DNA of 64,000 nt, from contig CM000208.1 of assembly GCA_000002445.1 (NCBI GenBank), positions 896,001 to 960,000 on the forward strand, given 5' to 3'. Shown here in pieces: positions 1-64,000 of the stretch. Below the pieces are notes generated by a model. It had not been told where the DNA came from, ran no database searches, and worked only from the letters and a program-made list of their open reading frames with translations. Each line of letters starts with the position of its first letter. Position 1 is the stretch's first letter. The position numbers and the translations under genes are program-made. This DNA comes from Trypanosoma brucei. Lineage: Eukaryota.

Positions 1-237
1 GCCTTAAAGCGTGGTGGTAGAAACCCAAGGCATCCGGTACGCCTACACCACCCATCGTTGGTATCGCGAACGAAGCGCTGCAGGCGAGTCCCCGCCAGAG
101 GCCGTAAAAGGACGCTCAACACGCGTTAATTCTTCTTCTGTTTCCAGTTCATCAGAAGAAATTATTCGGAGAAGGGGCACCGACAACGACACCATCCAAC
201 CAACCAAAGGTGCATAGCGGATGGTAAGGTGTGGAAG

Positions 238-2121
238 ATGCGTATGATAGACAGTGAAGATGTGGCATTTTTTTTCGCCGTCATGACATGGAATCCCGAA
301 CTTCTAGAGATCATGCTGGAGAAAGCACCAAACCCTCTGTATGTGGAGCGGGCAGCTGCAACTGAAGCGGCTCGCTTTGCAGCTGCATATCCCCTACCGG
401 AGGAGACATCAAAACCGGTGGTTTCAAGATGCCGACCGTCTGCAAGGAGGCAAAGGAGGGCGCGTAAAACAAAGCGGGGCTGCGGAGTGCGATTGTCTAT
501 TCCATGTGCGTTCTTTTGTGAATATGAAGCCCCCGATTTTGATGAAGAGGACGATTTTTACTGTGAAGATGATGAGCATGCAATGCAAGAAAAAAAAGGC
601 GAGGGAGACCCTGATTCCTCAGTCGCGGAAGTTGAGCACGACCACGAACCGGACCCAAACTCATATTCCCCTGTTGAAGGCTGGGGGAGAAATGCTGGGA
701 ACTGCATTGGAAGGGTTGTATCGGACTCAGTGGACAGTGGCGACAAACCCTTGGGGTACAGCATGCGTGACTTTCTGCAAATCTTCTTTCAAAGCTTTCT
801 GATCGTTTCGTTGTCTCAAGTGCAATCTCAGCGCGTCCAAAATGAGTTTCCGCTATCGCTTTCACCTCTAGAGCGAAAGGCTTGTGAAATTGTTCATCGC
901 TACAAAGATCCTTTCAAAGAAATTCTCCGAAAGTACGTCATAAGCGGAGATTGCGAAGTTGAGCGGCACGGGGCTCAGCCATTATTTGTGGATGGGTTTT
1001 GTATTAAAGCAGTCCAGCACGAGGAGGGTGAAAAATGGGCACCGCCACACGAGCAGCTCTTTATTGCTGGTAAGGATCCTGTCTACCAGCCGCTGTTGAT
1101 GGAAATGCTTGGTATTACACGAGTGGTTCAGTGCTATGCAGAAAAAGGGGCAAATTACCCTGCAACCCTGCATGCTTGTGCCACTGCAGTTGGTCAAGCA
1201 GCCTCCGGGAACCGCGACAGAACGGTTCACACGATGCAAAGTTGGCATCGTTTACTAACACAGCATCCCAAACTGAGTAAATCTAGTGATGGCGGCACTG
1301 ACATCGCAACTGCTAATGAAGATTTTGATCTGCCTTGTCCGTCTGAAGAAGAATGGGAGAAACTCCAAGGAGACATCTCCCGGTGCGTCACTCCACTGCA
1401 GTGGAAAACTTACACAGTGTTTGGTCCATACCTTGTTTTCTCGGCAACGTTACCATTCAGCAACGGTTGTGTGACAAAGCTTGTCGTCCCAGCAGAGGAT
1501 AAGGATACATACGACCTCTCCGTGCACTTCCAGGAAGGCGTTTTTAGGTACATCCACGGGACTCCACTCTTTCCCGTTGATGTCGGCCCAGCACTGGTGC
1601 CTAAAGAAAGAACAAGAATGGAAGATCAGAGGAGTCCCTTGTTGGCAAAGTCATGCCTGTTGCATTGTTCTGCCGGTATGCACCGTTCCAGTGCTTTAGT
1701 CATTGGCTATCTCCTATGGCTTGTGGCACTTTCTGGTGGGAAGTTGCCCATGGAGGGCAAACCAACTCTTGCGTTTGTGCCTGGACGTTATGCATCGTAT
1801 ACTCATCGTCAAGGAAGCGTATTTGCCGAATCTTACCTTACCGTCGTTCTCCGCAGCCAGCAGCGTGGATCATTTCCTACAGAGGAAGTAAGTGCCTCGC
1901 CGATGCATGCGGGCGCCGCTGTCGTATCGGTTGCACCGACGCAAGAGCCAGAGCGTGAGATACAGGAGGAGGATGTCCGTGCTAAAGCCCAGTTGAGCGA
2001 CGAGAAATCAATCTTACACTATTGTGCTGATCATGTACGACAGCAGCGTTCCATGGCAGTCCCTATTGCCACCGCTTTACAACAACTTCACCGTTATGCC
2101 CGCCATTTGCACTTAGCGTAG
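238..2121 (+). CDS. Dual-specificity protein phosphatase-like protein (about 628 aa). It has a roughly 280-aa N-terminal extension carrying an acidic/Cys-rich stretch.
   Basis: Long ORF. The track start at 229 is GTG; the first in-frame ATG is 238. The catalytic P-loop HCSAGMHRS (HCxxGxxRS, the CX5R signature) is encoded at 1663-1689. Upstream DSP-type motifs are LFIAGKDP and GITRVVQC. Confidence 0.7.
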   Translation: MRMIDSEDVAFFFAVMTWNPELLEIMLEKAPNPLYVERAAATEAARFAAAYPLPEETSKPVVSRCRPSARRQRRARKTKRGCGVRLSIPCAFFCEYEAPDFDEEDDFYCEDDEHAMQEKKGEGDPDSSVAEVEHDHEPDPNSYSPVEGWGRNAGNCIGRVVSDSVDSGDKPLGYSMRDFLQIFFQSFLIVSLSQVQSQRVQNEFPLSLSPLERKACEIVHRYKDPFKEILRKYVISGDCEVERHGAQPLFVDGFCIKAVQHEEGEKWAPPHEQLFIAGKDPVYQPLLMEMLGITRVVQCYAEKGANYPATLHACATAVGQAASGNRDRTVHTMQSWHRLLTQHPKLSKSSDGGTDIATANEDFDLPCPSEEEWEKLQGDISRCVTPLQWKTYTVFGPYLVFSATLPFSNGCVTKLVVPAEDKDTYDLSVHFQEGVFRYIHGTPLFPVDVGPALVPKERTRMEDQRSPLLAKSCLLHCSAGMHRSSALVIGYLLWLVALSGGKLPMEGKPTLAFVPGRYASYTHRQGSVFAESYLTVVLRSQQRGSFPTEEVSASPMHAGAAVVSVAPTQEPEREIQEEDVRAKAQLSDEKSILHYCADHVRQQRSMAVPIATALQQLHRYARHLHLA

Positions 2122-2805
2122 CAACTGATGTTTGGTGGCATAGAGAAATGTGATAAGGAGAAGTGTTGTGATTAGGTGATGGACGTCGCAGGACGACACT
2201 TCAGCTTTTTCGTTATGTGGTCATCCCTCCTTCCACAAAAGCTGGATGACGTTGTCTCCCCCGTTTTGCGATCAATTTTATGTTATGATGTATATGTGAA
2301 GCATTTTCTTCCGGGAGGAATGAAAGCCTCACATGCAGTTCATGTGTAGGTCAACTTTTAACGAATACATTACCTGCTTGAAAAAAAGTGGGGAAGGGTC
2401 TGCTCCACAGTAGCGGTGACCGTAAAAGGTCGATGCTGCCCACGTTTCTGCGCTGTGACTCCGAGGCAATCGGCGTCTCTACAAACGAAGGATGCTGAGA
2501 AACAAACGGCGAATGCATAACTGCGGTGGAAGTTACAAGTACAATATTCTTGGTGTTGGTGCGGATGAGGTTATCAACACTTTTACTGTTGTATACATAT
2601 TTTTCGGACGCGTGGACGTTTCATCGATTGGCTGCGAAGTTGCTTGCTGAATTATTTTAAATAATTTTGGCCCCATCTCTAGTTTTCATTTGTTTTCATC
2701 CCGTTAAAGTACTCATTAAATCAGTGAGTAACCCCTTAAGCGAGAGACTCTTCCTTTTACTTTTTGTTTTTGATTAGTTCTCGTGAATTTCACATAGCAG
2801 TTCGC

Positions 2806-5442
2806 ATGGGGCGTGATAGTCGCGGAGACCGATACGGTCGCAGGGACGATGTTGTTGACCCTCATGGCGGTTCCCGGGGCGGTGGTGAGGCGTCTTCATC
2901 TCGCTACAGTCGCTATGCAAGGACGAAACGCTCGCGATCTCCCCGTGGAGGTCGCCGGAATTCAAGTGAAGAGCGAAAACACCGACGGCGCCGCAGCGAG
3001 AGTGTCAGTCGGCAGCGCCGGCGTCGCGAGGTGAGCGGGGACAGTGGGAAGAAGGGCCACCGCCGCTCACGTTCACGCTCACGGTCGCGCTCACGGTCCA
3101 AACCGTCTTCCAGGCGAAAGGAGGGAGGGGAGCTCTCGCGTTTCAAAACGGTAGACGTAAATGAGCTTCTGCAGTCTCCCACTCCCGATCCATCTGCTGT
3201 TCCTAGCAACTCCTTACAAACTCAAATATTATTCCAGTTACTGCAGCAGCAGCAGCAGCATGCCGGTTTATTGAGTGATCCGTTACCAGCGGCAGTGGCG
3301 ATTCCTCCGGTTGAAACAACACCAATGATCAGCGTTGGCACAGTTGCCGGTGCTGTGCAGTCGGCGTATCCGTTGCAAACAGACGGGGAAGTCCCTCAGG
3401 AAACACTTATTGATCAACCGGCGCCAGCGAAAGTACTTCCATCTGTCGCGGATTTTGTCCCCGTCATCCCGAAGAGCTTAGTTGGGCTGCTGACCACCCC
3501 AGCAACCGGTAGTAACGTTGAATCCGGCGGCGCCGACGTTTCCGCGGCAAGCGGTGGAGGAGCGAATGGTGGTACGTGCGGTGTGTTGACAACGGCAACT
3601 GGGGCGCTCGCAGTCTTGCAAGCACCAAAACTTTCCCCAGAGGCGGAGCGCCGGGCACGTGAGGCAAGGCGGGCCCACATTTCGTGCTTCCCACGAGGCA
3701 CGACGCAACAGGAACTTCTGGACTACTTCAGGACCATCATACCGATAGTTCGCCGCATTCGAGTGCAGCGTGAAATGGACCGGTTAACCGAAGAAGCGCG
3801 TGCAAAGCTTGGGAACGACGCGGAGGCGGAAAATATTGAGCGTCGTGAGATACCACCCAACGCTGTGATTGATGTTGACCGTGTAATTGATCTAGCAGTA
3901 AATAGCGCAAAGTCAAAACCCTTTGGATTTTTGGAAGTCAGTCTTGCTGATCTTGTGACAGAATTGGTTGAAGAATCCGTGCGGGACCCGGATCGCTTTA
4001 CCTTTGTTGCTGCTGATGGAAAACCGTACCCTATCACCATCCGTCGTCCACGAGACTACCAGGAGCTTCCAGGAGTAGATCACCGAAAGGTTGTGATGCT
4101 TGGTTTCCCACCAACGCTCCCTCTGGAAAAATTGCGGCTCGTGTTTGAGCAGTTTGGACAACTGCTTGCGTTTGATGTGAAGGAGGGTATGGCCTATGGT
4201 GAATTCGAGAAGGAAGAAGATGCCGTTGAGTGTGTCCGTGATTTGCAAGGAGAGGTGTTGGGTAACCGAGTGGTTGTGCTAATGCCGCTTTATGATTGGC
4301 TTAAAGTTGTTTGTACTCATGCCGACATTGATGTTTCACTTGACCCCGACGACCCTGTAGCAGGGACGTCGCTTTTGGCTAAAACAAACCAAAACGATGG
4401 TGCCATCGTACCGCTGCTTGCTGAAGATGTGGAAAAGAAGGAGGAACCCGTAGACCACATGAAAGAGCTACTGGAGCTTACGGTCCACCTGCCAGACGTG
4501 ATTCTGCACTTTTCGAAGACGTTTCCACATCTTAGGTCACTGTACGGTAGCACAGTACCGATTTTCCCCACCCGTATCCTTGTGTTAATGAATCTGTTTG
4601 ATGAAGAGGAACTGGTGTTGGATGAGACGTACGAACGACTTGTGGAAGAAGTCTCCGAAGAGGTAGAAAAACACGGGCGCGTAAAATCTTTAATCATTCC
4701 TCGGAGGACACCCCCTCCACTCCCGCCCAAACTTCCAAAAAATGTTTTGGCTTCGCGAACGGGTGCTACAAAGAATTCGGAAATGGGACAACCCAAGCAC
4801 TCGCAGAACGACGATTCTGATGGTAGTAGAAAAGACTATGAATTCGCTGCTGATCCTACCGCGCCACCCATGCCTTCAAATATTTCTGTTGGGCGTGAGG
4901 ATGTCCAATCGTTTCGCGGCGATAATGACGGAATCAAACATGATCAAGGAGACGGAAGTAATTTAAATACTAACAATGACAGTATTAATGATGATGAAGA
5001 TGAGGAAGCGAAGTATGAGCGCGAGAAAGCGGAGTATCTCAAGGCGCGGGAAGCTTACACAGAGAACATACTGCACCCAATTCACGGCGGATTAGGCCGT
5101 GTTTTTGTGGAGTATGAGTCGGTGGATGAGGCAGCCATTGCTCAACGGGAGATTGCTGGTCGGTTGTTTGGAGGCCGCACCGTTGTAACGTCTTTCATGT
5201 TTGAAGATGTACTATATCCACCAACCACTGAGGAAGAGGAAGCGCGGGCTGAAGAGAAAGTACAGCTCTACTTGGAGTCAATCGGAGCGGGGGATGGTGA
5301 TGAAGGCGAAAATGTTGGCAACGGTGAGGCGCAACCGCATGGAGGTACCGAAGATGGGACGCAGACAGGTGCCTTTGAGGAGGGCCAAAACTTGCCTTTG
5401 AAAACGGAAGGTGATGACGGTATCGCAGGTATTGACGGTTAA
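2806..5442 (+). CDS. U2AF65: U2AF65-like pre-mRNA splicing factor with an N-terminal Arg/Ser (RS) domain, RRM-type domains and a C-terminal U2AF-homology motif.
   Basis: The track start at 2764 is TTG; the first ATG is 2806, preceded by a polypyrimidine tract. The protein has an RSRSRSRSRS run and RRRSESVSRQRRRR. The C-terminal block GRVFVEYESVDEAAIAQREIAGRLFGGRTVVTSFMFEDVLY closely parallels the U2AF65 RRM3/UHM (KVFVEF...GRKFANRVVVTKY). Confidence 0.7.
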   Translation: MGRDSRGDRYGRRDDVVDPHGGSRGGGEASSSRYSRYARTKRSRSPRGGRRNSSEERKHRRRRSESVSRQRRRREVSGDSGKKGHRRSRSRSRSRSRSKPSSRRKEGGELSRFKTVDVNELLQSPTPDPSAVPSNSLQTQILFQLLQQQQQHAGLLSDPLPAAVAIPPVETTPMISVGTVAGAVQSAYPLQTDGEVPQETLIDQPAPAKVLPSVADFVPVIPKSLVGLLTTPATGSNVESGGADVSAASGGGANGGTCGVLTTATGALAVLQAPKLSPEAERRAREARRAHISCFPRGTTQQELLDYFRTIIPIVRRIRVQREMDRLTEEARAKLGNDAEAENIERREIPPNAVIDVDRVIDLAVNSAKSKPFGFLEVSLADLVTELVEESVRDPDRFTFVAADGKPYPITIRRPRDYQELPGVDHRKVVMLGFPPTLPLEKLRLVFEQFGQLLAFDVKEGMAYGEFEKEEDAVECVRDLQGEVLGNRVVVLMPLYDWLKVVCTHADIDVSLDPDDPVAGTSLLAKTNQNDGAIVPLLAEDVEKKEEPVDHMKELLELTVHLPDVILHFSKTFPHLRSLYGSTVPIFPTRILVLMNLFDEEELVLDETYERLVEEVSEEVEKHGRVKSLIIPRRTPPPLPPKLPKNVLASRTGATKNSEMGQPKHSQNDDSDGSRKDYEFAADPTAPPMPSNISVGREDVQSFRGDNDGIKHDQGDGSNLNTNNDSINDDEDEEAKYEREKAEYLKAREAYTENILHPIHGGLGRVFVEYESVDEAAIAQREIAGRLFGGRTVVTSFMFEDVLYPPTTEEEEARAEEKVQLYLESIGAGDGDEGENVGNGEAQPHGGTEDGTQTGAFEEGQNLPLKTEGDDGIAGIDG

Positions 5443-6302
5443 ATTCTTTTACTTTGAGTGCTACCAGTTCATTTATGTGGTTCTTTGTCTTGGAAGAATT
5501 ACATTTCGGCACTTCTAACCTTTGTAGTGCTCAGGGATTAGAAAAATTGAAAAAGTCACCGTAGCATTTATCTGTGCTTGTGTGCATACTGCGAATGACG
5601 TAGGGAAAACAAACGCTGCTGTGGAATCCACGTACTGCATGTAGTGCGATGGAAAGGTGGTGCTTAACGAAGTTCAGACGGTATTGAATGGGCTGAACAT
5701 TCTTCGATGTGGGGCCACTGTGGCGGCGGTGCGGAGATCATGAAGTTTTGGTGGCATAAGGGAGACTTTACACCTTTCTCGGCCGTTGATGATGGGTTAA
5801 AGCGCAACTTAGCCGGAAGCGATTGGGAAAAGGTTATTGCCGGTAGTTCCCCAAATAACCTTCTACTTGGCTGTATGCCACACACACACACCATACAAAC
5901 TTTGTGAGAACCCTTTTGACTGTCAGTACTCCTCCTCTTTCTACATGCTCTATGGGATTATTCTTCCTCTTATTTGCAGATGATCTAGCGCACTGTTTTC
6001 TGTTCTCGGTGCATCTAGGCGGGGATAATATCACAAATGCAGCTCTCTCCGTACATATGGATTACCTTGAAGTACGTACACTGTTTTAACGGGAGAGTTA
6101 GGGGCAACATCTTTCATATTTTCTTTTGTCAATAGGTAGTTGAGGGGCGTCAGTACTTTGTTGTTCCGAAGGTTAATGGTTTCTCTTTCATTCACCCCAA
6201 CCCCTCACTATTTAATATTTTTGTTTACTCTCTCTTATGTAAGGTACTTGCATTTGTTTGAATTTATGCATTACCGCTGCCGCTGCCAACTCCATTCGTT
6301 AA

Positions 6303-6333
6303 CTTTTCTCTTTTTTTTTTTCTCTCTCTCTCT
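6303..6333 (+). promoter_or_regulatory. Polypyrimidine tract, a trans-splicing/polyadenylation signal, upstream of the 1802-aa ORF.
   Basis: ttttctctttttttttttctctctctctctg lies 60 nt before ATG 6396. Confidence 0.5.
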
Positions 6334-6395
6334 GCATTGAACCGGCACTTTTAATTTACAATGAGCAGTGAAAAAGTGACTGTTGGAGGGAGTAT

Positions 6396-9300
6396 ATGCT
6401 GTTTACTTGCAGTTCACGTCGTTTAGTCGGAAGGACTCTCACACTGTACCTTCTGCGGCGTAACTGTAGTGCATTAACCGCTTCTGTTTCCCGCACCGTT
6501 CCAAGTGATGAAAGTGTAGCCACCAGCGGAGGCCGCATCGTCAGCGCCGCACCCGCGCCAAATTTGGCGCGCAAGGAAACTCAGCGGAAACAAGTAAGGC
6601 GTTCCAAACCATCTACAGCAGCAACCGCCAAAGGGGAATCTACTGGAGAAGAAGGGACTGAGTCTGTGGAGCATATATTATCTCTAGTGTCTGCGTCGCA
6701 AGTAAGGGCTTGCATTGAAAGCCATGAACCAGAAGTATCCAGTTCTTTTGCTGCGTCGCCACAAACACCAGTAACTCAAGCGTTACAATTACATCGGCGA
6801 CTCGCCAGTGAGAAACAGCAACCACACATAGGTATCGGAGAGACTACTGTCTCAAGTTCCGCTAGCATTGCGTCTGAACGAGTGGAGCGTCGGCGGAAAA
6901 AATGGACGGTGGCAGAGTCGGAGTTTGATGCTGGGATAACGGAGCGGTTGCTTCCAGAAATACGCAGACTGGCAGCACTGCACGAATTACATTATGGAGA
7001 CGCGGTCATGCGTGAGGTGGATTCTTCCACATATTTTGCTTCGTTGGGAGGTGCCACCGCGTCCGTAGCTGATATGCGGGCAGATGACGACATCAACGAT
7101 GCCGACTTGACCGATGATGAATTCCTGAAGTTCGAGGCGGAGCAGGTAGAAGTTGCGGGTGGCCCGGTGTTGTATAACACCTCTTCAAGCGGGATTATTG
7201 AGAAGTGTCAGAAGAAGGAAGAAATAACAAATGCAGCAAACGACGAAGAAAAGGTGTGTGCTCACAGTCTTCAAACACCTTGGTTTGTTCCAGCCGGTGG
7301 TGTTGTTCGGCTGGAGCCATTACCCCCGGAAGATGTGTTGTGTCTTTTGAAGTTTCTCATGCATCTACGGCAACAAACCCTTGATCAGCTCCCCGTGCCT
7401 CTTCAGGCGAAAGTGAGCGCAACTGAGCGGGTACTTCGCTCGGTACATCAGGAAGAGAAGTCGAAGGAGATCCCAATCGTTCCGAGAGCAGTAGCAGATG
7501 GTGGTACTACGTGTATTTCCTTTGAAGATGTCATGGTTTACCTTGACAAAGCGCCATCTCCGATCCTTGGCTTCACAGAAAACCTTCCACCAGGTGAGAG
7601 CCCTGCGTTTGTGTTTGTTCTATACACAGAGAACGTCTCACTTCAAAACGCCATAGGACACATGTCAGCACTTTTTGAGATACCTCAGCGTGCCTTCCTT
7701 ACGTGCACAGCTGTGTCCAAAATGTCATGTGGTGCAGTGCTGTGTGCGGTAACCCCCAACCAAGTGCGGCGAGAGCACTTGCTTCTGCTGAACACAATGC
7801 GTCACCCTGGCTTTGTGATCCGTGTTGGTTCCATACAAGAGGTGAAGGATGCGGAACGAATAGCAAGCCTGTTTGGTGACCTTGCGCGTTGGCAGCCACT
7901 CCACGAAGTGGAAGTACTGCTTCGACGTGTGAGTTGTCGCAGTCGGCAAGAGCTTGAGCACCGCCTACGCGCCATAAAAGAGGTGGGTGCTGTGTTCTTT
8001 TGCTCCAACCGTGAGGCCTCTTTAGTACGGGCGGCGACAGATTTGCTTCATGGATTTTATAGGTCCGCTCTACTGAGTGCGCTGCACCGCCGTCACGCAC
8101 CACTAGAACTTCGGCAATTCATTAAGCGCCCAAATGTTATCACTGCAGCTCGCGCCCGTCGCGCTTCGACGGATCCAACAATTCGTCAGGCACTGAAAAA
8201 CTACGAGTTAACACAGGGGAACTGGGAACAGACAGTGGCGAGGATACCTTACGTTTGGCGTAGACGCTGGTTAAATGCTCTGCGAAGCTCTGTCTGGAAC
8301 GTTATGGCGTCTCGGCGATTGTCACTTGATGGTGCGTCACGGCGAGTCATTCCTGGGGATATCGTTTTCCGCCCGGAATATCGTGCTGATGTCCATCACC
8401 GCATGATCCCAACAGTGAAGGCAGAGCACGTGATGGTCGTTCGTGACGAAGAGGAAGCAGCACTCTGTAGTGTCGAAGATATATGTATTCCTTTCCTTAG
8501 GGGGACCTACCCACCTGAACTGTTTGCACCTGAGGAAACAAAGCATCCGATTATGACAAATACGAGCATGCTAGCAATTCTTCGGGAGTTGCATGCACCT
8601 CAACTACTTCTGGGTATGAATGATGCTTGTCGTCAGTTGATGGACATCCGTTGTGATTGTGCACCTCTCCTTTTCCGTCGCCTTATAATCAGACCCATTG
8701 CGGTGTCGTTCACAGTGCTGGAGGATAAACCTCCGGTGAAGTCCGTGCACTTCGACGCCGCTCGATTGCTGTTAAACGACAGGTTAATGCATCAGAATGC
8801 TCTTCGTCGCAACCCTTTGCAGAAATCAGATCCTTCGAAACGGTGTGGAGTCGGTGCTGACGGCGAAGCTAGTCTTCCATCCTGTTCTTCTTTAGCTAAC
8901 CAGGATGTGGTGCTGGACCAAACGACCATCGGTGCGCGTCTGATGTCGGGTGTTCTTGCCGAAGAATTCTTTACGACACCAGATCGCAGTGATTACGTGA
9001 CACTCGGCCACGTCACGCGCAAGCTGCACGGTAACTTTGTAGCTGCCGCTCCGCAAACACCCGAAGATGCGCTAGGAACTGTTGATCGCCTTTACAGTGT
9101 TCATATACATGCAGTTTTGCGCTACGGGGTGGGGGCTATGTCTCAGTTGCTTCGGGAATATTTTATTTTAGGAGGTGTTGAGGCTGAGAGCGATAGTGCG
9201 CTACAACACAAGGTGCACCGTATGCGCCGCGAACTTGACAATGAAACACAGTATTTAACTGCACCAACATTTTGCACCGCGTGCTACTCTCGCTGTCATG

Positions 9301-11804
9301 ACGCGTTGAACTCATGTGCGGAGTATCAGCACAAGCATGGAAAGCATTTGGGAAGAAAACGGCGTGAGGAAACTCTTCAGCAGCTACAGTTTATGGGGAA
9401 AACGTTGCCATCAGTTGCAGATACTTCACCCCTGTCTTCGCGTGAGGCAGCTACTGTTCCTGGAGGCGGTGAAATCAGTGCTGTTTCCGGTGTGAACGGC
9501 TCTGCAGTTGAGACCCAACAAACAACGAAGGGCGTCACTAATGCGTCGCACACTCAGCTTGAGCTAGAGTTGTTGCTCCGACGGCGAAACGGGGAACAAA
9601 AGTGGGGTGTGCACCTCACCTCATCCCTTTGCTTAGCAAACATCGATGACGTTAGTGTAGTAGCGGGTGGTAGGTTGCGTTGTGTCTGCGGAGATGTGAC
9701 TAGCGCGATTTCACCGAAACAGTTATGCAGAGTGCTGCTACAAGGGAGTGTTGAGGATATTTCTTCAACCTCAAATGAGATTAATAAACATCATATGTTG
9801 GCTCTTCGACGTTTCGTTGCTGTATCTACAGGTGAGAAGGTGGACACCATATATGAAAGCAGCAATAAAACGTGGGATAATGGTTGTGAAGCCGCGTCTA
9901 TTCTGGATGAAAATTCAGACGGTGTAAAGCTCACTAAGGTTGCCGAAGTTTTCTCCGTTTCATCACCACGACACCCGCAAACGTTAACAACTGAATCGAG
10001 GGGGGAGATCGACACGGTGGTGGGAGACTCCCGTACGTTGCTCCACAACTGTCGGTGGGCTTTGAAGGGTATCAACGATGCGGAGGTGGCTGACCGGAAG
10101 CAAGTGGCGGCAGTGTTTGTGACAATTGGAAAGCAGCGGGAAGTGCGCTTGCGCTTTCGGACCACTATTGATCTTCCTCTTTCGCACATCAACGAACATG
10201 GGAATGACAGTAATAACGCGGGTGGTACTGAGCGCTGTGAGCTTCCAGCCGTTGCTGAGCTTACGCTTTCGATAGCCGAAGGAAATGGTAGTTGCGGGAA
10301 ATCTGGGTGGGGAGTGATGATTGACAAAAGTTCGCTCGCTCTGCTGAACCTGTCTGAGCTTCTCCAGCAACGGCAAGTGGGGGTGAGCGGAAGGCTTAAC
10401 CCACCAATACCTTCTTACATAAACCCTTCCGCCGCTGATGGGATGTATGTGCTCCATGCCTTGGATGGGATTCCCGTCGCCTCTCAACAGGAGGTTAGCT
10501 TACATATGGGAAAACGAAGACAAGCTTTGAAGGGTGTATCCAATGGTAAGTGCAGTTCCCTGCGTTTGCAACTCCGACGCTTGCAAGGACATCCGCAAAA
10601 AGGTGTGGCAACAGTTGAAACCGCTAAGCTACCGGGGGCGACAATGAAAACTATTGTAGCTGCCGGTGTTGAAGCGGATGGAAAGAGGGACAAAGTGACG
10701 ACGGTGGTGAATTCAACGACCACAGTCGAGGACGTAAGCGATGCGGCGGAAAGTGAATCCGGCTTGACGCCTTTACTACCTTGCAGCCCACAATGTGTGC
10801 CTCTCACCTCAGTGCAACTTCGACGCAGTGTGTTCACCATTGCGATAAATCGCTCTGCAGGTGCCCCTCGGGGTCGTTGGGGAATTAGGGTACAGCGCGG
10901 TACTCGGCGGCTGCAGTACATTCAGCACAATCAGTACTTCACATTTCAGGTGTACACGGCGAAACAGAACCAAGCCGTTCGCATTGCCGATAACTTGCGC
11001 TTACATACACACCAGCTGAAAAGTTCTGGCACCTCGGAGCCGGACGATGGTACGGTGGCAAGCGAAACGGAAGAAAAAGAGAGAACCACCGCAGCATCCT
11101 TCTCTTATTTTATTTACATGATTGCAGGTGTTAACTACCGACATGTCGGTACCAACGAAGAGCTACGAGCATCTCTCACAGAAGCGGGGCGTTCGCATGA
11201 AGAATCTGTAATTCTACACGTCCAACAATATCGTTTGGCTTACATTGCGCTTTCTGTTAAGCGGAAAGAGGTTGCGGGAGGAGGAGCACTTGAACCCGTT
11301 GGCTTGTGTATATCAAAAGATATGGTGATCAAATCTGTTGTCGCTGGTAGCGCGGTAGCACGAGCCATCATCGCTGCTACACATGAGGACTGCTCACTAC
11401 GCGGCCTCATTGTGGAGGATCCATCCAGCAGTGGTGGGAACTTTTCCTCGCCCAACCAAACGTGGCGGTTCGATCTTGATGAAGACGAAGAAGGGCAGCA
11501 CATCCAAACTAATTCCCCAGTGGGGGATGCTGGTGCGCGTAATGTACCAGGTAATTCCAACTCTGATGCCGTATTAGGTAGACGAGTCGCTCACTGGAAC
11601 ATGGTGGACGGTGTAGCACTCTGTGCTACACATGATAAGGTGGAGTCTTCAGCTGGTGGTGAGTCAAGAAATCGTTTTGTCTGGCGAATACTATACGCTG
11701 CTCGAGCTGGCCCACTGCGCACACCCCAAGATGTGGCGCGGACCTTCGCTAGCAACATTCAAGAGGATACGATTTTTGTTCAACAATGCGTAATGGACGA
11801 CTAG
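6396..11804 (+). CDS. Large hypothetical protein (1802 aa) with an Arg-rich, mitochondrial-presequence-like N-terminus. It has an internal Cys/His cluster and possible PDZ-like segments near the C-terminus.
   Basis: Uninterrupted 5.4-kb ORF starting at ATG 6396, directly downstream of the polypyrimidine tract 6303-6333. The N-terminus is MLFTCSSRRLVGRTLTLYLLRRN. There is a CTACYSRCHDALNSC..H..H cluster. I recognise no confident catalytic domain. Confidence 0.6.
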   Translation: MLFTCSSRRLVGRTLTLYLLRRNCSALTASVSRTVPSDESVATSGGRIVSAAPAPNLARKETQRKQVRRSKPSTAATAKGESTGEEGTESVEHILSLVSASQVRACIESHEPEVSSSFAASPQTPVTQALQLHRRLASEKQQPHIGIGETTVSSSASIASERVERRRKKWTVAESEFDAGITERLLPEIRRLAALHELHYGDAVMREVDSSTYFASLGGATASVADMRADDDINDADLTDDEFLKFEAEQVEVAGGPVLYNTSSSGIIEKCQKKEEITNAANDEEKVCAHSLQTPWFVPAGGVVRLEPLPPEDVLCLLKFLMHLRQQTLDQLPVPLQAKVSATERVLRSVHQEEKSKEIPIVPRAVADGGTTCISFEDVMVYLDKAPSPILGFTENLPPGESPAFVFVLYTENVSLQNAIGHMSALFEIPQRAFLTCTAVSKMSCGAVLCAVTPNQVRREHLLLLNTMRHPGFVIRVGSIQEVKDAERIASLFGDLARWQPLHEVEVLLRRVSCRSRQELEHRLRAIKEVGAVFFCSNREASLVRAATDLLHGFYRSALLSALHRRHAPLELRQFIKRPNVITAARARRASTDPTIRQALKNYELTQGNWEQTVARIPYVWRRRWLNALRSSVWNVMASRRLSLDGASRRVIPGDIVFRPEYRADVHHRMIPTVKAEHVMVVRDEEEAALCSVEDICIPFLRGTYPPELFAPEETKHPIMTNTSMLAILRELHAPQLLLGMNDACRQLMDIRCDCAPLLFRRLIIRPIAVSFTVLEDKPPVKSVHFDAARLLLNDRLMHQNALRRNPLQKSDPSKRCGVGADGEASLPSCSSLANQDVVLDQTTIGARLMSGVLAEEFFTTPDRSDYVTLGHVTRKLHGNFVAAAPQTPEDALGTVDRLYSVHIHAVLRYGVGAMSQLLREYFILGGVEAESDSALQHKVHRMRRELDNETQYLTAPTFCTACYSRCHDALNSCAEYQHKHGKHLGRKRREETLQQLQFMGKTLPSVADTSPLSSREAATVPGGGEISAVSGVNGSAVETQQTTKGVTNASHTQLELELLLRRRNGEQKWGVHLTSSLCLANIDDVSVVAGGRLRCVCGDVTSAISPKQLCRVLLQGSVEDISSTSNEINKHHMLALRRFVAVSTGEKVDTIYESSNKTWDNGCEAASILDENSDGVKLTKVAEVFSVSSPRHPQTLTTESRGEIDTVVGDSRTLLHNCRWALKGINDAEVADRKQVAAVFVTIGKQREVRLRFRTTIDLPLSHINEHGNDSNNAGGTERCELPAVAELTLSIAEGNGSCGKSGWGVMIDKSSLALLNLSELLQQRQVGVSGRLNPPIPSYINPSAADGMYVLHALDGIPVASQQEVSLHMGKRRQALKGVSNGKCSSLRLQLRRLQGHPQKGVATVETAKLPGATMKTIVAAGVEADGKRDKVTTVVNSTTTVEDVSDAAESESGLTPLLPCSPQCVPLTSVQLRRSVFTIAINRSAGAPRGRWGIRVQRGTRRLQYIQHNQYFTFQVYTAKQNQAVRIADNLRLHTHQLKSSGTSEPDDGTVASETEEKERTTAASFSYFIYMIAGVNYRHVGTNEELRASLTEAGRSHEESVILHVQQYRLAYIALSVKRKEVAGGGALEPVGLCISKDMVIKSVVAGSAVARAIIAATHEDCSLRGLIVEDPSSSGGNFSSPNQTWRFDLDEDEEGQHIQTNSPVGDAGARNVPGNSNSDAVLGRRVAHWNMVDGVALCATHDKVESSAGGESRNRFVWRILYAARAGPLRTPQDVARTFASNIQEDTIFVQQCVMDD

Positions 11805-13083
11805 GCGTGTTTGTGTTGCTTTTTTTGGCAACGGAGGAAAGTGCAGGCACGTTACAAATGGTTGTGGGACGCGTGGCGCGTTTTTCGTTCTCTCTCCGTC
11901 AATTTCAGTCCCGTTTCCTTTATCATTTGTTCCGCCCTTTTCACTATTTCGCATTCTTGTGGTGAGCTCTTTTTTCCTCTTTATTTGTGAAGACGAGAGA
12001 AGAGCATTCTTTTCAGTTAAATAACAGTTAAGTTAACGGGTGTACACTTCCGCGGGTGGAGCCACACTCAACTAAGAAGAAAATAGGAGCTGCCGTACGC
12101 ACACTGATAAAGGGATTTCTTTTTCTATTTACTTGTTGTGGTGTTGGGTTATTTTTGCGTGTTTTTTTGTGTGTTGTCTTTATTATTTTTTTTTTCGTTT
12201 ACTGAAGTCTACAATAACAGAAATAGTAAAGACATTACCACTTGTTTTAAGGGGAATGGGGGCGAGTATGGAAAAAAAAATGAACAAATCAAGGACTAAA
12301 CGAGCGTAGGCATTGTGTTCCTATGACACATATTCGAAAGGAAAGTGGGAGATTGTGAGGGATACATGCATGCAGCGGATTGGAAGAAGGAAAGACGATA
12401 TACATTTGTGTATCCGCATGTGTGACTTGTTACCGTTGTTATGTGGAAAAGTGGGGTAACACTACGGAAAGAGATGAGGCTCATTGTATAGTGCCAGTGG
12501 CGAGTGAAAAGACGCAGCGGAATGATAAAATATATTTTCTTTGTATTTATAAATTGTTTGCGCGTCTTATTGGTACTTTCTTGGTCTTTTTTGTTTTGTA
12601 CCCTGATGCCTCTCCGTTGCCGTGACCTCCTAAGTTCCTTCCGTAGTTACTACACATTTTCTTTTCATTTCACACATCTCTACTATTCCCTACATGGTGG
12701 GCTGGAACTTTTAGGTGCATCTTTGCTCCTCCTTTACTCCGCCTTCCAAATTCATTCGGTATGATCATGTTAATACAATCGGTATCTGCTGCTCCGTTCG
12801 TGTGCCATCTTAACGGGAAGTCAACTATTATAATCTTTATTTTTCTTTCCTTCTGTATCTTTTTGTCCAAAACAGAATATATTGTTTGGTGCGGTTTACT
12901 GTTATTGTCGTCGTGCTAAGAGTGAGTATATATTGATAAACTGCTACGTATATTTGTAAATATATTTATATCTGGATATCATTCTTGGATTATAGTCAGT
13001 GGGAGAAGGTTGAAAGCTTGTAAAAGGGAGGGGGAAGAGACGATTTGTGCGGTTGTGTACGTGATCAAAGGAGGTGGTTGACC

Positions 13084-14283
13084 ATGCAGGAACGTCAGGA
13101 GGAGTACGCCTCACTTTCTGAGCGGGAGCAGTTGCGGCAAGACGTCATTGCCAAAACTATACGGCGCAATGAATCACGGGCACGCGTCCGTGAGGTTGCA
13201 AAGGCAATGGAGGCATCGGAGAGGGAGTTGATGCGCGTGGTGGATCAACTTAGTGCTCTCATGAGCATTGGCCACTTCGTTGGTGAAATTCTTCACAAGG
13301 TGGATGAAGAGCGGTTTATCGTACAGAGCGTTTCCGGTGCCCGCCATCTCGTTGGTTACAAGAAAAGTATCAAGCCGGAGAAGCTGAAAATTGGAACTCG
13401 TGTCGCACTGGAAATTACAACGCTAACAATTGTGAAAGTGCTTCCCCGTGAGGTTGACCCACAGGTATATAACATGCAAGTTATGGAGAACGAGAAGAAT
13501 ATTTCGTTCCAGGAAATCGGTGGCTTGCAGGAGCAGATGCGGCAAATGCGAGAGGTCGTAGAACTTCCTCTGACGAATCCGGAGTTGTTTGTGCGTGTCG
13601 GTATTTCACCTCCTAAGGGCGTGCTTCTTTACGGCCCGCCGGGAACCGGCAAGACGCTACTTGCTAAAGCAATTGCGTCCAATGTTGACGCTGCTTTCCT
13701 GAAAATTGTAGCGTCCTCTATTGTAGATAAATATATTGGCGAGTCGGCACGAGTACTGCGTGAGATGTTTGCTTTTGCGCGCGATCATGAGCCATGCATT
13801 ATTTTTATTGATGAAGTGGATGCTATTGGCGGGAAGCGAATCGAGGGTAGTTCCTCCGACCGCGAGGTTCAGCGTACGCTAATGGAACTACTGCATCAGA
13901 TGGATGGCTTTGAGAAGCTAGGGAAAGTGAAAGTGATTATGGCGACCAACCGCCCCGACACGTTGGACCCCGCGCTTATGCGTCCCGGGAGGTTAGACCG
14001 TAAAATCGAAATCGGACTACCGAACGAGGCCGGTCGTCTTGACGTGCTGAAGATTCACGCATCCAAGATTACGAAACAAGGCGACATTGATTACGACTCG
14101 ATCGTCAAACTCTCTGAAGGTTTTAATGGTGCCGACTTACGCAATGTTTGTACCGAGGCCGGGATGTTTGCCCTTCGCGCGGGCAGGGATTACGTCATCA
14201 ACGAAGACTTCAACAAAGCAACCCGGAAGGTGGCAGATTCTAAGAAACTGGAGAGTGCTCCACATCAATACTCAGAGCAATAG
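13084..14283 (+). CDS. RPT4: 26S proteasome regulatory-particle AAA-ATPase subunit Rpt4 (PSMC6 orthologue).
   Basis: Walker A GPPGTGKT, Walker B IIFIDEVD and an AAA lid. The stretch [49 protein letters not shown] is near-identical to PSMC6. The track start at 13045 is TTG; the first ATG is 13084. Confidence 0.85.
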
Positions 14284-15903
14284 CTTCCGTTGGCGTCGTG
14301 ACAGTGTGTTCTAAAGAGGAATGGTGTGCTCAACTGTAGAGAAACGAGGTGCGGTGTCGGATGAGAAGAAACGAAAAACAAACAGGGGAACACATTAATG
14401 TGCAGTCGTTTGGAACAGGAAGGAGGAAGAGCATGTGTCGTGTGTCGTGTGTTCAATGACTGTGATGTGGGTGAAATGCAGGAAAAAACTCTGGAATTTC
14501 AATGGTGCTCCAAAGGGAAGCAAGGGAGGAAGGGGATGTGCTTGTGGTTACGTAAATCGGTGGGATATTCGCATTGAGAAAAAAATACGTTGCGAGTTGA
14601 TCTGAAACCTCCAATGACAGTGATGATGATGATGATATAAAAAATGGTACCATTGCCGGCAAGTGGAACACAGTAAGGGTTTCCCTTAGGTTCACATGGG
14701 AACGAAACCGTTGTTCTTTTGGGAAGGGCCGTTGCTTTCATCCTCTTTTTGTTTTCACGGCAGATACTGGCTTCCAATAACACGAAACACGTCAAACACA
14801 TTTTTAAAAATACTTTTGGTTGACGTATTATTTCCCCCTTCCTCTCTTTTTATTCTCCCACATCCCCCCTTCCCTTGTCGATCCGCTACTGCTAGTCTCA
14901 CCACGTTACAGAATTGTGTGACATGACACAAGAAAAAAAAAATTACCCATTCAAACCGAACACTAAACCCTAAAGGAGACGACATTAAATGAAGGGAAAC
15001 AAAAGTTTACCCTTTTTTTTGTTGTTTGAAGTACTGTTGTACCACATTAATTAACTGCGTGCACTATTGACCAACTTCTCTTTCTATTTTTTTTTTTTTG
15101 ACTTCTCTTGTTAAGGGATAAACAAAACATTCTACTAAATCAGGTAATTGATAAGTTGGCGTGTGTTGGAGGTCCGTATGTTACCGAATGGTGCAGGTTT
15201 CTCCATTTGTATGCAACCGCAGGGGAAATGCAACCCCAACGTTGCTCATAATTCCTCACCCTCTAAACGTAACGCAGCATCCTTAAGCGTTAGAAACAAT
15301 AATAATTGGGCGAGGGGAGAGCGACATCTGTTTTGCTTCGCGTTTCTCTTTTCTGTTTTATGCATCATGTGAAGAAGGAGTTGTGGAAGGCGAAATATCT
15401 TCGGGGTTTAATAATAAGGAGGAAGGTACGCGGCATTGATGGTATTGAAGCGCATTGTGAAATGTTTTTCTTCCCCCTTTTTTTCGTCAGCAGCGGTGTT
15501 GCGGGCCGACCCCCGCCATCTCATATAATTGCCGTTCTGGAAGGCATGTGGTGGAAACAAAAAGTGGAAGGTCCCCCTTTTTCTTGTTTTTTTTTTCATC
15601 TCTCTCTCTCTCTCTTCCCTTGTGGAGCGACTGTAGCGAGCATCCCATTATAATAAGGCGAGTCATTACTATGCCGAAGTGTCCGTATTGTGTAAGATTG
15701 ATCCTATACCGTTATTTGTATTGAAGATCATACGACCATGTGACACGCGGTTTCCCTTTTTGTTATAACAAATTATACTGTTACGCCTTTTTGTGTGTTC
15801 TTTGTTTTTTTTTGTTCTTTTAGTGTAGTGGTAGTGAGCATATATTTTAAACCTTGTAGGCAAAGTCTTTAAAAAAAAAAAAAAAGACCGTTAGATTCAA
15901 TAG

Positions 15904-15943
15904 TTCTTTTTTCTTTTTCTTAGCTGACTTGCCACTGTTTTTG
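15904..15943 (+). promoter_or_regulatory. Polypyrimidine tract upstream of the gene at 15945.
   Basis: ttcttttttctttttcttagctgacttgccactgtttttgt immediately precedes the ATG. Confidence 0.4.
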
Positions 15944-15944
15944 T

Positions 15945-17093
15945 ATGGATCCTTTGGACGATTGGGACGTCGTTGGGGCCGATGATTTTACACCTCGTGT
16001 TTCCAGTGGTGACAAAAATGAGGATCCGAGTACAAAGAAAGATGCCGATGATTCTTTATTAAACCATGAAGAAAATGCCGTTAGCAGTAAAGATTCCGTA
16101 AATGTTTATAACACTCCCTCTTTTGTGAAAAGTAAATGTAGAATCCCTTCCGAGCCTCAGGTCGTAAGAAATGATAGTACACCTTCCAATAATTACAATA
16201 TTGTTGCAAGTCCCGGCAATGAAGGTGAGCCTTCAGTACAGCGCCCACCGGCGCATCGTGAAATTACTGGAGCTAGTGTTCTGCAAGCACGGGGAATATT
16301 ACATGAAAGCTTTGACAACAGTAATGCGCAAGAAGTTGTTCATCGCTGTCAATATGTAAAACATGCGGTGGAACCGCAGCAAAATTCCGTGAGCGCGGTT
16401 TCCAATTCAAGATTATATAATTTGATTGGAAAGCTGTTGTGTGCGGGGCAGTTATTGGGTTTGGCGACGCCCATTAGTGACGGGGAGGAACAGAATTGTT
16501 GGGCATTATCAGTTAAGTTGTGGAGTCACACGTCGTGTATCATTAAACAGATGGGCTCTGCTGGACAACTTATGTGTTTTATGGCATTTCTTTACTTTGT
16601 TTCCGCTGCCCCAGTGGGACGGAATAAGACGGAACACTGCAGTCCCTCCATCAACTGTTGCAGTCTTTTTAAGGATGGTGTACGGTATTTTTGTTATTTG
16701 CTATTTCTAGTGGGACCACTACTTCGCATTGCGGAGTTTGCTGTCCAAAAGAGGTCCTTTGGTAAAGCGCTGCACGGCTGTGAGGTTGGAGGAAGGGCGC
16801 ATAAAATAGTGTGTAAAGCAGTTACATGGTTTGGTAAGTGCATACTAACGACTGCATTAATCGTGCCGCAAGAACCAAAGGGAGGAGCGGCGGTTAGTTA
16901 TGTGACTGCCAAAGAAACAGTGGGTAGTTGTAAAACCAAAGTTAGCGATACAACGGAGTGTTTTGCTAGAGTGAACAGCGCCTCGGAGAAGTCGGTTCTT
17001 GGAGTGAACCGTCTCTTGTTTGTCGTTGTTTGCATTTCACTAGTTTCAATTATGCGCGATGCTGAAGAGCGTTGTACCCCTTCATCCCGCTGA
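15945..17093 (+). CDS. Hypothetical protein (382 aa) with a hydrophilic acidic N-terminal half and a multi-pass hydrophobic C-terminal half.
   Basis: ATG at 15945 immediately after the pyrimidine tract 15904-15943. The ORF lies on the same strand as its neighbours. I see several predicted TM-like segments and no recognisable domain. Confidence 0.45.
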   Translation: MDPLDDWDVVGADDFTPRVSSGDKNEDPSTKKDADDSLLNHEENAVSSKDSVNVYNTPSFVKSKCRIPSEPQVVRNDSTPSNNYNIVASPGNEGEPSVQRPPAHREITGASVLQARGILHESFDNSNAQEVVHRCQYVKHAVEPQQNSVSAVSNSRLYNLIGKLLCAGQLLGLATPISDGEEQNCWALSVKLWSHTSCIIKQMGSAGQLMCFMAFLYFVSAAPVGRNKTEHCSPSINCCSLFKDGVRYFCYLLFLVGPLLRIAEFAVQKRSFGKALHGCEVGGRAHKIVCKAVTWFGKCILTTALIVPQEPKGGAAVSYVTAKETVGSCKTKVSDTTECFARVNSASEKSVLGVNRLLFVVVCISLVSIMRDAEERCTPSSR

Positions 17094-18433
17094 TACGATT
17101 TTTGGTTATGATAATCACCACAGCACACGGTGCTACCTTTATTTCAGTGAAACTGCTTAATGTTTTGTTTAAGGGACGGCTCCGCAACGGAAACGGGTGT
17201 AGAAGAAGAACAAAAAAAATGAGAGAAGAGAAGTTAATATGATTAAGTTGGAAAGAAAAAGTGGGCGTTTGCATGTGGGTATGTGTGCTTTCCAAGCATG
17301 AATACTGGATTTTGCCTTAGTTCGAACCCCTGGCTTGCGCTTGACTTCTTTTTTTTGTTTCCACATATATATATATATGTCATTGTTAGCATTTTTATGC
17401 TAGTTGCGTTATCTTTTTTTGCTTTATTGTTCGTTCACTCCCTCTTTTACCCCCCCCCCTCATCACATTATATATACGTATATGTTCACGAGTATGTATG
17501 TTTCAGTTGTGGTTTTGTGTGCTTCCTGAAAAAAACGGCTGTTCCATCCAGTGACTTCGAAATGGGAGGTGGAAGTAATAAAAAAAAAAGACGAAACAGA
17601 GGGGAAAGAAAGTTTCATATTACATTACTTATCACATTCCAACCAATTGTGGTTTCGGTAATTTTCAGGTGAACTAAGACAAATAATAGGTAAAAAAATA
17701 AATGAGAAGAAAATAACAGAAATGATGAAGCCGGGGTTGAAACTTGCTTCTGTTGGAAAAGGAAGAAATCGTGTGAGGTCATATTTTTCTCGGATTTATT
17801 CCTGTTGTTGTTTGATTAGTTTCTTTTTGGAGTTCTCTTCCTTACGTTTATCTCCTTTTTTTTTTGTTCGGTTACTTTCACGGTTCTTTCCCGCAAGCGC
17901 AAATGTATCTATCGTGGTTTTGTCAGACCATATCTATGTTTGCGTTTACATATTTAGTCTTACTTTAATGTCAACTTTGCGTCATTTATTCAGGCTCCCT
18001 TGTAATACTTTCCACTCGCCTCTCGTACGCCCAGGGAAGGGGGCAGCAGCAACGAGAAAGGAAGGGCTAACGCGAAATATATACATATATATGCCAGAAA
18101 AATATTTCAAATACGAAACAGATGGACAAAAAACATGAATTATTCAAAACAAAGCAAAAGAAGTGAGAGGAACGGAATGTGGACACTCTTTTTTTCTCTC
18201 TCTCTCTCTTACATTTCGTACCATTAGCAAGTGGTCACACAAGTGCAATTGACGCTACTGCGTGTAATTTAATGGCTCAATGGGGGTTGAAACCCGTGCA
18301 TGAAGGATTTCCATCATCTTTTAAAACCAAACATTATTTCCACTTCTCCTGCTTCTCGTCGCCCCCCCTTTTTTGTTTTCACGCCCTCGCTGCCACATCA
18401 TCTATTGTAGTATTCTGTTCCCTGAGGTGAAAG

Positions 18434-19114
18434 ATGAAGCTTCTAAAGTTCGTCAACTGTGATGCCCCAAACGTGAGCCCGGAAGCTCTTCACTTCTCAA
18501 TGTCAAGACAACGTGTTTCGCTTCACAGCGGTGACACTTCCGATAGGAGATCTGGAAGCAGAAGTTCCGCAACTGAGGGTAATGCATCTATAGGGAAAAC
18601 GTGGCGCATTGCGGAGGGAGGAACCCCAATAACTGGAGGTTATTGGTTGTTGGGCGATAACAATGAGCCAATAGGCCCTGTTCAGGAGGTTATACTTGCC
18701 GTCCCGGAGGTTAAGGAGGCTGATGTTACTCCACGAGGCATCAACGAATCTGTTGTGAAAAATGTAGAGTTTTTCAGTAAATTTGGAAGGTCCATGCAGC
18801 GAACCAGGGAAACATTTGGCGATACGTATTTGTCTGCTCCCAAAAGCGTTATTCCTCTATCGGATGCGGAGCGAACCTTTGCGAAACGGGCAGAGAGGGC
18901 GCGTATGCCTCTGAAGCGAAGAGCAGAGGCGGTAGATGCTGAAGGGGGGCCCGGCGGTGAGGTAGTGGCGGCAGCGGCAACGGCAACGGCAGCGGCAGCA
19001 AATCCAACAGCATGTGTGGAACCCAGCCCGCGTCCCGTTAAGAAAGAGAAGAAAAGCAAAAAGATCACTACCCCGACTCTTACTCCGGTGCGAAGCATTA
19101 AAAAGGAAACGTGA
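18434..19114 (+). CDS. Hypothetical protein (226 aa) with a Lys-rich C-terminus and an Ala/Thr low-complexity tract.
   Basis: ATG-initiated ORF in the plus-strand array. The C-terminus KKEKKSKKITTPTLTPVRSIKKET looks like an NLS. No recognisable domain. Confidence 0.45.
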   Translation: MKLLKFVNCDAPNVSPEALHFSMSRQRVSLHSGDTSDRRSGSRSSATEGNASIGKTWRIAEGGTPITGGYWLLGDNNEPIGPVQEVILAVPEVKEADVTPRGINESVVKNVEFFSKFGRSMQRTRETFGDTYLSAPKSVIPLSDAERTFAKRAERARMPLKRRAEAVDAEGGPGGEVVAAAATATAAAANPTACVEPSPRPVKKEKKSKKITTPTLTPVRSIKKET

Positions 19115-19472
19115 TACATCAGGGACCGAAGTATGTCGCCTCCCATCGTGACGCCGTGTGCTATGAGAGTTTGTTTTTTCTTTTTTCTTTTTCTAAGTTT
19201 GAATACTGTGTGAGTATGCTTGTGTTATGGGACATTCAGTTGAGGGTGGTGCTTGCGCATTTACTCGGTTTGTACGTTCAAAAAAAAAGGGGGTTAAATA
19301 TTGTGTGTGTTTGTGTGTGTGTTTGTGAACGTGTGGTATCGATCGTGGTGTTTACGACAGCGGATCAGCATTGAAATAAAAGAGGATTTTACGCAGCTGA
19401 GACTTCCAAAAGGGAGTGGATGAAAAATGGAGGAGGGGAAAAAATTGTAAGTAGATTGCTTTTTCTTTTCAC

Positions 19473-19476
<4 letters not shown>

Positions 19477-19526
<50 letters not shown>
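19477..19526. repeat. (AT)25 microsatellite.
   Basis: Perfect 50-bp AT dinucleotide run in the intergenic spacer. Confidence 0.95.
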
Positions 19527-19531
<5 letters not shown>

Positions 19532-21102
19532 CTCATTTATTAGTTCTGTTTGTTTTGTGATATAAAAGAAACCGGACAAAATATCTGGCAGCTTTTTCTC
19601 CAAGAAGAAGAGAAGGAGCTGAAAAAAATATCAACATTAATAACAGGTAAAAGTGATATATTCTAAAAAATAAGTTTTTTTTAAAAAAGGAATCAGAACT
19701 TACCGACAGAAACAATAAAAACAAAGAAAAATGAAAAAAAAAGAAAAGAAAAGTATTCCACGCATTTATTTTCCACTTCCCACAGAAATCCCGAACCTTC
19801 TTTCTTTCAATAATTTACTGATTTTGGTTTCGACATACCGTTGCTGCAAGAAATCAACGCTGTTTTGTTTTAAGGGGAAAATAAATATTATATAAACAAA
19901 CGCGTAATAAACAAATGGAGGAAAGAAAGAAAAAGATGTGCCGGTTTAAGGTTGAATATAAAGCATAAAAATGTTTGGACGCGGCAACGTTAAGAGTACT
20001 GATGTGCGCGTGTACTCTTATGCGGTCGCAGAGTTAAATAATTTATAATGACTACGGTTAAACTCCTTACTGTTCCGCTCTCTTACACCTCACTGTAACC
20101 CATTTCACTAGCACTCAACTGTATGTATGTGTTTGTTTATTACACACCCACCCTCTTTTGATTCACTACCCTCCGCCTCGACGTTATCTTGTAATGTTAC
20201 TTTCCTTCTCTTCCATTTATATAGATAAATATTTAAGGAAAAAGTAAAGTTTTTCACTCTCTCCTCAAAAAAAAAAAATGCAACAATAAGATCAAATGAA
20301 GTTTACTGGGATTTGCTGTTTTGTTAACTACAGTAAAGGTGTGATCAACTTTATTTGTATGTGAAGAAAGTGTTGAGTTTGATCGATCTGACAAGTTGTG
20401 TACTGACATAGTAGAGTAAATGAGTGAATGCGTTACGACAGCTGCGGTTGATCGATGCAACTGTGCGTACTTGATTACACGACGCCACGTCAAAGGAGCG
20501 TACCCAACGGATCGATCGATGAAAATCATATTGCTGTCTTTCTTTTACGTGGTACTTTTTCGTCGTATTTGTCTTTTTTTTTTTTTTGCGATGGCTGAGG
20601 TAGGGATCTTCAAATTTTTTTTTCAGTATGTCACCGCCACTATCTTTACTCCTAGTTTTTAGTGTCAATTTTTTTTTCATACTTTGGGGAACTGACCCCT
20701 AACTATGTCGCAATTGGTGACCCCTCCCCGCGAGAATAAATGTTAATAACAAGTTGTGAAATGCAAAAAGAAAAAGTAAATCGAATGGTTGTATAGTTTT
20801 TGAACGATGCAAATAAGTCGGTACAAGTAACAAAAGAACTTTTCTAAGTAAATATGTAGTTCCTATGTAATCTCACACTTTCACTCCCTTCCTTTGCTTT
20901 GCTTTGATATTCTATTGACATATCACTTGTTCAAATGTCGCTAAGCCCCTCCAACATATCTGCCCACTCTTATTATAATACCGTACTAAACCCAGCTGAA
21001 AGGGGGCTGAGGCGGGAGTAATACGGATATACGATTTTTTTCAGGGAAAGAAAATAGTGGAGCGACGAGTTGTACACACTTTCTTTAATATCCTGCTACA
21101 TT

Positions 21103-24100
21103 ATGTATGCGGCTGGTCGCTTCACCGTCCCGTTTCCGTTCGAGCCATATCCGTTGCAACTCCACGCCATGGAAGCAATCCGGGAGGGTCTCTCAGCGGG
21201 TGATGTTGTTGTGCTCGAATCACCTACAGGAACAGGGAAAACACAAATTCTGCTCAATGGTGTACTTTCACATATGTTCGAACCTGTCGTTACTTCAGTA
21301 GAGCATGGGATTGCAGAAAGCCATGAAGTGACTGGGGAATCGCGCCCTACCGGGGAAGTGTGTGCGGATAGTGGAGATGGTTGCCCTTCTTTCGAAGAGC
21401 ATCGTAAGCATCAAAGGAAGCGGCGTAAAAGAGAACGGGAAAAGAGAAGGAAGGAGACGTTTAACTTTGGTGGCACAAGCAGCTCAAGAGATCCGTTCCT
21501 GGTGGATCAGGATGTTCGCGAGGAGGCGCAAGAACTAAGTCGTTGTGGCGCTTTAGCAGATTGTCTGTCATCTTCATCTTCATCACGCTCATCCTCAGTG
21601 TCTCATCTGGGGGGCGAGGGAGATAAATCCGATGAAGATGTTGAAGTACAGCCTCTGAGGAAACCAAAGGTGTATTTCTCTAGTCGTACTCACACACAGT
21701 TGCAACAAGTCACAGACGAGTTGCGCCGGACCGTCTTTTGTCAGAATCTTGTCCGACGGCGTTCATGCAACTCTGTTGAAAAAGATGGCCTCGCTTCAAA
21801 GGTCTTTGAGGATGCACATAAATCTCCGTTTGTGGAACCGCGGAAACTCCGTTATGTACATGTGGCCGGGAGACAGCAACTGTGTCTTAATGCGTCTCTG
21901 AAGGCCGCTGCCGGTGGGAGCAATGAACGACTCAATGAACTATGCTTGGAGGCTATGGCGTACGAATACTCGAAGGAGGGCAAGACAGCGCGGAAACAGA
22001 AACTGCAGAGGGGCTGCGCAGATTCCTCTCTACCTGACATTGAAGATAGTTTGGGTTCGAGCACCGTTAGCAGAAGGGGTTGTGGCTACTGTCAGAAGGA
22101 GAAGCTTAAAATTCTCCGCGATTACGTGAATATTGAACCTCGCGACCTATCGCAGATGCGGGAACTGGGTCAGCGAGTCGGTGCTTGTCCGTTTCTCGTT
22201 ACACGTGAGGTTCTTCGTGGGGCGGACGTTGTGTTTATCCCGTATAGTTATCTCGTTTCATCAGAGATGCGCAATGCGCTGCTTGCGGGAAATGCAACAA
22301 ACGAGCACCCTACTGATTTAACACCTCAAACACAAGTTGTATCGCAAGGACTAAGTTCCACATGCAGAGCAGGTTCAACAAGTACACATAGTAGTTACCC
22401 TACGGTGCCCTCCAAGCAACGATGGGAAATCCAAAATGGGAGACGAGTCCCGATACTACCTCCTGATTTCAGCGGTGACGTGATTGTTGTCGATGAGGCA
22501 CATAACCTTGTGGATTACTGTCGTAATGTGACGACAGCAGAGGTAACATTGCCGGAGTTACAAGTGATACGTCGGCTGCTAGACGGATACCGCCTGCGGT
22601 ACGAAAAGAGACTACTAACTAGGAACAAACAACGTCTTCGTGAAATGGTGGCATTTGTTGACAAACTTGCACAACACTTACAGGAAGCAGGGAAGAAATC
22701 CACCCCAACTGCAACGGCAAGCACCTTTATTAACTTCACATTTGATGCTGAAGTTGATACTGTGAATGTCCACCTCTTTCTTAGTTTCTTGGATGAGAGT
22801 CGATTACTACCAAAGTTGCACGGTCTCCTGGCGCAAATGGTCGCGCAAGTGGAGGCGCAGATTAGCCAACCCTCAGGGAAGACAACGAAGTGGCGCCCAA
22901 CGTCATCATATAGCGATGAGAATATTTGTTCGGATACCACAAATGAATATGCTGACCCAATTGAGGCGCTTTTGCATTCACCGGCTGAGGATCGCCGATC
23001 GATAGCAGCCACGCTGTATCGTTTTGAAACGTTTCTACGGTGGTATGGACTATCTGACGAGTACACACGCGTGATACTAAGGCGTTTGCCCTCTGAAAAC
23101 GGCAGCAGGGAAATGTGCAGGGTTACGTTAGAGTTGCTACAACTGGAATTGGGAACGCACACGATGTTCCCTGTGCTTCAGCAGGCCCACGCCGCCGTGT
23201 TGGCGGGTGGGACGATGAAACCTCTTGCTCTAACTTGTGACCTTCTACTGAAGCAATCTGCACCAACTAAGGAGTTATCGGTGCTAAAAAACATTAGTTC
23301 TCTGCCGTGTGGAACCAGGGAAGAAGAGGCTGGCGAACAAGCTAAGAAAATTCGTTTCACAGAAGAAGGACATGTAGTTCCACCATCGTCCATAGCAGTG
23401 TTTACGTTGGCAACCGGGCCGGGTGGACAGCGTTTGGAATTTCAGCATGCTCGACGGCAGTCATGGCCAAAGATTTTTGAAGGTGTTGGTACAGCGCTTC
23501 TCAACTTTTGCCGAGTAATCCCCGCGGGAATGATAGTTTTCTTTACTTCATACGAGATAGAGGAACTTTTTGTTAATACCATTCGCAGTTCCGGTATGTA
23601 CGATACGATCAACGCAGTGAAGCGAATATTTCGGGAACCCGGGTCCGCTAGGAATGCAAGTTCTACTCCCGGTTACAGCAGTGGGTGTCAAGCCGCGGCC
23701 TCCACAACTGTTGATTCGATGCTTGAAGAGTACGCCTCATGGATTCGCTCAGAACGCTCATCTGGAGCACTTCTATTCGCCGTAATTGGGGGTAAGTTAT
23801 CGGAAGGCATTAATTTCAATGATGATCTTGGACGCGCTGTTGTTGTTGTGGGTCTTCCCTACGCCAATATCAGCGAGGTGGATCTGCAACTGCACCTTCG
23901 ACATGTGGCGGACACGCGGGTGAGAACTTTATTACCATCCTCTGCTAACATTGCTACGGGGAGCATTACCACCGATAGCACTGACCAGGTTACGGTTGTA
24001 CCTGATGGAGAATTTCCGGCATCACCATCCTCTGCAATGGAGTGGGGTTTATTGACAGACTTGTGCATGCGCTCCGTCAATCAAAGTATTGGGCGTTGCA

Positions 24101-24273
24101 TCCGTCACGCCTCTGACTACGCCGCTGTCATCCTACTGGATGCACGTTACGTTGAACGGAGAGACATACGTCGTCGTATTCCTTCATGGATGCAACCATC
24201 CATCCATGTTGCCCAAAACTTTGGCGACTGCTTCCGCCGTGTTCGGGATTTTTTTATCGAGCGGCGGAAGTGA
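21103..24273 (+). CDS. CHL1: XPD-family Fe-S DNA helicase of the DDX11/CHL1 (ChlR1) type.
   Basis: The N-terminus FPFEPYPLQLHAMEAIREGLSAGDVVVLESPTGTGKT parallels DDX11 FPFTPYSIQEDFM...ESPTGTGKS. Motif II is VVDEAHNL (DEAH). Cys residues sit at Fe-S-cluster positions (CGYC...ACPF). The C-terminus SIGRCIRHASDYAAVILLDARY parallels [22 protein letters not shown]. The track start at 21070 is TTG; the ATG is at 21103. Confidence 0.8.
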   Translation: MYAAGRFTVPFPFEPYPLQLHAMEAIREGLSAGDVVVLESPTGTGKTQILLNGVLSHMFEPVVTSVEHGIAESHEVTGESRPTGEVCADSGDGCPSFEEHRKHQRKRRKREREKRRKETFNFGGTSSSRDPFLVDQDVREEAQELSRCGALADCLSSSSSSRSSSVSHLGGEGDKSDEDVEVQPLRKPKVYFSSRTHTQLQQVTDELRRTVFCQNLVRRRSCNSVEKDGLASKVFEDAHKSPFVEPRKLRYVHVAGRQQLCLNASLKAAAGGSNERLNELCLEAMAYEYSKEGKTARKQKLQRGCADSSLPDIEDSLGSSTVSRRGCGYCQKEKLKILRDYVNIEPRDLSQMRELGQRVGACPFLVTREVLRGADVVFIPYSYLVSSEMRNALLAGNATNEHPTDLTPQTQVVSQGLSSTCRAGSTSTHSSYPTVPSKQRWEIQNGRRVPILPPDFSGDVIVVDEAHNLVDYCRNVTTAEVTLPELQVIRRLLDGYRLRYEKRLLTRNKQRLREMVAFVDKLAQHLQEAGKKSTPTATASTFINFTFDAEVDTVNVHLFLSFLDESRLLPKLHGLLAQMVAQVEAQISQPSGKTTKWRPTSSYSDENICSDTTNEYADPIEALLHSPAEDRRSIAATLYRFETFLRWYGLSDEYTRVILRRLPSENGSREMCRVTLELLQLELGTHTMFPVLQQAHAAVLAGGTMKPLALTCDLLLKQSAPTKELSVLKNISSLPCGTREEEAGEQAKKIRFTEEGHVVPPSSIAVFTLATGPGGQRLEFQHARRQSWPKIFEGVGTALLNFCRVIPAGMIVFFTSYEIEELFVNTIRSSGMYDTINAVKRIFREPGSARNASSTPGYSSGCQAAASTTVDSMLEEYASWIRSERSSGALLFAVIGGKLSEGINFNDDLGRAVVVVGLPYANISEVDLQLHLRHVADTRVRTLLPSSANIATGSITTDSTDQVTVVPDGEFPASPSSAMEWGLLTDLCMRSVNQSIGRCIRHASDYAAVILLDARYVERRDIRRRIPSWMQPSIHVAQNFGDCFRRVRDFFIERRK

Positions 24274-25067
24274 CGAATCAATGTTGTGTTTGATGGGGAG
24301 GAGGGTTGCCTGAACCGGGTGAGGTGGATGACGTCTCTGCACATTTTTTTTTCTTACTTCTTCCTGGCGGTTTGTTGTGCTAATTTGTGCGTGCGTGTCT
24401 CCTTCACTTAAGTGTGTTTTGACGATGAATACGTTACTTTTTCCTTAAATTTTTTGCATCGAAGCGGAAGTGAATAAAGGCGTCGGGGATTTGTTGCGCA
24501 CACACATTGGTTCTCGACTTCCTTCGCCCCTCGGTTACCTGAGCGGTGTAGGTGGAGGAAGGGTACAGCGAAATGGAAATCTCTCGTAGCAGCTGTGCTA
24601 AGAGATTTGTAATAGTTTTTTTTTGTGTGTGTCATGGTTTTTCATTAGTATCTATTTCACATACCTGCTTTCGCAGGTAAACTTTTTGAAATCTGTATCA
24701 TACTTGCATCTCTTTTTTTTTTTTTGTAATCAATCAGCCACAGTTGTGTTCACCTTTTTTAATAACTACTGTGACGACATATAAGTTATCGCACCACAAC
24801 TGCATGTGCTCAGCAATGGCAGGTTCTTTTTGAGGGTGGTAAAATTTTTGGCGGTTGATTATATTTTGTTTGTTGCGAATAACGTTGTTTTTGTGAGATG
24901 CGTCGCACTCTTTGTTTTTATCTGTAAAACGTATGCAACAGTTTTTTTTTTTAACCTTGATACTTCTCAAAAAAGGGGGGGAGGACGATTACGAAGTTTA
25001 CGTGCGGTCGATTAGGACGGACGAGATATTCGGAACGAGAGCAGGATTAAAAGGTGTAAAAATTGAG

Positions 25068-26237
25068 ATGTCACCGAAGAAAAACTCGGCATCGCGACCA
25101 TCAAATAACGGTGGAGGCGGAAAAACAGGGGGAGGAAACGGCAATGTCAGTCACAGAACTGACAACGAACAGAGCGGGAATAATTTATCGGAGCGCATTA
25201 TCGCCAATGAATCCCTCCTTGCAACAGAAAGTGAGAGGCATGCCACCTCTAAAAGTCTTTATGGGGATTGCACTGCACGAATATCAGGGAATCTATCCTG
25301 TATTCACGATCGTGTCCGACTGCGAGCATACGAGTCTGTACTGAGGAGTATCAAAGGCAAATCTGTATTGCACTTGGGGTGCGGAATGGGGTTGGTTTCC
25401 ATGATTGCAGCGCGAAGCCTCGCCTCCGCTGTTGTTGCAGTGGACCGTTCCGCAATTGTAGACGCCGCGCAAGTGGTGGCGAAGAAAAATGGGTTAAACA
25501 ATATTAGTTTCTTCCGGGGTGCTCTTGTGGACGTTGTTCAAAACTTTCCCGTGCGGCAGTTTGACGTCATCATCTGTGAATGGATGGGACCATTCTTGAT
25601 CAATGACCCACTGCTAGAAGAGGCTCTTTATGCCCGTAATAATTTACTCGCGAGCAACGGTGTTATGTGTCCTGACAGTTCATCCATTCACGTTGTCGGC
25701 GTCAGTGATTATTGTTTTCACATGGATACCGTGGAATTCTGGGGTAACGTATATGGTTTCAAGATGGAACCGATGAAAGCACTTGTGCAACGGGAGGTGG
25801 AGATGTGTCGTGTCCCCACCTCTAGTATCGTTACCACTACGTGTCTTGCCCACACAGTCAATATCGCATCGATTAACAATTTGGATGATAAATCGAGTTT
25901 GAACGATTTTGTGGTGCCCTTCAGCGTGCGAGCAACCAAAGACACGACGGTTAACTTTCTCACATTTTACATAGACGCCCGTTTCACCAACCCTCACGAT
26001 CCCGGTGCTAATTTTGTGTTGGGCGTCCGTCCAGGTGGCACCAATCCGTGGACGGAAACGAGTGTTGCTCTTCATGAACCCCTTCCACTGAAGGGTGGCG
26101 AAGTGTTGAGCGGTGAGTTGAAGGTGTGTTTGTTGAACCCAACTCGGGGAATTACAACCGTAGAGGTGACCGCACGCACGTCTGGTAATGTTGTAAACAT
26201 TGAGACAAAAGGCACGTACAACTACCAAAGGTATTGA
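25068..26237 (+). CDS. PRMT3: Protein arginine methyltransferase family member with degenerate catalytic loops. It is probably the inactive PRMT prozyme (TbPRMT3 / PRMT1-PRO-like).
   Basis: The class I SAM-MTase motif I VLHLGCGMGLVS is encoded at 25365-25400. The double-E loop reads CEWMGPFLINDPLLEE (second Glu replaced by Asp). The THW loop is replaced by NPW. The track start at 24912 is TTG and the T-run at 24942-24952 lies inside the track ORF, so I place the start at ATG 25068. Confidence 0.7.
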   Translation: MSPKKNSASRPSNNGGGGKTGGGNGNVSHRTDNEQSGNNLSERIIANESLLATESERHATSKSLYGDCTARISGNLSCIHDRVRLRAYESVLRSIKGKSVLHLGCGMGLVSMIAARSLASAVVAVDRSAIVDAAQVVAKKNGLNNISFFRGALVDVVQNFPVRQFDVIICEWMGPFLINDPLLEEALYARNNLLASNGVMCPDSSSIHVVGVSDYCFHMDTVEFWGNVYGFKMEPMKALVQREVEMCRVPTSSIVTTTCLAHTVNIASINNLDDKSSLNDFVVPFSVRATKDTTVNFLTFYIDARFTNPHDPGANFVLGVRPGGTNPWTETSVALHEPLPLKGGEVLSGELKVCLLNPTRGITTVEVTARTSGNVVNIETKGTYNYQRY

Positions 26238-27571
26238 TGTGTTGTGCGGAGCGTCGTGAAATAGGTGGATCACCTTGGCCGTTTGCACTTGCACTAAATT
26301 TCATGGAGGAGGCAAATGCAATACCCGTTTTTACGCACCGTGGTCAAGGTGTGTGGAATAACAAAACACAGGTGGAAGAGTTTTTTTTAAAAAAAGGAAT
26401 GAGTGCGTTCAGACGCACATACATGTGTCCGTGGTTGCGGGGAGCGGGTAAGAACGATGATGATGATAATAATAATAATGGTAATAATAAGTAACGGTAT
26501 CCAAACGAGGGATTACTTTCTTGTAAAAGGTGTAATCTACAACGCGTGTATGGGGGTATTTAGCCTTAACAAGGCGTGAAATGGGGGAAATTGGGCGAAG
26601 GGGGACAGGCGAGTCGTGTGCAAGAACATGTTTTTGTGAATCAAATGAGAGAAGCAATGTCCTCACAGACTGTAGATTACCAACCGGTTTGTATGTTTGC
26701 TGCGTGGCAGCGTCTGTTTGTCTGCTTCTTTTTTTTTTTGTATCACTTTCCTTCCGTGTCTTTCCCCGTGAAACGGAGCGGGTACCTATGGATGGAAGAG
26801 TGTAGGGTAAGTAAATGAACGGAAATAGTTGAACACTGCAAATAGGATCAGTAATAACAACGCGATGTGTGGTGAAAGAGAGGAGGAGCACGTGGAAAAA
26901 TAACAATAATAACACTCACAAACTTAAAAGAAGAGAAATGAGGTTACAAAGGGTCTTTTTTTTTTTTGAGGAAAGCACTCTTATAACCCACAAAGATGTC
27001 GAAATAACCGACTTACAACCAGTGATATGAGCAAAAAGAGGGATATGGGGGAAAATATGAACAAATGGGGTCTGAAAGGGAGCTGATGAGGTTGTTTCTG
27101 TGTACCCATTTGCAGTTTGTAGCTTCACCTTCTTCCTTTTGTTTGCACATATGTTGCCGTCGGTTGATGTTTGTTCAACTGCGCCGCGTTTGAAATCCGT
27201 TAACCTTGTGGAAAGGGAGGGCTAGTTTGCACTAATGTTGCTCTCTGATGTCCTCTGAAAAAAAAAAAAAGTGTAAAGAACTTGATGAGAAATCACGATC
27301 CTGGGAAAGGATTATGGGGGAGCAGGGAAGTAATTTGTTGTGTCACTCGGGGTCCTTTGGCAGTGTTGCGGTAGTGGCACATTTACTTGGTTTTACCTTT
27401 TCTGACTGTCGTACGAAGCTGTTTCTTTGGAACGGCCCCTGGTATAGCCATCACCAATTGCCAGCCAGCATAAATAAATGCTGGAAGCAACCGTCGGGAA
27501 AAAGCTAACAAACAGTTTCTCTGCTTCCTGTGCCCACATGTGTAAATACATACATATATATATGCGTATGA

Positions 27572-30358
27572 ATGCTTCTCTCCACTTGTGTGTTTTCCAC
27601 TATGACATGTAGTATACGCAAAAAAAAACCGCATATGTTGCGCCGCAGTCGCTTGCACCTGCTAGCGGACTACCGCACGTCGTCCAAGATATCAGATGAA
27701 TTTAACAACGTATTGAATCGGAGCGGATGGGGGTTTGATCATGTCGCCGTCGACGTCGGATCTCTCTCCGGCGCGGCAGGACGTTTGACACGCGACCTTA
27801 TTGGCCAGGAGCGCGATGCGGAAACGGTGAAAATTATTCACAAACAAATCACAAATGTAATTTTGCGTCGTATTCAACCGAAGAAGTCACTCGCAATTTT
27901 CATTGACGGAAGTGAGCCGTTATGGAAAGTGCGTCACATGCGGTTATATCCGGGAAAGAAATTTGAGGGAAAGTTCTACCGGAGTGCAGCGTCGCCCATG
28001 GTTTATTCGCTTGAAGACAAACTTCGTTGTGTGGGTCCGGATCTGCGGACACCACCAAAGGAGTTTATTGTAAGTGGACCGGCAGCACCGGGGCCGGTGG
28101 AGGCAAAACTCTCTGCGTGGATGCTTGACCTCGCGACCCGTGCACTTCCGGATGGAGCGGTAACGACCCCTACAGTTACCGGAGCGGCTGCGGCTGCTTC
28201 TGCCTCGGCAGGGCCACCTGAAGTAACATTCAACGACACATTTTGCCTCATTGGAGGTAATGATGCGTTTCTATCCGCCCTCGGCGCAACACCCTTTCAC
28301 AACATCACTACCGTAACACTTCAGCAAGGAGAGATGAAATCCCTTTCCTTGAGTGAGGCACTGGAGTGGTTTGCGATGGATCATCTACTGAAAGGCGAAA
28401 CATCAATCGGTTCTGGAGGGAATGAACTTCAGAAGAGGTTGGCTTCTGTACGCACAGACATTGTACTCCTGTACTTGATGGCGAATGGTATTAGCGCGAC
28501 AGATCTTCCCGGCCTGGGCGTGAACTTCAAGGATTTGATGGAAGCCTACACTGCAGAGGAGGCTAACAAACTCTACTTATTCGGGAAAACATCTGAAGAG
28601 CGATGTTTGCGGATGTGCCCCCTTAACCTTGAGCGTGTACTAACCCACGCTACTCGGAGGACATCAACACCGACTCGTTTTTGTCAGCAGTCCGCGGATT
28701 ACCTCGAGATTCTTCTACAAACCCACTCCATGATATGCGATGGAGGCATCAAGAATTTTCGGTGGACACCCAACGACAATGACGCCGTCCCGGAGAAGCA
28801 ACCTAAAATTCCCATTGAGCGCTTTATTGGTCATCTGAAACATCTGGCTGCGCAGGGCGGAGAAACCACCGCCGTCGCTGATGTCGGGAGCACTGAACCG
28901 GGTCTTGCTGCCTCCGTCGATTGGACATTTGCGCTGACAGGGATTGAGACACTGCTTTTGAGCGCCCCCAAGGCAGAAATGATCGATCAAATTATTCCCG
29001 TATTCACAAAAGGTCACACACTTCCCGATGGCGTTGCCCAGGATATCGTGGACACGAAGAACGTCGTGGAAGCTCTTCACAAAGTGCGTCGTGTGCTACA
29101 GGTTGTTGTGACAAGCGACAACAGTGGTAATGATGACGGCAGAATAGAGCACCCAGCCTTTAACCACTATCCGACTCACTACTTTGTGCGGACCCCAGGT
29201 TCCCGCGGGCCCCCTCCTGGGTGGACGTACAAAAGTGTCAATCTGGGGGTGCGAGCCGTCGCTCTTGGCGTGAGGCACCGTGTCGCTTCGGGAATGTTGA
29301 CGGCGGCTTCTCGAGTGCTTGACAGTGGTGGCGTCTCCTCCAAGAATTCTCTCTTTGTATTTCATGTGAAGGACGGTATAACAACCCCCAGTGGCGGGGG
29401 AAACGAGGATGGCTGGTTAGAGACACCGTGCCATGAGCTGGCTGGCTCCTCTGCAAACCCAGCATCCAAGGAGATTTCAACGCTTCGGGTGGTAACCTGG
29501 AACGTGCAGTTTAGTCGTCACAGTGGCGAGCGGACGCCGTTAGGGCGTGATGGAATTGATTGGTGCACTTCAACAAGGTACGTGGCACTCGCCCAAACAT
29601 TGGAGGGGCTTGACGCTGATGTTATTGGTATGCAGGAAGTAGAGCCAGCATGGTGCAAGTATCTGTCGCAACAACCGTGGGTACGGGAGAAGTATGCCAT
29701 GACTTGCTGTGAGCATAGTCACGCCATTCAACCTTGGGGAGTCATGTTACTCGTTAGACGGTCACTCTGCGTAACGTCTACACACCACGCAAATGTTCCC
29801 GCTTTTTCAGGACATACGAGTGTGATGCCGGAAGTCACAGTGGTTGTGTCTGAAGGTGTTCCGGTGACGGTGGGTTCGATGCACCTTCTTGCTCCTTATA
29901 ACCAGAACAACATCAGTAACCGCACAACTCAACTCGACAATTTAACGAAACGACTACGCACGCGACCCCCTATTAACGGTAAGCAAGCAGGATTAATTGT
30001 TATGGGTGATTTTAATGACTGCGCGAAGAATTACTTCACCTTTCCCCCGGAAATGGGCTTTAAAGACGCTTGGTTACTTCTTCACCCCGATGAAGGTGTG
30101 AGCAGCAAATCAGGCCACACCATTGATGGCGACCGAAATCCTTACGCCGCACAGATTATTGAGAAAGAATTCTATGGACGCGCGGACCGAGTATTGTTTT
30201 CCTCTCGAAACTTACAACCTATTCAAACTGAGATTATTGGGACGACCTCTGTCCGTGAGATGGGGATCACAAAACAGGTGGACATTGACAAGGACGTTCC
30301 GGAGTATTTGTACCCGTCTGACCATTTCGGTCTCCTTGTTGAGTTTCAGGTGGTTTAG
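27572..30358 (+). CDS. Two-domain putative nuclease/phosphodiesterase. The N-terminus is a PIN/FEN1/XPG-N-like fold. The C-terminus is an endonuclease/exonuclease/phosphatase (EEP) domain of the TDP2 (5'-tyrosyl-DNA phosphodiesterase) type.
   Basis: C-terminal EEP motifs: VVTWNVQF, GMQEVEP, LIVMGDFND, and ADRVLF...PSDHFGLLVEF. The last aligns with TDP2 FDRIFF...PSDHWGLLCNL. The N-terminus HVAVDVGS...ILRRIQPKKSLAIFIDGSEPLWKVRHMRLYPGKK resembles XPG/FEN1 N-domain blocks (ILAVDISIW...FRIRPIFVFDGDAPLLKK). An alternative start is ATG 27635. Confidence 0.65.
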   Translation: MLLSTCVFSTMTCSIRKKKPHMLRRSRLHLLADYRTSSKISDEFNNVLNRSGWGFDHVAVDVGSLSGAAGRLTRDLIGQERDAETVKIIHKQITNVILRRIQPKKSLAIFIDGSEPLWKVRHMRLYPGKKFEGKFYRSAASPMVYSLEDKLRCVGPDLRTPPKEFIVSGPAAPGPVEAKLSAWMLDLATRALPDGAVTTPTVTGAAAAASASAGPPEVTFNDTFCLIGGNDAFLSALGATPFHNITTVTLQQGEMKSLSLSEALEWFAMDHLLKGETSIGSGGNELQKRLASVRTDIVLLYLMANGISATDLPGLGVNFKDLMEAYTAEEANKLYLFGKTSEERCLRMCPLNLERVLTHATRRTSTPTRFCQQSADYLEILLQTHSMICDGGIKNFRWTPNDNDAVPEKQPKIPIERFIGHLKHLAAQGGETTAVADVGSTEPGLAASVDWTFALTGIETLLLSAPKAEMIDQIIPVFTKGHTLPDGVAQDIVDTKNVVEALHKVRRVLQVVVTSDNSGNDDGRIEHPAFNHYPTHYFVRTPGSRGPPPGWTYKSVNLGVRAVALGVRHRVASGMLTAASRVLDSGGVSSKNSLFVFHVKDGITTPSGGGNEDGWLETPCHELAGSSANPASKEISTLRVVTWNVQFSRHSGERTPLGRDGIDWCTSTRYVALAQTLEGLDADVIGMQEVEPAWCKYLSQQPWVREKYAMTCCEHSHAIQPWGVMLLVRRSLCVTSTHHANVPAFSGHTSVMPEVTVVVSEGVPVTVGSMHLLAPYNQNNISNRTTQLDNLTKRLRTRPPINGKQAGLIVMGDFNDCAKNYFTFPPEMGFKDAWLLLHPDEGVSSKSGHTIDGDRNPYAAQIIEKEFYGRADRVLFSSRNLQPIQTEIIGTTSVREMGITKQVDIDKDVPEYLYPSDHFGLLVEFQVV

Positions 30359-30749
30359 CCCTCGGCATCCCGCTCACTGCCATTTGTGACCTTTCCGCTC
30401 TTCACATCGAATACCGATTTGAGTCCCCCCACATAGCAAGGTTTTAGGGCGGCAAAGTTGTTCAACGGGAGGGAAAGCTGTATTGTTTGTCTAAAAGTAG
30501 TCACTGAGCGGCTACACGTGTAAAACTGTAAGGTGGTGCATGCGTCTTGGCGACTATGACTCCACACATCAGATATTAAGATCTTATCATTTCACACTCG
30601 AGTTGAGGCTCTATTTTCCCCTTTTACCCCTATGTTTGTTTCGTTCACGATACTTTGTGGTTGCTCAAAGTGGCAACTGCACACGGTCTAGGAATAAGGA
30701 AAAGCCACTTGTCCCACCCTGTTCACTTTTCTTCCTCTCGATTTGCGCC

Positions 30750-31724
30750 ATGTCGTTTCGCTATACGAACAACTTAATAGGTGCTCTGAAGCATCGGCTA
30801 CTTTTGGAGAGCTCCTACCGCGAGATTGCAAGTAGGAAGTTCATCGGTAATTGCAGGGGTGTGGAAGTTGTTTGTAGTGGCTACGGCACTGTTCTTGCTG
30901 TCCAACTAACTGACAAGGCCGTGTGGGAGCCTTTTTATCGTAAGGGTGGTCGACCCACTGTTTCGGGCGGAGGTGATGTTAGTGGCGATGCGGAGACGGG
31001 AACACAAGGATCCGCAACCACCACAGGGGCTACAGGGTCACTGGATTTGGACAAGTTAGCGGAGAGCATAAAAACCGCTTTGTGGGATGCCACGCGGAAA
31101 ATACGGTCAGCGAAGGAAGCAGCACTGCATCGAAGTCTTTCCCATAACACGCGAATGCGGGCATCGGCCGACCTGAAGCACTGGTATGAAGAGGATGCGA
31201 ACACTCTCCGTCCGTTGGCATTCGAAGCGTTGAAGCATGAAGCTGCTACCCCATGGATGCAGCTCGTTCAACACGGAAAGAAGGAGGAGGCGGCTGCGCT
31301 ACTGAAAGAATTCGAACAAAAGGGGGACGCAGCAGAAGCGACACCAACCCGAGTTAAAGACGACAGAGTTAAGGGAACCCGGACGGAATTGAGTAACCGA
31401 GAGCAACCTCCCCTCGCATCCACGTTGAAGGCTGAGGATAGCAACCCAGCGACGATACCAATTGGATCCGTTCACCCACTGTTCACTCCCGCCCTCGTTC
31501 AAATAGAAGAGGCTGGAAGCGGCTCCGTGAGCAATGAAGCCGTTTGCCGCGCGCAGTTGTGGGAGCTTTCGCGTGATGAGCAATTGTTCTGGGAACGTGT
31601 TGAGCTTATTCGCAAGGGCCAGGTCGCCTCCATTGGTAGCAGCCACAAACGCGGTTACGCGGACGAAGCGGCATTTGCCAAGGACGACACAGAAGAAAAA
31701 GTGCAACTCCGGTTTACGCAGTAG
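30750..31724 (+). CDS. Hypothetical protein (324 aa).
   Basis: In-frame ATG at 30750 after the pyrimidine tract 30700-30740. The track ORF begins earlier at a non-ATG codon. No recognisable domain. Confidence 0.45.
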   Translation: MSFRYTNNLIGALKHRLLLESSYREIASRKFIGNCRGVEVVCSGYGTVLAVQLTDKAVWEPFYRKGGRPTVSGGGDVSGDAETGTQGSATTTGATGSLDLDKLAESIKTALWDATRKIRSAKEAALHRSLSHNTRMRASADLKHWYEEDANTLRPLAFEALKHEAATPWMQLVQHGKKEEAAALLKEFEQKGDAAEATPTRVKDDRVKGTRTELSNREQPPLASTLKAEDSNPATIPIGSVHPLFTPALVQIEEAGSGSVSNEAVCRAQLWELSRDEQLFWERVELIRKGQVASIGSSHKRGYADEAAFAKDDTEEKVQLRFTQ

Positions 31725-32279
31725 GCCTCACGACTCCGTACATGCGCATGTTTGTCTCTTAAAGGGAAACTTTTGACTAATGACTTGCATGTTGCAATGT
31801 GAGGAAAAGGTCCCTTTCGCACACGTAAACACGTCTTTACACGACACGCGGTTCTTGTGCATTCGCGCCTGCGTTACCACAGTTGTGTCGCCAACCCACT
31901 TGTTCCGCAAATTTGCTGCGCTGCTCATTCTTTGTTGTATTTCTCCCCCGTGGTTTCTTCTTTTTTTCTTCTTTTTTCTTCGTTTATACCCCACAATCAG
32001 ATGTTCCGCCGGACAAGTCGGTGCCTCGTTGAAGTGGGTGATACCTGTGTCCCCAACAACTTTGTGCACGCTACCGATCTGGCCTTCTATTTTTCCAGGT
32101 TTCAACCCCGATCTCACCTCCATCCGCACGGTATCCCTGAACTTCGCGATGCAGTGGAGCTGCTCCAACCTCCCGAAGGGAAACCTTGTAGCAGATGGTC
32201 GGCGCCTCGTTTGTTTTCCCCTGCTGCACTGGCAGCACCTGCTGCAGTGGCGGAGTGGAAAAAAAAACGTGAGAAGGCG

Positions 32280-33680
32280 ATGATGTTATTGTCCCGTGGT
32301 GAAGAGATCATGGAAAATGTAAGCGGTGTGAGGAGTGCCGCTGTGGCGGACGTTGTCCGGCCGCTGTACGCAACAAAATTTGAGCTCCTCAACGGTTTGG
32401 AGCATCTACCGCGGTCGGAGTTCGCGACGCGGATTGATGTGCACCGATTTATTGTAAAGCATGCCGGACGACTTTTATACTTTAACGATAGTTGGGATAA
32501 ATCAGATGTGAAGCATCTGGACACAACTTGTGTTATTCTAGCGCACTTTATTCGGTCTTTTTGCGCCCTTCACCAGCGACCATTTCACGTAAAGCAGGCA
32601 AATGTTAGTGACTCCAAGGCAGATCGAAATCCCTCTTCCTGGACCATGGCGGTAGTTGGTGGAGAATCTGGTGACGCAATGATTAGCTTACAAACTGTGA
32701 TGGATCGCTTGGACGAACTGCTGGCGCTGAGTGAGAAAATAACCGAGAGGCAAATGGGTGAGATGCCCGAGCTTCGCTGGAATAAACCAAAGTTGCTGTT
32801 ACTGAAAGGGACCCTTACGATCCCCCTCACAGGTAATCTGACGCATGCTCAAGAACTCGTTAATCAAGCCGCTAAAACGGTGTATGAGTTTCACCAAAGG
32901 AAGAAACCGATTGTAGACGGTCTTGTTGCTCGCAAACAGGAGCACGAGTTGGGTCTGTTCATGCTGGTTCAGGCTGAAATGGCGGCGCGAGTTTTTGATT
33001 GGACCATTAACACTGGGGAAGTAGATATGGAAGTCGTTGAGATGTTCGAAGCGGCGGCTAAGTTTTATTCCTTTCCATGCAATACACCGTTGGATGCCGA
33101 CGGCATCATGTCGGCGGAGTTGCTTGACGAACGGCGCTTTGAAGTGGATGCGTACACTTCGTGCATGCTGAGTTTTGGTAACTTCCTTCTTGGTGCGCCC
33201 AGACCCGCCGCTAAAACCCGTCGCGATGCACCGGTATTCCTTCCCAAGCAGCTATTTACTATTTCACCCATAACAACTGTGGCATCATCGTCCGATCTTA
33301 TTTACGCGGATGTGCAACGTCGTGCACCCATGACAGTGGAAGTCGCTCGTAAGCGCGCAGGCGAGGCGCTTGAACGGGGCTTAAAGTTGAATCGAGAGCT
33401 TTATCCTGACCAGAAGCAGAATCCCAAGGCTGGGTGGACGCTGTTAGCAATGGCATCGTTGTACGCAGATATGCGTGATTATTTATATGCTACTGGCCTC
33501 TTCGCCTCTGCAGAGAAGACCGTTATAGAAAATTACGGCGGTGTATCGTTGGAGCGACTTCTTGTTTCCAAATTGCGCTATGAATTTTTAGCGGGGGTTG
33601 GGTCTGAAGAGGAGGCGAAGGCATCAGCGCACGAAATCGTGCAACTCCTCAAACAAATGGACAACATGCCGCATGGATAG
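32280..33680 (+). CDS. Hypothetical protein (about 466 aa). An alternative upstream start at 32001 would add a presequence-like 93-aa extension.
   Basis: The track ORF starts at GTG 31857. In-frame ATGs are at 32001 (right after the polyY tract 31945-31990, MFRRTSRCL...) and at 32280. No recognisable domain. Confidence 0.45.
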   Translation: MMLLSRGEEIMENVSGVRSAAVADVVRPLYATKFELLNGLEHLPRSEFATRIDVHRFIVKHAGRLLYFNDSWDKSDVKHLDTTCVILAHFIRSFCALHQRPFHVKQANVSDSKADRNPSSWTMAVVGGESGDAMISLQTVMDRLDELLALSEKITERQMGEMPELRWNKPKLLLLKGTLTIPLTGNLTHAQELVNQAAKTVYEFHQRKKPIVDGLVARKQEHELGLFMLVQAEMAARVFDWTINTGEVDMEVVEMFEAAAKFYSFPCNTPLDADGIMSAELLDERRFEVDAYTSCMLSFGNFLLGAPRPAAKTRRDAPVFLPKQLFTISPITTVASSSDLIYADVQRRAPMTVEVARKRAGEALERGLKLNRELYPDQKQNPKAGWTLLAMASLYADMRDYLYATGLFASAEKTVIENYGGVSLERLLVSKLRYEFLAGVGSEEEAKASAHEIVQLLKQMDNMPHG

Positions 33681-34368
33681 GGCCCCTTACCTGTAATTTT
33701 GGATTATAATCTGTCGACTTAAGCGATTGTGCTTTGGAAGTGCGATAGTCGGTGGGGGGGGCAGGAGAGCAAAAGTAGCGGAGGAGGAAACTGGAAAATT
33801 CCAACTTTGACAGGTGTGGATGTTGGGGAAGTATTTGACGTGGAGCGAGAAAGGTTAGGGGGCTGTTGGACGGTTTAATTCGGCTAGTAACCTATTTTAT
33901 TGTTATTATTCGTGTAGCCAAACCTTGCTTTCGGCTGTGCAACCTTCCACATTCCCCTGAAGGGGTTGAGGTAGAATAAAGGAAGTATTGTTTCCGCGCA
34001 ATGCACTGCGCCGTCACGACTTGGCTTCAGGCGATCATTACAACTTACCGTTTCGCTTTTTTTTTTCTTCTCTGTTATCTCTTACCGCCATTATTTGAGA
34101 TGTGCCGATAGCGCTATTTATGCGTGAGAGTCGTGGGGCTGCAACGTTGCAATTTACCCTGACAAAAGGACATGCATGTGTAGAGGGAGTGGAGTTTCTA
34201 TCGTGTTTTAAAGGGGCTTGATGGAGAAACACTTAAATTTGCGGACGAATTGTGTGATCGCGAATTCTGTCACATCAGTTTCCGTCCTTCCCTCCCCCTT
34301 TTGTGCATGTTCTAGCGCTTTGCGGAACTTGTGACTTTCTGAATCAATGGGGCAACTTGTTGTGGGAC

Positions 34369-34432
34369 CTTTCTCACCTCACCTCTTTTCTTTTTCTTTT
34401 CTTGTTTTTTTTCTTATTTCCCCCGCTTCTAT
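34369..34432 (+). promoter_or_regulatory. Long polypyrimidine tract upstream of the transporter-like gene.
   Basis: A CT-rich 64-nt run ending about 120 nt before ATG 34555. Confidence 0.5.
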
Positions 34433-34554
34433 CACGATATGGATTTCCGTACCAATTTCGATTAGACAAGCGGATTCCCAGCAGGGTTGCATCGTGGGTT
34501 ACATAGCAAGGAAAGGGTTGCCTCAGAGGAACTGTTTATTCTTACGTGAGGGAA

Positions 34555-36174
34555 ATGAGCACCAACGGCGGCGTTGAATGTTCGAATGCCTACATTACAG
34601 AGGGCGTTAAGCTATCCCCAATTTCGTCGGAGAAAGCTGAGAACACTCAAAACAACGACGGTGTGACACTTCTGCAACCGTCGTGGTTCCCGAGAGAGGA
34701 GCTGAAGGAAGCAGTGAATGGAAGCACACAAGCCAATCCTTTGAAAGGACCTTCGCCGACCGACCAGCCGCCACCCCCGCAAGTTCTAAGTCCGGCGCAA
34801 CCACAGTCGAGAAATGCACCAGCGTCCCTGTCTGAGTCTGTCAGGAGGTTACATGAACGCTTTCGCAATACTTCATGGCTTGAAATGATATGCATCTTCG
34901 TTATTATTACTGTTGTTATAGTCGGGCACTTCATTGAAATTATTAGCATCAAATACTGGCATTCGAAATTTCCAAATGGTAAAACGCCGGGAACACTAGC
35001 AACGTTGGTACTTCCATCGATACTATTGGCTGCGTTCATGGTGACTGTAATGTTGCTCTTTATCTTTTTCACAACTCCGTCGCTTCGATTTGCGTTTTGC
35101 TGCCAGTCCCTCGTCATGCTCTTCCGCATTGGATGCATAGATGCGATACAGAGCGGAGTCGGTGTATACTCCGTTATTAAGACACCGAATGCGCTCGCCG
35201 CGCTGGTAAAACCCGCAGCCCCGTTATTCGCAACCCTCTTTACGAAGATGTTCCTTAAAGACAAAAGGTCATACGGTAGCCCATGGCTTCTCATTTCACT
35301 TGCGTTCGTTATCGCTGGAATCCTTGTGGCCTCAATTTTTGACCTGAAGCATGGATTCAACAAGATTGGAAAGAACTCTTGGTGGGCAAGCATCTACTTG
35401 GTTGCAGTAGCGTTGAGTTCGTTGGTGAACGCGATGCAGGCGGTTTATATGTTAAAATTTACATACGACCCAAAATTCGACGAATTGTACAAGATTCGCG
35501 CTCGAGGGGGAACTGCGGTACCTTCAATGGGCTCCCAATCTACCTTGTTGAGTGCCCAAAACGTGTTGGCCCTCGGGGTTGGTAACGGAAACCACCAACT
35601 TGCCGTCGAGATGGGCAATATTCCGGCGGCACAGGAACCTGAGGACGTCGCGCGTACTGCGCTTAAGCGTTTACGACAGGGAAGGGGAACAAGCGTGAAA
35701 ATTGTCATGCTAACCATAATGTTATTGTTCCGCTTTGCTGGAACTTTAGCATTTCTTCCACTCGATGGGGTAAAACCGTGGGGCGAGAGCAACAGCATTG
35801 GCGATGCTTGGAACAACCTCATTGCTGGTGGGAGGTGCGTCGCTACGTGTGATAACAATTTACCCCCATTTGTCATGTACACTTCAGGTGTTCTCCTCAG
35901 TTACGTTGGATCAGCATACCTCAATCAGTATAGTGTGACTATGTGTTCTATCATAAAGCAAATTGCATGGCCGTTAGCCGCCCTGATACTTGTTTTTGTC
36001 CCCAGGTGGAGTATCGATCCCGTGGTGACGCCTTGGTATTTCAGCCTCGTGTCTATTTTCATCCTTTTGTTGGCTGTCCTCTTGTATATGTTTTGGGAAT
36101 GCAGCACTGGTGATGAGAAAGATAAGAATGAACGCCAGTTGAAGGAACGAATGATGTATCACTTAGCGAAGTGA
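34555..36174 (+). CDS. Polytopic membrane protein with about 10 predicted TM helices after a 110-aa hydrophilic N-terminus. It is possibly a DMT/CRT-like transporter.
   Basis: ATG 34555 (the track start at 34546 is GTG) sits downstream of the polyY tract 34369-34432. Ten hydrophobic 20-25 aa segments are arranged 6+4 around a 70-aa hydrophilic loop. The family assignment is tentative. Confidence 0.6.
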   Translation: MSTNGGVECSNAYITEGVKLSPISSEKAENTQNNDGVTLLQPSWFPREELKEAVNGSTQANPLKGPSPTDQPPPPQVLSPAQPQSRNAPASLSESVRRLHERFRNTSWLEMICIFVIITVVIVGHFIEIISIKYWHSKFPNGKTPGTLATLVLPSILLAAFMVTVMLLFIFFTTPSLRFAFCCQSLVMLFRIGCIDAIQSGVGVYSVIKTPNALAALVKPAAPLFATLFTKMFLKDKRSYGSPWLLISLAFVIAGILVASIFDLKHGFNKIGKNSWWASIYLVAVALSSLVNAMQAVYMLKFTYDPKFDELYKIRARGGTAVPSMGSQSTLLSAQNVLALGVGNGNHQLAVEMGNIPAAQEPEDVARTALKRLRQGRGTSVKIVMLTIMLLFRFAGTLAFLPLDGVKPWGESNSIGDAWNNLIAGGRCVATCDNNLPPFVMYTSGVLLSYVGSAYLNQYSVTMCSIIKQIAWPLAALILVFVPRWSIDPVVTPWYFSLVSIFILLLAVLLYMFWECSTGDEKDKNERQLKERMMYHLAK

Positions 36175-36492
36175 GCTCCTTTGGGTAGTCGTAGTGTTTT
36201 GGCTTCCATATTTCTTAATTTTTTCATTCCCACGACTGACCAGGTAGAAGAGAGCAGGTTGTGAAGCCTGTCTAAGTTCTATTATGAACAATTTAAGTAG
36301 CAGCTCGAGGGAATGAGGGAGGACGCGTTAAGTTTCATTGTGTGAATTGAAAAGGGCATATATTTATTTACTCAGGAACGCTGAGTTAATATACTGAGCC
36401 TTTTTCCGGAATCTCTTTTTTTTTTGTCTTTTCTTTTTTGTTTCCCATTACCTCTTTTATTGGGTATACTGTCCCTCACATAAATGTTTCCA

Positions 36493-36494
<2 letters not shown>

Positions 36495-36537
<43 letters not shown>
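36495..36537. repeat. (TA)21 microsatellite.
   Basis: Perfect TA run in the 3' flank of the transporter-like gene. Confidence 0.95.
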
Positions 36538-36541
<4 letters not shown>

Positions 36542-37834
36542 CATGTATTCAATAATAACATATCGCCTTTTCTGATTTCTTTTTTGTTGGTTTTTTTTAA
36601 ATACTGTGATCCTCCTTTCTTTTTTTTTTACATACTCTCTTTATTTTAGTCGTTTATCTTGCTTCTCTACCACCCCGCCACACCTCATTCCCCTCACCTT
36701 TTTTTTTCACTTTGCTATCATTGCAGTATTGGCATGATGGGAGAAGAAGCCGGAAATGGAAAAATATTTTATTGACAACATTTTTTCAGGAAAGAAAATA
36801 TATAAAAAAAATTTTTTTTTGAGGGAGGAAAGCGCGTTGCGTGAGTACGTGTGATGAAAGAGGGGAAATTGGTAATAATAACAACGCAAATAAAACACCC
36901 GCCGTGATGTGTGTGCATGTGTTTGCATGGAAAAGAGAGGAAAAAGGGAAGTCCGAGAAGGAAATTTAACAGAGGCAAAAATAAAGGGGAAGGAGAGATG
37001 GGTAAAAGGTATGTCGTGTATATTTCAACTGAATAGGATGAGATACTGCGCAGTAACCTTTTTCTTATTTTTTTTGTTTTTGTAAAACACAAATGCACAC
37101 ACACACGTGAATGAAACCAGGCGGCAGCTTGCATTTGTGACATGTAGAGTTTAAGAGGCAACGTAAGAAAAGACGGTGTAACAGGCGGAATCAGGAAAAA
37201 AAATCAAAAGAAATATCATAAATAAACAAAAATGAGATATAGTGGGAGAAGGTGTTTTGTTTCAATAATTTCCCCTCCCTTTCCTTTAAATCACCAAACT
37301 TTGACTTCTATTTCACTCCCCCCCCCATTTTTAATCATTTTGTCTTTGTTTTCTCACTTATTTTTGTCTTTTTATTTCGATTTTCATAACCTATTCTTTC
37401 CCCAATCCCTCACACACCACCACCACCACCACCTAATTACTAAATGTAAGAGGGCATAATAATAATAATAATAAGGAGGGAAGTGACGGAAGCTCTCAAA
37501 GAAAGAGGGGAAAAAAAGAAAAAAAAGGCAAAAACATACCGCTTTAGGATCCAACGCTTTCCTCCAAATAATCGTTCCTTTCTAATTTTAATTTCCTTGT
37601 TTCAAGCACCTCATGATTATATGTATGTATGTGCGAGAAACTGAAGATGATAACAAAGTTGTCATTTCTTCCATTCATACCTTAATAAAAATTAATTTAA
37701 CAATGCTAATATATTTTGAGGGCAAAACACAGGACAAAAAAACAATGCAGAAACGTTTAAAAGGGTGAGAAACGACTGTTTGTGTTTTCCCTTCTCCTTG
37801 TGGGGTGTTGAAGAAAAAAAAATGTTTCAAAGAC

Positions 37835-37915
37835 TCCTTTCTCTTTTTTTTTAAACATATTCTTCGACCAATGGTCCATTTTTTTTCTTTTTCTTTTTTC
37901 CTCCCACTTCTTTGC
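37835..37915 (+). promoter_or_regulatory. Polypyrimidine tract upstream of the P-loop gene.
   Basis: A CT-rich run about 260 nt before ATG 38179. The sequence between the tract and the ATG is purine-rich (5' UTR). Confidence 0.4.
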
Positions 37916-38178
37916 GGTGTGGAGGTGTCTCCACATTCCCAAAAAAAAAAGTGAAGAATAGATCCTACTTGTATTTCTTCCAATTTTTCACCACGAATAT
38001 TCAGTTAACTTCGATTTCTCAAACACATGCGCAGCAATCACTACACACCTCTTAATTTGCGAACTCTCTGAGTCTTTTATTGACTAAAGAAGGAAAGAAA
38101 GGAAAAAAAAAGAAAAAAACAAAATAAAACAAAAGCGGAGAAAAACTTGGGGGACACCGCCACCCCTCCGAAATTTTC

Positions 38179-39675
38179 ATGGCGGTTGGTGCAGGCGTAC
38201 GGCAACGAGCCGCAGCTGCGGCTCGCCACTGGCGTCGTGTTTCAGTTAAAACGCTGCGGAGTCGACTCTCCACCCCGCACGTGTGTGACATAAAACTTCC
38301 GCTCATATCAAATGAGGCCCCAGTGGGTTCGGGACCGGCGCTGAACATTCGCCTGGGGACCAACAACGAAGAGATCATGCGATGGTGCCAACTCGAGTAC
38401 TTTGGTTTTTTAAAGCCTGCAGATGCCGCCACCGACTCGCATACGAGTAACACAAGTGATGTATGCATCCACTCCGGGCCTCCAGGGCAGTTGGGATACC
38501 CATACGCGCTGACAGCGGAAGTTGATAATTTCACTGATGCGGTGCGACGCGATGAGGAGTCCGCTGAGTGGCAAAATATTAGTGGAGCGGAAAGTGCGCA
38601 TCCTTCGCGGTGGTTGACTCAACTGCTTCTGGACGGTTTCATCTCCCGCCGCGTGGCTGCACACGTTGGTTTATCAGCTGACCATTTGATGGACACAGTG
38701 AGGATGGCACGGCAACTAAAGGTGCCACTCGCACCGAGTGAGGTGTCACCGCATTATTTTTCTAATGATCTCTTGTCAACTTGGGGGGTGTTTGGAGAAC
38801 TGAAATCGGGCGATACCGATTTTGTTGGTGACTACGTGCATCGGGTGCTGCAGTTGGCTCACGCCAGTTCTGTCATCTCTGCTTGTCACTCCGTTTGGTT
38901 GAAAGGTACGGCTATATGTAATGGTAATGGTGGCGCCGTAATCATTTTAGGCCCGAGAGCAAGTGGGAAAACAACACTTGCGCTTCATTGTTTGGCAACG
39001 TCAACACCCAAAATACGTCTCATAGGGTTGGAACATTTTCACATTGCGCCTGAAAGCGTCATTCAGGGAGCCTCCATTAGCAGTGGTGGTGCGCGCGCGC
39101 TTCTCATGTCCATTCCATCACCGGCTAGTGTCGGTATCGGCGCTCTTATTGGATCACTTAAACCGAACCCCAGCTTAGTTGAGGCCGCCCACACTTTCAC
39201 GTGTAGTGCTGCAACGATCAACAGTCTCATGCGTAACAGCGAGGAAACCATATGGTTTATGGGGCGACGGCATGTAGTAAATATAAACGAAGCATTTGGA
39301 CCACATCGTTGGTGCCCCACATGGTTTGGTACTGTAAAGGGAATTGTGCTGTTGAATTGGGATGTTCATGAGCTTTCACGTCCAACCTCATCGGCAGGCA
39401 CCCAAATCATCCATTGGACAGAGAAGGAAGACTGCTTCAAGGCACTGAACGCCTTCGCAACAAATGCAGGAGCCGCCCTGTTCAAGGGGCACTATCTTAT
39501 ACGCTCCATGTACAACGAGTTAAATGCACACAGACAATTGGAAGAAATGCTCTTTTCTGGTGGTGAAGTTGATGGAAAGGTGGGAGTCCCACCAATATTT
39601 GAGGTTCGAGGCGCAGTACACTTCGATGCCGTGGTTAAGTTGATATGCGATCGCCTCCTTAACGAAACGAACTAA
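38179..39675 (+). CDS. Hypothetical P-loop NTPase with a mitochondrial-presequence-like N-terminus.
   Basis: ATG 38179. The N-terminus is MAVGAGVRQRAAAAARHWRRVSVKTLRSRL. It has a Walker A motif ILGPRASGKTTLALHCLA. I see no further family signature; a loose resemblance to HprK/PEPCK-type P-loops is speculative. Confidence 0.5.
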   Translation: MAVGAGVRQRAAAAARHWRRVSVKTLRSRLSTPHVCDIKLPLISNEAPVGSGPALNIRLGTNNEEIMRWCQLEYFGFLKPADAATDSHTSNTSDVCIHSGPPGQLGYPYALTAEVDNFTDAVRRDEESAEWQNISGAESAHPSRWLTQLLLDGFISRRVAAHVGLSADHLMDTVRMARQLKVPLAPSEVSPHYFSNDLLSTWGVFGELKSGDTDFVGDYVHRVLQLAHASSVISACHSVWLKGTAICNGNGGAVIILGPRASGKTTLALHCLATSTPKIRLIGLEHFHIAPESVIQGASISSGGARALLMSIPSPASVGIGALIGSLKPNPSLVEAAHTFTCSAATINSLMRNSEETIWFMGRRHVVNINEAFGPHRWCPTWFGTVKGIVLLNWDVHELSRPTSSAGTQIIHWTEKEDCFKALNAFATNAGAALFKGHYLIRSMYNELNAHRQLEEMLFSGGEVDGKVGVPPIFEVRGAVHFDAVVKLICDRLLNETN

Positions 39676-40294
39676 CGAGTATATTAATAAAAACTATTAT
39701 CGTACAATACCATAATGGAACTATGTCAAAACCTGAGTGATTGGTGGGCGAGAAACCTTTGAAACACAATGCAATGTGTATCCGTATCTATTCATGAGAG
39801 AACAATTGTTCATGCTCAACAGATTAGGTGAGAAAAGGTACGATAAACTTGGAGTGCGAGTCGCTGTGACGCCAAGCAATGCGTCATTGCGAATTGCTAC
39901 GCAACAAGCTGCAACGTTTTGCGCGCACGGAGCCATATGTTTCCCCGCTATTAATTACGTAGACGTTCCTTTTCGTGGTACTTTCGTTTGGTTGAACTAT
40001 CCTCGCACATGCTGATGATTTGTTGATATATTTATTTTTATACGTGTGCGAGTGCGTGTATGAGTGTCATTACTATACCACATGTGGATAGCTTCCTGTA
40101 TCTCTCTTTCATCTCCCACCTTTCCTTTTTTTCCTTATTCACCCTTTAAAAAAAAAAAATGGTTTCCTAAATACACACACACACACATATATATACATAC
40201 ATACCAAGCCCGAGGCAGATCCAATAGGATTTTGGGAACTTCTATTGGGCTTCACAAAGAAAAGTACATTGTCACACATACAAAACTGCGTTAA

Positions 40295-41221
40295 ATGATG
40301 TTTCACACATTCACTGCGCTGTTTATCACGGCGACATGTGTGTCGTGCTCAAGAGCTTCCGCTGCCGCAGCAGCCGTCACAGATGCAGAGCCTGCAGCTA
40401 CCAGCGGTTCCACATCCCGTTGTACGTTACTGCAACAACTACTAGGCGTAGGACGCAGCGTAAATTTTACGAAGAGATATGTAAAGGAGCTCGTGGATCA
40501 ATCGGTGCGGGCTGAACAGGAATGCACTTATTACCTCTGGACGGCGAGAGGTAACATCACATTTTCCTCCAAAGTGCTCTACGACGGTCGAAGAAGCCGC
40601 GGGAGTAGCAACGTATACGTTAAACTCGCAGAGAGAGCTTTTGAAGAAGCTAAGTTGGATCATGAAATTCTGAGAGAAACTGTGTATAGCGTGGAACGGA
40701 ATTTGTTGGTGATTAGGTCGCAAAGCGCCGAGATGAACCGCAACGGATATGAAGCCGTTAAGGAAAGCAAAAAAGCCGTAGCCAAATTGGTGCGCTCCGC
40801 GAATCGTTATATGGGGAGATATCATGGAGGCGATGACGACATTTCGGAGACATGTAAATTAGCCCCAGCATCTGGCGTCACATTCGCCTCGTTAGAGCAT
40901 GCCATGCGGAACATTACTGACGAAATGGTCGATTCAGATGCTCTGGAAGGGGCGAGAAAAGTGTTCCGCTCGCTCGTGGAAGTGGAAGAGGCTAGAAAGA
41001 AAGCAATGCGAGTGGCTCAAGAGATAAAAGAGGGAAAACAGTTGGCACAGGGAGCGGAGGCGAGAGTTGCGGGACATGCCAACGCTGTCTTTAGTGTGAT
41101 GCGCACCAGTAAACAGAGCATGACAATTAACCATTCCAGGGGCGGAACGAACGCATCTCAATTCCTTTGGAATTGGATTAAATTCCTTTTGTTGTCGCTG
41201 ATTAGTGCCGCGGCCCCATAA
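40295..41221 (+). CDS. Predicted secreted/surface protein with a signal peptide, a coiled-coil-like middle and a C-terminal hydrophobic tail compatible with a GPI-anchor signal.
   Basis: The N-terminus is MMFHTFTALFITATCVSCSRASAAAAA. The C-terminus is ...GGTNASQFLWNWIKFLLLSLISAAAP. This is the last gene of the plus-strand array before the strand switch. Confidence 0.5.
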   Translation: MMFHTFTALFITATCVSCSRASAAAAAVTDAEPAATSGSTSRCTLLQQLLGVGRSVNFTKRYVKELVDQSVRAEQECTYYLWTARGNITFSSKVLYDGRRSRGSSNVYVKLAERAFEEAKLDHEILRETVYSVERNLLVIRSQSAEMNRNGYEAVKESKKAVAKLVRSANRYMGRYHGGDDDISETCKLAPASGVTFASLEHAMRNITDEMVDSDALEGARKVFRSLVEVEEARKKAMRVAQEIKEGKQLAQGAEARVAGHANAVFSVMRTSKQSMTINHSRGGTNASQFLWNWIKFLLLSLISAAAP

Positions 41222-42418
41222 GGTATTTTCCGTCGCAGCAGTGTATATAGTCCTTTGTTTTGATTATCGGACCTCACGTAGAGAAAAGTAATTTATTAGT
41301 TTCAAGTGTCTATAACTTAACTGTTATGTTTTACTTGTTTTTTCCCCCCCCTTCCCACCGAATGACGTCTTTTCATTTCCTTCTGTTTTTTTTAGTAAGA
41401 AAAACTTTTCTTTTGTTTTGCGGCTCTCAAAGAATATACCGTACAGGCTATAAAGTATCTCGTGCAGCTACCTTGTCAGTTGCAGAGCTTATATTCTGTT
41501 AATTCATCCTGATTCTACCTGAACTTCTAATGTTATAGTGTAATATATGTTATAGCAGCCGCACGTGCCGAAGAAAGTGGAAAGTACGTCCAACTGCGGT
41601 CATGTGCGGGAAGCGCCGTCTTTTCTTTCTTCATTTCCCTTTTGTTTCCTTTTTCAGAACATATTGGTACCGCAACATAGGTATTGTCCGATGCGTGAGT
41701 GGATACGCGGGGGTACGCGATTTGGTCGGAAAATATTTTTTTCCTGCGGCATCGTGTGCTTTTCGATAATTGAGCTAATATTTTGAGTCCCTACCTGTTA
41801 TCAAAATCTTTGTCTTTCCTCCATCTTGATTTTTACAAGGTTGGTTACAGCATTAATGGTTTTGTTTTGACACATTGCCTACGTTAAGGTTTAAGGAATT
41901 TGGACCGTTAGCGCCGTCAGGCTTTGCACACCCAAGCGCGTACACGCTCAACGCATTTTGATTCAGTCAAAGCGGGCTTCTGAGGCTTGTGGACTACCAA
42001 ACAACAACATTATTGATAATAATAATAATAATACAAAACAATGATAGCGATGGCGATGATAAAAGTGGCATTTCAGGTAGCAGCCACTTAACAACACACG
42101 TCGGAAGGCTCTGTCATTCGAAACGGTTGCGGGACTCTGAGATTTATTGACGAGATTTTCGGTTACGCACTATCCATGAGAAGCGGATGTTGTTTTGTTT
42201 CGTTTTGTTAAATTTCTTTTTTTTTTTTTTGCATCCCTCCTCGGGAAAGCGCGTGAGGAAACTTGTTGAAGGTGGTAAGTTTTTGGTGAAGGTCGGAGGC
42301 GCTGCGCCTCTTAAACGAGATTAGCTCCGTAAGTATTCGGAAGGCATTCGCGTCCCCAAACGCAACTGTGTTGAACTTTCAAATAACAAATTGAATTAGA
42401 GCGAGGAATGCTGCATAT

Positions 42419-42457
42419 GCGGCACAGTGAGCGTAGCGTACCCGATCACAGTGCCGC
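42419..42457 (+). other. Near-perfect inverted repeat / hairpin with a 12-bp stem (11/12 paired) and a 15-nt loop.
   Basis: gcggcacagtga (42419-42430), then loop gcgtagcgtacccga, then tcacagtgccgc (42446-42457). A T11 run follows about 50 nt downstream. Confidence 0.5.
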
Positions 42458-42505
42458 AACCGCCAAATCTGTCTGGAAGGTTGCGCGTTGGTGCGCTGGA
42501 AAATC

Positions 42506-42516
42506 TTTTTTTTTTT
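42506..42516 (+). terminator. T11 run following the hairpin. It is a candidate termination or RNA 3'-end signal.
   Basis: ttttttttttt at 42506-42516. Its role is an inference only. Confidence 0.2.
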
Positions 42517-43087
42517 AGCCGTGTTGTTCGTTTTAGGGAACTGTGCCAACAGCAGCAGCAAAGGGGGAAAAAAGGTTCATTATGTTTGCAGATCGATAAG
42601 TGCAGCGCCGCCGCGCTCATTGGCTAGAAAACTCCATTGTGCTAAACGAAATGGCTCACTCCGTATTTTTTCAATTAATCCACCATTCACTGTGAACTGA
42701 GTTCAGGTTTTTTGTTTTCCGTTAGCAAGGCCACTTCCACTTTGCTACTCATGTTTCTTCCGTCTCAGAAACAAAAAAAAGTATGCAGTAAGAAGAGGAA
42801 AAATCCATAAGGAAAAGAGGTCTTGTTTGTTTATTTGTTTTGGACGCATGCTTCGACATCATCACTTGAAAACCACCCGCAGTGGAGGTGTAAGATAAAT
42901 AAGACAGCAGATTACAACAAAAACTGCCCCAAACCTTCCCCATCCGTATTCGTTACGCTACCCGCATTATTATCGTTATTGCGGTGACTTTCTCATTTGA
43001 GCCACCGTGGGTGGCCTTCCCTCCTAAGATGCGGTACAGTTATGTGGCTTTGAGTGAAAAACTGCGAGTAGCGGCGCCACTGACATG

Positions 43088-43110
43088 CACACACACACAC
43101 ACACACACAC
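43088..43110. repeat. (CA)11 microsatellite in the strand-switch region.
   Basis: cacacacacacacacacacacac. Confidence 0.9.
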
Positions 43111-43843
43111 GAGTCCCCACGCCAGTACGCGCGCGAATATGTTCATATTACCAAGTGCTCCCTGTGGTGGGCATCACCTCAGCGGTTTTATTTATTTATT
43201 TTTCTTTCAAAAAACAAAAAAAAACAAGAACAAAGGCAATGAGCCCCTGCTACACTTCTCATAGGTACTCATCAAACATAATCACGGAGTTCCTCGCACA
43301 TTCCGCCTGCCCGGCCGTCGGAGGTTCACTCACTCGACCTCAAGTCCAAACGCAACAGGACCAAACCGCAAGGGATTCTCCACTGAGCGGAAGACGTAAA
43401 TCCTCCTGCACGCCGCCAACGTAATTTTTCTTTTTTTTCCCCTCATTGAATTTTATAGCTTTCGCATTCACCCACCCCATGCCCGTTTAACATGCCATCC
43501 GGTTCATCCCTGTGCGGTTTCCATCATTGCCTTTGAAAATTAAATTCCCGCGGTCTCTTCCTTCCCCTTCTTGAAGTAAACGTGGGAAAGATCCACCAAC
43601 AAGTAAATCTCAGTGGGAGGAGACTATACAAAATCTCGCCTCTTCAGCATCCTTCTACGGAGGCGCCTGGTCGACGCTTAGTGGATTCATTTAATCCATG
43701 TGCATCAGACAAAAAACGAACGATTTGAGTTCCCTCGCTATTTTACCGGTTGCACATGCAAACGGTTCATACAAATCCGCACCACATCGACAATACCAAA
43801 TGTAATGAAGAGGTCTGAAACATCACACGCACCTCTCGCTCCC

Positions 43844-44494
43844 TCACACCGATGTGGAGAGTTCCAAATGTTTCACCCCGAGGGCGTGAATGTTGAATTC
43901 CCCACGATCGGAGAAGCGTCTTTGCACGCCCATGACACATGTGGAGTGAACCACAACCACGCAAAACATAGCCTCCACGCCACCCCCACAACTTTTAACC
44001 CTACCGGAAGGGATAACAACAAAACGGTTGGCGGGAAATGTAGTTTGCAATGCAGCCTGCAAGTAAGCCTTCTTGCTGTCTACATTTGTGTTGTTCTTCA
44101 CGCTAAACGAAAACCCAACTTTGTGGAGTTGCTGATCCGATGCCGAGGATGCGGGGAAATGTTCAATCCGAAGCTTCTCTAACCCGAGACGCATCTCGGG
44201 AAGGATGGGGCAGCATGTTAACTCGCAAGGTATCAGACGAAAACAGTGACGCAGCGCGGGGCGTTGGTTCTCCTCAACATCCTCAAAAATACGTTCAACA
44301 ACGGTACGTACCAGTGGGTTGTGCACAACTGAGTGCGCTACGAGGGCCTCAGCTCCAGAAGTAACATTGGGGCCGTCTTCGTTATGTGGCTCAATCACAA
44401 CCGGATTCGCCCTGCAATGATTATCACCGTTTCCCTCCGCCTCCGCACATGAAACAATCCCAGCCCGCTGTAGAGGAAAAGGTATGCTCACCAT
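43844..44494 (-). CDS. Hypothetical protein (216 aa from the first in-frame ATG). The gene model is uncertain.
   Basis: The minus-strand ORF in the track extends to 44824 but begins at TTG. The first in-frame ATG is 44494. A competing ORF lies on the other strand. The region borders the strand-switch region. Confidence 0.3.
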   Translation of the reverse strand: MVSIPFPLQRAGIVSCAEAEGNGDNHCRANPVVIEPHNEDGPNVTSGAEALVAHSVVHNPLVRTVVERIFEDVEENQRPALRHCFRLIPCELTCCPILPEMRLGLEKLRIEHFPASSASDQQLHKVGFSFSVKNNTNVDSKKAYLQAALQTTFPANRFVVIPSGRVKSCGGGVEAMFCVVVVHSTCVMGVQRRFSDRGEFNIHALGVKHLELSTSV

Positions 44495-46390
44495 CAGGTG
44501 ACCTTTGCAGCACGTCTCGAGTGGGGCCAACCAGCGGCAATTTCTCTGCTCTGATTTGTTTCCTGTGAAACTTCCTGTTCGCGATCGTTTCCGAGGGGGC
44601 CGTTCCCCATCGTCGTCACTATTTCTCTCCTTATCTTCGATGGCGGGCCCTGGTATGTAAGCGGCGAGCTCCGCCGTGAGAAGACTCGAGGTGGAGGGGC
44701 TTGGTTTCTCCAAAACATTTGTTTCAGTTGTTGAACCCACTTGTTTTTTCTCACCGTTGCTACCATCATGTTCCCTTTCCAAATCCGCTATGAGTGGCTG
44801 CAAATAGAGCTGCAGTTCCCGCAACGCCTTCGACTCCTGCCGGGGGGTTCACAGTCCATAAAAGTCCTGAAATGCGACCGTGTGGTACCAGAATGCGGCC
44901 AAGACGGCCCTTGTGGTGACGTTGTTTCCCCGCGTCTTGCCGATACGTCCGCGGTGCCGGCATCTCACCTTATTTGACCAAGCGTTTGCTTTGGAATCAA
45001 AAAGAATTTTGAAAATTTTGTGAAATAGCCGCAAAAAAAAAAAATAAATAAATCATATTTACAGCGAAGAGGCGAAGCGGGTGATGAAGAGAGGAATTAC
45101 TAATACAAATGAGTGATAAGGCAAAAATATACGGGACACCGCCATTTTTGTTAGACACATTCGTGATCAACACTTCTAATTTGTGATTTTCAAGGACGGA
45201 CAATCCCCTGCCTATGCACACATATATCAGCACTTTCCCCCGCGCTACTTCATCCAATAGCGTGCCGTTCGTATACGCGCCACATATTCCTCACCTAATG
45301 TGTGGGTTCCCGTGCCAAAGCAAACACCACAACCTGCGCCTATCGTCATATTCTTCGTTATTTTCATATCGAGAACATAAACCCTAACCTCAAAAAAAAA
45401 AAATTTGCGTTACATATTGGATATTGGTTATCCTCACTTTCCCGCGAGATGCAAGCGGAATGCTACAACTTTAAGTGAATTTTGGCAGCAGGTTTTTGTG
45501 CCGAAAAGGAGAGCTTGTGGTACACACCCGCTGTTTAATATTTAACGAAACAATAACAGTAACAACTAAATGTCGACAACACCTTCAGAGCATGTGGCAG
45601 GAGGTTGATTGTTACTAAGGCGTGTTAACGGTTAACCGTTGTGGGTTTGCATACAATTATATGCCCATACGTCCTCACTTGATCCTATAGTGATGCTCAT
45701 GTAAAACTTCCTTCATGGTAGGATAAACTTTTAGATATGATGAAGATACGCAAACTACAGCCAGTAAATATATCAACTTGCCACCTCCGGAGGTGGTTGG
45801 TAATTTTCTTCCCCCCCCCCCCGCTAGCGCCATGAGGGAAGGTGTATTACCACATTTGCAAACACACACACACACACAGAAAAAAAAAAAGACAACACCA
45901 AATAAATGCAATCCGTTACGGGTGAGTAAAGGTACATAAATATCCTTTTGGAAAGTGGTGGGCACAGGAAGCACCCATAATTTTCCTCACGGTCCGTACG
46001 GTAAGGCGACAAACAAACAGCTCACCGTAATCCAACAGAGTAAAAATACTTTTTTACAACATCACCCCAACATCCGGCACCACCACAAAAACACAAACGG
46101 CCGGAGCCCTTTTCACATCATGTACACACAAAGTCACCAAGGAACTACGGTACGAAACAAAGTGAAATGTGACGGAAGGAAATATGCTCAAAATATGTGA
46201 AAAGAACCAATGATGCGAAGTCACCACACCAACTCAACCACTAATATCATTTTTTCCTTCTCCATACACGCACCATTGAGTCCTTTTATTCACCTTTTTT
46301 TTCTATTTTTTCTTCCGGCCACTAAAACTCTAGCGTAACAGTCGGTTCCCTTCTCTATCTATTCAACGCCTCAGTCTCTCTTTAATACAA

Positions 46391-46428
46391 TATATATATA
46401 TATATATATATACCTATATATATATATA
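46391..46428. repeat. Interrupted (TA)n microsatellite.
   Basis: (TA)11 cc (TA)7. Confidence 0.9.
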
Positions 46429-46828
46429 CCTCAACCGCAACACGTGCGCTTGGAGAGAGTCATAATCTCTTTCTTTTGTTCGTTCTCTTTACCATTTTTT
46501 GTCTTTGTTTTCTTTTGCTCCTTCCTTCTTCCATACTCCCCCCTTTTTTTTTCTCTCTATGAACTCGGTGGGCCTTCCTCCTCTTCCTCTTCCATTCATG
46601 TTGCTGTTTTTTTTTTTTTCGTTCCCATCTTTCTCTCTGTTTCATCACGGCGTTTTTCATCTAATTCACTTTGGTACGTGAACGTGGGCCTTTACATATA
46701 TGCGCGTGAGAAGTCAAGGGAGTTGAATGGGAACTGGAGGTTGCCACAGAAAGGATTATTTAAAAAGAAAAAAAAAGTAAATATAAGAATAAATACACGG
46801 GGGAAAAAAATAAACAAGTTGAAGATAA

Positions 46829-47683
46829 TCACACAAATACAGAGGCGATACGCCACGCCACTGGGGCAAAGAGAAGCACAAATCCCGCACCTACAGCCAT
46901 TTGTTCAACACGTGTGGCCTCTGCAACAAGAGCGAGAAAAGCAACAAGTGCTGCTGCTGCTGTTTGCTTCAAGCCAACAGGCATGAAAGATGTAGTGAAA
47001 AGCGCGAAGGCCGCTACTAGCACCACAACAGCGTGGCCCAAAGCAGTAAGTTGCGCAATAACTGAATACATGATTTCTTTCTTGTCCTTACCACTGGTGA
47101 ATATACTGACCTTGAAGGTAGGGACAGTAAGAAATGGCCGAAGAACGGCGTAAAGCGTCTTTTCCTCATTGGAGAAGCTAAAAAGCGGAAGAGCAAAGGC
47201 ACCAAACACTAAAACAGCAAGCGTGGCGATTGACGCCCACAACTGCTGTGAGCAGCGAATACGAACCTTTTCGAGTAGAGATTGGCGGTGTTGACCGTAC
47301 CAAACCTCGAAATCGGGTGAGCGGAATAAGTCATCAAGTGCCTTTGCTGTAATGGGTTTACCACCTGTGGCATAACGTTTAGCTGATCCTAATTCTGGAG
47401 TGTGTCCACTGGGCCTTTCCCGACCCCTGCTTGGTTTTGGTTCTGCTTGCGCCCGTAATTTTACTGAAGTGAGTATGGGGAACTGCATCACAACACCTCG
47501 CAGCAGTGCCCAAAGGAAGAGGTGAAGGGGTTCACTCTGCTGGTGGTATTTCTCCAAGAGCGGCTTAAGCAAAAACGCCCACAACGGTGCCACCACAAGT
47601 GCAATGATGAAAGCGTGTTTCATTGCCACGGGGTTCCATAAGGATTGCGGAACGCGCTGTGTAAAATATCGAAAGCCCTCCAT
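46829..47683 (-). CDS. Hypothetical membrane protein with about 4-5 TM segments.
   Basis: Minus-strand ORF. The track start at 47692 is TTG; the ATG is at 47683. Several hydrophobic helices (FIIALVVAPLWAFLL, IATLAVLVFGAFALPLF, AVVVLVAAFALFTTSF). No recognisable family. Confidence 0.45.
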   Translation of the reverse strand: MEGFRYFTQRVPQSLWNPVAMKHAFIIALVVAPLWAFLLKPLLEKYHQQSEPLHLFLWALLRGVVMQFPILTSVKLRAQAEPKPSRGRERPSGHTPELGSAKRYATGGKPITAKALDDLFRSPDFEVWYGQHRQSLLEKVRIRCSQQLWASIATLAVLVFGAFALPLFSFSNEEKTLYAVLRPFLTVPTFKVSIFTSGKDKKEIMYSVIAQLTALGHAVVVLVAAFALFTTSFMPVGLKQTAAAALVAFLALVAEATRVEQMAVGAGFVLLFAPVAWRIASVFV

Positions 47684-49454
47684 TACTTCCAACTTGGCTT
47701 ATTTCTCACCCCTTTCCGCTCTTTTCCCTATTTACTCAATGTGAACCTACAGGGTTTTCTCAGAAACGCCACTCCCTCTAAAATACCTTCCCGTTGCTTC
47801 GCTCTTTTTTCTTGCTGTGTATTCGTCTTTCCTAATACACTTTAAGTGGCTTTCGCGTGGTGTCTGCTACTGCTGAGGTTTAAAAAAAAAAAAGATGACA
47901 CAACTGCAGGACAGTAGGAATGTGTAAAACCAATTATTCGTATGAACAACAACAACAACAGCTGGATATGAGGGGGAATAGAAAAGTCAAAACCACAAGG
48001 GGAAATATGCACACACTTGCGGAGTCTTGCAACGCTGATAAAATTGTGTGCTAAAGCTTGATCAGAACATTCACAAGGTTTTTTTTTTCGATACGAAGGC
48101 ACGTGTCGATGTTTTTTTTCTTTTGGTGTTTCCCTTGTCAACAAAGGCGGCCACCGCTTCATGACTTTGCGCACACGATACCATCAGTGTTTTCGTACGA
48201 TCCACTTTATGCAATTGATTTAATGATTGTTTGCATTTCTCTTCAACATTCAGATAATTACACACATTTTACTCCTTTAAATCAATTTATGCCGCATACC
48301 GTGTGTGCATATTAGGGCAAAACAACCAACGGTGCTTGCGCCAGAAACCAATGGAAGATCACACAAAACTTTAATTGGAAAAAAAAAGTATATCCAAGCA
48401 TCAAACGAAGTTGGGCGGCGGCAGTGACAAAACAAACCCCCCCCCCCCAAAAAAAGGAAGCTGCTGCAGAAATTTTTTTCTTTTCTTCCCGCTTTGCTTC
48501 CCTCTACACAAACATGCTCATTTCCTTTACGTCACAGTCGCAAAAAAAAAAAAATAGACCTGTGCACGATGATATGTCCCACGCTTGACCACGGCACTGC
48601 CTTTTTAGCAGCACGAATAACAATAATAAGAAAAAAAAAGGAACAAAAAAAATTATTTAGTTAATTATTACGTAACATCCCTGTTCTTACAATAGTCGCT
48701 GCCTATTATCACCACCTCCCATTTCTAGTCCGGAGGTACTTCGAAATCCACAAGATATTTACAAGGAACTCACAATAAGTGTATCAATGTGCATGCGCGC
48801 ACGGTCCCGTCACCACATAGGTCTTTTTTGTCCTTCAATATTAAACGGGGACCCAAAACAGAGAGTGGGAAAAGCAACACCCCGCTTGTACACCCGGACA
48901 TGCGCGCGCACACGTGACTTCAGTGTGGTTGAATGGTGGTTTATTTTCGTTACGCTGTGTTTTTTTTATATATTTCTCTCCTTTCCCCTTTTCTAACTAA
49001 ATTGCAAAATACCACTGATTACATATGTATATATGTGTATGTGTGTGTGTGTGTGCGTCCACCAACTGCGAACATCTGCTGCCCACGCTCACACCACCTC
49101 CTCCACGGACTGTTCTCAAGAAGTGAAAATCCCGGCGAGCCGCCAGTGGTGAGGAGGAGAAGCAGAGAGGGAAGTGGACCAGTAGAAGTGTGGACAACTG
49201 GGCCGAACATAAACCACTTGCCTGTTTCAATGCCACTGTGCCATACCCATGGAAACTCAACACGGTTCGCGCTGTCCTCGTTCACCCTCGACACGTATGC
49301 ACCACTCATTTACAACGGAGCGGGAACACGTTACACTCCCCTTTCTTTTGTGATATCCCGTTGTTTTTGTAACGGCAGTGTAGCCTACGGGTTAATCAGC
49401 CGGATCGCACTCTCTAGCCCATTCTACGTTCACTGAACACATCGGAAGGCGCCA

Positions 49455-52400
49455 TCACAGCGTTCCCGACTCGCCGTCAACCGTATGAACGAGCTCTTTG
49501 TCATAACCCATGCTCAGTAACTCATTCTTCACGTCGCGCTGCATCACGGGCGGTCCACACACAACAATCAGCGGCTCACTCGATGGCGGTTGCAGCACCT
49601 TCTGCAGGGATTTCTTGTTGACAAACCCCACTCCACCTGTCCACCCTTCGGGTGGGTTGTTAAGAACGAAGTTGCAGACGAACTTGTCGGGGAACTCTTC
49701 CGCAAACCGCTGCAAAATTGAGCGATACGTCAATGTGTCGTACTCTTCTGCGGCGTATATAAGACGGATGCTTTCCAACGTGTCCACGTAAGGCTTCTTG
49801 AGTGCCGCACGAATAACCTGCAACATGGGCGCGACACCAGTCCCTGCCGCGACAAGAGCAAACCGCGTAATAGGCCGGTTACGAAACAGCAGACACTTCT
49901 TTACTGGGTCTTGATCAATACGAAGACCTCCACATGCTTTGATTTCGACGGAGTCGCCCGGTCGCAAGGCGCAGATCCATTCCTTCAATGTGCCCTTGTC
50001 GGCACGAACCAGAAGGGAGATAGTGCCAAGGTCCTCTGGTAGTGTAATTGGACTGAAGTAACCAACAAGTTGTTGGCCGTCCCACTCGCCACGGATGGCC
50101 ACAAATTCGCCCAGATTGAGACCTGTGCGCTGCAGCGCCCCAGGTAGGTTAAAACGAAGAACACGAGAGCCGGTCCCGAACTGTTCGCCGGAGCGGGACT
50201 CACGTACAACAACGGAAGTCCAACTCGTCTTGGAGAGGGCTATCTCACGTTTTTGAAGTATTGTTGCGGCACGGTCACCCGCAATTTTCCCGAATACCAC
50301 ACATTCCAAGAGCGAATTACCACCAAGGCGGTTACCACCGTGCACACCACCCGTCACTTCACCGGCACCAAACAAGCATCGAATCGGTCTATGGTTTTCC
50401 AGAATATTTAAACCTTTGTACTCCTGAAGAACTTCAGCAGCCGGTGAAATGAGGCAGCCACCCATTGTGTAATGAATGGAAGGCGTGACAAAAGCAACAT
50501 TGTACGGCCCCCTTGTACCCACCACACAAGGGAATACTACCTTCCCCGTCACAGGGCACGCAACTTTGGCCTTGCTGCAAGTTTCATACTTTTCAAGCGT
50601 ATCCCGTAATTCACCTTCGTCACAGCCAATCAGTTTGGCCAACTCTTCCACAGTCTCAGCACGCTGGAACAAACCAAGCTTCTTTCCGTAGAACCCCAGT
50701 GCACCGCCACCGAAGAGGTTTGTTGCATCTTCGTTGAGCACGCAGTACGCAAAGTAACATCCACCGGATCCAGGGTATTCATTACCCTGCGTATTAATTG
50801 CCTTGGATACAACAGAGCGGAGGTCAAGTTCATTCACGAAGCGCTTTCCTTGCTTGTTGAGTAATATCCCACCCGAACCTCGGAGTGCCTCCGGGCCGAG
50901 AATCTTCGTTGTGTTCGCGGGATCCTTTGGATCGATAAGCCCTGTGGGGTGTAGCTGAACCTTATCCATATCCACAAGCTTTGCACCAACCGATGTTGCG
51001 AGTTTAACCCCGTCACCGGTCGCCCAGGGGCCATTTGTCGTTGGAAAACTGGCCAGGTGAGGCGCATACTTGCAGAGCAGTGAATTTTCTTCACGGTCAT
51101 TGGAGAAACCACCAGTTGCAAGAACGACGGCATCCGCAAGCAATTTTGATGGCTGGCCATCCACATCGGAGAGGTCCCTGTATCTTACACCCGTAACACG
51201 CACTTCGGAGGCGCCATCAGGTGTTGTATCGGTTTCGTGCAATAACTCGGTCACGGACACATGTGTCATAATCGTTACTCGCTCAGAGAGGTTGTTACGG
51301 ATGTGATCCTCGAGGGTTCTCATGATCGTATGACCAATTGGTAGGGGTGTCCCGTCCGTTTTGTCCGGGGCACGGTGGGTTCGCTTGAAACTGTGGCCAC
51401 CAAGTTGCGAGAGGACACTGAGTGGCACACCAAGAGAAGTAAGCCAACCAATTGCGTCCCCACTCTTAACTGAGAGCACTTTGACGAGGGCAGGATCGGT
51501 AGTACCGCCAACGCCAGAGAGAAAAGTGTCACGCTCAAAATACTTTCCACCGTCGAGAATATCTGACTTTGCCTGCGTACGCGTCCCCCACCCATTAATA
51601 CCTGATGTAGCCTTTGCGCTGTTCCCCCCGATTCTTCCTTCCTTTTCCATGAGTATGACTTGTGCACCACAACTTGCGGCTTCGATGGCCGCTGAAAGGC
51701 CCGCTAGACCTCCACCCACAATAACAATTCTGGAGGGCAAACTCCCGGCAATCCGTATTTCACGTAGCTCCCGTGTTTCTTGCGCTATCTCGTGCATATG
51801 TGCTAACCGCTCGCCCTGACGGGTATAGGCGAAGTAATTCGTCACACGACTTCGAACGTAACGCCAGCCCTCTAATAAGTAGCGAATCCTCACAGCATCA
51901 CGCTTCACAAGGCACACTGTTGCCAGAGCATCAGCGTACATTGCGCTATAACATTTCACAGACACTTGAGCGAGTGCCCCTTCCTCAGGAGATAGTAGCC
52001 CCCTTCGCTGCCAGTCAAAAATGCTCCCCGCCACTCCATGCTTTGGATGATACAAAACGTTTTCGTAGTCACCACTGGTGCAAAGGGCTTCATCATCAAG
52101 CTCCACCACATGAAGCAGGGATGGAGAATCATCGTCCTTCTCTTCCTGCTCCTCCTCCCCCATTTTTAACATTTTCCCTTTGGCGCGCCGAATCACCTCC
52201 TCCACAGATGGCGGTCGTTTGATAGCAACTGCCCATAGGTTTCCTTTGATGTTCCTACCCGACGCTCGAATATCCCCGCCCCACTCAAAGAGCACGTTTG
52301 GCATACCGGCCGCACGAAGATGATCCACTACATAATCAACTGTGTAGCCTTTGTTCACACCACCAAGATCAAGCCTCGCTTCAGAGTGCTTGCGAGCTAT

Positions 52401-53153
52401 TGTTCCCTCCTCGAGGTCCACGTCAAAACTTTGCGCTAAGGAGAAGAGCTCTACCTCGGCTTCCGTTACGGAAATGTCGGACATGTCGTTGTGGTCCCTC
52501 ATTGCCCCCCGAAGTCGGCTGATAATTGGACCTGCCGCCGGGTCGAAGCCCATTCCGCTGGAGTGATGTACACTGATGGTGCACTCCATCACGTGCCGGA
52601 GATCCTCCGACATTTGATGCTTCTCACCCACCGGCAGAGAGTTGACACGCGACAACTCGCTTTCAGGATTGAAACAATTGAGGGAGTAGTCCACCATGTG
52701 AAATGCCTTTCGCAAAATCTCAGCTGCCTTTGCTTCGAATTCACCTGTAGAGCGCGAGTTACAAAGAACCACGGCGAGCCTGTACGGAATCGTGTGCTCC
52801 AACCCCTTTAAGTTAATGATAGTGGGTTCATCTTCTTGACAAAGACCACTATTACTTGAGAGCAACTCGCGCGCCATGCGGTCACGCTTCTTTGCTGCCG
52901 CCTCCGGGTCAGTGACAACAATCGAAGCCGAGGAAATACCATCGGCGCCATGGGACGTAAAACGCTTTTGACATGAAACAACCGAGGGAGCGGGTGGCGC
53001 TAGGGATTTGAAGAAGCGCCCCCATACGACCCGCATTGGTGAAACCGAGTCGCAAGGGTCGCCGACAAGCGAAGGGCTGTCTCGCGCAACTCCAGAGCTT
53101 CCCGCCACTAATGCAGATGTGGCTCGAAGGAGAAGTTGCTTCGTTGAGAGCAT
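49455..53153 (-). CDS. FRD: NADH-dependent fumarate reductase, a tri-domain enzyme (ApbE-like flavin-transferase domain + FAD fumarate reductase domain + cytochrome b5 reductase-like domain). The N-terminus looks like a mitochondrial presequence.
   Basis: ApbE block GYTVDYVVDHLRAAGMPNVLFEWGGDI. FAD Rossmann IVIVGGGLAGLSAAIEAASCGAQVILMEKE. FRD/Osm1 motifs HPTGLIDP and HYTMGGC. FNR-type motif VAAGTGVAPM. The N-terminus from ATG 53153 is MLSTKQLLLRATSALVAGSS (the track start at 53171 is GTG). This architecture is the kinetoplastid FRD. Confidence 0.9.
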   Translation of the reverse strand: MLSTKQLLLRATSALVAGSSGVARDSPSLVGDPCDSVSPMRVVWGRFFKSLAPPAPSVVSCQKRFTSHGADGISSASIVVTDPEAAAKKRDRMARELLSSNSGLCQEDEPTIINLKGLEHTIPYRLAVVLCNSRSTGEFEAKAAEILRKAFHMVDYSLNCFNPESELSRVNSLPVGEKHQMSEDLRHVMECTISVHHSSGMGFDPAAGPIISRLRGAMRDHNDMSDISVTEAEVELFSLAQSFDVDLEEGTIARKHSEARLDLGGVNKGYTVDYVVDHLRAAGMPNVLFEWGGDIRASGRNIKGNLWAVAIKRPPSVEEVIRRAKGKMLKMGEEEQEEKDDDSPSLLHVVELDDEALCTSGDYENVLYHPKHGVAGSIFDWQRRGLLSPEEGALAQVSVKCYSAMYADALATVCLVKRDAVRIRYLLEGWRYVRSRVTNYFAYTRQGERLAHMHEIAQETRELREIRIAGSLPSRIVIVGGGLAGLSAAIEAASCGAQVILMEKEGRIGGNSAKATSGINGWGTRTQAKSDILDGGKYFERDTFLSGVGGTTDPALVKVLSVKSGDAIGWLTSLGVPLSVLSQLGGHSFKRTHRAPDKTDGTPLPIGHTIMRTLEDHIRNNLSERVTIMTHVSVTELLHETDTTPDGASEVRVTGVRYRDLSDVDGQPSKLLADAVVLATGGFSNDREENSLLCKYAPHLASFPTTNGPWATGDGVKLATSVGAKLVDMDKVQLHPTGLIDPKDPANTTKILGPEALRGSGGILLNKQGKRFVNELDLRSVVSKAINTQGNEYPGSGGCYFAYCVLNEDATNLFGGGALGFYGKKLGLFQRAETVEELAKLIGCDEGELRDTLEKYETCSKAKVACPVTGKVVFPCVVGTRGPYNVAFVTPSIHYTMGGCLISPAAEVLQEYKGLNILENHRPIRCLFGAGEVTGGVHGGNRLGGNSLLECVVFGKIAGDRAATILQKREIALSKTSWTSVVVRESRSGEQFGTGSRVLRFNLPGALQRTGLNLGEFVAIRGEWDGQQLVGYFSPITLPEDLGTISLLVRADKGTLKEWICALRPGDSVEIKACGGLRIDQDPVKKCLLFRNRPITRFALVAAGTGVAPMLQVIRAALKKPYVDTLESIRLIYAAEEYDTLTYRSILQRFAEEFPDKFVCNFVLNNPPEGWTGGVGFVNKKSLQKVLQPPSSEPLIVVCGPPVMQRDVKNELLSMGYDKELVHTVDGESGTL

Positions 53154-53395
53154 TATGTCGAAGAACTCCACTTTTTTCCCTTGAAATCGGATCTTTAGCC
53201 TTTCCCTTCCTTTAAAGTTTATTTTGACTCTTTCCTAGTTCCTTATGAAGCCCCTCGCTCAGCTGCTGGTTTGTAATGACACTTAATTTGATAATCCCCA
53301 CCGAATACTGGATTCTATCATGTTGAGTCAACAGAGAACGACAAAAAAAGAGGATGCATATCACTGGCTTACGCTGCCAACAACGTCCAAAGAAG

Positions 53396-53418
53396 GACGA
53401 CACAAAAAAAAAAAAATA
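53396..53418 (-). promoter_or_regulatory. Polypyrimidine (T13, in minus-strand sense) tract upstream of the fumarate reductase gene.
   Basis: An A13 run on the plus strand at 53404-53416, which is U13 on the transcribed minus strand, 250 nt upstream of ATG 53153. Confidence 0.4.
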
Positions 53419-54379
53419 ACGGATAAAAATGCGCAGAAAATTACAGTATGGAATCCACCAAATACAATATGAGGATCTTTATGTTATGAAGATCTCAGCG
53501 GAACGGGAAAAAATGGGACCACAATTGCGTGATTGAAATGATGCATAGTAGTCGAGAGGTTACTCGCTCCCCCCATCACACAGCATTAACAAAGTCTGTG
53601 GCTTAAAGTACCAGAGCAAAACGCCCACACAGCTCGTTCGTGTTGGAAGAGTAACCGTTACCCCCTTTGCTACACATTTCCCGGCTGTTTTTGCTATCTT
53701 TTCTCTGTTACAGTTTCCCACTCCGGCATTGCTTGCTATCACCAAATCGGTTTGATGAAAGGAGACAAATATGGCAAATCATCGCCAAATCCATCTTACC
53801 AATACGCACGCAGGGGGCTGTAGCTAAAGTACTTAACGCACTAAACCCTTTTTCATTCATCCAATGGTCGACACTCCAGATACAGATACACATGCACGCA
53901 CACATATATTTATATTTATTTATGTGTCTTAGCATGATAAGAATGATTAGGAAGGACCTACGGAAGTGGTGATGGCAGAAATCATGTTGCGTAGTGATGC
54001 ATTGGCTCAACCATGCTGGCAGCGGAAAGTGCCTTCGTGCTGGGTCCATCAGCACAAAAAATCACCGAATGACACGAAAAATACAGAACATGCTACGAGG
54101 TATATCCTACCCTCATATTTCCTACCTTTCCTCAGGCCTTCCTCATTTCGAATAGAATACATATGCGTATGTTTGAAATGAGAAGGAAAAGATTTTCATT
54201 CTGCTGATTTTTCATCTACTTCATTTACCTGATGCATTTCAATCTTGTCAGCTATTCAAAAATACCGTTTCCCTTTCAACCCCCTCCCGCCCCTTTACCC
54301 CAAAGTGCCAATCCGATTTTCCTTCAATAAAACTTCGTTTATTCAAAAAATGCCGTCTCCCCTCGCCCTGTTTTTAGTC

Positions 54380-54401
54380 CCCCTGCCCCCACCCCACCCC
54401 C
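54380..54401 (-). other. Canonical G-quadruplex motif on the minus (transcribed) strand: G5-T-G4-T-G5-CA-G4.
   Basis: The plus strand reads cccctgcccccaccccacccccatt. There are additional C4-C5 blocks at 54281-54300 and 54321-54372. Confidence 0.6.
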
Positions 54402-55951
54402 ATTCTTCCCAACCCATATAAAACACAACAGTTGTACATCCACGGGGTTCCACTGATACAACATGCAACTTTGTATACCTCCCTTTTGTTTCCACTGTGT
54501 ATCTGTTTCACCAGTTCGTCGACGACTTAACTGGTTGTTACAAAATAATTATGAAAAGGAAACGACAAAGACATACATCTTGTGGATCCCCTTTCTCCTT
54601 TTTTGATGTCATTCCCAGAATCCCTTCTCCCCCTTCCTCCTCTAGAAAAAAAAGGAAAACAAAGGTATACAAACAATAGAAGTAAATCGCTTCTTAGAAT
54701 CATCAACAATAGTGGTGGAGAAATACTCCTTTTTAATTCTATTTTTCAAAGTACCCTCCCCCATTCTCACCATTTATTGCTCTTCTCACTTTTGTATTAC
54801 TTCAAAAGAGTTCACATGGATCCCGAGATACATAAAGGCCGTGCAACTCGTTTTCAACGTGTTTGTTACTTTTTCTTTTATTGTTGTTATTGTCGTTGTT
54901 CTTTTTAGTGTTTTATCATTTATTCCCACTTTGCTACACCACATATCTTACAAAGTTTAACATTATTATTATTGTTATTATTATACTTTGATTTTGATTT
55001 TGATTTTTTACCCTCTTCATTACTTGTTTATTTTCTTTTTTCCTTTAGCTCGCGGGGTGTCTTTGACACGCCGCTGTTAGTGCTGCCCAGCAACCGAACC
55101 GACGAGAAGGGAGGTACCGTTACAAAACAAAACAAAACAACAATATTTTCATATATAAAAATTTGCGCATACGAAACAGAGGGAATATTCGCACAAAATA
55201 AAAAAATGCGATGTGAAGGTGCCTAATCATAACGAAAAGGAACTGCACACAAAAGGTGAAAGAAACAAGGGAATATATTATACATATTGTTATTTACTCC
55301 ACTGCTTTTGTTTGTCTTCTTTACCATCCTCACCGCCTGCCTTTGCCTTCGGCCGTCAATACACAAAAATACTGCAAGACATTAGCTGCATGCCGAAAAA
55401 AAAAAGATAAAAGATAAAATATAAAAAAATGAATAGGGAGTAATAAAAGCAAAAAAGGGAAGAGGAGAGGACAAGAGAGATCTGGTTTCTTCCTTACACC
55501 ACCTCCTCCCATATAACTAAGTAAGAAAGCAAAGGAAGGTTTAGCTTAAAGAAACCAAAACAGCGGCAACACCAGCAATGCCACAAAATAGAAAAGGTTT
55601 CCCCTTGGCCACCCCCTTTTTTTTTTTGAAGTTTACCCCCTTCCCACCCCGCTTTGTTTATTTCCCGTGAGTTTACGCATGCACCATATCTTCCATCAAC
55701 TGTTTAGCAGAACAGAAGGAACATGCGAATCAAAAAGGAAATGATAAACAACAACTACATACCTTGAATTGATTACAAACCCTAACCGTATATGATCCCC
55801 CCATGCCATACATTTTGCCATGGAGCGATGCTTACGCACTGAGGCACGGTCTATCTGATTACCCGGAAAAGGGCCGATGTACACAAACACAGTATAATAA
55901 AAACCACAGTAGTGGCATAACCCAATCACCCATCCGACTTGACACACCCCT

Positions 55952-57163
55952 CTACTTGTTACGCACGTGTCGGACAACATCGTCAATCGACTTGACCAGA
56001 AAATCCATTGTTGAGGGCGTTAACGCTGCGAGGTTGGCGCGGCCGACAGGCAGCACAAAAACGCGCTTCTCGCACAACCTTTCGCACTGAGGCCTTGAAA
56101 GTCCCATATAAGAGAACATACCCTTCTGGTTGATGATGTGCTCCCAAGTGCCGGGAGTACCGAGTTTCATCAGCCCTTCATAAACACCTTGACGCATGCT
56201 TCGGACGCGGTTCACCATCTCCTTGAGTTCCTGCTCCCATTCTGCGCGGAGTTCTTTGTCACTCATCACGAGGTGAGCGATGCGAGCGCCATGTACAGGT
56301 GGGGTTGAGTAATAGGAACGGGCGATCACCTCAAGGCGGCTCCGCACGGCCTCCTTCCTTGAAGCATCCGAAACGACAGCAGAAATCACACCAACACGTT
56401 CGGCATACAAACCCATGTTCTTGGAAAAGGACTGTGCAAGTAGCATTTCCATCCCTCTCTTTGCAAAGTGGCGGATGGCGTAGGCGTCCTCGTCGAGACT
56501 GCCGGATGCAAAACCCTGGTAGGCGGAGTCGAAGAAGGGAATCAATTTACGTTCAACAAATACATCGGCGATGGTTGCCCACTGATCTTTGCTTGGATCC
56601 ACACCAGTGGGGTTATGGGCACATGCGTGCAGCACAATAATACTCCCCTGAGGGGCCACGTTCAGATCTTCAATGAGGCCAACGAAGTCCAGCTCATGGG
56701 TGCTGGGACTGTAGTAACGGTATTCACGGATATTTTTGTGACCCACAATTCCGAATATTGATACGTGGTTTGACCATGTGGGATTTGAAACATACACGGG
56801 GGTATCTTCAGGTACCACCTGCCTGAGGAGCGTGGCTCCAAGGCTAAGCGAGCCGGTGCCGCTGAGACCCTGCGAGGCGGCGATACGCTCCAATGGCACC
56901 GTATTGCCGTAGGCGAGTTTTACAGCTTCTTCAACAAAGTTAAGAAGACCAGTCATGGGTGGGTACTCTTTATCAAGGCCCATGTCCACAATGCGCCGCT
57001 CAGCCTTCCGCACTACTTTTAATGGATACGGCAACCCGTTTTGGTCGCGGTAGGCACCAATAACGAGATCCGCCTTCGGTTCTGGGGCGGCCTTTGCAGC
57101 CCTCGCTAGACCAAAGACGGGGTCCAATGGAACGGGTGCTAAGTCCTTAAAGGGCCTGGACAT
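55952..57163 (-). CDS. ASAT: Aspartate aminotransferase (PLP-dependent, aminotransferase class I).
   Basis: Pyridoxal-Lys motif SFSKNMGLYAERVG. The N-terminus MSRPFKDLAPVPLDPVFGL and the overall pattern are AAT-like. The track start at 57181 is GTG; the ATG is at 57163. Confidence 0.85.
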   Translation of the reverse strand: MSRPFKDLAPVPLDPVFGLARAAKAAPEPKADLVIGAYRDQNGLPYPLKVVRKAERRIVDMGLDKEYPPMTGLLNFVEEAVKLAYGNTVPLERIAASQGLSGTGSLSLGATLLRQVVPEDTPVYVSNPTWSNHVSIFGIVGHKNIREYRYYSPSTHELDFVGLIEDLNVAPQGSIIVLHACAHNPTGVDPSKDQWATIADVFVERKLIPFFDSAYQGFASGSLDEDAYAIRHFAKRGMEMLLAQSFSKNMGLYAERVGVISAVVSDASRKEAVRSRLEVIARSYYSTPPVHGARIAHLVMSDKELRAEWEQELKEMVNRVRSMRQGVYEGLMKLGTPGTWEHIINQKGMFSYMGLSRPQCERLCEKRVFVLPVGRANLAALTPSTMDFLVKSIDDVVRHVRNK

Positions 57164-57922
57164 TGCAGATTTCTTGAGCACTGTTACTGTTACTTCCTTT
57201 TATTATAAGTTCTTTCTCCTTTACCGTATTTTGTTGAGTATAATCGGTTATATTTACGTTTGTATAAATCTTTAAAAACAAAATCACGGTTCTCGTTCAC
57301 TTCCTTCGTTGTTGTTGGCACTTCTTTAACAGCACCATTTAACAGATAAAAAAACGAACGTAAGAGGGGAGGAGAGAGACAGTTGCAGACCGTACCTGGT
57401 GACGCAAGTCAAAAAATTAAATAAACTCGCCAATGCCTTCCCGGTGCGTCTGCCATGTTTGAAGGCATTCGTAGAGTTCCCTTTGTTATTCTTCGGGACC
57501 TACACATCTCCCATCTCCTTCCCTTTTACACCCCTTCCACACCTTCACAACCTGACATAAACGCACCATTGGACGTAAATATAAACGCAAGTACCCACGC
57601 ATATCCATACAGTCATATATATATCTGTACGTATGCAAACCCATGATAATAACAATCGAACAGCAGCCACCGTTGAAGTAAGCGGATATATATTATATTT
57701 ATTTATAACTGGAACACCTTCAGCGACGAAATTACCGGGCTGAATGCCCCTAAATTCAACAGAACGAAGTGAACCAAACGCAAAAGTCATCCAACAAAAA
57801 AAGCGCAAAGCTCTCCCCCTCCACCAAAAACGGCTGCACTGGCAGTTAGGTACAAGCAATTTAGTAACAAATCATAAGGGTGAGTCTCTCGGAACAATGA
57901 AAACAAAAAAAAAGTGAGAAAA

Positions 57923-57924
<2 letters not shown>

Positions 57925-57954
<30 letters not shown>
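57925..57954. repeat. (GT)15 microsatellite.
   Basis: gtgtgt... run between ASAT and the acidic-protein gene. Confidence 0.95.
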
Positions 57955-57955
<1 letters not shown>

Positions 57956-58057
57956 TGTTTATCGGAGGGAAGCAAATATGTCACAAAGCAAATTGGAAAA
58001 ATACACGTGCAAACACATGCCCGCCTACCCAATATCCTGAAACGCCAAATAAACCTG

Positions 58058-59524
58058 TCAGAACGGAAGCTGCAAAGACGGTGCAGGTGAGACACTGCCA
58101 CCAATATGTGGCGTGGGTAAAAGCGGGTGCACAGTCCACAGGTCCGCTGTTACATCAGTCACAGACTGGTACTGCTGTTGCTTCTGTCGTTCGGCGTTTA
58201 GTGCCTTCACTTTCGCAATGACATCACAGATGGGTATCGGCCCTTTCGCCACCTGCCACGTTTGTGCTTCCATTGGCTGTAGCAGAAAGGAATCTGTGTT
58301 GCTAAAGAACCGAATGGTGTGAAGCTCAGCAATACGAACCGCAGTTACGGGGTCAACGTCCCCAATCACATCCCACCTTTCTTCCATTTTTCCTCCCATT
58401 GTGGCCCCAAGATTCATATTTTGGAGAGACTGTGTTGAGTTACGCAGTTTACGGGCTGCCATTTCACTGATGTGGGAAACGAACAACGTTCCCACACCCT
58501 GAAAGGTGCCTGCAACATTTTTGTCAATTTTTCGCCGCCTGAAGAAGAATGCTTCCATCATCGCTGTAACAATATCACCAGCTGAATAGCTTTCCCGCTG
58601 GTTACTTGTACCCTCTAGTGCCCATGTGTTCGTGTGGTAATCCATCTTCCTGTTTGCGCCTGCAGAAGTGTCCACCGTGCATCCCGTAAAGCTGAAAAGT
58701 TGTTTCGCTAACAACGCTGTATCAAAATCTTGCTCAAATTCAAAATTTCCTCCCCCACTAAGAAGAGAAAGTGATCCGGCCAACCCACAGTCCATTGGGA
58801 AAGAAGCACTAGTTGACGTAGCAGACAGTGGTTTACTAGGTTGCACGGTGGTAGGACCATTTTCTTGAAAATCCATCCACTCATCATCGTCAACGCCAGG
58901 ACTGTTGTTGTTGGCGCTCCCATAAGTGTTGTTGCTTGTAAAGGTTTGCGCACCGAAGGTATTACCACTTGACGTACCATTGAACGTGATTGAAAGGGGG
59001 TCTTTGTGCGATATACCTCCACTAGTGGTATCGCACCGTCCCCAAGCAACCGCCGAGCCCGTTATTCCAACATTCTTGGAAGTTGCTTCGTTTTTGGGTT
59101 CTTCTTTCTCAATACCTTGAACCGCCACATTCGACGCGGTTGCTGCCTCGACGGCTTCTCCCCATTCGTCCACCTTTTCACTATGGGCCCCAACCGCCGC
59201 TGATGGACGGGCGGAGGCCTCTGAAACGCAAGGTGCACTTTCCACAAAATCACCAAAATCATCACCATCATCCCAATCTCCATTTTCATTCTTACTTTGT
59301 TGAGTGTCACCCCACAGTTGCACTGGATCGGAAGTTTCCCCCTTAACGTCAGCGGCCTTACTTTCAGCAGAAACACTATCCAGTGGTGATCCTTGCCATT
59401 TGCTAGCCTCAGACTTCGATGGTTCTGAAGTTATTGCAGTGGTTGTCACATCCATTAAATATCCTTCACCACTCCGTGAGGACGATACCTGTGGTTGAGC
59501 AAAGAGAATATCATCTTCATTCAT
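58058..59524 (-). CDS. Hypothetical acidic low-complexity protein carrying tandem Trp/Phe-acidic short linear motifs (DFGDF, WDDGDDFGDF, DDDEWMDF).
   Basis: ATG 59524. The N-terminal 250 aa are Ser/Asp/Glu/Gly-rich with DFGDF and DEW..F motifs. The C-terminal 230 aa are more globular. Confidence 0.5.
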   Translation of the reverse strand: MNEDDILFAQPQVSSSRSGEGYLMDVTTTAITSEPSKSEASKWQGSPLDSVSAESKAADVKGETSDPVQLWGDTQQSKNENGDWDDGDDFGDFVESAPCVSEASARPSAAVGAHSEKVDEWGEAVEAATASNVAVQGIEKEEPKNEATSKNVGITGSAVAWGRCDTTSGGISHKDPLSITFNGTSSGNTFGAQTFTSNNTYGSANNNSPGVDDDEWMDFQENGPTTVQPSKPLSATSTSASFPMDCGLAGSLSLLSGGGNFEFEQDFDTALLAKQLFSFTGCTVDTSAGANRKMDYHTNTWALEGTSNQRESYSAGDIVTAMMEAFFFRRRKIDKNVAGTFQGVGTLFVSHISEMAARKLRNSTQSLQNMNLGATMGGKMEERWDVIGDVDPVTAVRIAELHTIRFFSNTDSFLLQPMEAQTWQVAKGPIPICDVIAKVKALNAERQKQQQYQSVTDVTADLWTVHPLLPTPHIGGSVSPAPSLQLPF

Positions 59525-60564
59525 TTTTTTCTTATTATTATTATTTTTTTCTTAAAAAAAAACCCACACCTGCTCCAGCAAATGCTTGGATAGAAAATGG
59601 AGAAGGTAAAAGAAAACCAAGAAAAAAAAATAATAGTAAAATCGATGACGGCTTGTCCCTTCCGCTCGTGTTTTGCACGACCTTTTCCCTTTCTTCTTAC
59701 TTCCCTTCGCTTATCGCGCCTACAATTTCTTTTAATAAGAGAGCCTACACTTTCCCTTTCCGCTTTCGCTTCAAAGCACAGAAGATGCAAATGAGGAACA
59801 AGAAAGTTGAAGTGATGCAGAAATTTTGAATTTGTGCCTTAAAGAAGTGACACAAACAACATACATAAAGACAAAGTGAAATAGTAAACAACCCACCCAT
59901 ACAACCGACTCTACGGTAAACATGCAACAAAAAAAACAACTACAACAACAGCATCAAATAATCAAAATACCCTGAAGGTAAAGGAGCAGATGAGAAAAAA
60001 AACAATGTGGCATTGGAACAGATAGAGATAACAGTTAAATATTTTTATATATCACTCTTGCCGCACCATTTTGATATTTCTCTTTTCTCTTTTACTTCCA
60101 TCGGCACTTTCTTTTTTTTCCTCTGCTACTTTTCGTTTTCTTCATTCAAAAAAAAACACCCTTATCCATATATCTGTATATTTCTTTATATATTCGCAAC
60201 CAAATGAGTAAGTAAGTGGAGTAATGAACCAATAAATCAACTTGTTTCGTGTAACCATTTCTCTTCATTCCCGCAACGCATAAGTTTGAACTACAGGGGA
60301 GGGAAAAAGAAAATATGGATGAAGAGAAACGGCTACAAAAGAAAAATTTAAAGAAAAAAAGGACACAAAAGTGCTCAGAGAAGCGACAAGATCCAAAGAC
60401 GAAACAAGATGAACAGACTCAAAAAAAAAAAACGCAGTCAACAGAACAGCAGCCACACTTATATATGTCCCCTTCACTCATCATCTCGCCTCCCTACATT
60501 TCATTCGCTTTATCTTTCTTCTCCCTCATCGTCATCTCAGCGATTGCGCCACACGAGGTAACGC

Positions 60565-60658
60565 AGTAATAACAACATCAGCAATATCAGTAATATCATC
60601 AATAACAATAGTAATAATAGTAATAATGGTAATATCAATAATATTAATAATAATAATG
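60565..60658. repeat. Degenerate AT-rich hexamer minisatellite (AATAGT/AATAAT-like units).
   Basis: agtaataacaacatcagcaatatcagtaatatcatcaataacaatagtaataatagtaataatggtaatatcaataatattaataataataat. Confidence 0.7.
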
Positions 60659-61603
60659 TGTAGAGGAGCTACAAATCACTGGGACGCTGCCAGTGCAGAA
60701 TGAGAGGAGGAGAGCGGGCGCAAGACGCAAACATATATGAATAAATACACAGGTATATATATATATATGCACAAATACGTATAAGGTTATATTGATTGAG
60801 AAAAAAAACTGAAGGAAAACAACAGCGTGAGGGGCCAAAATTGGGCACATACAAGACGAGAAAAAAAAAATCCCCTTTTTGGATTCTTCAGAAAGTAAAA
60901 AGAAAAAAAAGCAAACGAACAGATTAGTCCTTTTCGCATTACTTTGACTCTCCCTTTCTCTCAGCACTCCGGGTGTGTTTCTTCGTTTTTGTTTTATATA
61001 TGGTTAGCTAAAGGGAGAGAAAAGGTTGTACAAAAAACAAAAGAGAGCAAACAACAAAAAAGAAACACATGAAGAATTCAAACTAATATGTGAATACAGA
61101 AAAAGAAAGAAGGGAGGTAATATAATTAAACAAAAAAACAAGACGGGGTAAATGGAAGCAAAAAAAAAAACACACACACACAAAACAGCAACAGCACTCG
61201 CGACAAAATGTGTTGTAAGTTCATATGGTGCCACAAAAGAGGCACACATGGGAAGGAAAAGGAAAATATGTGATAAGATGATTATGATAATTAAAAAAAG
61301 AGGGGATCAGAATTTAATAGGAAACAAAAGGGATGGAAGTAAAAATTCAGCTACATGATACGCGATTAATCCATTTTTCTAAGCGGCGCCGTATCGAACT
61401 GAGCGTTTCCGTTCCGATCCTTGTCATGTAGCTGTGGCGCACCTCGTAAGCAAGGAATATAAACAACGAACACGGCAGCAACGACGACGACAGCGACATA
61501 AACAATAATACAGCCACATAGGCATGAACACGTGAAAAAGAGTAGTAGCAAAAAAAAAAAAATGGAGCTGTAAATAGAAAACAAAGGCGTTTTAAATAGC
61601 GTT

Positions 61604-62470
61604 TTACATAAAAGAGGATTCGTCGTCGCTTACGCCGTACAGGCGGCGGAGCTCACGAATCACCTGCTCTGTTGTCATATGGTCCTCAAACCGTTGATCA
61701 ACATTCGGTGCGCATGAGCGGGACGTGGGCACAAACTTTGCTACCGCTACCGCAGCTTTTGTCGGGGTTGTCTTTTGTTCCCCAACTGCTTTTGTTTGCG
61801 GTTGAATGGCGGCATGGAAAGTGGGTGTTTTAAGAGTACGCCACTTTCGTTGCTGCTTCTCTACTAGTTCTGGTTGTGAATTATGTTTCTGTGGAAAATC
61901 CTCGTAGAGTCGCCGGATTTCCTCAGCGAGGTTCATTTTCATTGTTTCCACGTCAACAAAGCTTCCTCCCAATTGTGATGTTGTATTGACACAACTATAT
62001 ACCAACCTTGGTGGCACCCAGTTGCATCGACAACTGGTGGTTTCCACACCGGAAAGCCTCCGCTTACCACAACTGCGTAGTGAAGGCGATGTCAACGATG
62101 AAGACGAGGTGGTAACAGTGGTTCCCGTTGCAACGGTGGGGAAAGATGATCTCCGCCCACTTACAGCTTCGGCACCGTCGTCACCTGACGTAGGAGCATC
62201 GGAGCCACGTGGAAATTGCACATTACCGTGTAAATTTGAAGCAGGCTGGGGAGAATTCAGTTGAGACCCGGCTCTTGATGCCGCTGCCTGATAAGATTGT
62301 CGCCCCTGAGCAGCGTGTTCCGCGAGGTGAGCAACCGCATCCCTGAGGCGGCGCTTCCGTTCCTTCCACCAGGAGTCTAAAACCAGTTCACGGTCCGCCT
62401 TCACTTGTTTTTCCATCATCCGTAGCGCTTCCGAGACGCGTGGACCCACGGAGACTTTATTGCCTCCCAT
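61604..62470 (-). CDS. Hypothetical protein (288 aa) with a basic N-terminus and a Ser/Thr-rich middle.
   Basis: ATG 62470 on the minus-strand array. No recognisable domain. Confidence 0.45.
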   Translation of the reverse strand: MGGNKVSVGPRVSEALRMMEKQVKADRELVLDSWWKERKRRLRDAVAHLAEHAAQGRQSYQAAASRAGSQLNSPQPASNLHGNVQFPRGSDAPTSGDDGAEAVSGRRSSFPTVATGTTVTTSSSSLTSPSLRSCGKRRLSGVETTSCRCNWVPPRLVYSCVNTTSQLGGSFVDVETMKMNLAEEIRRLYEDFPQKHNSQPELVEKQQRKWRTLKTPTFHAAIQPQTKAVGEQKTTPTKAAVAVAKFVPTSRSCAPNVDQRFEDHMTTEQVIRELRRLYGVSDDESSFM

Positions 62471-62730
62471 TGTGGTACCACCTTGGATCCAATAACTTTC
62501 GTCTCCGCAACTTTAAGGAAAGGCACGTGCTTTTGTCCGCTATTCCACCCAACTTGGCGCACCCAATGCCCGCTGTCTAAATGTAATGCGAGAAATAAAA
62601 ACAAGCAAGATAATACTTATGCACGTCCCCCTACTATATATGTAAATGCAAATGTATGTACCTTTTTTAGATGAGTCTCCTACGTTTATTCTCCTGTATT
62701 ATATATATAAATATATATTCTCCTATATTA

Positions 62731-62733
<3 letters not shown>

Positions 62734-62767
<34 letters not shown>
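62734..62767. repeat. (AT)17 microsatellite.
   Basis: Perfect AT run between the last two minus-strand genes. Confidence 0.9.
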
Positions 62768-62769
<2 letters not shown>

Positions 62770-63110
62770 CCCTTGTGGTTGATAGTTACCTCCCTGCGCC
62801 CCTACGTATGTTGCTTGAATTTCTTCGCTGCAGTAGAGGAACCGTACTGATCTTAGACGGTTACTTCGCGCGCTCGGCACCCGTTAACAGCACACGAGCG
62901 CACAAACACCTAATCAAATAAGGAAGGGGGAAATATTAAGGGAACCCAACCTTGCGCAGTAACAAACGAAACGGAGAAAATCGTTTACACAGAACAGCAA
63001 TGAGGCAAGTTTTTTTTAAAAAAACAAAGGGGATAATATTGTTTATTTAAGTTTAATATACAGAATGACACACTTACACGATATAGCCGATTCACCATAT
63101 GATTCAGCAT

Positions 63111-64000
63111 TTAGGTCCCTGAGCCATGCGCTTGTTGGGAGGACGCCTCAAGAAACCGATGCCATAAGGTTGCCAACTTACACACCTCCTCCGTAGTTAA
63201 ATCAAGCACAGTCAAGGCGCCATCTGTACGCAACTCCTGCAACATATACTGGGCAACTTCAGGAGGCACGTGTTGCTGCAATGCTTTATAAACTGTCATG
63301 CCTCGCTGCCCAGGGCGCATCAACAAGTCCGTGAAGTGTATGAGTGTTGCCGCATCGAGCCCCGGTAATAATGGCACAGCACGAGGTTGAAGGGTAATTA
63401 GTGCACCAAGAACCGCAGTTTTTGGATAATACGTCATTTCTCGAAATGTCCGCAGTAGTTGTGTGTGGAAAAAGCACTGACACAATACGGAGAGGCGAGA
63501 AAAGTGAATGGAACCCGCTGGGGCGATGATACACTCCGCAACCTCCTGCTGCGTGAAAACATGTAACGGAACGCGACCGAAAACAAAAAGGTTTTGTTTA
63601 CGCGAGCAGTCGACAGCATAACGCATCAGAAGTTCAGTTATGATGTTAAAAGGGAGATTTGCTATCACTTCAAGTTTTGCATCGCCGTCTGACCACCATC
63701 TGTCGGATACCTCAAATGCAACCGACTCAGAAGAGAATGCACAACCAGAAACATCTGAACTCGGCGCCGCAGAACCGCTGTTTTGTCCACTAGCCGTGTC
63801 GTGGTTAAAAGCTGCATATTTTCCGAATCGCTTTCGAAGAATCTTCTCCCGTTGTACGTTCCGCAGTGGAGCATCCTCGCAGTAAAAATCGCCCGTGCAG
63901 CAGCCACTGTCCTTAGTACCGCTACTGCATGCTTCCCCACCATCGCTTTTATTCCCGTCGCTACTCGCACGCTCACGTGCATCTGCCGCTGGCTTCCGAC
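63111..64000 (-). CDS. rRNA adenine N6,N6-dimethyltransferase of the KsgA/Dim1/TFB1M family. This is the C-terminal part; the gene continues beyond the window end.
   Basis: IANLPFNIITELLM...QQEVAECIIAPAGSIHFSRLSVLCQCFFHT...YYPKTAVLGALITLQP aligns with KsgA NLPYNISTPLM...QKEVADRLVA.P.SKAYGRLSVMAQYYCNV...PPPKVDSAVVRLVP. The reading frame stays open from 63668 up to 64000 (I translated it manually; it is a Ser/Gly/Cys-rich low-complexity segment). The SAM-binding N-terminus must therefore lie off-window. Confidence 0.7.
   Translation of the reverse strand, partial: RKPAADARERASSDGNKSDGGEACSSGTKDSGCCTGDFYCEDAPLRNVQREKILRKRFGKYAAFNHDTASGQNSGSAAPSSDVSGCAFSSESVAFEVSDRWWSDGDAKLEVIANLPFNIITELLMRYAVDCSRKQNLFVFGRVPLHVFTQQEVAECIIAPAGSIHFSRLSVLCQCFFHTQLLRTFREMTYYPKTAVLGALITLQPRAVPLLPGLDAATLIHFTDLLMRPGQRGMTVYKALQQHVPPEVAQYMLQELRTDGALTVLDLTTEEVCKLATLWHRFLEASSQQAHGSGT

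Follow-up and report, generated by a model that had tools for sequence, protein, structure and literature searches.

The open reading frame at positions 27572–30358 on the + strand of the window, the 64,000-nucleotide stretch of Trypanosoma brucei DNA analysed here, almost certainly encodes KREX2 (TbMP99, Tb927.10.3570), a nuclear-encoded mitochondrial protein that belongs to the 12 common subunits of the kinetoplastid editosome (~20S; RNA editing catalytic complex, RECC). Among solved structures, TDP2 is the closest to its C-terminal EEP domain, ahead of CCR4/Nocturnin. The N-terminal domain has the fold of an XRN catalytic core and, judging from sequence, is probably a pseudo-nuclease scaffold throughout the KREX family, because three of the seven XRN catalytic acids are missing family-wide; we did not find this loss in the accessible literature.

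The gene is already known: it was described between 2003 and 2012, as were its two-domain layout, the complex that it belongs to and what it does as an enzyme. An earlier note on this DNA had taken the architecture to be undescribed, whereas a layout of ‘5′-3′ exonuclease motif + EEP’ has been published for both KREX1 and KREX2 (PMC2665232), and PMC10830352, which credits Worthey et al. 2003, arrived at the XRN_N assignment again from structure. With a two-domain layout described since 2003, KREX2 is therefore not a new DNA-repair fusion. In the literature we found nothing on TDP2 with the editosome, or on REX2 with XRN in RNA editing, and a 2026 review does not mention XRN.

Gene identity and start codon

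The frame is uninterrupted, exactly as first described, and every motif quoted from it in the earlier note is present when checked codon by codon. Its 5′ part comprises:

27572–30358, +: open reading frame, first ATG to TAG stop; 928 aa, 0 in-frame stops
27635–30358, +: likely true KREX2/TbMP99 coding sequence; 907 aa, 99.4 kDa, with Met22 of the frame as first residue
27635–27676, +: N-terminal MLRRSRLHLLADYR, presumed mitochondrial import presequence; Arg-rich, with ML.R.R conserved in orthologues

The second Met, which opens ‘MLRRSRL...’, is the start in all orthologues, whose alignment has the common N-terminal pattern ‘ML(R/H)R.R’, and in the annotated ‘RNA editing exonuclease 2’ of T. 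brucei equiperdum (907 aa; 99% identity over 98% of the query). Because all orthologues and this annotated protein begin at Met22, the coding sequence probably does too; KREX2 residues are numbered from it here, and adding 21 gives the numbering of the frame. Between the two ATGs a pyrimidine-rich tract followed by AG can be read by eye. The mass computed for the 907-aa product fits the name MP99, and the published protein (KREX2, REX2 or TbMP99) has the same length from Met22 and the same two-domain layout (PMC2665232, PMC3305318), the frame as first read being merely 21 codons longer upstream. The gene identifier is from a table in PMC12936278, which also gives RECC composition. The mitochondrial location is known from the literature (PMC3305318); residues 1–14, the inferred presequence, have an AF2 pLDDT below 50.

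Orthologues in T. vivax, T. cruzi, T. conorhini and Bodo carry the names MP99 or RNA editing 3′ exouridylylase, and co-linear full-length orthologues across Trypanosoma, other trypanosomatids and Bodo, together with the Pfam match given below, mark this as a real reading frame, well beyond chance. We rejected a split into two separate genes: about 17 full-length KREX2 orthologues have the same co-linear fusion, and so does the KREX1 group. The neighbouring genes (a PRMT-like methyltransferase, an XPD-like helicase and two ORFs without a Pfam match) were rejected as a functional unit, since genes that lie in one polycistronic unit in trypanosomes need not share a function; the window held no tRNA genes that we could find.

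The C-terminal domain and its TDP2-like relatives

Two features define the catalytic part of the protein:

29492–30325, +: EEP (Exo_endo_phos) catalytic domain of the TDP2-like clade, with the exoUase active site (Pfam, invariant residues, profile and fold)
29504–29566, +: KREX-family-specific insertion VQFSRHSGERTPLGRDGIDWC directly after TWN; 21 aa

Pfam Exo_endo_phos covers residues 641–918 of the frame (E 4.8e-13; 49.8 bits, where the cut-off is 24.5). Motifs read codon by codon are TWN (N623), QEV (E668), GDFND (D792 and N794), ADRVLF (D851) and PSDHFGL (D896 and H897); together with H750 these residues form the catalytic set. None of the eight varies among 14 full-length orthologues, which come from Trypanosoma, other trypanosomatids and bodonid-type relatives. 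A further 81 columns of the domain are invariant in the same alignment, with a mean column identity of 60%.

The assignment to the TDP2 type, made in the earlier note, was borne out by both profile and fold. Against the PDB, a profile of the EEP sequence ranked TDP2 first (E 1.4e-5), then Nocturnin (6e-3), ANGEL2 (0.04), PDE12 (0.5) and CNOT6 (0.7); with the predicted fold, the top 39 Foldseek matches were TDP2 (~5e-17), with Nocturnin (2e-14) and CNOT6L (1.7e-12) below. The domain is thus not placed with CCR4/nocturnin-type deadenylases, both of which rank below TDP2. With the whole protein as query, phmmer gave 0 matches in the PDB, and no experimental KREX structure was among the PDB sequences searched.

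TDP2 (TTRAP), a 5′-tyrosyl-DNA phosphodiesterase, superposes with a Foldseek TM of ~0.8 on target at ~20% identity, and shares with KREX2 the TWN, QE, GD.N and SDH motifs and the C-terminal ‘FPSDH(F/W)G(L/V)L’; the likeness is at family level only, at 20–30% identity. The two differ in several respects: KREX2 lacks the UBA domain (Pfam) and has an XRN-like N-terminus instead, carries the 21-aa insertion after TWN, reads ‘HLLAPY’ in place of ‘HLES’, and has as its known substrate an RNA 3′ end, not a 5′-phosphotyrosyl DNA end (PMC2665232). The insertion VQFSRHSGERTPLGRDGIDWC, a region of low AF2 confidence, is near-invariant in KREX2 and KREX1 relatives, and is a gap in bacterial and other TDP2-like EEP proteins.

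CCR4/CNOT6L, Nocturnin, PDE12 and ANGEL2, which are EEP 3′-5′ exoribonucleases and phosphatases, belong to the same superfamily and are more distant than TDP2, although CCR4 and PDE12 resemble KREX2 in reaction type, taking a single kind of nucleotide off RNA ends in the 3′-5′ direction. Among the nearest non-kinetoplastid relatives, many of which bear the automated JGI label ‘tyrosyl-DNA phosphodiesterase 2’, are bacterial TDP2-like EEP proteins (Streptomyces ‘RNA repair domain-containing protein’ or ‘poly(A) polymerase’; E 1e-17 to 1e-14, 27–31% identity to the KREX EEP domain). Their partner domains are PF04457, PF13563, PF02834 and PF04928, and they have neither an XRN-like domain nor the KREX insertion.

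An XRN-like core ahead of the EEP domain

Upstream of the EEP domain, the protein divides as follows:

27731–28339, +: XRN_N-like core detectable by sequence, residues 33–235 (hhalign, weak Pfam XRN_N, exhaustive profile search)
28340–29299, +: apparent rest of the XRN-like core, residues 236–555 (predicted structure only)
29300–29491, +: interdomain segment, residues 556–619 (pLDDT 33–50; variable and gap-rich in the orthologue alignment)

The N-domain aligned to an XRN alignment with an E of 9.1e-5 (hhalign). Pfam XRN_N scored 13.2–15.8 bits on KREX2, under its gathering threshold of 22.9, and an exhaustive profile search started from the N-domain reached genuine Pfam XRN_N proteins (E 2e-12 to 9e-4). 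Foldseek matched the predicted N-domain to XRN at an E of 2e-13, so that the XRN catalytic-core fold is present. The earlier note's PIN/FEN-like nuclease fold holds as to the XRN/FEN superfamily, with the possibility of a non-nuclease fold set aside, but not as to type: the flap nucleases FEN1, XPG and EXO1 are not the best structural match of the domain.

A linker of ~400 aa without a recognisable domain had been described between the two modules. The predicted structure has the XRN-like core take up about the first 555 residues, of which 410 align to XRN1, and so leaves no long linker; residues 236–555 appear to be the remainder of the core in an AlphaFold model built from 16 sequences with a pLDDT of 76. 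By sequence, hhalign of residues 236–345 and 330–560 to the matching XRN segments gave E values of 0.13 and 0.34, which lend no support. By-eye matches to XRN CR2, ‘DYLE’ and ‘LSAPKAE..IIP’, were dropped because 225 and 378 of 500 shuffles, respectively, reached their scores.

Profile matches of the N-domain in the PDB were solely to TAL-effector repeats (E down to 3e-12), and we rejected them as meaningless: single repeats score 4–12 bits (i-Evalue 0.4–200), and the E value sums at least 10 repeats on one helical stretch of 50–80 residues (28931–29110).

XRN1 and XRN2 (Rat1; Pfam XRN_N, PF03159) thus share a homologous catalytic-core fold with the KREX2 N-domain, which differs from them in scoring below the Pfam cut-off, in having lost three acids and apparently the 5′-phosphate pocket, in a second half without sequence similarity, and in being fused to an EEP domain and mitochondrial. 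KREX1 (TbMP100, Tb927.7.1070), the paralogous editosome exoUase, 29% identical to KREX2 (PMC2665232), has the same XRN-like N-domain and EEP C-domain and the same KREX-specific insertion after TWN, and it lacks the same three XRN acids (P0034, T. rangeli MP100).

Kept and lost residues of the XRN site

Four of the seven Xrn1 active-site acids (D35, D86, E176, E178, D206, D208 and D291) are kept in KREX2; Xrn1 D35, D86, E178, K180 and D208 correspond to KREX2 D40, D91, E156, K158 and D210. The first two lie in HVAVDVGS (D40; codon 27752–27754) and LAIFIDGSEP (D91; codon 27905–27907), and both are almost invariant in orthologues. Across about 50 KREX-family members, D40, D91, E156, K158 and D/E210 are nearly invariant. 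The other three acids are lost:

28094–28096, +: codon of Pro154, at the position of the Xrn1 catalytic Glu176
28259–28261, +: codon of N209, at the position of Xrn1 D206
28490–28492, +: codon of I286, at the position of Xrn1 D291

The register at D291 is supported by hmmalign to XRN-like outgroup sequences, the pairwise alignment being only marginal (‘GND’ region; 26 of 500 shuffles reached the score). In KREX1 and KREX2 relatives drawn from 1.84 billion representative proteins, positions 154, 209 and 286 are non-acidic throughout, bar two exceptions at 209; the XRN-like outgroup reads PGEGE.K, G.D.D and GGD/GND at these places. Single substitutions at E176, D206 or D291 inactivate Xrn1. We take the basic 5′-monophosphate pocket of Xrn1 to be K93, Q97, R100 and R101; in the hhalign alignment only, K93 falls on K98 (variable in orthologues), Q97 on M102, and R100 and R101 in a gap that adjoins Pro106, itself invariant.

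With three of the seven acids missing family-wide, the N-domain is unlikely to be the active flap or 5′-3′ nuclease that the earlier note envisaged. A purely structural role does not account for how strictly four acids and a lysine are conserved in a ‘dead’ XRN site.

Proposed roles of the two domains

KREX2 is a single-strand, U-specific 3′-5′ exoribonuclease (PMC3305318, PMC2665232), biochemistry with which the earlier note's proposed function on topoisomerase II adducts of kinetoplast DNA conflicts. Point mutations in the EEP domain abolish exoUase activity (PMC2665232), and recombinant KREX proteins show it, as cited in PMC3305318 and PMC2665232. KREX2 sits in the KREPA2/KREX2/KREL1 (U-deletion) subcomplex in each of the three editosomes; null cells survive, with this subcomplex disrupted (PMC3305318). 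KREX1, in contrast, is confined to KREN1 (deletion) editosomes and required for growth, whereas KREX2, present in all three RECC isoforms, is dispensable (PMC3305318). Since cells in culture can do without KREX2, and most U removal in vivo is attributed to KREX1 (PMC3305318), a catalytic role of KREX2 in vivo is unproven.

In the mechanism that we propose, an RNase III endonuclease would cut the mRNA at a deletion site, and the unpaired 3′ uridines of the 5′ fragment would enter the EEP active site, where the conserved Asn/Glu/Asp/His set with Mg2+ would hydrolyse the last phosphodiester bond, releasing 5′-UMP and leaving a 3′-OH. Trimming would repeat up to a base-paired or non-U nucleotide, after which the ligase KREL1 would seal the nick. 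The N-terminal ~555 residues would be a diverged XRN-type 5′-3′ exonuclease core with three of seven acids and apparently the 5′-phosphate pocket lost, most likely a non-catalytic scaffold anchoring the protein in the complex and perhaps also an RNA-end-binding module. A scaffold role would explain why Leishmania kept the N-domain after losing the EEP domain: in our orthologue search and alignment, Leishmania KREX2 proteins consist of the N-domain only, one L. donovani gene model still holding decayed EEP fragments.

A 3′ nucleotidyl phosphatase role has also been proposed for the EEP domains (PMC2665232), and such end-healing, rather than U-trimming, could be their main job in vivo, a reading that overlaps with our main explanation and that we consider unlikely. 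Double knock-down of TbMP99 and TbMP100 cuts the 3′ phosphatase activity of editosomes by at least 80% (PMC2665232), phosphatases occur among EEP enzymes, and the TDP2-like clade has bacterial proteins fused to RNA-repair and 2H-phosphoesterase domains; however, the knock-down evidence is indirect, coming from subunits of a complex rather than a recombinant enzyme (PMC2665232), the recombinant exoUase activity cited above points to trimming, and KREN1 editosomes keep exoUase activity via KREX1 (PMC3305318).

Doubtful, too, is a reading in which the remnant XRN site (D40, D91, E156, K158, D/E210) would still bind one metal ion or the 5′-phosphate of the 3′ fragment while the EEP domain works on the 3′ end of the 5′ fragment, so that KREX1 and KREX2 would hold both RNA ends for the ligase; the task of the EEP domain would then be U-trimming, possibly also 3′-phosphate or other end-healing. 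In a weaker variant of this reading, the TDP2-like domain would also retain a phosphotyrosyl-diesterase activity relevant in mitochondria.

It is improbable that T. brucei KREX2 is an evolutionary relic with an architectural role only, its EEP domain heading for loss as in Leishmania. KREX2-null cells grow and edit normally with KREX1 removing U (PMC3305318), and the Leishmania orthologues, decayed fragments included, provide the precedent; but the invariance of the EEP domain, its eight catalytic residues and 81 other columns, and its mean column identity are unlike those of a decaying domain, and double knock-down of KREX1 and KREX2 is worse than that of KREX1 alone (PMC3305318).

We think it very unlikely that the N-domain is a working 5′-3′ exoribonuclease, as anticipated in PMC10830352, which would make KREX2 bifunctional, 5′-3′ and 3′-5′. 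Fold and homology are those of XRN, and the near-invariance of the four acids and the Xrn1 K180 equivalent suggests selection on the site; against this stand the missing E176, D206 and D291 equivalents and the apparently poor match of the pocket, the lack of exonuclease activity reported for Leishmania KREX2, essentially the N-domain alone (PMC3305318), and the fact that EEP mutations alone abolish the exoUase activity of the T. brucei proteins (PMC2665232).

Hardly credible, finally, is a DNA-repair fusion whose TDP2-type EEP domain removes topoisomerase II adducts from kinetoplast DNA and whose FEN/XRN-like nuclease resects the freed 5′ end: the TDP2 affinity, the JGI labels, the XRN/FEN-superfamily fold and the mitochondrial location speak for it, and we found no report of phosphotyrosyl substrates tried on KREX2, yet the protein co-purifies as a stable RECC subunit whose EEP domain trims RNA U-specifically 3′-5′ (PMC3305318, PMC2665232), its N-domain lacks the three acids and apparently the pocket, no TDP2-type UBA domain is present, the EEP domain is lost in Leishmania, whose kDNA network is equally large, null mutants are viable with no kDNA defect reported (PMC3305318), and the fusion of other close EEP relatives to RNA-repair modules (PF04457, PF13563, PF02834) points to work on RNA ends.

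Significance for RNA editing

What may be of use to the RNA-editing field is the extent of the XRN core, the missing acids and the affinity of the EEP domain; all three leave known biology unchanged. The missing acids argue against the 5′-3′ exonuclease activity anticipated in the 2024 annotation paper, and a KREX pseudo-nuclease domain would join several other pseudo-enzymes in the editing machinery. The exoUase EEP domain, for its part, falls in the TDP2-like branch, in which the bacterial members carry fused RNA-repair modules.

The ORF encodes the editosome exonuclease KREX2

The single uninterrupted ORF described in the earlier note was borne out exactly, and all of the motifs quoted for it were present when the codons were checked. 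Every orthologue begins at the second Met of the ORF ('MLRRSRL'), the annotated one has 907 aa, and by eye a pyrimidine tract and then an AG can be seen between the two ATGs; the true CDS therefore most likely starts at the second Met, with a computed product of 99.4 kDa.

27572..30358, + strand: uninterrupted ORF of 928 aa, by ORF reading
27635..30358, + strand: likeliest CDS of KREX2, from the orthologues' start

Residues are numbered from this second Met (residue 22 of the ORF) unless stated otherwise.

A search of 5.8 billion proteins returned a 99% identical protein annotated as 'RNA editing exonuclease 2 [Trypanosoma brucei equiperdum]', and co-linear orthologues in T. vivax, T. conorhini, T. 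cruzi marinkellei and Bodo saltans are called 'RNA editing 3' exouridylylase MP99' or 'MP99'. KREX2 is also known as REX2, TbMP99 and Tb927.10.3570 (table in PMC12936278). It is one of two U-specific exoribonucleases (exoUases) of the ~20S editosome, the RNA editing catalytic complex (RECC), and is found in all three RECC isoforms within the KREPA2/KREX2/KREL1 deletion subcomplex, with a C-terminal EEP (Exo_endo_phos) domain whose catalytic residues are conserved (PMC3305318). It is dispensable in either life-cycle stage, although its loss destabilises that subcomplex (PMC3305318). An XRN_N domain (PF03159) was re-predicted by structural similarity for KREX2 and its paralogue KREX1 (PMC10830352), and that paper traces the idea back to Worthey et al. 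2003. The ORF is thus the well-known KREX2, and its fusion, which the earlier note had thought undescribed, is a known architecture first published some two decades ago.

The C-terminal domain is TDP2-like at the family level

Pfam Exo_endo_phos matched ORF residues 641-918 (E 4.8e-13, 49.8 bits; cut-off 24.5). In A2, our alignment of the EEP parts of 14 orthologues, N623, E668, H750, D792, N794, D851, D896 and H897 were invariant (14/14). The resemblance to TDP2 specifically, proposed from motifs, proved real both in a search of the EEP profile against all PDB sequences and in Foldseek, where an AlphaFold model of the domain (pLDDT 75, pTM 0.81) returned TDP2 as its top 39 matches (E about 5e-17, about 20% identity, TM about 0.8 normalised on TDP2); the CCR4/nocturnin-type deadenylases came lower, with Nocturnin at 2e-14 and CNOT6L at 1.7e-12.

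EEP profile of KREX2 orthologues against PDB sequences
TDP2: 27.5 bits, E 1.4e-5
Nocturnin: E 6e-3
ANGEL2: E 0.04
PDE12: E 0.5
CNOT6: E 0.7

The nearest non-kinetoplastid relatives in profile searches (E 1e-22 to 1e-10, 25-31% identity) include small EEP proteins, many of which JGI's automated annotation calls 'tyrosyl-DNA phosphodiesterase 2'; in Streptomyces relatives, P0024 among them, the EEP domain is fused to the RNA-repair modules PF04457, PF13563 and PF02834. The likeness is a family-level one, within a TDP2-like branch of EEP enzymes, and provides no evidence for a tyrosyl-DNA substrate.

Directly after TWN, the first EEP catalytic motif, the alignment of KREX1 and KREX2 relatives revealed a near-invariant insertion that TDP2 and bacterial and other TDP2-like EEP proteins lack.

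29504..29566, + strand: 21-residue insertion 'VQFSRHSGERTPLGRDGIDWC' (short form 'SGERTPLGRDGIDWC')

AF2 confidence is low here (pLDDT about 43), and we regard the insertion as a candidate specificity or partner-binding loop.

Two published readings bear on what this domain does. A main role as a 3' phosphatase (PMC2665232) would be compatible with uridine trimming, but we consider it unlikely to be the principal activity. That KREX2 is a catalytic relic in T. brucei (PMC3305318) seems less probable still, given that the catalytic residues do not vary among 14 full-length orthologues drawn from trypanosomatids and bodonid-type relatives.

The N-terminal domain is XRN-type with a degenerate active site

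Pfam detected XRN_N at ORF residues 76-124 weakly and below threshold (E 0.009 when the first 200 aa were scanned; 15.8 bits, cut-off 22.9). A model built from A3, an alignment of residues 1-600 of 16 orthologues (pLDDT 76, pTM 0.81), gave XRN1, XRN2 and Rat1 as its top 27 PDB matches in Foldseek, the best being human XRN1 (E 2.1e-13, TM 0.54, about 620-640 aligned columns); Rad2, EXO1, T5 D15, XPG and FEN1 followed at E 4e-4 to 5e-2. By hhalign against five XRN sequences from PDB entries, KREX2 33-235 matched Xrn1 27-249 (E 9.1e-5, probability 59%). When 1.84 billion representative proteins were searched exhaustively with HMMER, only 54 matched, the strong ones from the KREX family; the 22 weakest (E 2e-12 to 9e-4), including a T. 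cruzi marinkellei 'Xrn1 N-terminal domain-containing protein', all match the XRN profile, and the eight scanned are genuine Pfam XRN_N members (81-127 bits). The sequence comparisons by hhalign and HMMER thus establish that the first ~235-290 residues are homologous to XRN_N, and the nuclease fold anticipated at the N-terminus is of XRN type.

Residues 236-555, the linker of the earlier note, are placed in the rest of the XRN core by the predicted structure only. Profile comparison of this segment with XRN gave no support (E 0.13 and 0.34). By-eye XRN motif matches here were no better than shuffles and were dropped. We also set aside TAL-effector repeats in 'ALTGIETLLLSAPKAEMIDQIIPVFTKGHTLPDGVAQDIVDTKNVVEALHKVRRVLQVV' (28931..29110), found by PDB profile search with a whole-sequence E down to 3e-12: the significance is a sum over many repeats, each scoring 4-12 bits, and the stretch is probably a helical hairpin that resembles the repeats by chance.

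The seven catalytic acids of Xrn1 were mapped by hhalign and by hmmalign of all family members with an XRN-like outgroup, whose motifs PGEGE.K, G.D.D and GGD/GND fall at exactly the same columns, validating the register.

Xrn1 active-site residues and their KREX2 counterparts
D35: D40, 21/21 KREX2 orthologues
D86: D91, 22/22
E176: P154, P/T/S/L in KREX2, C/S/A in the KREX1 group
E178: E156, 20/22
K180: K158, 22/22
D206: N209, T/P/S/N (one Glu)
D208: D210, 15 D and 7 E
D291: I286, not acidic; adjoining G285 invariant

D40 and D91, the aspartates of VAVDVG and FIDGS whose conservation was in question, are kept in every KREX2 orthologue counted. The T. rangeli MP100 (KREX1) orthologue has lost the same three acids as KREX2; on these alignments, then, the three losses are old and family-wide, and the other four acids and the Lys are under strong constraint. 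For the 5'-phosphate pocket of Xrn1 (K93, Q97, R100 and R101), the alignment places a variable Lys, Met102 and a gap beside invariant Pro106 in KREX2. For Leishmania KREX2, essentially the N-domain alone, a lack of exonuclease activity has been reported (PMC3305318). Taken together with this report, the mapped site makes the N-domain most likely a pseudo-nuclease serving as a scaffold, possibly an RNA-binding module; an active 5'-3' nuclease is very improbable. We did not find this stated in the papers searched, Worthey et al. 2003 not among them.

The genuine XRN_N proteins most closely related to the N-domain of the KREX family include trypanosomatid-type ones (P0061, P0063 and P0064), including that of T. 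cruzi marinkellei, which shares the helix 'VR.D.V.L.L...GG' with KREX2 ('VRTDIVLLYLMANG', 28436..28510) and, unlike KREX2, keeps all catalytic acids. This kinship suggests a kinetoplastid XRN paralogue as the source of the KREX N-domain.

Leishmania remnant and genomic surroundings

A 984-aa L. donovani gene model (P0021, CGC21_30205), compared with 27635..31724, looks like a three-part fusion of the KREX2 N-domain, decayed EEP scraps ('SLRILAWNTQ', 'ERGYTTDGT', 'YGRPHRALLAS') and a homologue of the downstream ORF 30540..31724 ('MSFRYTNNLIGALKHRL' against 'MSFRYTNHLVATLKHRL'). From this sequence arrangement, synteny looks to be kept in L. donovani, with the Leishmania EEP region a pseudogenised remnant; in Porcisia hertigi (P0017) the EEP domain is still complete.

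21070..24273: upstream neighbour, XPD/Rad3-like helicase (DEAD_2 and Helicase_C_2)
24912..26237: upstream neighbour, PRMT-type arginine methyltransferase (PRMT_C and methyltransferase domain)

The downstream ORFs 30540..31724 and 31857..33680 had no Pfam match. Long ORFs are all on the + strand to about 41.2 kb and all on the - strand from about 43.8 kb, and cumulative GC skew peaks near 42 kb; two polycistronic units seem to converge here on a strand-switch region (~41200..43850). A scan of the whole window with ARAGORN returned no tRNA genes. AT-rich stretches lie between long ORFs at 36001..38000 (GC 0.36) and 60001..62000 (GC 0.38, with a strong AT skew of 0.17), against about 0.47 elsewhere.

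A model for KREX2 function

It has been shown in the literature that KREX2 belongs to RECC and that it trims RNA 3'-5' in a U-specific manner, depending on its EEP domain. After endonuclease cleavage of a deletion site, the unpaired 3' Us of the 5' fragment would enter the EEP site, where the Asn/Glu/Asp/His set with Mg2+ would hydrolyse the terminal phosphodiester, releasing 5'-UMP and leaving a 3'-OH for KREL1. The N-domain would anchor KREX2 to KREPA2 and KREL1, as suggested by the shift of KREL1 out of the complex when KREX2 is absent (PMC3305318) and by the retention of only the N-domain in Leishmania. The repair of topoisomerase II adducts proposed in the earlier note is unsupported and highly implausible, being contradicted by the published biochemistry, by the degenerate N-site, by the absence of the EEP domain from Leishmania, which has lost it, and by the links of the EEP clade to RNA repair.

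The geometry of uridine trimming would parallel that of TDP2, with the phosphate left on the nucleotide side of the scissile bond in both; we speculate that this may be why the KREX EEP and TDP2 subfamilies resemble each other. KREX2 being already well known, the interest left is small and attaches to two features: an XRN site that is degenerate across the family, and an exoUase domain with affinity to TDP2.

What the first reader, a model, noticed from the sequence alone, without database searches (positions are those of the whole stretch)
41222..43843. Convergent strand-switch region with no tRNA but a structured hairpin-plus-T-run element
Fourteen plus-strand genes end at 41221 and seven minus-strand genes begin at 43844, so the two polycistronic units converge here. 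In trypanosomes such convergent regions are Pol II termination sites (base J, H3.V). They often harbour Pol III genes, yet I find no tRNA A/B boxes. The only strong structure is a 12-bp inverted repeat followed by T11, plus short palindromes and a (CA)11 tract.
Basis: partly seen in the sequence, partly recalled or inferred. Interest (0 to 1): 0.5.

Follow-up and report, generated by a model that had tools for sequence, protein, structure and literature searches.

The report
Ordinary, already-mapped trypanosome transcription termination region
This is the known convergent end-point of two gene arrays on Trypanosoma brucei chromosome 10; published data show that transcription stops here through chromatin marks (base J), and the hairpin and T-run lie inside a published transcript, so they are not a terminator.

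Summary
The window is T. brucei TREU927 chromosome 10 (window coordinate = Tb927_10_v4 coordinate minus 896,000). The gap 41222-43843 lies between Tb927.10.3620 (308 aa, +) and Tb927.10.3630 (THUMP-like, -).

Fourteen + genes meet seven - genes. There is no tRNA, no B box and no Rfam family. A 12-nt inverted repeat, a T11 run and (CA)11.5 are all present.

The hairpin-plus-T-run idea does not hold:
- T11 starts 47 nt after the hairpin.
- Repeats of this grade occur at chance frequency.
- Thirteen T runs of at least 10 nt inside the upstream array are read through.
- Both features lie inside Tb10.NT.41, a published trans-spliced, polyadenylated transcript (window 41840-42657, +) whose poly(A) site is 141 nt past T11.

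Published work already lists these two arrays as converging here and uses exactly this interval as a convergent strand-switch region (cSSR). In base J-null cells, antisense RNA over Tb927.10.3630 rises about 35-fold; deleting H3.V alone has no effect. Small RNAs are sparse.

Comparison with other trypanosomatids shows the junction is lineage-specific: elsewhere the array continues past the THUMP gene.

Verdict: a real, ordinary and already characterised termination site. The structured element is incidental.

The parts
40295..41221 (+). Tb927.10.3620 (old id Tb10.70.3780), 308 aa, putative surface protein; last coding gene of the + array
   Evidence: The exact protein is EAN77783/XP_822611. 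Kolev Table S14 gives it as the last gene of its array. The Schulz distance to the cSSR edge, 928, equals the 927-nt CDS plus 1.
41222..43843 (.). Convergent strand-switch region as defined by the CDS ends; Tb927_10_v4 937,222-939,843
   Evidence: ORF map. The coordinate offset of 896,000 was checked on three genes and one splice site. The Schulz cSSR distances fit this interval.
41808..41839 (+). Polypyrimidine tract plus AG: trans-splice acceptor of Tb10.NT.41. [quoted passage not shown]
   Evidence: The sequence CTTTGTCTTTCCTCCATCTTGATTTTTACAAG ends exactly one base before the published 5' end at 41840. [quoted passage not shown]
41840..42657 (+). Tb10.NT.41: published trans-spliced, polyadenylated 817-nt transcript, 1.8 RNAs per cell in procyclic cells; no conserved ORF
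   Evidence: Kolev 2010 Table S7 places it at 937840-938657 +. It is absent from Tables S8-S11. Its longest ATG ORF is 45 aa and is not in the protein collection. There is no similarity to the T. congolense flanks.
42217..42230 (+). T14 run inside Tb10.NT.41; T13 in T. equiperdum
42418..42458 (.).
   Evidence: identical in T. equiperdum
42506..42516 (+). T11 run, 47 nt after the hairpin and 141 nt before the Tb10.NT.41 poly(A) site
42560..42700 (.). Compositional strand-switch point. The cumulative G-C of the whole window peaks at 42602. Pyrimidine tracts dominate to the left and purine tracts (- strand pyrimidine tracts) to the right.
42658..43296 (.). Interval between the innermost published poly(A) sites of the two strands; inferred core zone in which both polymerases stop
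   Evidence: + strand poly(A) site at 42657. - strand poly(A) sites at 43441 (major) and 43297 (mean). That this is the termination core is inference.
43088..43110 (.). (CA)11.5 microsatellite
   Evidence: falls in an assembly gap in T. equiperdum
43297..43843 (-). 3' UTR of Tb927.10.3630: major poly(A) site at 43441 (403 nt), mean at 43297 (547 nt)
   Evidence: Kolev 2010 Table S13
43844..44963 (-). Tb927.10.3630 (old id Tb10.70.3760), conserved THUMP-like protein; last gene of the - array; N-terminus frameshifted in this reference

Best explanation
The interval is the convergent strand-switch region between Tb927.10.3620 and Tb927.10.3630 on T. brucei chromosome 10, and it is an ordinary Pol II termination zone.

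Most of the 2.6 kb is transcribed end-of-array sequence.
- On the + strand, the 3' UTR of Tb927.10.3620 is followed by a trans-spliced, polyadenylated terminal transcript, Tb10.NT.41 (41840-42657). Its splice acceptor sets the upstream poly(A) site, because trans-splicing and polyadenylation are coupled.
- On the - strand lies the 400-550-nt 3' UTR of Tb927.10.3630.
- Polymerases from both sides stop within or near the roughly 640 nt between the innermost poly(A) sites (42658-43296). The base composition of the two strands also flips close to its left edge, at 42602.

Stopping is specified by chromatin, not by a sequence terminator. In bloodstream forms it requires base J, together with the termination-site histone variants H3.V and H4.V and the J-binding PJW/PP1 complex known for this class of site.

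The hairpin, the T runs, the palindromes and the CA repeat are incidental intergenic sequence. The T runs are ordinary polypyrimidine tracts.

Shown: the gene arrangement, the absence of Pol III genes, the transcript ends and the J-dependent antisense RNA (the last two from published tables). Inferred: the exact stopping zone, the presence of J, H3.V and H4.V on this DNA, and the role of the 41808-41839 acceptor in 3'-end formation of Tb927.10.3620.
For: - Identity and coordinates.
- Converging arrays: and Kolev Table S14.
- No tRNA, Rfam family or B box.
- Tb10.NT.41 spans the hairpin and both T runs, and its 5' end sits directly after a polypyrimidine-AG acceptor.
- Poly(A) sites of Tb927.10.3630 lie at 43441 and 43297.
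- Kolev 2010 describes spliced-leader-bearing terminal transcripts at the ends of arrays and the coupling rule.
- Schulz 2016 S2 Data: antisense log2 RPKM over Tb927.10.3630 is -3.78 in wild type, +1.37 in J-null, -3.43 in H3.V-null and +1.19 in the double null. Sense stays at 5.0 throughout.
- Schulz 2016 S6 Table: antisense RNA over Tb927.10.3610.3620.3630 and .3640 rises more than 4-fold in the double null, and .3610 also rises in J-null alone.
- The cumulative GC skew of the window peaks at 42602.
- Thirteen T runs of at least 10 nt inside the + array are read through.
- The inverted repeat occurs at chance frequency.
Against: - I could not view base J, H3.V or H4.V tracks for this locus, so their presence on this DNA is inferred from the mutant phenotype.
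- Reynolds 2014 saw no read-through at T. brucei cSSRs by small-RNA sequencing after chemical J depletion.
- Kim 2021 found that J loss raises only polyadenylated antisense RNA, and names H4.V as the main stop signal. The J effect here may therefore partly reflect antisense RNA processing or stability, not termination as such.
- Tb10.NT.41 was mapped in procyclic cells, which lack base J, whereas the J data come from bloodstream forms.
- In Schulz's S6 Table the 'mutant value' column repeats between genotypes. Only the S2 Data values are clearly per genotype.
Confidence: 0.85

Rival explanations
1. The hairpin at 42418-42458 and the T11 run at 42506-42516 together form a sequence-encoded terminator or pause site for Pol II. 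It would work like a bacterial intrinsic terminator, or like the T-run that ends spliced-leader RNA and Pol III transcripts.
For: - The stem folds at -20.8 kcal/mol, z = -3.8 when taken alone.
- It lies about 110 nt left of the midpoint of the gap (42532) and about 145 nt before the compositional switch at 42602.
- From my own knowledge, kinetoplastid spliced-leader RNA transcription by Pol II ends at a T tract.
Against: - The stem and T run are 47 nt apart, and the terminator scan does not call this site.
- A mature polyadenylated RNA runs through both and ends 141 nt further on.
- Thirteen T runs of at least 10 nt lie inside the same + array upstream and are read through.
- Repeats of this grade occur at chance frequency, and the z-score in context is only -1.5.
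- Termination here fails when base J is removed, with the DNA sequence unchanged.
Confidence: 0.04
2. The gap hides a functional gene. Either Tb10.NT.41 is a functional long non-coding RNA or encodes a micropeptide (for example the 45-aa ORF at 42187-42324), or another small RNA gene lies here.
For: - Tb10.NT.41 is trans-spliced, polyadenylated and present at 1.8 copies per cell, similar to many mRNAs.
- It contains an ATG ORF of 45 aa and a stable hairpin.
Against: - It is not in Kolev's lists of conserved ORFs or of ORFs with peptide support.
- The gap ORFs have no Pfam match above threshold, and none is in a 15-billion-protein collection.
- There is no Rfam hit.
- There is no DNA or translated similarity to the T. 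congolense flanks or to any other trypanosomatid locus fetched.
- Terminal spliced transcripts are an expected by-product of coupled processing at the ends of arrays.
Confidence: 0.07
3. The region is one of the T. brucei cSSRs where the two arrays overlap, producing double-stranded RNA and Dicer-dependent siRNAs.
For: - Many T. brucei cSSRs do this.
- The innermost poly(A) sites are only about 640 nt apart, so the primary transcripts could overlap.
Against: - Reynolds 2016 S2 Table: the chromosome 10 cSSR at 937355-943346 has 6.3 small-RNA reads per million in wild type and 13.3 in the H3.V knockout, not significant. siRNA-rich cSSRs reach 3,000-6,000.
- That table uses strain 427 coordinates, so I matched the site by proximity.
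Confidence: 0.04

Closest known systems
Convergent strand-switch regions / Pol II transcription termination sites of Trypanosoma brucei (marked by base J, H3.V and H4.V; read by the PJW/PP1 complex)
   Same: - Two gene arrays converge and the mature transcripts of both strands end inside the region.
- Loss of base J gives polyadenylated antisense RNA over the flanking genes of both arrays.
- The site is already in the published cSSR and transcription-unit lists.
   Different: Nothing essential. The J dependence of antisense RNA over Tb927.10.3630 (about 35-fold) is among the larger values in the published table, and H3.V deletion alone has no effect there.
cSSRs that contain Pol III genes (tRNA, snRNA), which help to stop Pol II in Leishmania major
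   Same: Same genomic position, the end of convergent arrays.
   Different: There is no tRNA, snRNA, 5S or 7SL gene and no B box here. In L. major such genes blunt read-through after J loss. Their absence here fits the strong J dependence.
siRNA-producing cSSRs of T. brucei
   Same: Convergent arrays in an organism with working RNA interference.
   Different: Small-RNA density is very low and does not change in the H3.V knockout.
Hairpin-plus-U-run (intrinsic) terminators of bacteria, and T-run terminators of Pol III and the spliced-leader RNA gene
   Same: A GC-rich stem and a T11 run lie on the same strand.
   Different: There are 47 nt between the stem and the T run. The RNA 3' end is 141 nt past the T run and is a poly(A) site. 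Many equal or longer T runs are read through.
Synteny breakpoints between trypanosomatid genomes, which commonly coincide with strand-switch regions (from my own knowledge of El-Sayed et al. 2005, Science)
   Same: - In L. major, T. theileri and T. cruzi the FRD-to-THUMP array continues past the THUMP gene on the same strand.
- The 498-aa gene is at or next to a convergent end in T. vivax, T. theileri and T. cruzi, but it faces different genes in each.
   Different: No retroelement, RNA gene or pseudogene remnant was found at the junction.

Membership tests
Kinetoplastid convergent strand-switch region / Pol II termination site | Two polycistronic arrays on opposite strands converge, with no coding gene between them | tested here: met
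   - 14 + ORFs end at 41221 and 7 - ORFs start at 43844.
- Consecutive GenBank accessions leave no CDS in the gap.
- The gap ORFs are not in the protein collection.
- Kolev Table S14 lists both arrays.
Kinetoplastid convergent strand-switch region / Pol II termination site | Mature transcripts from both strands end inside the region without running into the opposing array in wild type | tested here: met
   Published poly(A) sites lie at 42657 (+) and at 43441/43297 (-). Wild-type antisense over Tb927.10.3630 is log2 RPKM -3.78, against 5.0 for sense.
Kinetoplastid convergent strand-switch region / Pol II termination site | Read-through (antisense RNA over the opposing array) when the termination marks are removed | tested here: met
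   Taken from published tables, not a new experiment. Antisense RNA rises about 35-fold in J-null cells for Tb927.10.3630. It rises more than 4-fold for Tb927.10.3610 to .3640.
Kinetoplastid convergent strand-switch region / Pol II termination site | Local enrichment of base J, H3.V and H4.V | not testable with these tools
   No ChIP or J-IP tracks are available here. Enrichment is inferred only from the J-null phenotype and from general statements that J and H3.V co-localise at cSSRs. J is not at every T. brucei cSSR.
cSSR containing Pol III genes | A tRNA, snRNA, 5S or 7SL gene, or A/B-box promoter elements, within the region | tested here: not met
   ARAGORN finds none. Rfam finds none at gathering score and only noise at E up to 10. 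No B-box match falls in 41222-43843.
Intrinsic or T-run terminator | Stem-loop immediately followed by the T/U run | tested here: not met
   The stem ends at 42458 and T11 starts at 42506, a gap of 47 nt. The terminator scan does not report the site.
Intrinsic or T-run terminator | RNA 3' ends fall in the T/U run | tested here: not met
   Tb10.NT.41 continues to a poly(A) site at 42657.
siRNA-producing cSSR | Abundant 21-27-nt sense and antisense small RNAs mapping to the region | tested here: not met
   6.3 reads per million in wild type at chromosome 10 937355-943346. The match is by coordinate proximity in the strain 427 reference.
Trypanosomatid synteny breakpoint | Gene order across the region differs from that of other trypanosomatids | tested here: met
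   - Genes downstream of THUMP in L. major, T. theileri and T. cruzi are mutually orthologous but absent from the window.
- T. vivax has yet other genes there.
- T. congolense contigs are too short to decide.

The most novel reading that the evidence does not exclude
The junction arose by a rearrangement in the T. brucei lineage that cut an ancestral array right after the THUMP gene and joined it to an older array end. Because no Pol III gene backs it up, termination here depends unusually strongly on base J. In this reading Tb10.NT.41, or its hairpin, would not be a mere processing by-product. It would be a functional terminal RNA, for example one that helps to recruit or maintain the termination chromatin, or one that encodes a micropeptide.
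Probability: 0.05. Interest if true: 0.4.

Novelty: already known. Interest (0 to 1): 0.1.

Why it matters
It matters little beyond housekeeping. The locus is a textbook example of chromatin-specified Pol II termination in trypanosomes, and it is already in the published lists of transcription units, cSSRs and J-dependent read-through sites.

Two points are useful:
- Sequence-only scans should not read hairpins and T runs in trypanosome intergenic DNA as terminators. T runs are splice and poly(A) signals, and polymerase reads through them routinely.
- This cSSR has no Pol III gene and few siRNAs, shows strong J dependence, and has a terminal transcript with mapped ends. That would make it a clean test locus for termination experiments.

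Tried and rejected
I scanned the eight longest ORFs instead and found nothing above threshold.
- I looked for pseudogene remnants of the genes that follow THUMP or the 498-aa gene in other species. tblastn and tblastx against the gap gave only noise, E >= 0.07. I therefore rejected a decayed gene or retroelement as the filler.
- blastn of the gap against loci from T. vivax, T. theileri, T. cruzi, L. major and T. congolense matched only low-complexity sequence. No conservation test of the hairpin is possible.
- T. equiperdum is 98.5-99% identical and has no change in the hairpin, so it is uninformative.
- The two T. congolense contigs that carry the flanking genes do not overlap. Whether the cSSR exists there is undecided.
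- The TREU927 chromosome could not be fetched by protein look-up. I obtained the coordinates from Kolev's supplementary tables instead.
- The Kim 2021 supplements do not list these gene IDs. Siegel 2010 has no supplements held. No paper mentions Tb10.NT.41 in its main text.
- The 308-aa protein shows no significant similarity to the T. vivax GARP-like genes or to the other genes facing the 498-aa orthologue (best E 0.035 over 19 residues).
Full report
**Identity and coordinates**

Exact protein look-ups place the window on chromosome 10 of Trypanosoma brucei brucei TREU927.
- The 308-aa ORF at 40295-41221 (+) is EAN77783/XP_822611, old id Tb10.70.3780.
- The 498-aa ORF at 38179-39675 (+) is EAN77782.
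- The 488-aa ORF at 58058-59524 (-) is EAN77788.
- The four accessions in between match the four - strand ORFs, so GenBank has no CDS in the gap.

Supplementary tables of Kolev et al. 2010 (PMC2936537) give v4 coordinates for three window genes: Tb10.70.3840, Tb10.70.3860 and Tb10.70.3710. All three fit window = chromosome - 896,000. The gap is therefore Tb927_10_v4 937,222-939,843.

The current gene ids are Tb927.10.3620 (308 aa) and Tb927.10.3630 (THUMP-like). This is confirmed by the 'distance to cSSR edge' values in Schulz et al. 2016: 928, 3044, 652 and 3841. These equal my CDS coordinates plus one.

**The observation**

Fourteen + ORFs end at 41221 and seven - ORFs begin at 43844. No sign of a Pol III gene was found:
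- ARAGORN finds no tRNA in 64 kb.
- Rfam finds nothing at gathering score, and only noise (E>1) in 40800-44300.
- No tRNA B box lies in the gap.

They do not add up to a structured element:
- T11 begins 47 nt after the stem. A hairpin-plus-T scan does not call the site and finds no excess of such sites (4 against 5.3 expected).
- Repeats of this grade number 10 in the window, against 1-6 in shuffles. Only 3 are not low-complexity, and the other 2 lie in coding sequence.
- The hairpin taken alone has z = -3.8. In 116 nt of context the z-score is -1.5 on the + strand and -2.3 on the - strand.
- T runs of at least 10 nt occur 18 times in the window, 13 of them inside the + array, where polymerase passes through them.

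**What fills the gap**

Kolev Table S7 lists a novel trans-spliced, polyadenylated transcript, Tb10.NT.41. It lies at 937840-938657 (+), is 817 nt long and is present at 1.8 RNAs per cell. That is window 41840-42657.

The sequence directly before 41840 is a polypyrimidine tract ending in AG, a canonical trans-splice acceptor. This also validates the coordinate conversion.

The transcript contains the T14 run, the hairpin and the T11 run. Its poly(A) site is 141 nt past T11. Polymerase therefore reads through the proposed element.

Tb10.NT.41 shows no sign of a conserved function:
- It is not in Kolev's lists of conserved ORFs, peptide-supported ORFs or ORF-less RNAs.
- Its longest ATG ORF is 45 aa.
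- The gap ORFs have no Pfam match above threshold and are absent from a 15-billion-protein collection.

On the other strand, Kolev Table S13 puts the major poly(A) site of Tb10.70.3760 at 939441 (window 43441; 3' UTR 403 nt) and the mean at 939297 (window 43297).

Only about 640 nt (42658-43296) lie between the innermost mapped RNA ends. The cumulative G-C of the whole 64-kb window peaks at 42602. Pyrimidine tracts give way to purine tracts at about 42,520-42,560. The compositional strand switch therefore lies close to the end of Tb10.NT.41.

Kolev et al. also describe low-abundance spliced terminal transcripts at the ends of arrays. [quoted passage not shown] I infer that the acceptor at 41808-41839 serves 3'-end formation of the Tb927.10.3620 mRNA, and that Tb10.NT.41 is the by-product.

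**How termination works here**

Kolev Table S14 already lists the two units as ending here: Tb10.70.4430 to Tb10.70.3780 (+), and Tb10.70.3070 to Tb10.70.3760 (-).

Their per-genotype data for Tb927.10.3630 are:

| Genotype | Antisense log2 RPKM | Sense log2 RPKM |
|---|---|---|
| Wild type | -3.78 | 5.00 |
| J-null | +1.37 | 5.05 |
| H3.V-null | -3.43 | 4.99 |
| Double null | +1.19 | 5.04 |

Their S6 Table lists antisense increases of more than 4-fold for Tb927.10.3610.3620.3630 and .3640 in the double null. Tb927.10.3610 also rises in J-null alone. Both directions therefore read through when base J is missing, with the DNA sequence unchanged.

Caveats:
- Reynolds 2014 saw no cSSR read-through in T. 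brucei by small-RNA sequencing after J depletion.
- Kim 2021 found the J effect only in poly(A)+ RNA and names H4.V as the main stop mark.
- Base J is absent from procyclic forms, the stage in which Tb10.NT.41 was mapped.
- I could not view J, H3.V or H4.V tracks.

Reynolds 2016 S2 Table lists a chromosome 10 cSSR at 937355-943346. It has only 6.3 small-RNA reads per million and no significant change in the H3.V knockout. This is not an siRNA-rich overlap site. The coordinates are from the strain 427 reference, so I matched the site by proximity.

**Why no tRNA is unremarkable**

T. brucei has 64 tRNA genes (PMC5359979) and 72 cSSRs (PMC4721609). Most cSSRs therefore cannot hold one. In L. major, Pol III genes in cSSRs blunt read-through after J loss. 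The lack of such a gene here is consistent with the large J effect, but that link is inference.

**Evolution**

Orthologues of the THUMP-like gene were located in other species.
- In L. major chromosome 35, T. theileri and T. cruzi, the array runs FRD, then a 305-aa gene, DUF2838 and THUMP. It continues on the same strand with mutually orthologous genes of about 950, 580, 160 and 230 aa. None of these is in the window.
- T. vivax continues with yet other genes.
- The 498-aa gene is the last or next-to-last gene before a convergent switch in T. vivax, T. theileri and T. cruzi. It faces different genes in each.
- The 308-aa gene is named 'T. brucei spp.-specific', yet it has a 309-aa homologue at the same place in T. 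congolense (29.5% identity, E 8e-29).

The T. brucei cSSR is therefore a lineage-specific junction: an old array end on the + side joined to a truncated array on the - side. No remnant gene or retroelement marks the joint.

The intergenic DNA has no detectable similarity outside the T. brucei group. T. equiperdum differs only by a few SNPs and microsatellite lengths. Conservation therefore cannot be used to judge the hairpin.

**Verdict**

The cSSR and the absence of Pol III genes are real, but both are already published and functionally characterised. The hairpin-plus-T-run is incidental. Novelty: already known. Interest: low.

Noticed in passing
window 44822-44827 (within 43844-44963, - strand): Tb927.10.3630 (THUMP-like) is frameshifted in this reference. 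The window has a G6 run where T. equiperdum has G5. Orthologues are 361-431 aa and T. equiperdum is 372 aa, but the longest ATG ORF here is 216 aa, which fits the 652-nt distance in Schulz's table. This is either a sequencing error or a strain-specific truncation.
   Followed up: partly
window 44964-46828; Tb10.NT.42 at 45086-45727 (-): In T. cruzi, T. theileri and L. major a DUF2838 gene sits between the 305-aa gene and THUMP. It is missing at this position in T. brucei and T. vivax. The 2-kb gap instead holds a published novel transcript, Tb10.NT.42.
   Followed up: partly
window 40295-41221 (+); L012 1710-2639: Tb927.10.3620 is labelled 'T. brucei spp.-specific' (or 'laminin-like') in databases. 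It has a syntenic 309-aa T. congolense homologue (29.5% identity, E 8e-29). A 2026 preprint tested the protein as a candidate surface receptor for complement C3, and surface plasmon resonance did not confirm the binding.
   Followed up: partly
window 41222-43843 compared with L002, L004-L006 and L009-L011: The cSSR is a synteny breakpoint. The array continues past THUMP in L. major, T. theileri and T. cruzi, while the 498-aa gene ends an array in T. vivax, T. theileri and T. cruzi opposite different genes. In T. vivax the two flanking genes lie about 245 kb apart on the same strand of one contig.
   Followed up: yes
window 42602: The cumulative G-C of the whole 64-kb window peaks at 42602. That is 55 nt before the Tb10.NT.41 poly(A) site, so base composition alone locates the strand switch to within about 100 nt.
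   Followed up: yes
window 15116-15713 (+): Another published novel transcript, Tb10.NT.40 (chromosome 10 911116-911713), lies in an intergenic stretch of the + array.
   Followed up: no
L001 (T. equiperdum), aligned to window 42485-42505 and 43077-43138: The T. equiperdum assembly has runs of N just before the T11 run and across the CA repeat. The apparent deletions there are assembly gaps.
   Followed up: yes
Schulz 2016 S6 Table (PMC4721952 supplementary file 6): The 'mutant value' column is identical for the same gene in the J-null and double-null rows, so it may not be genotype-specific. The S2 Data sheet gives separate values.
   Followed up: no
T. b. gambiense DAL972 accessions CBH15365 to CBH15372: Six accession slots separate the orthologues of Tb927.10.3620 and the 488-aa gene in T. 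b. gambiense, against four in TREU927. That annotation therefore has two extra gene models somewhere in the equivalent of window 41222-58057. I could not see which.
   Followed up: no
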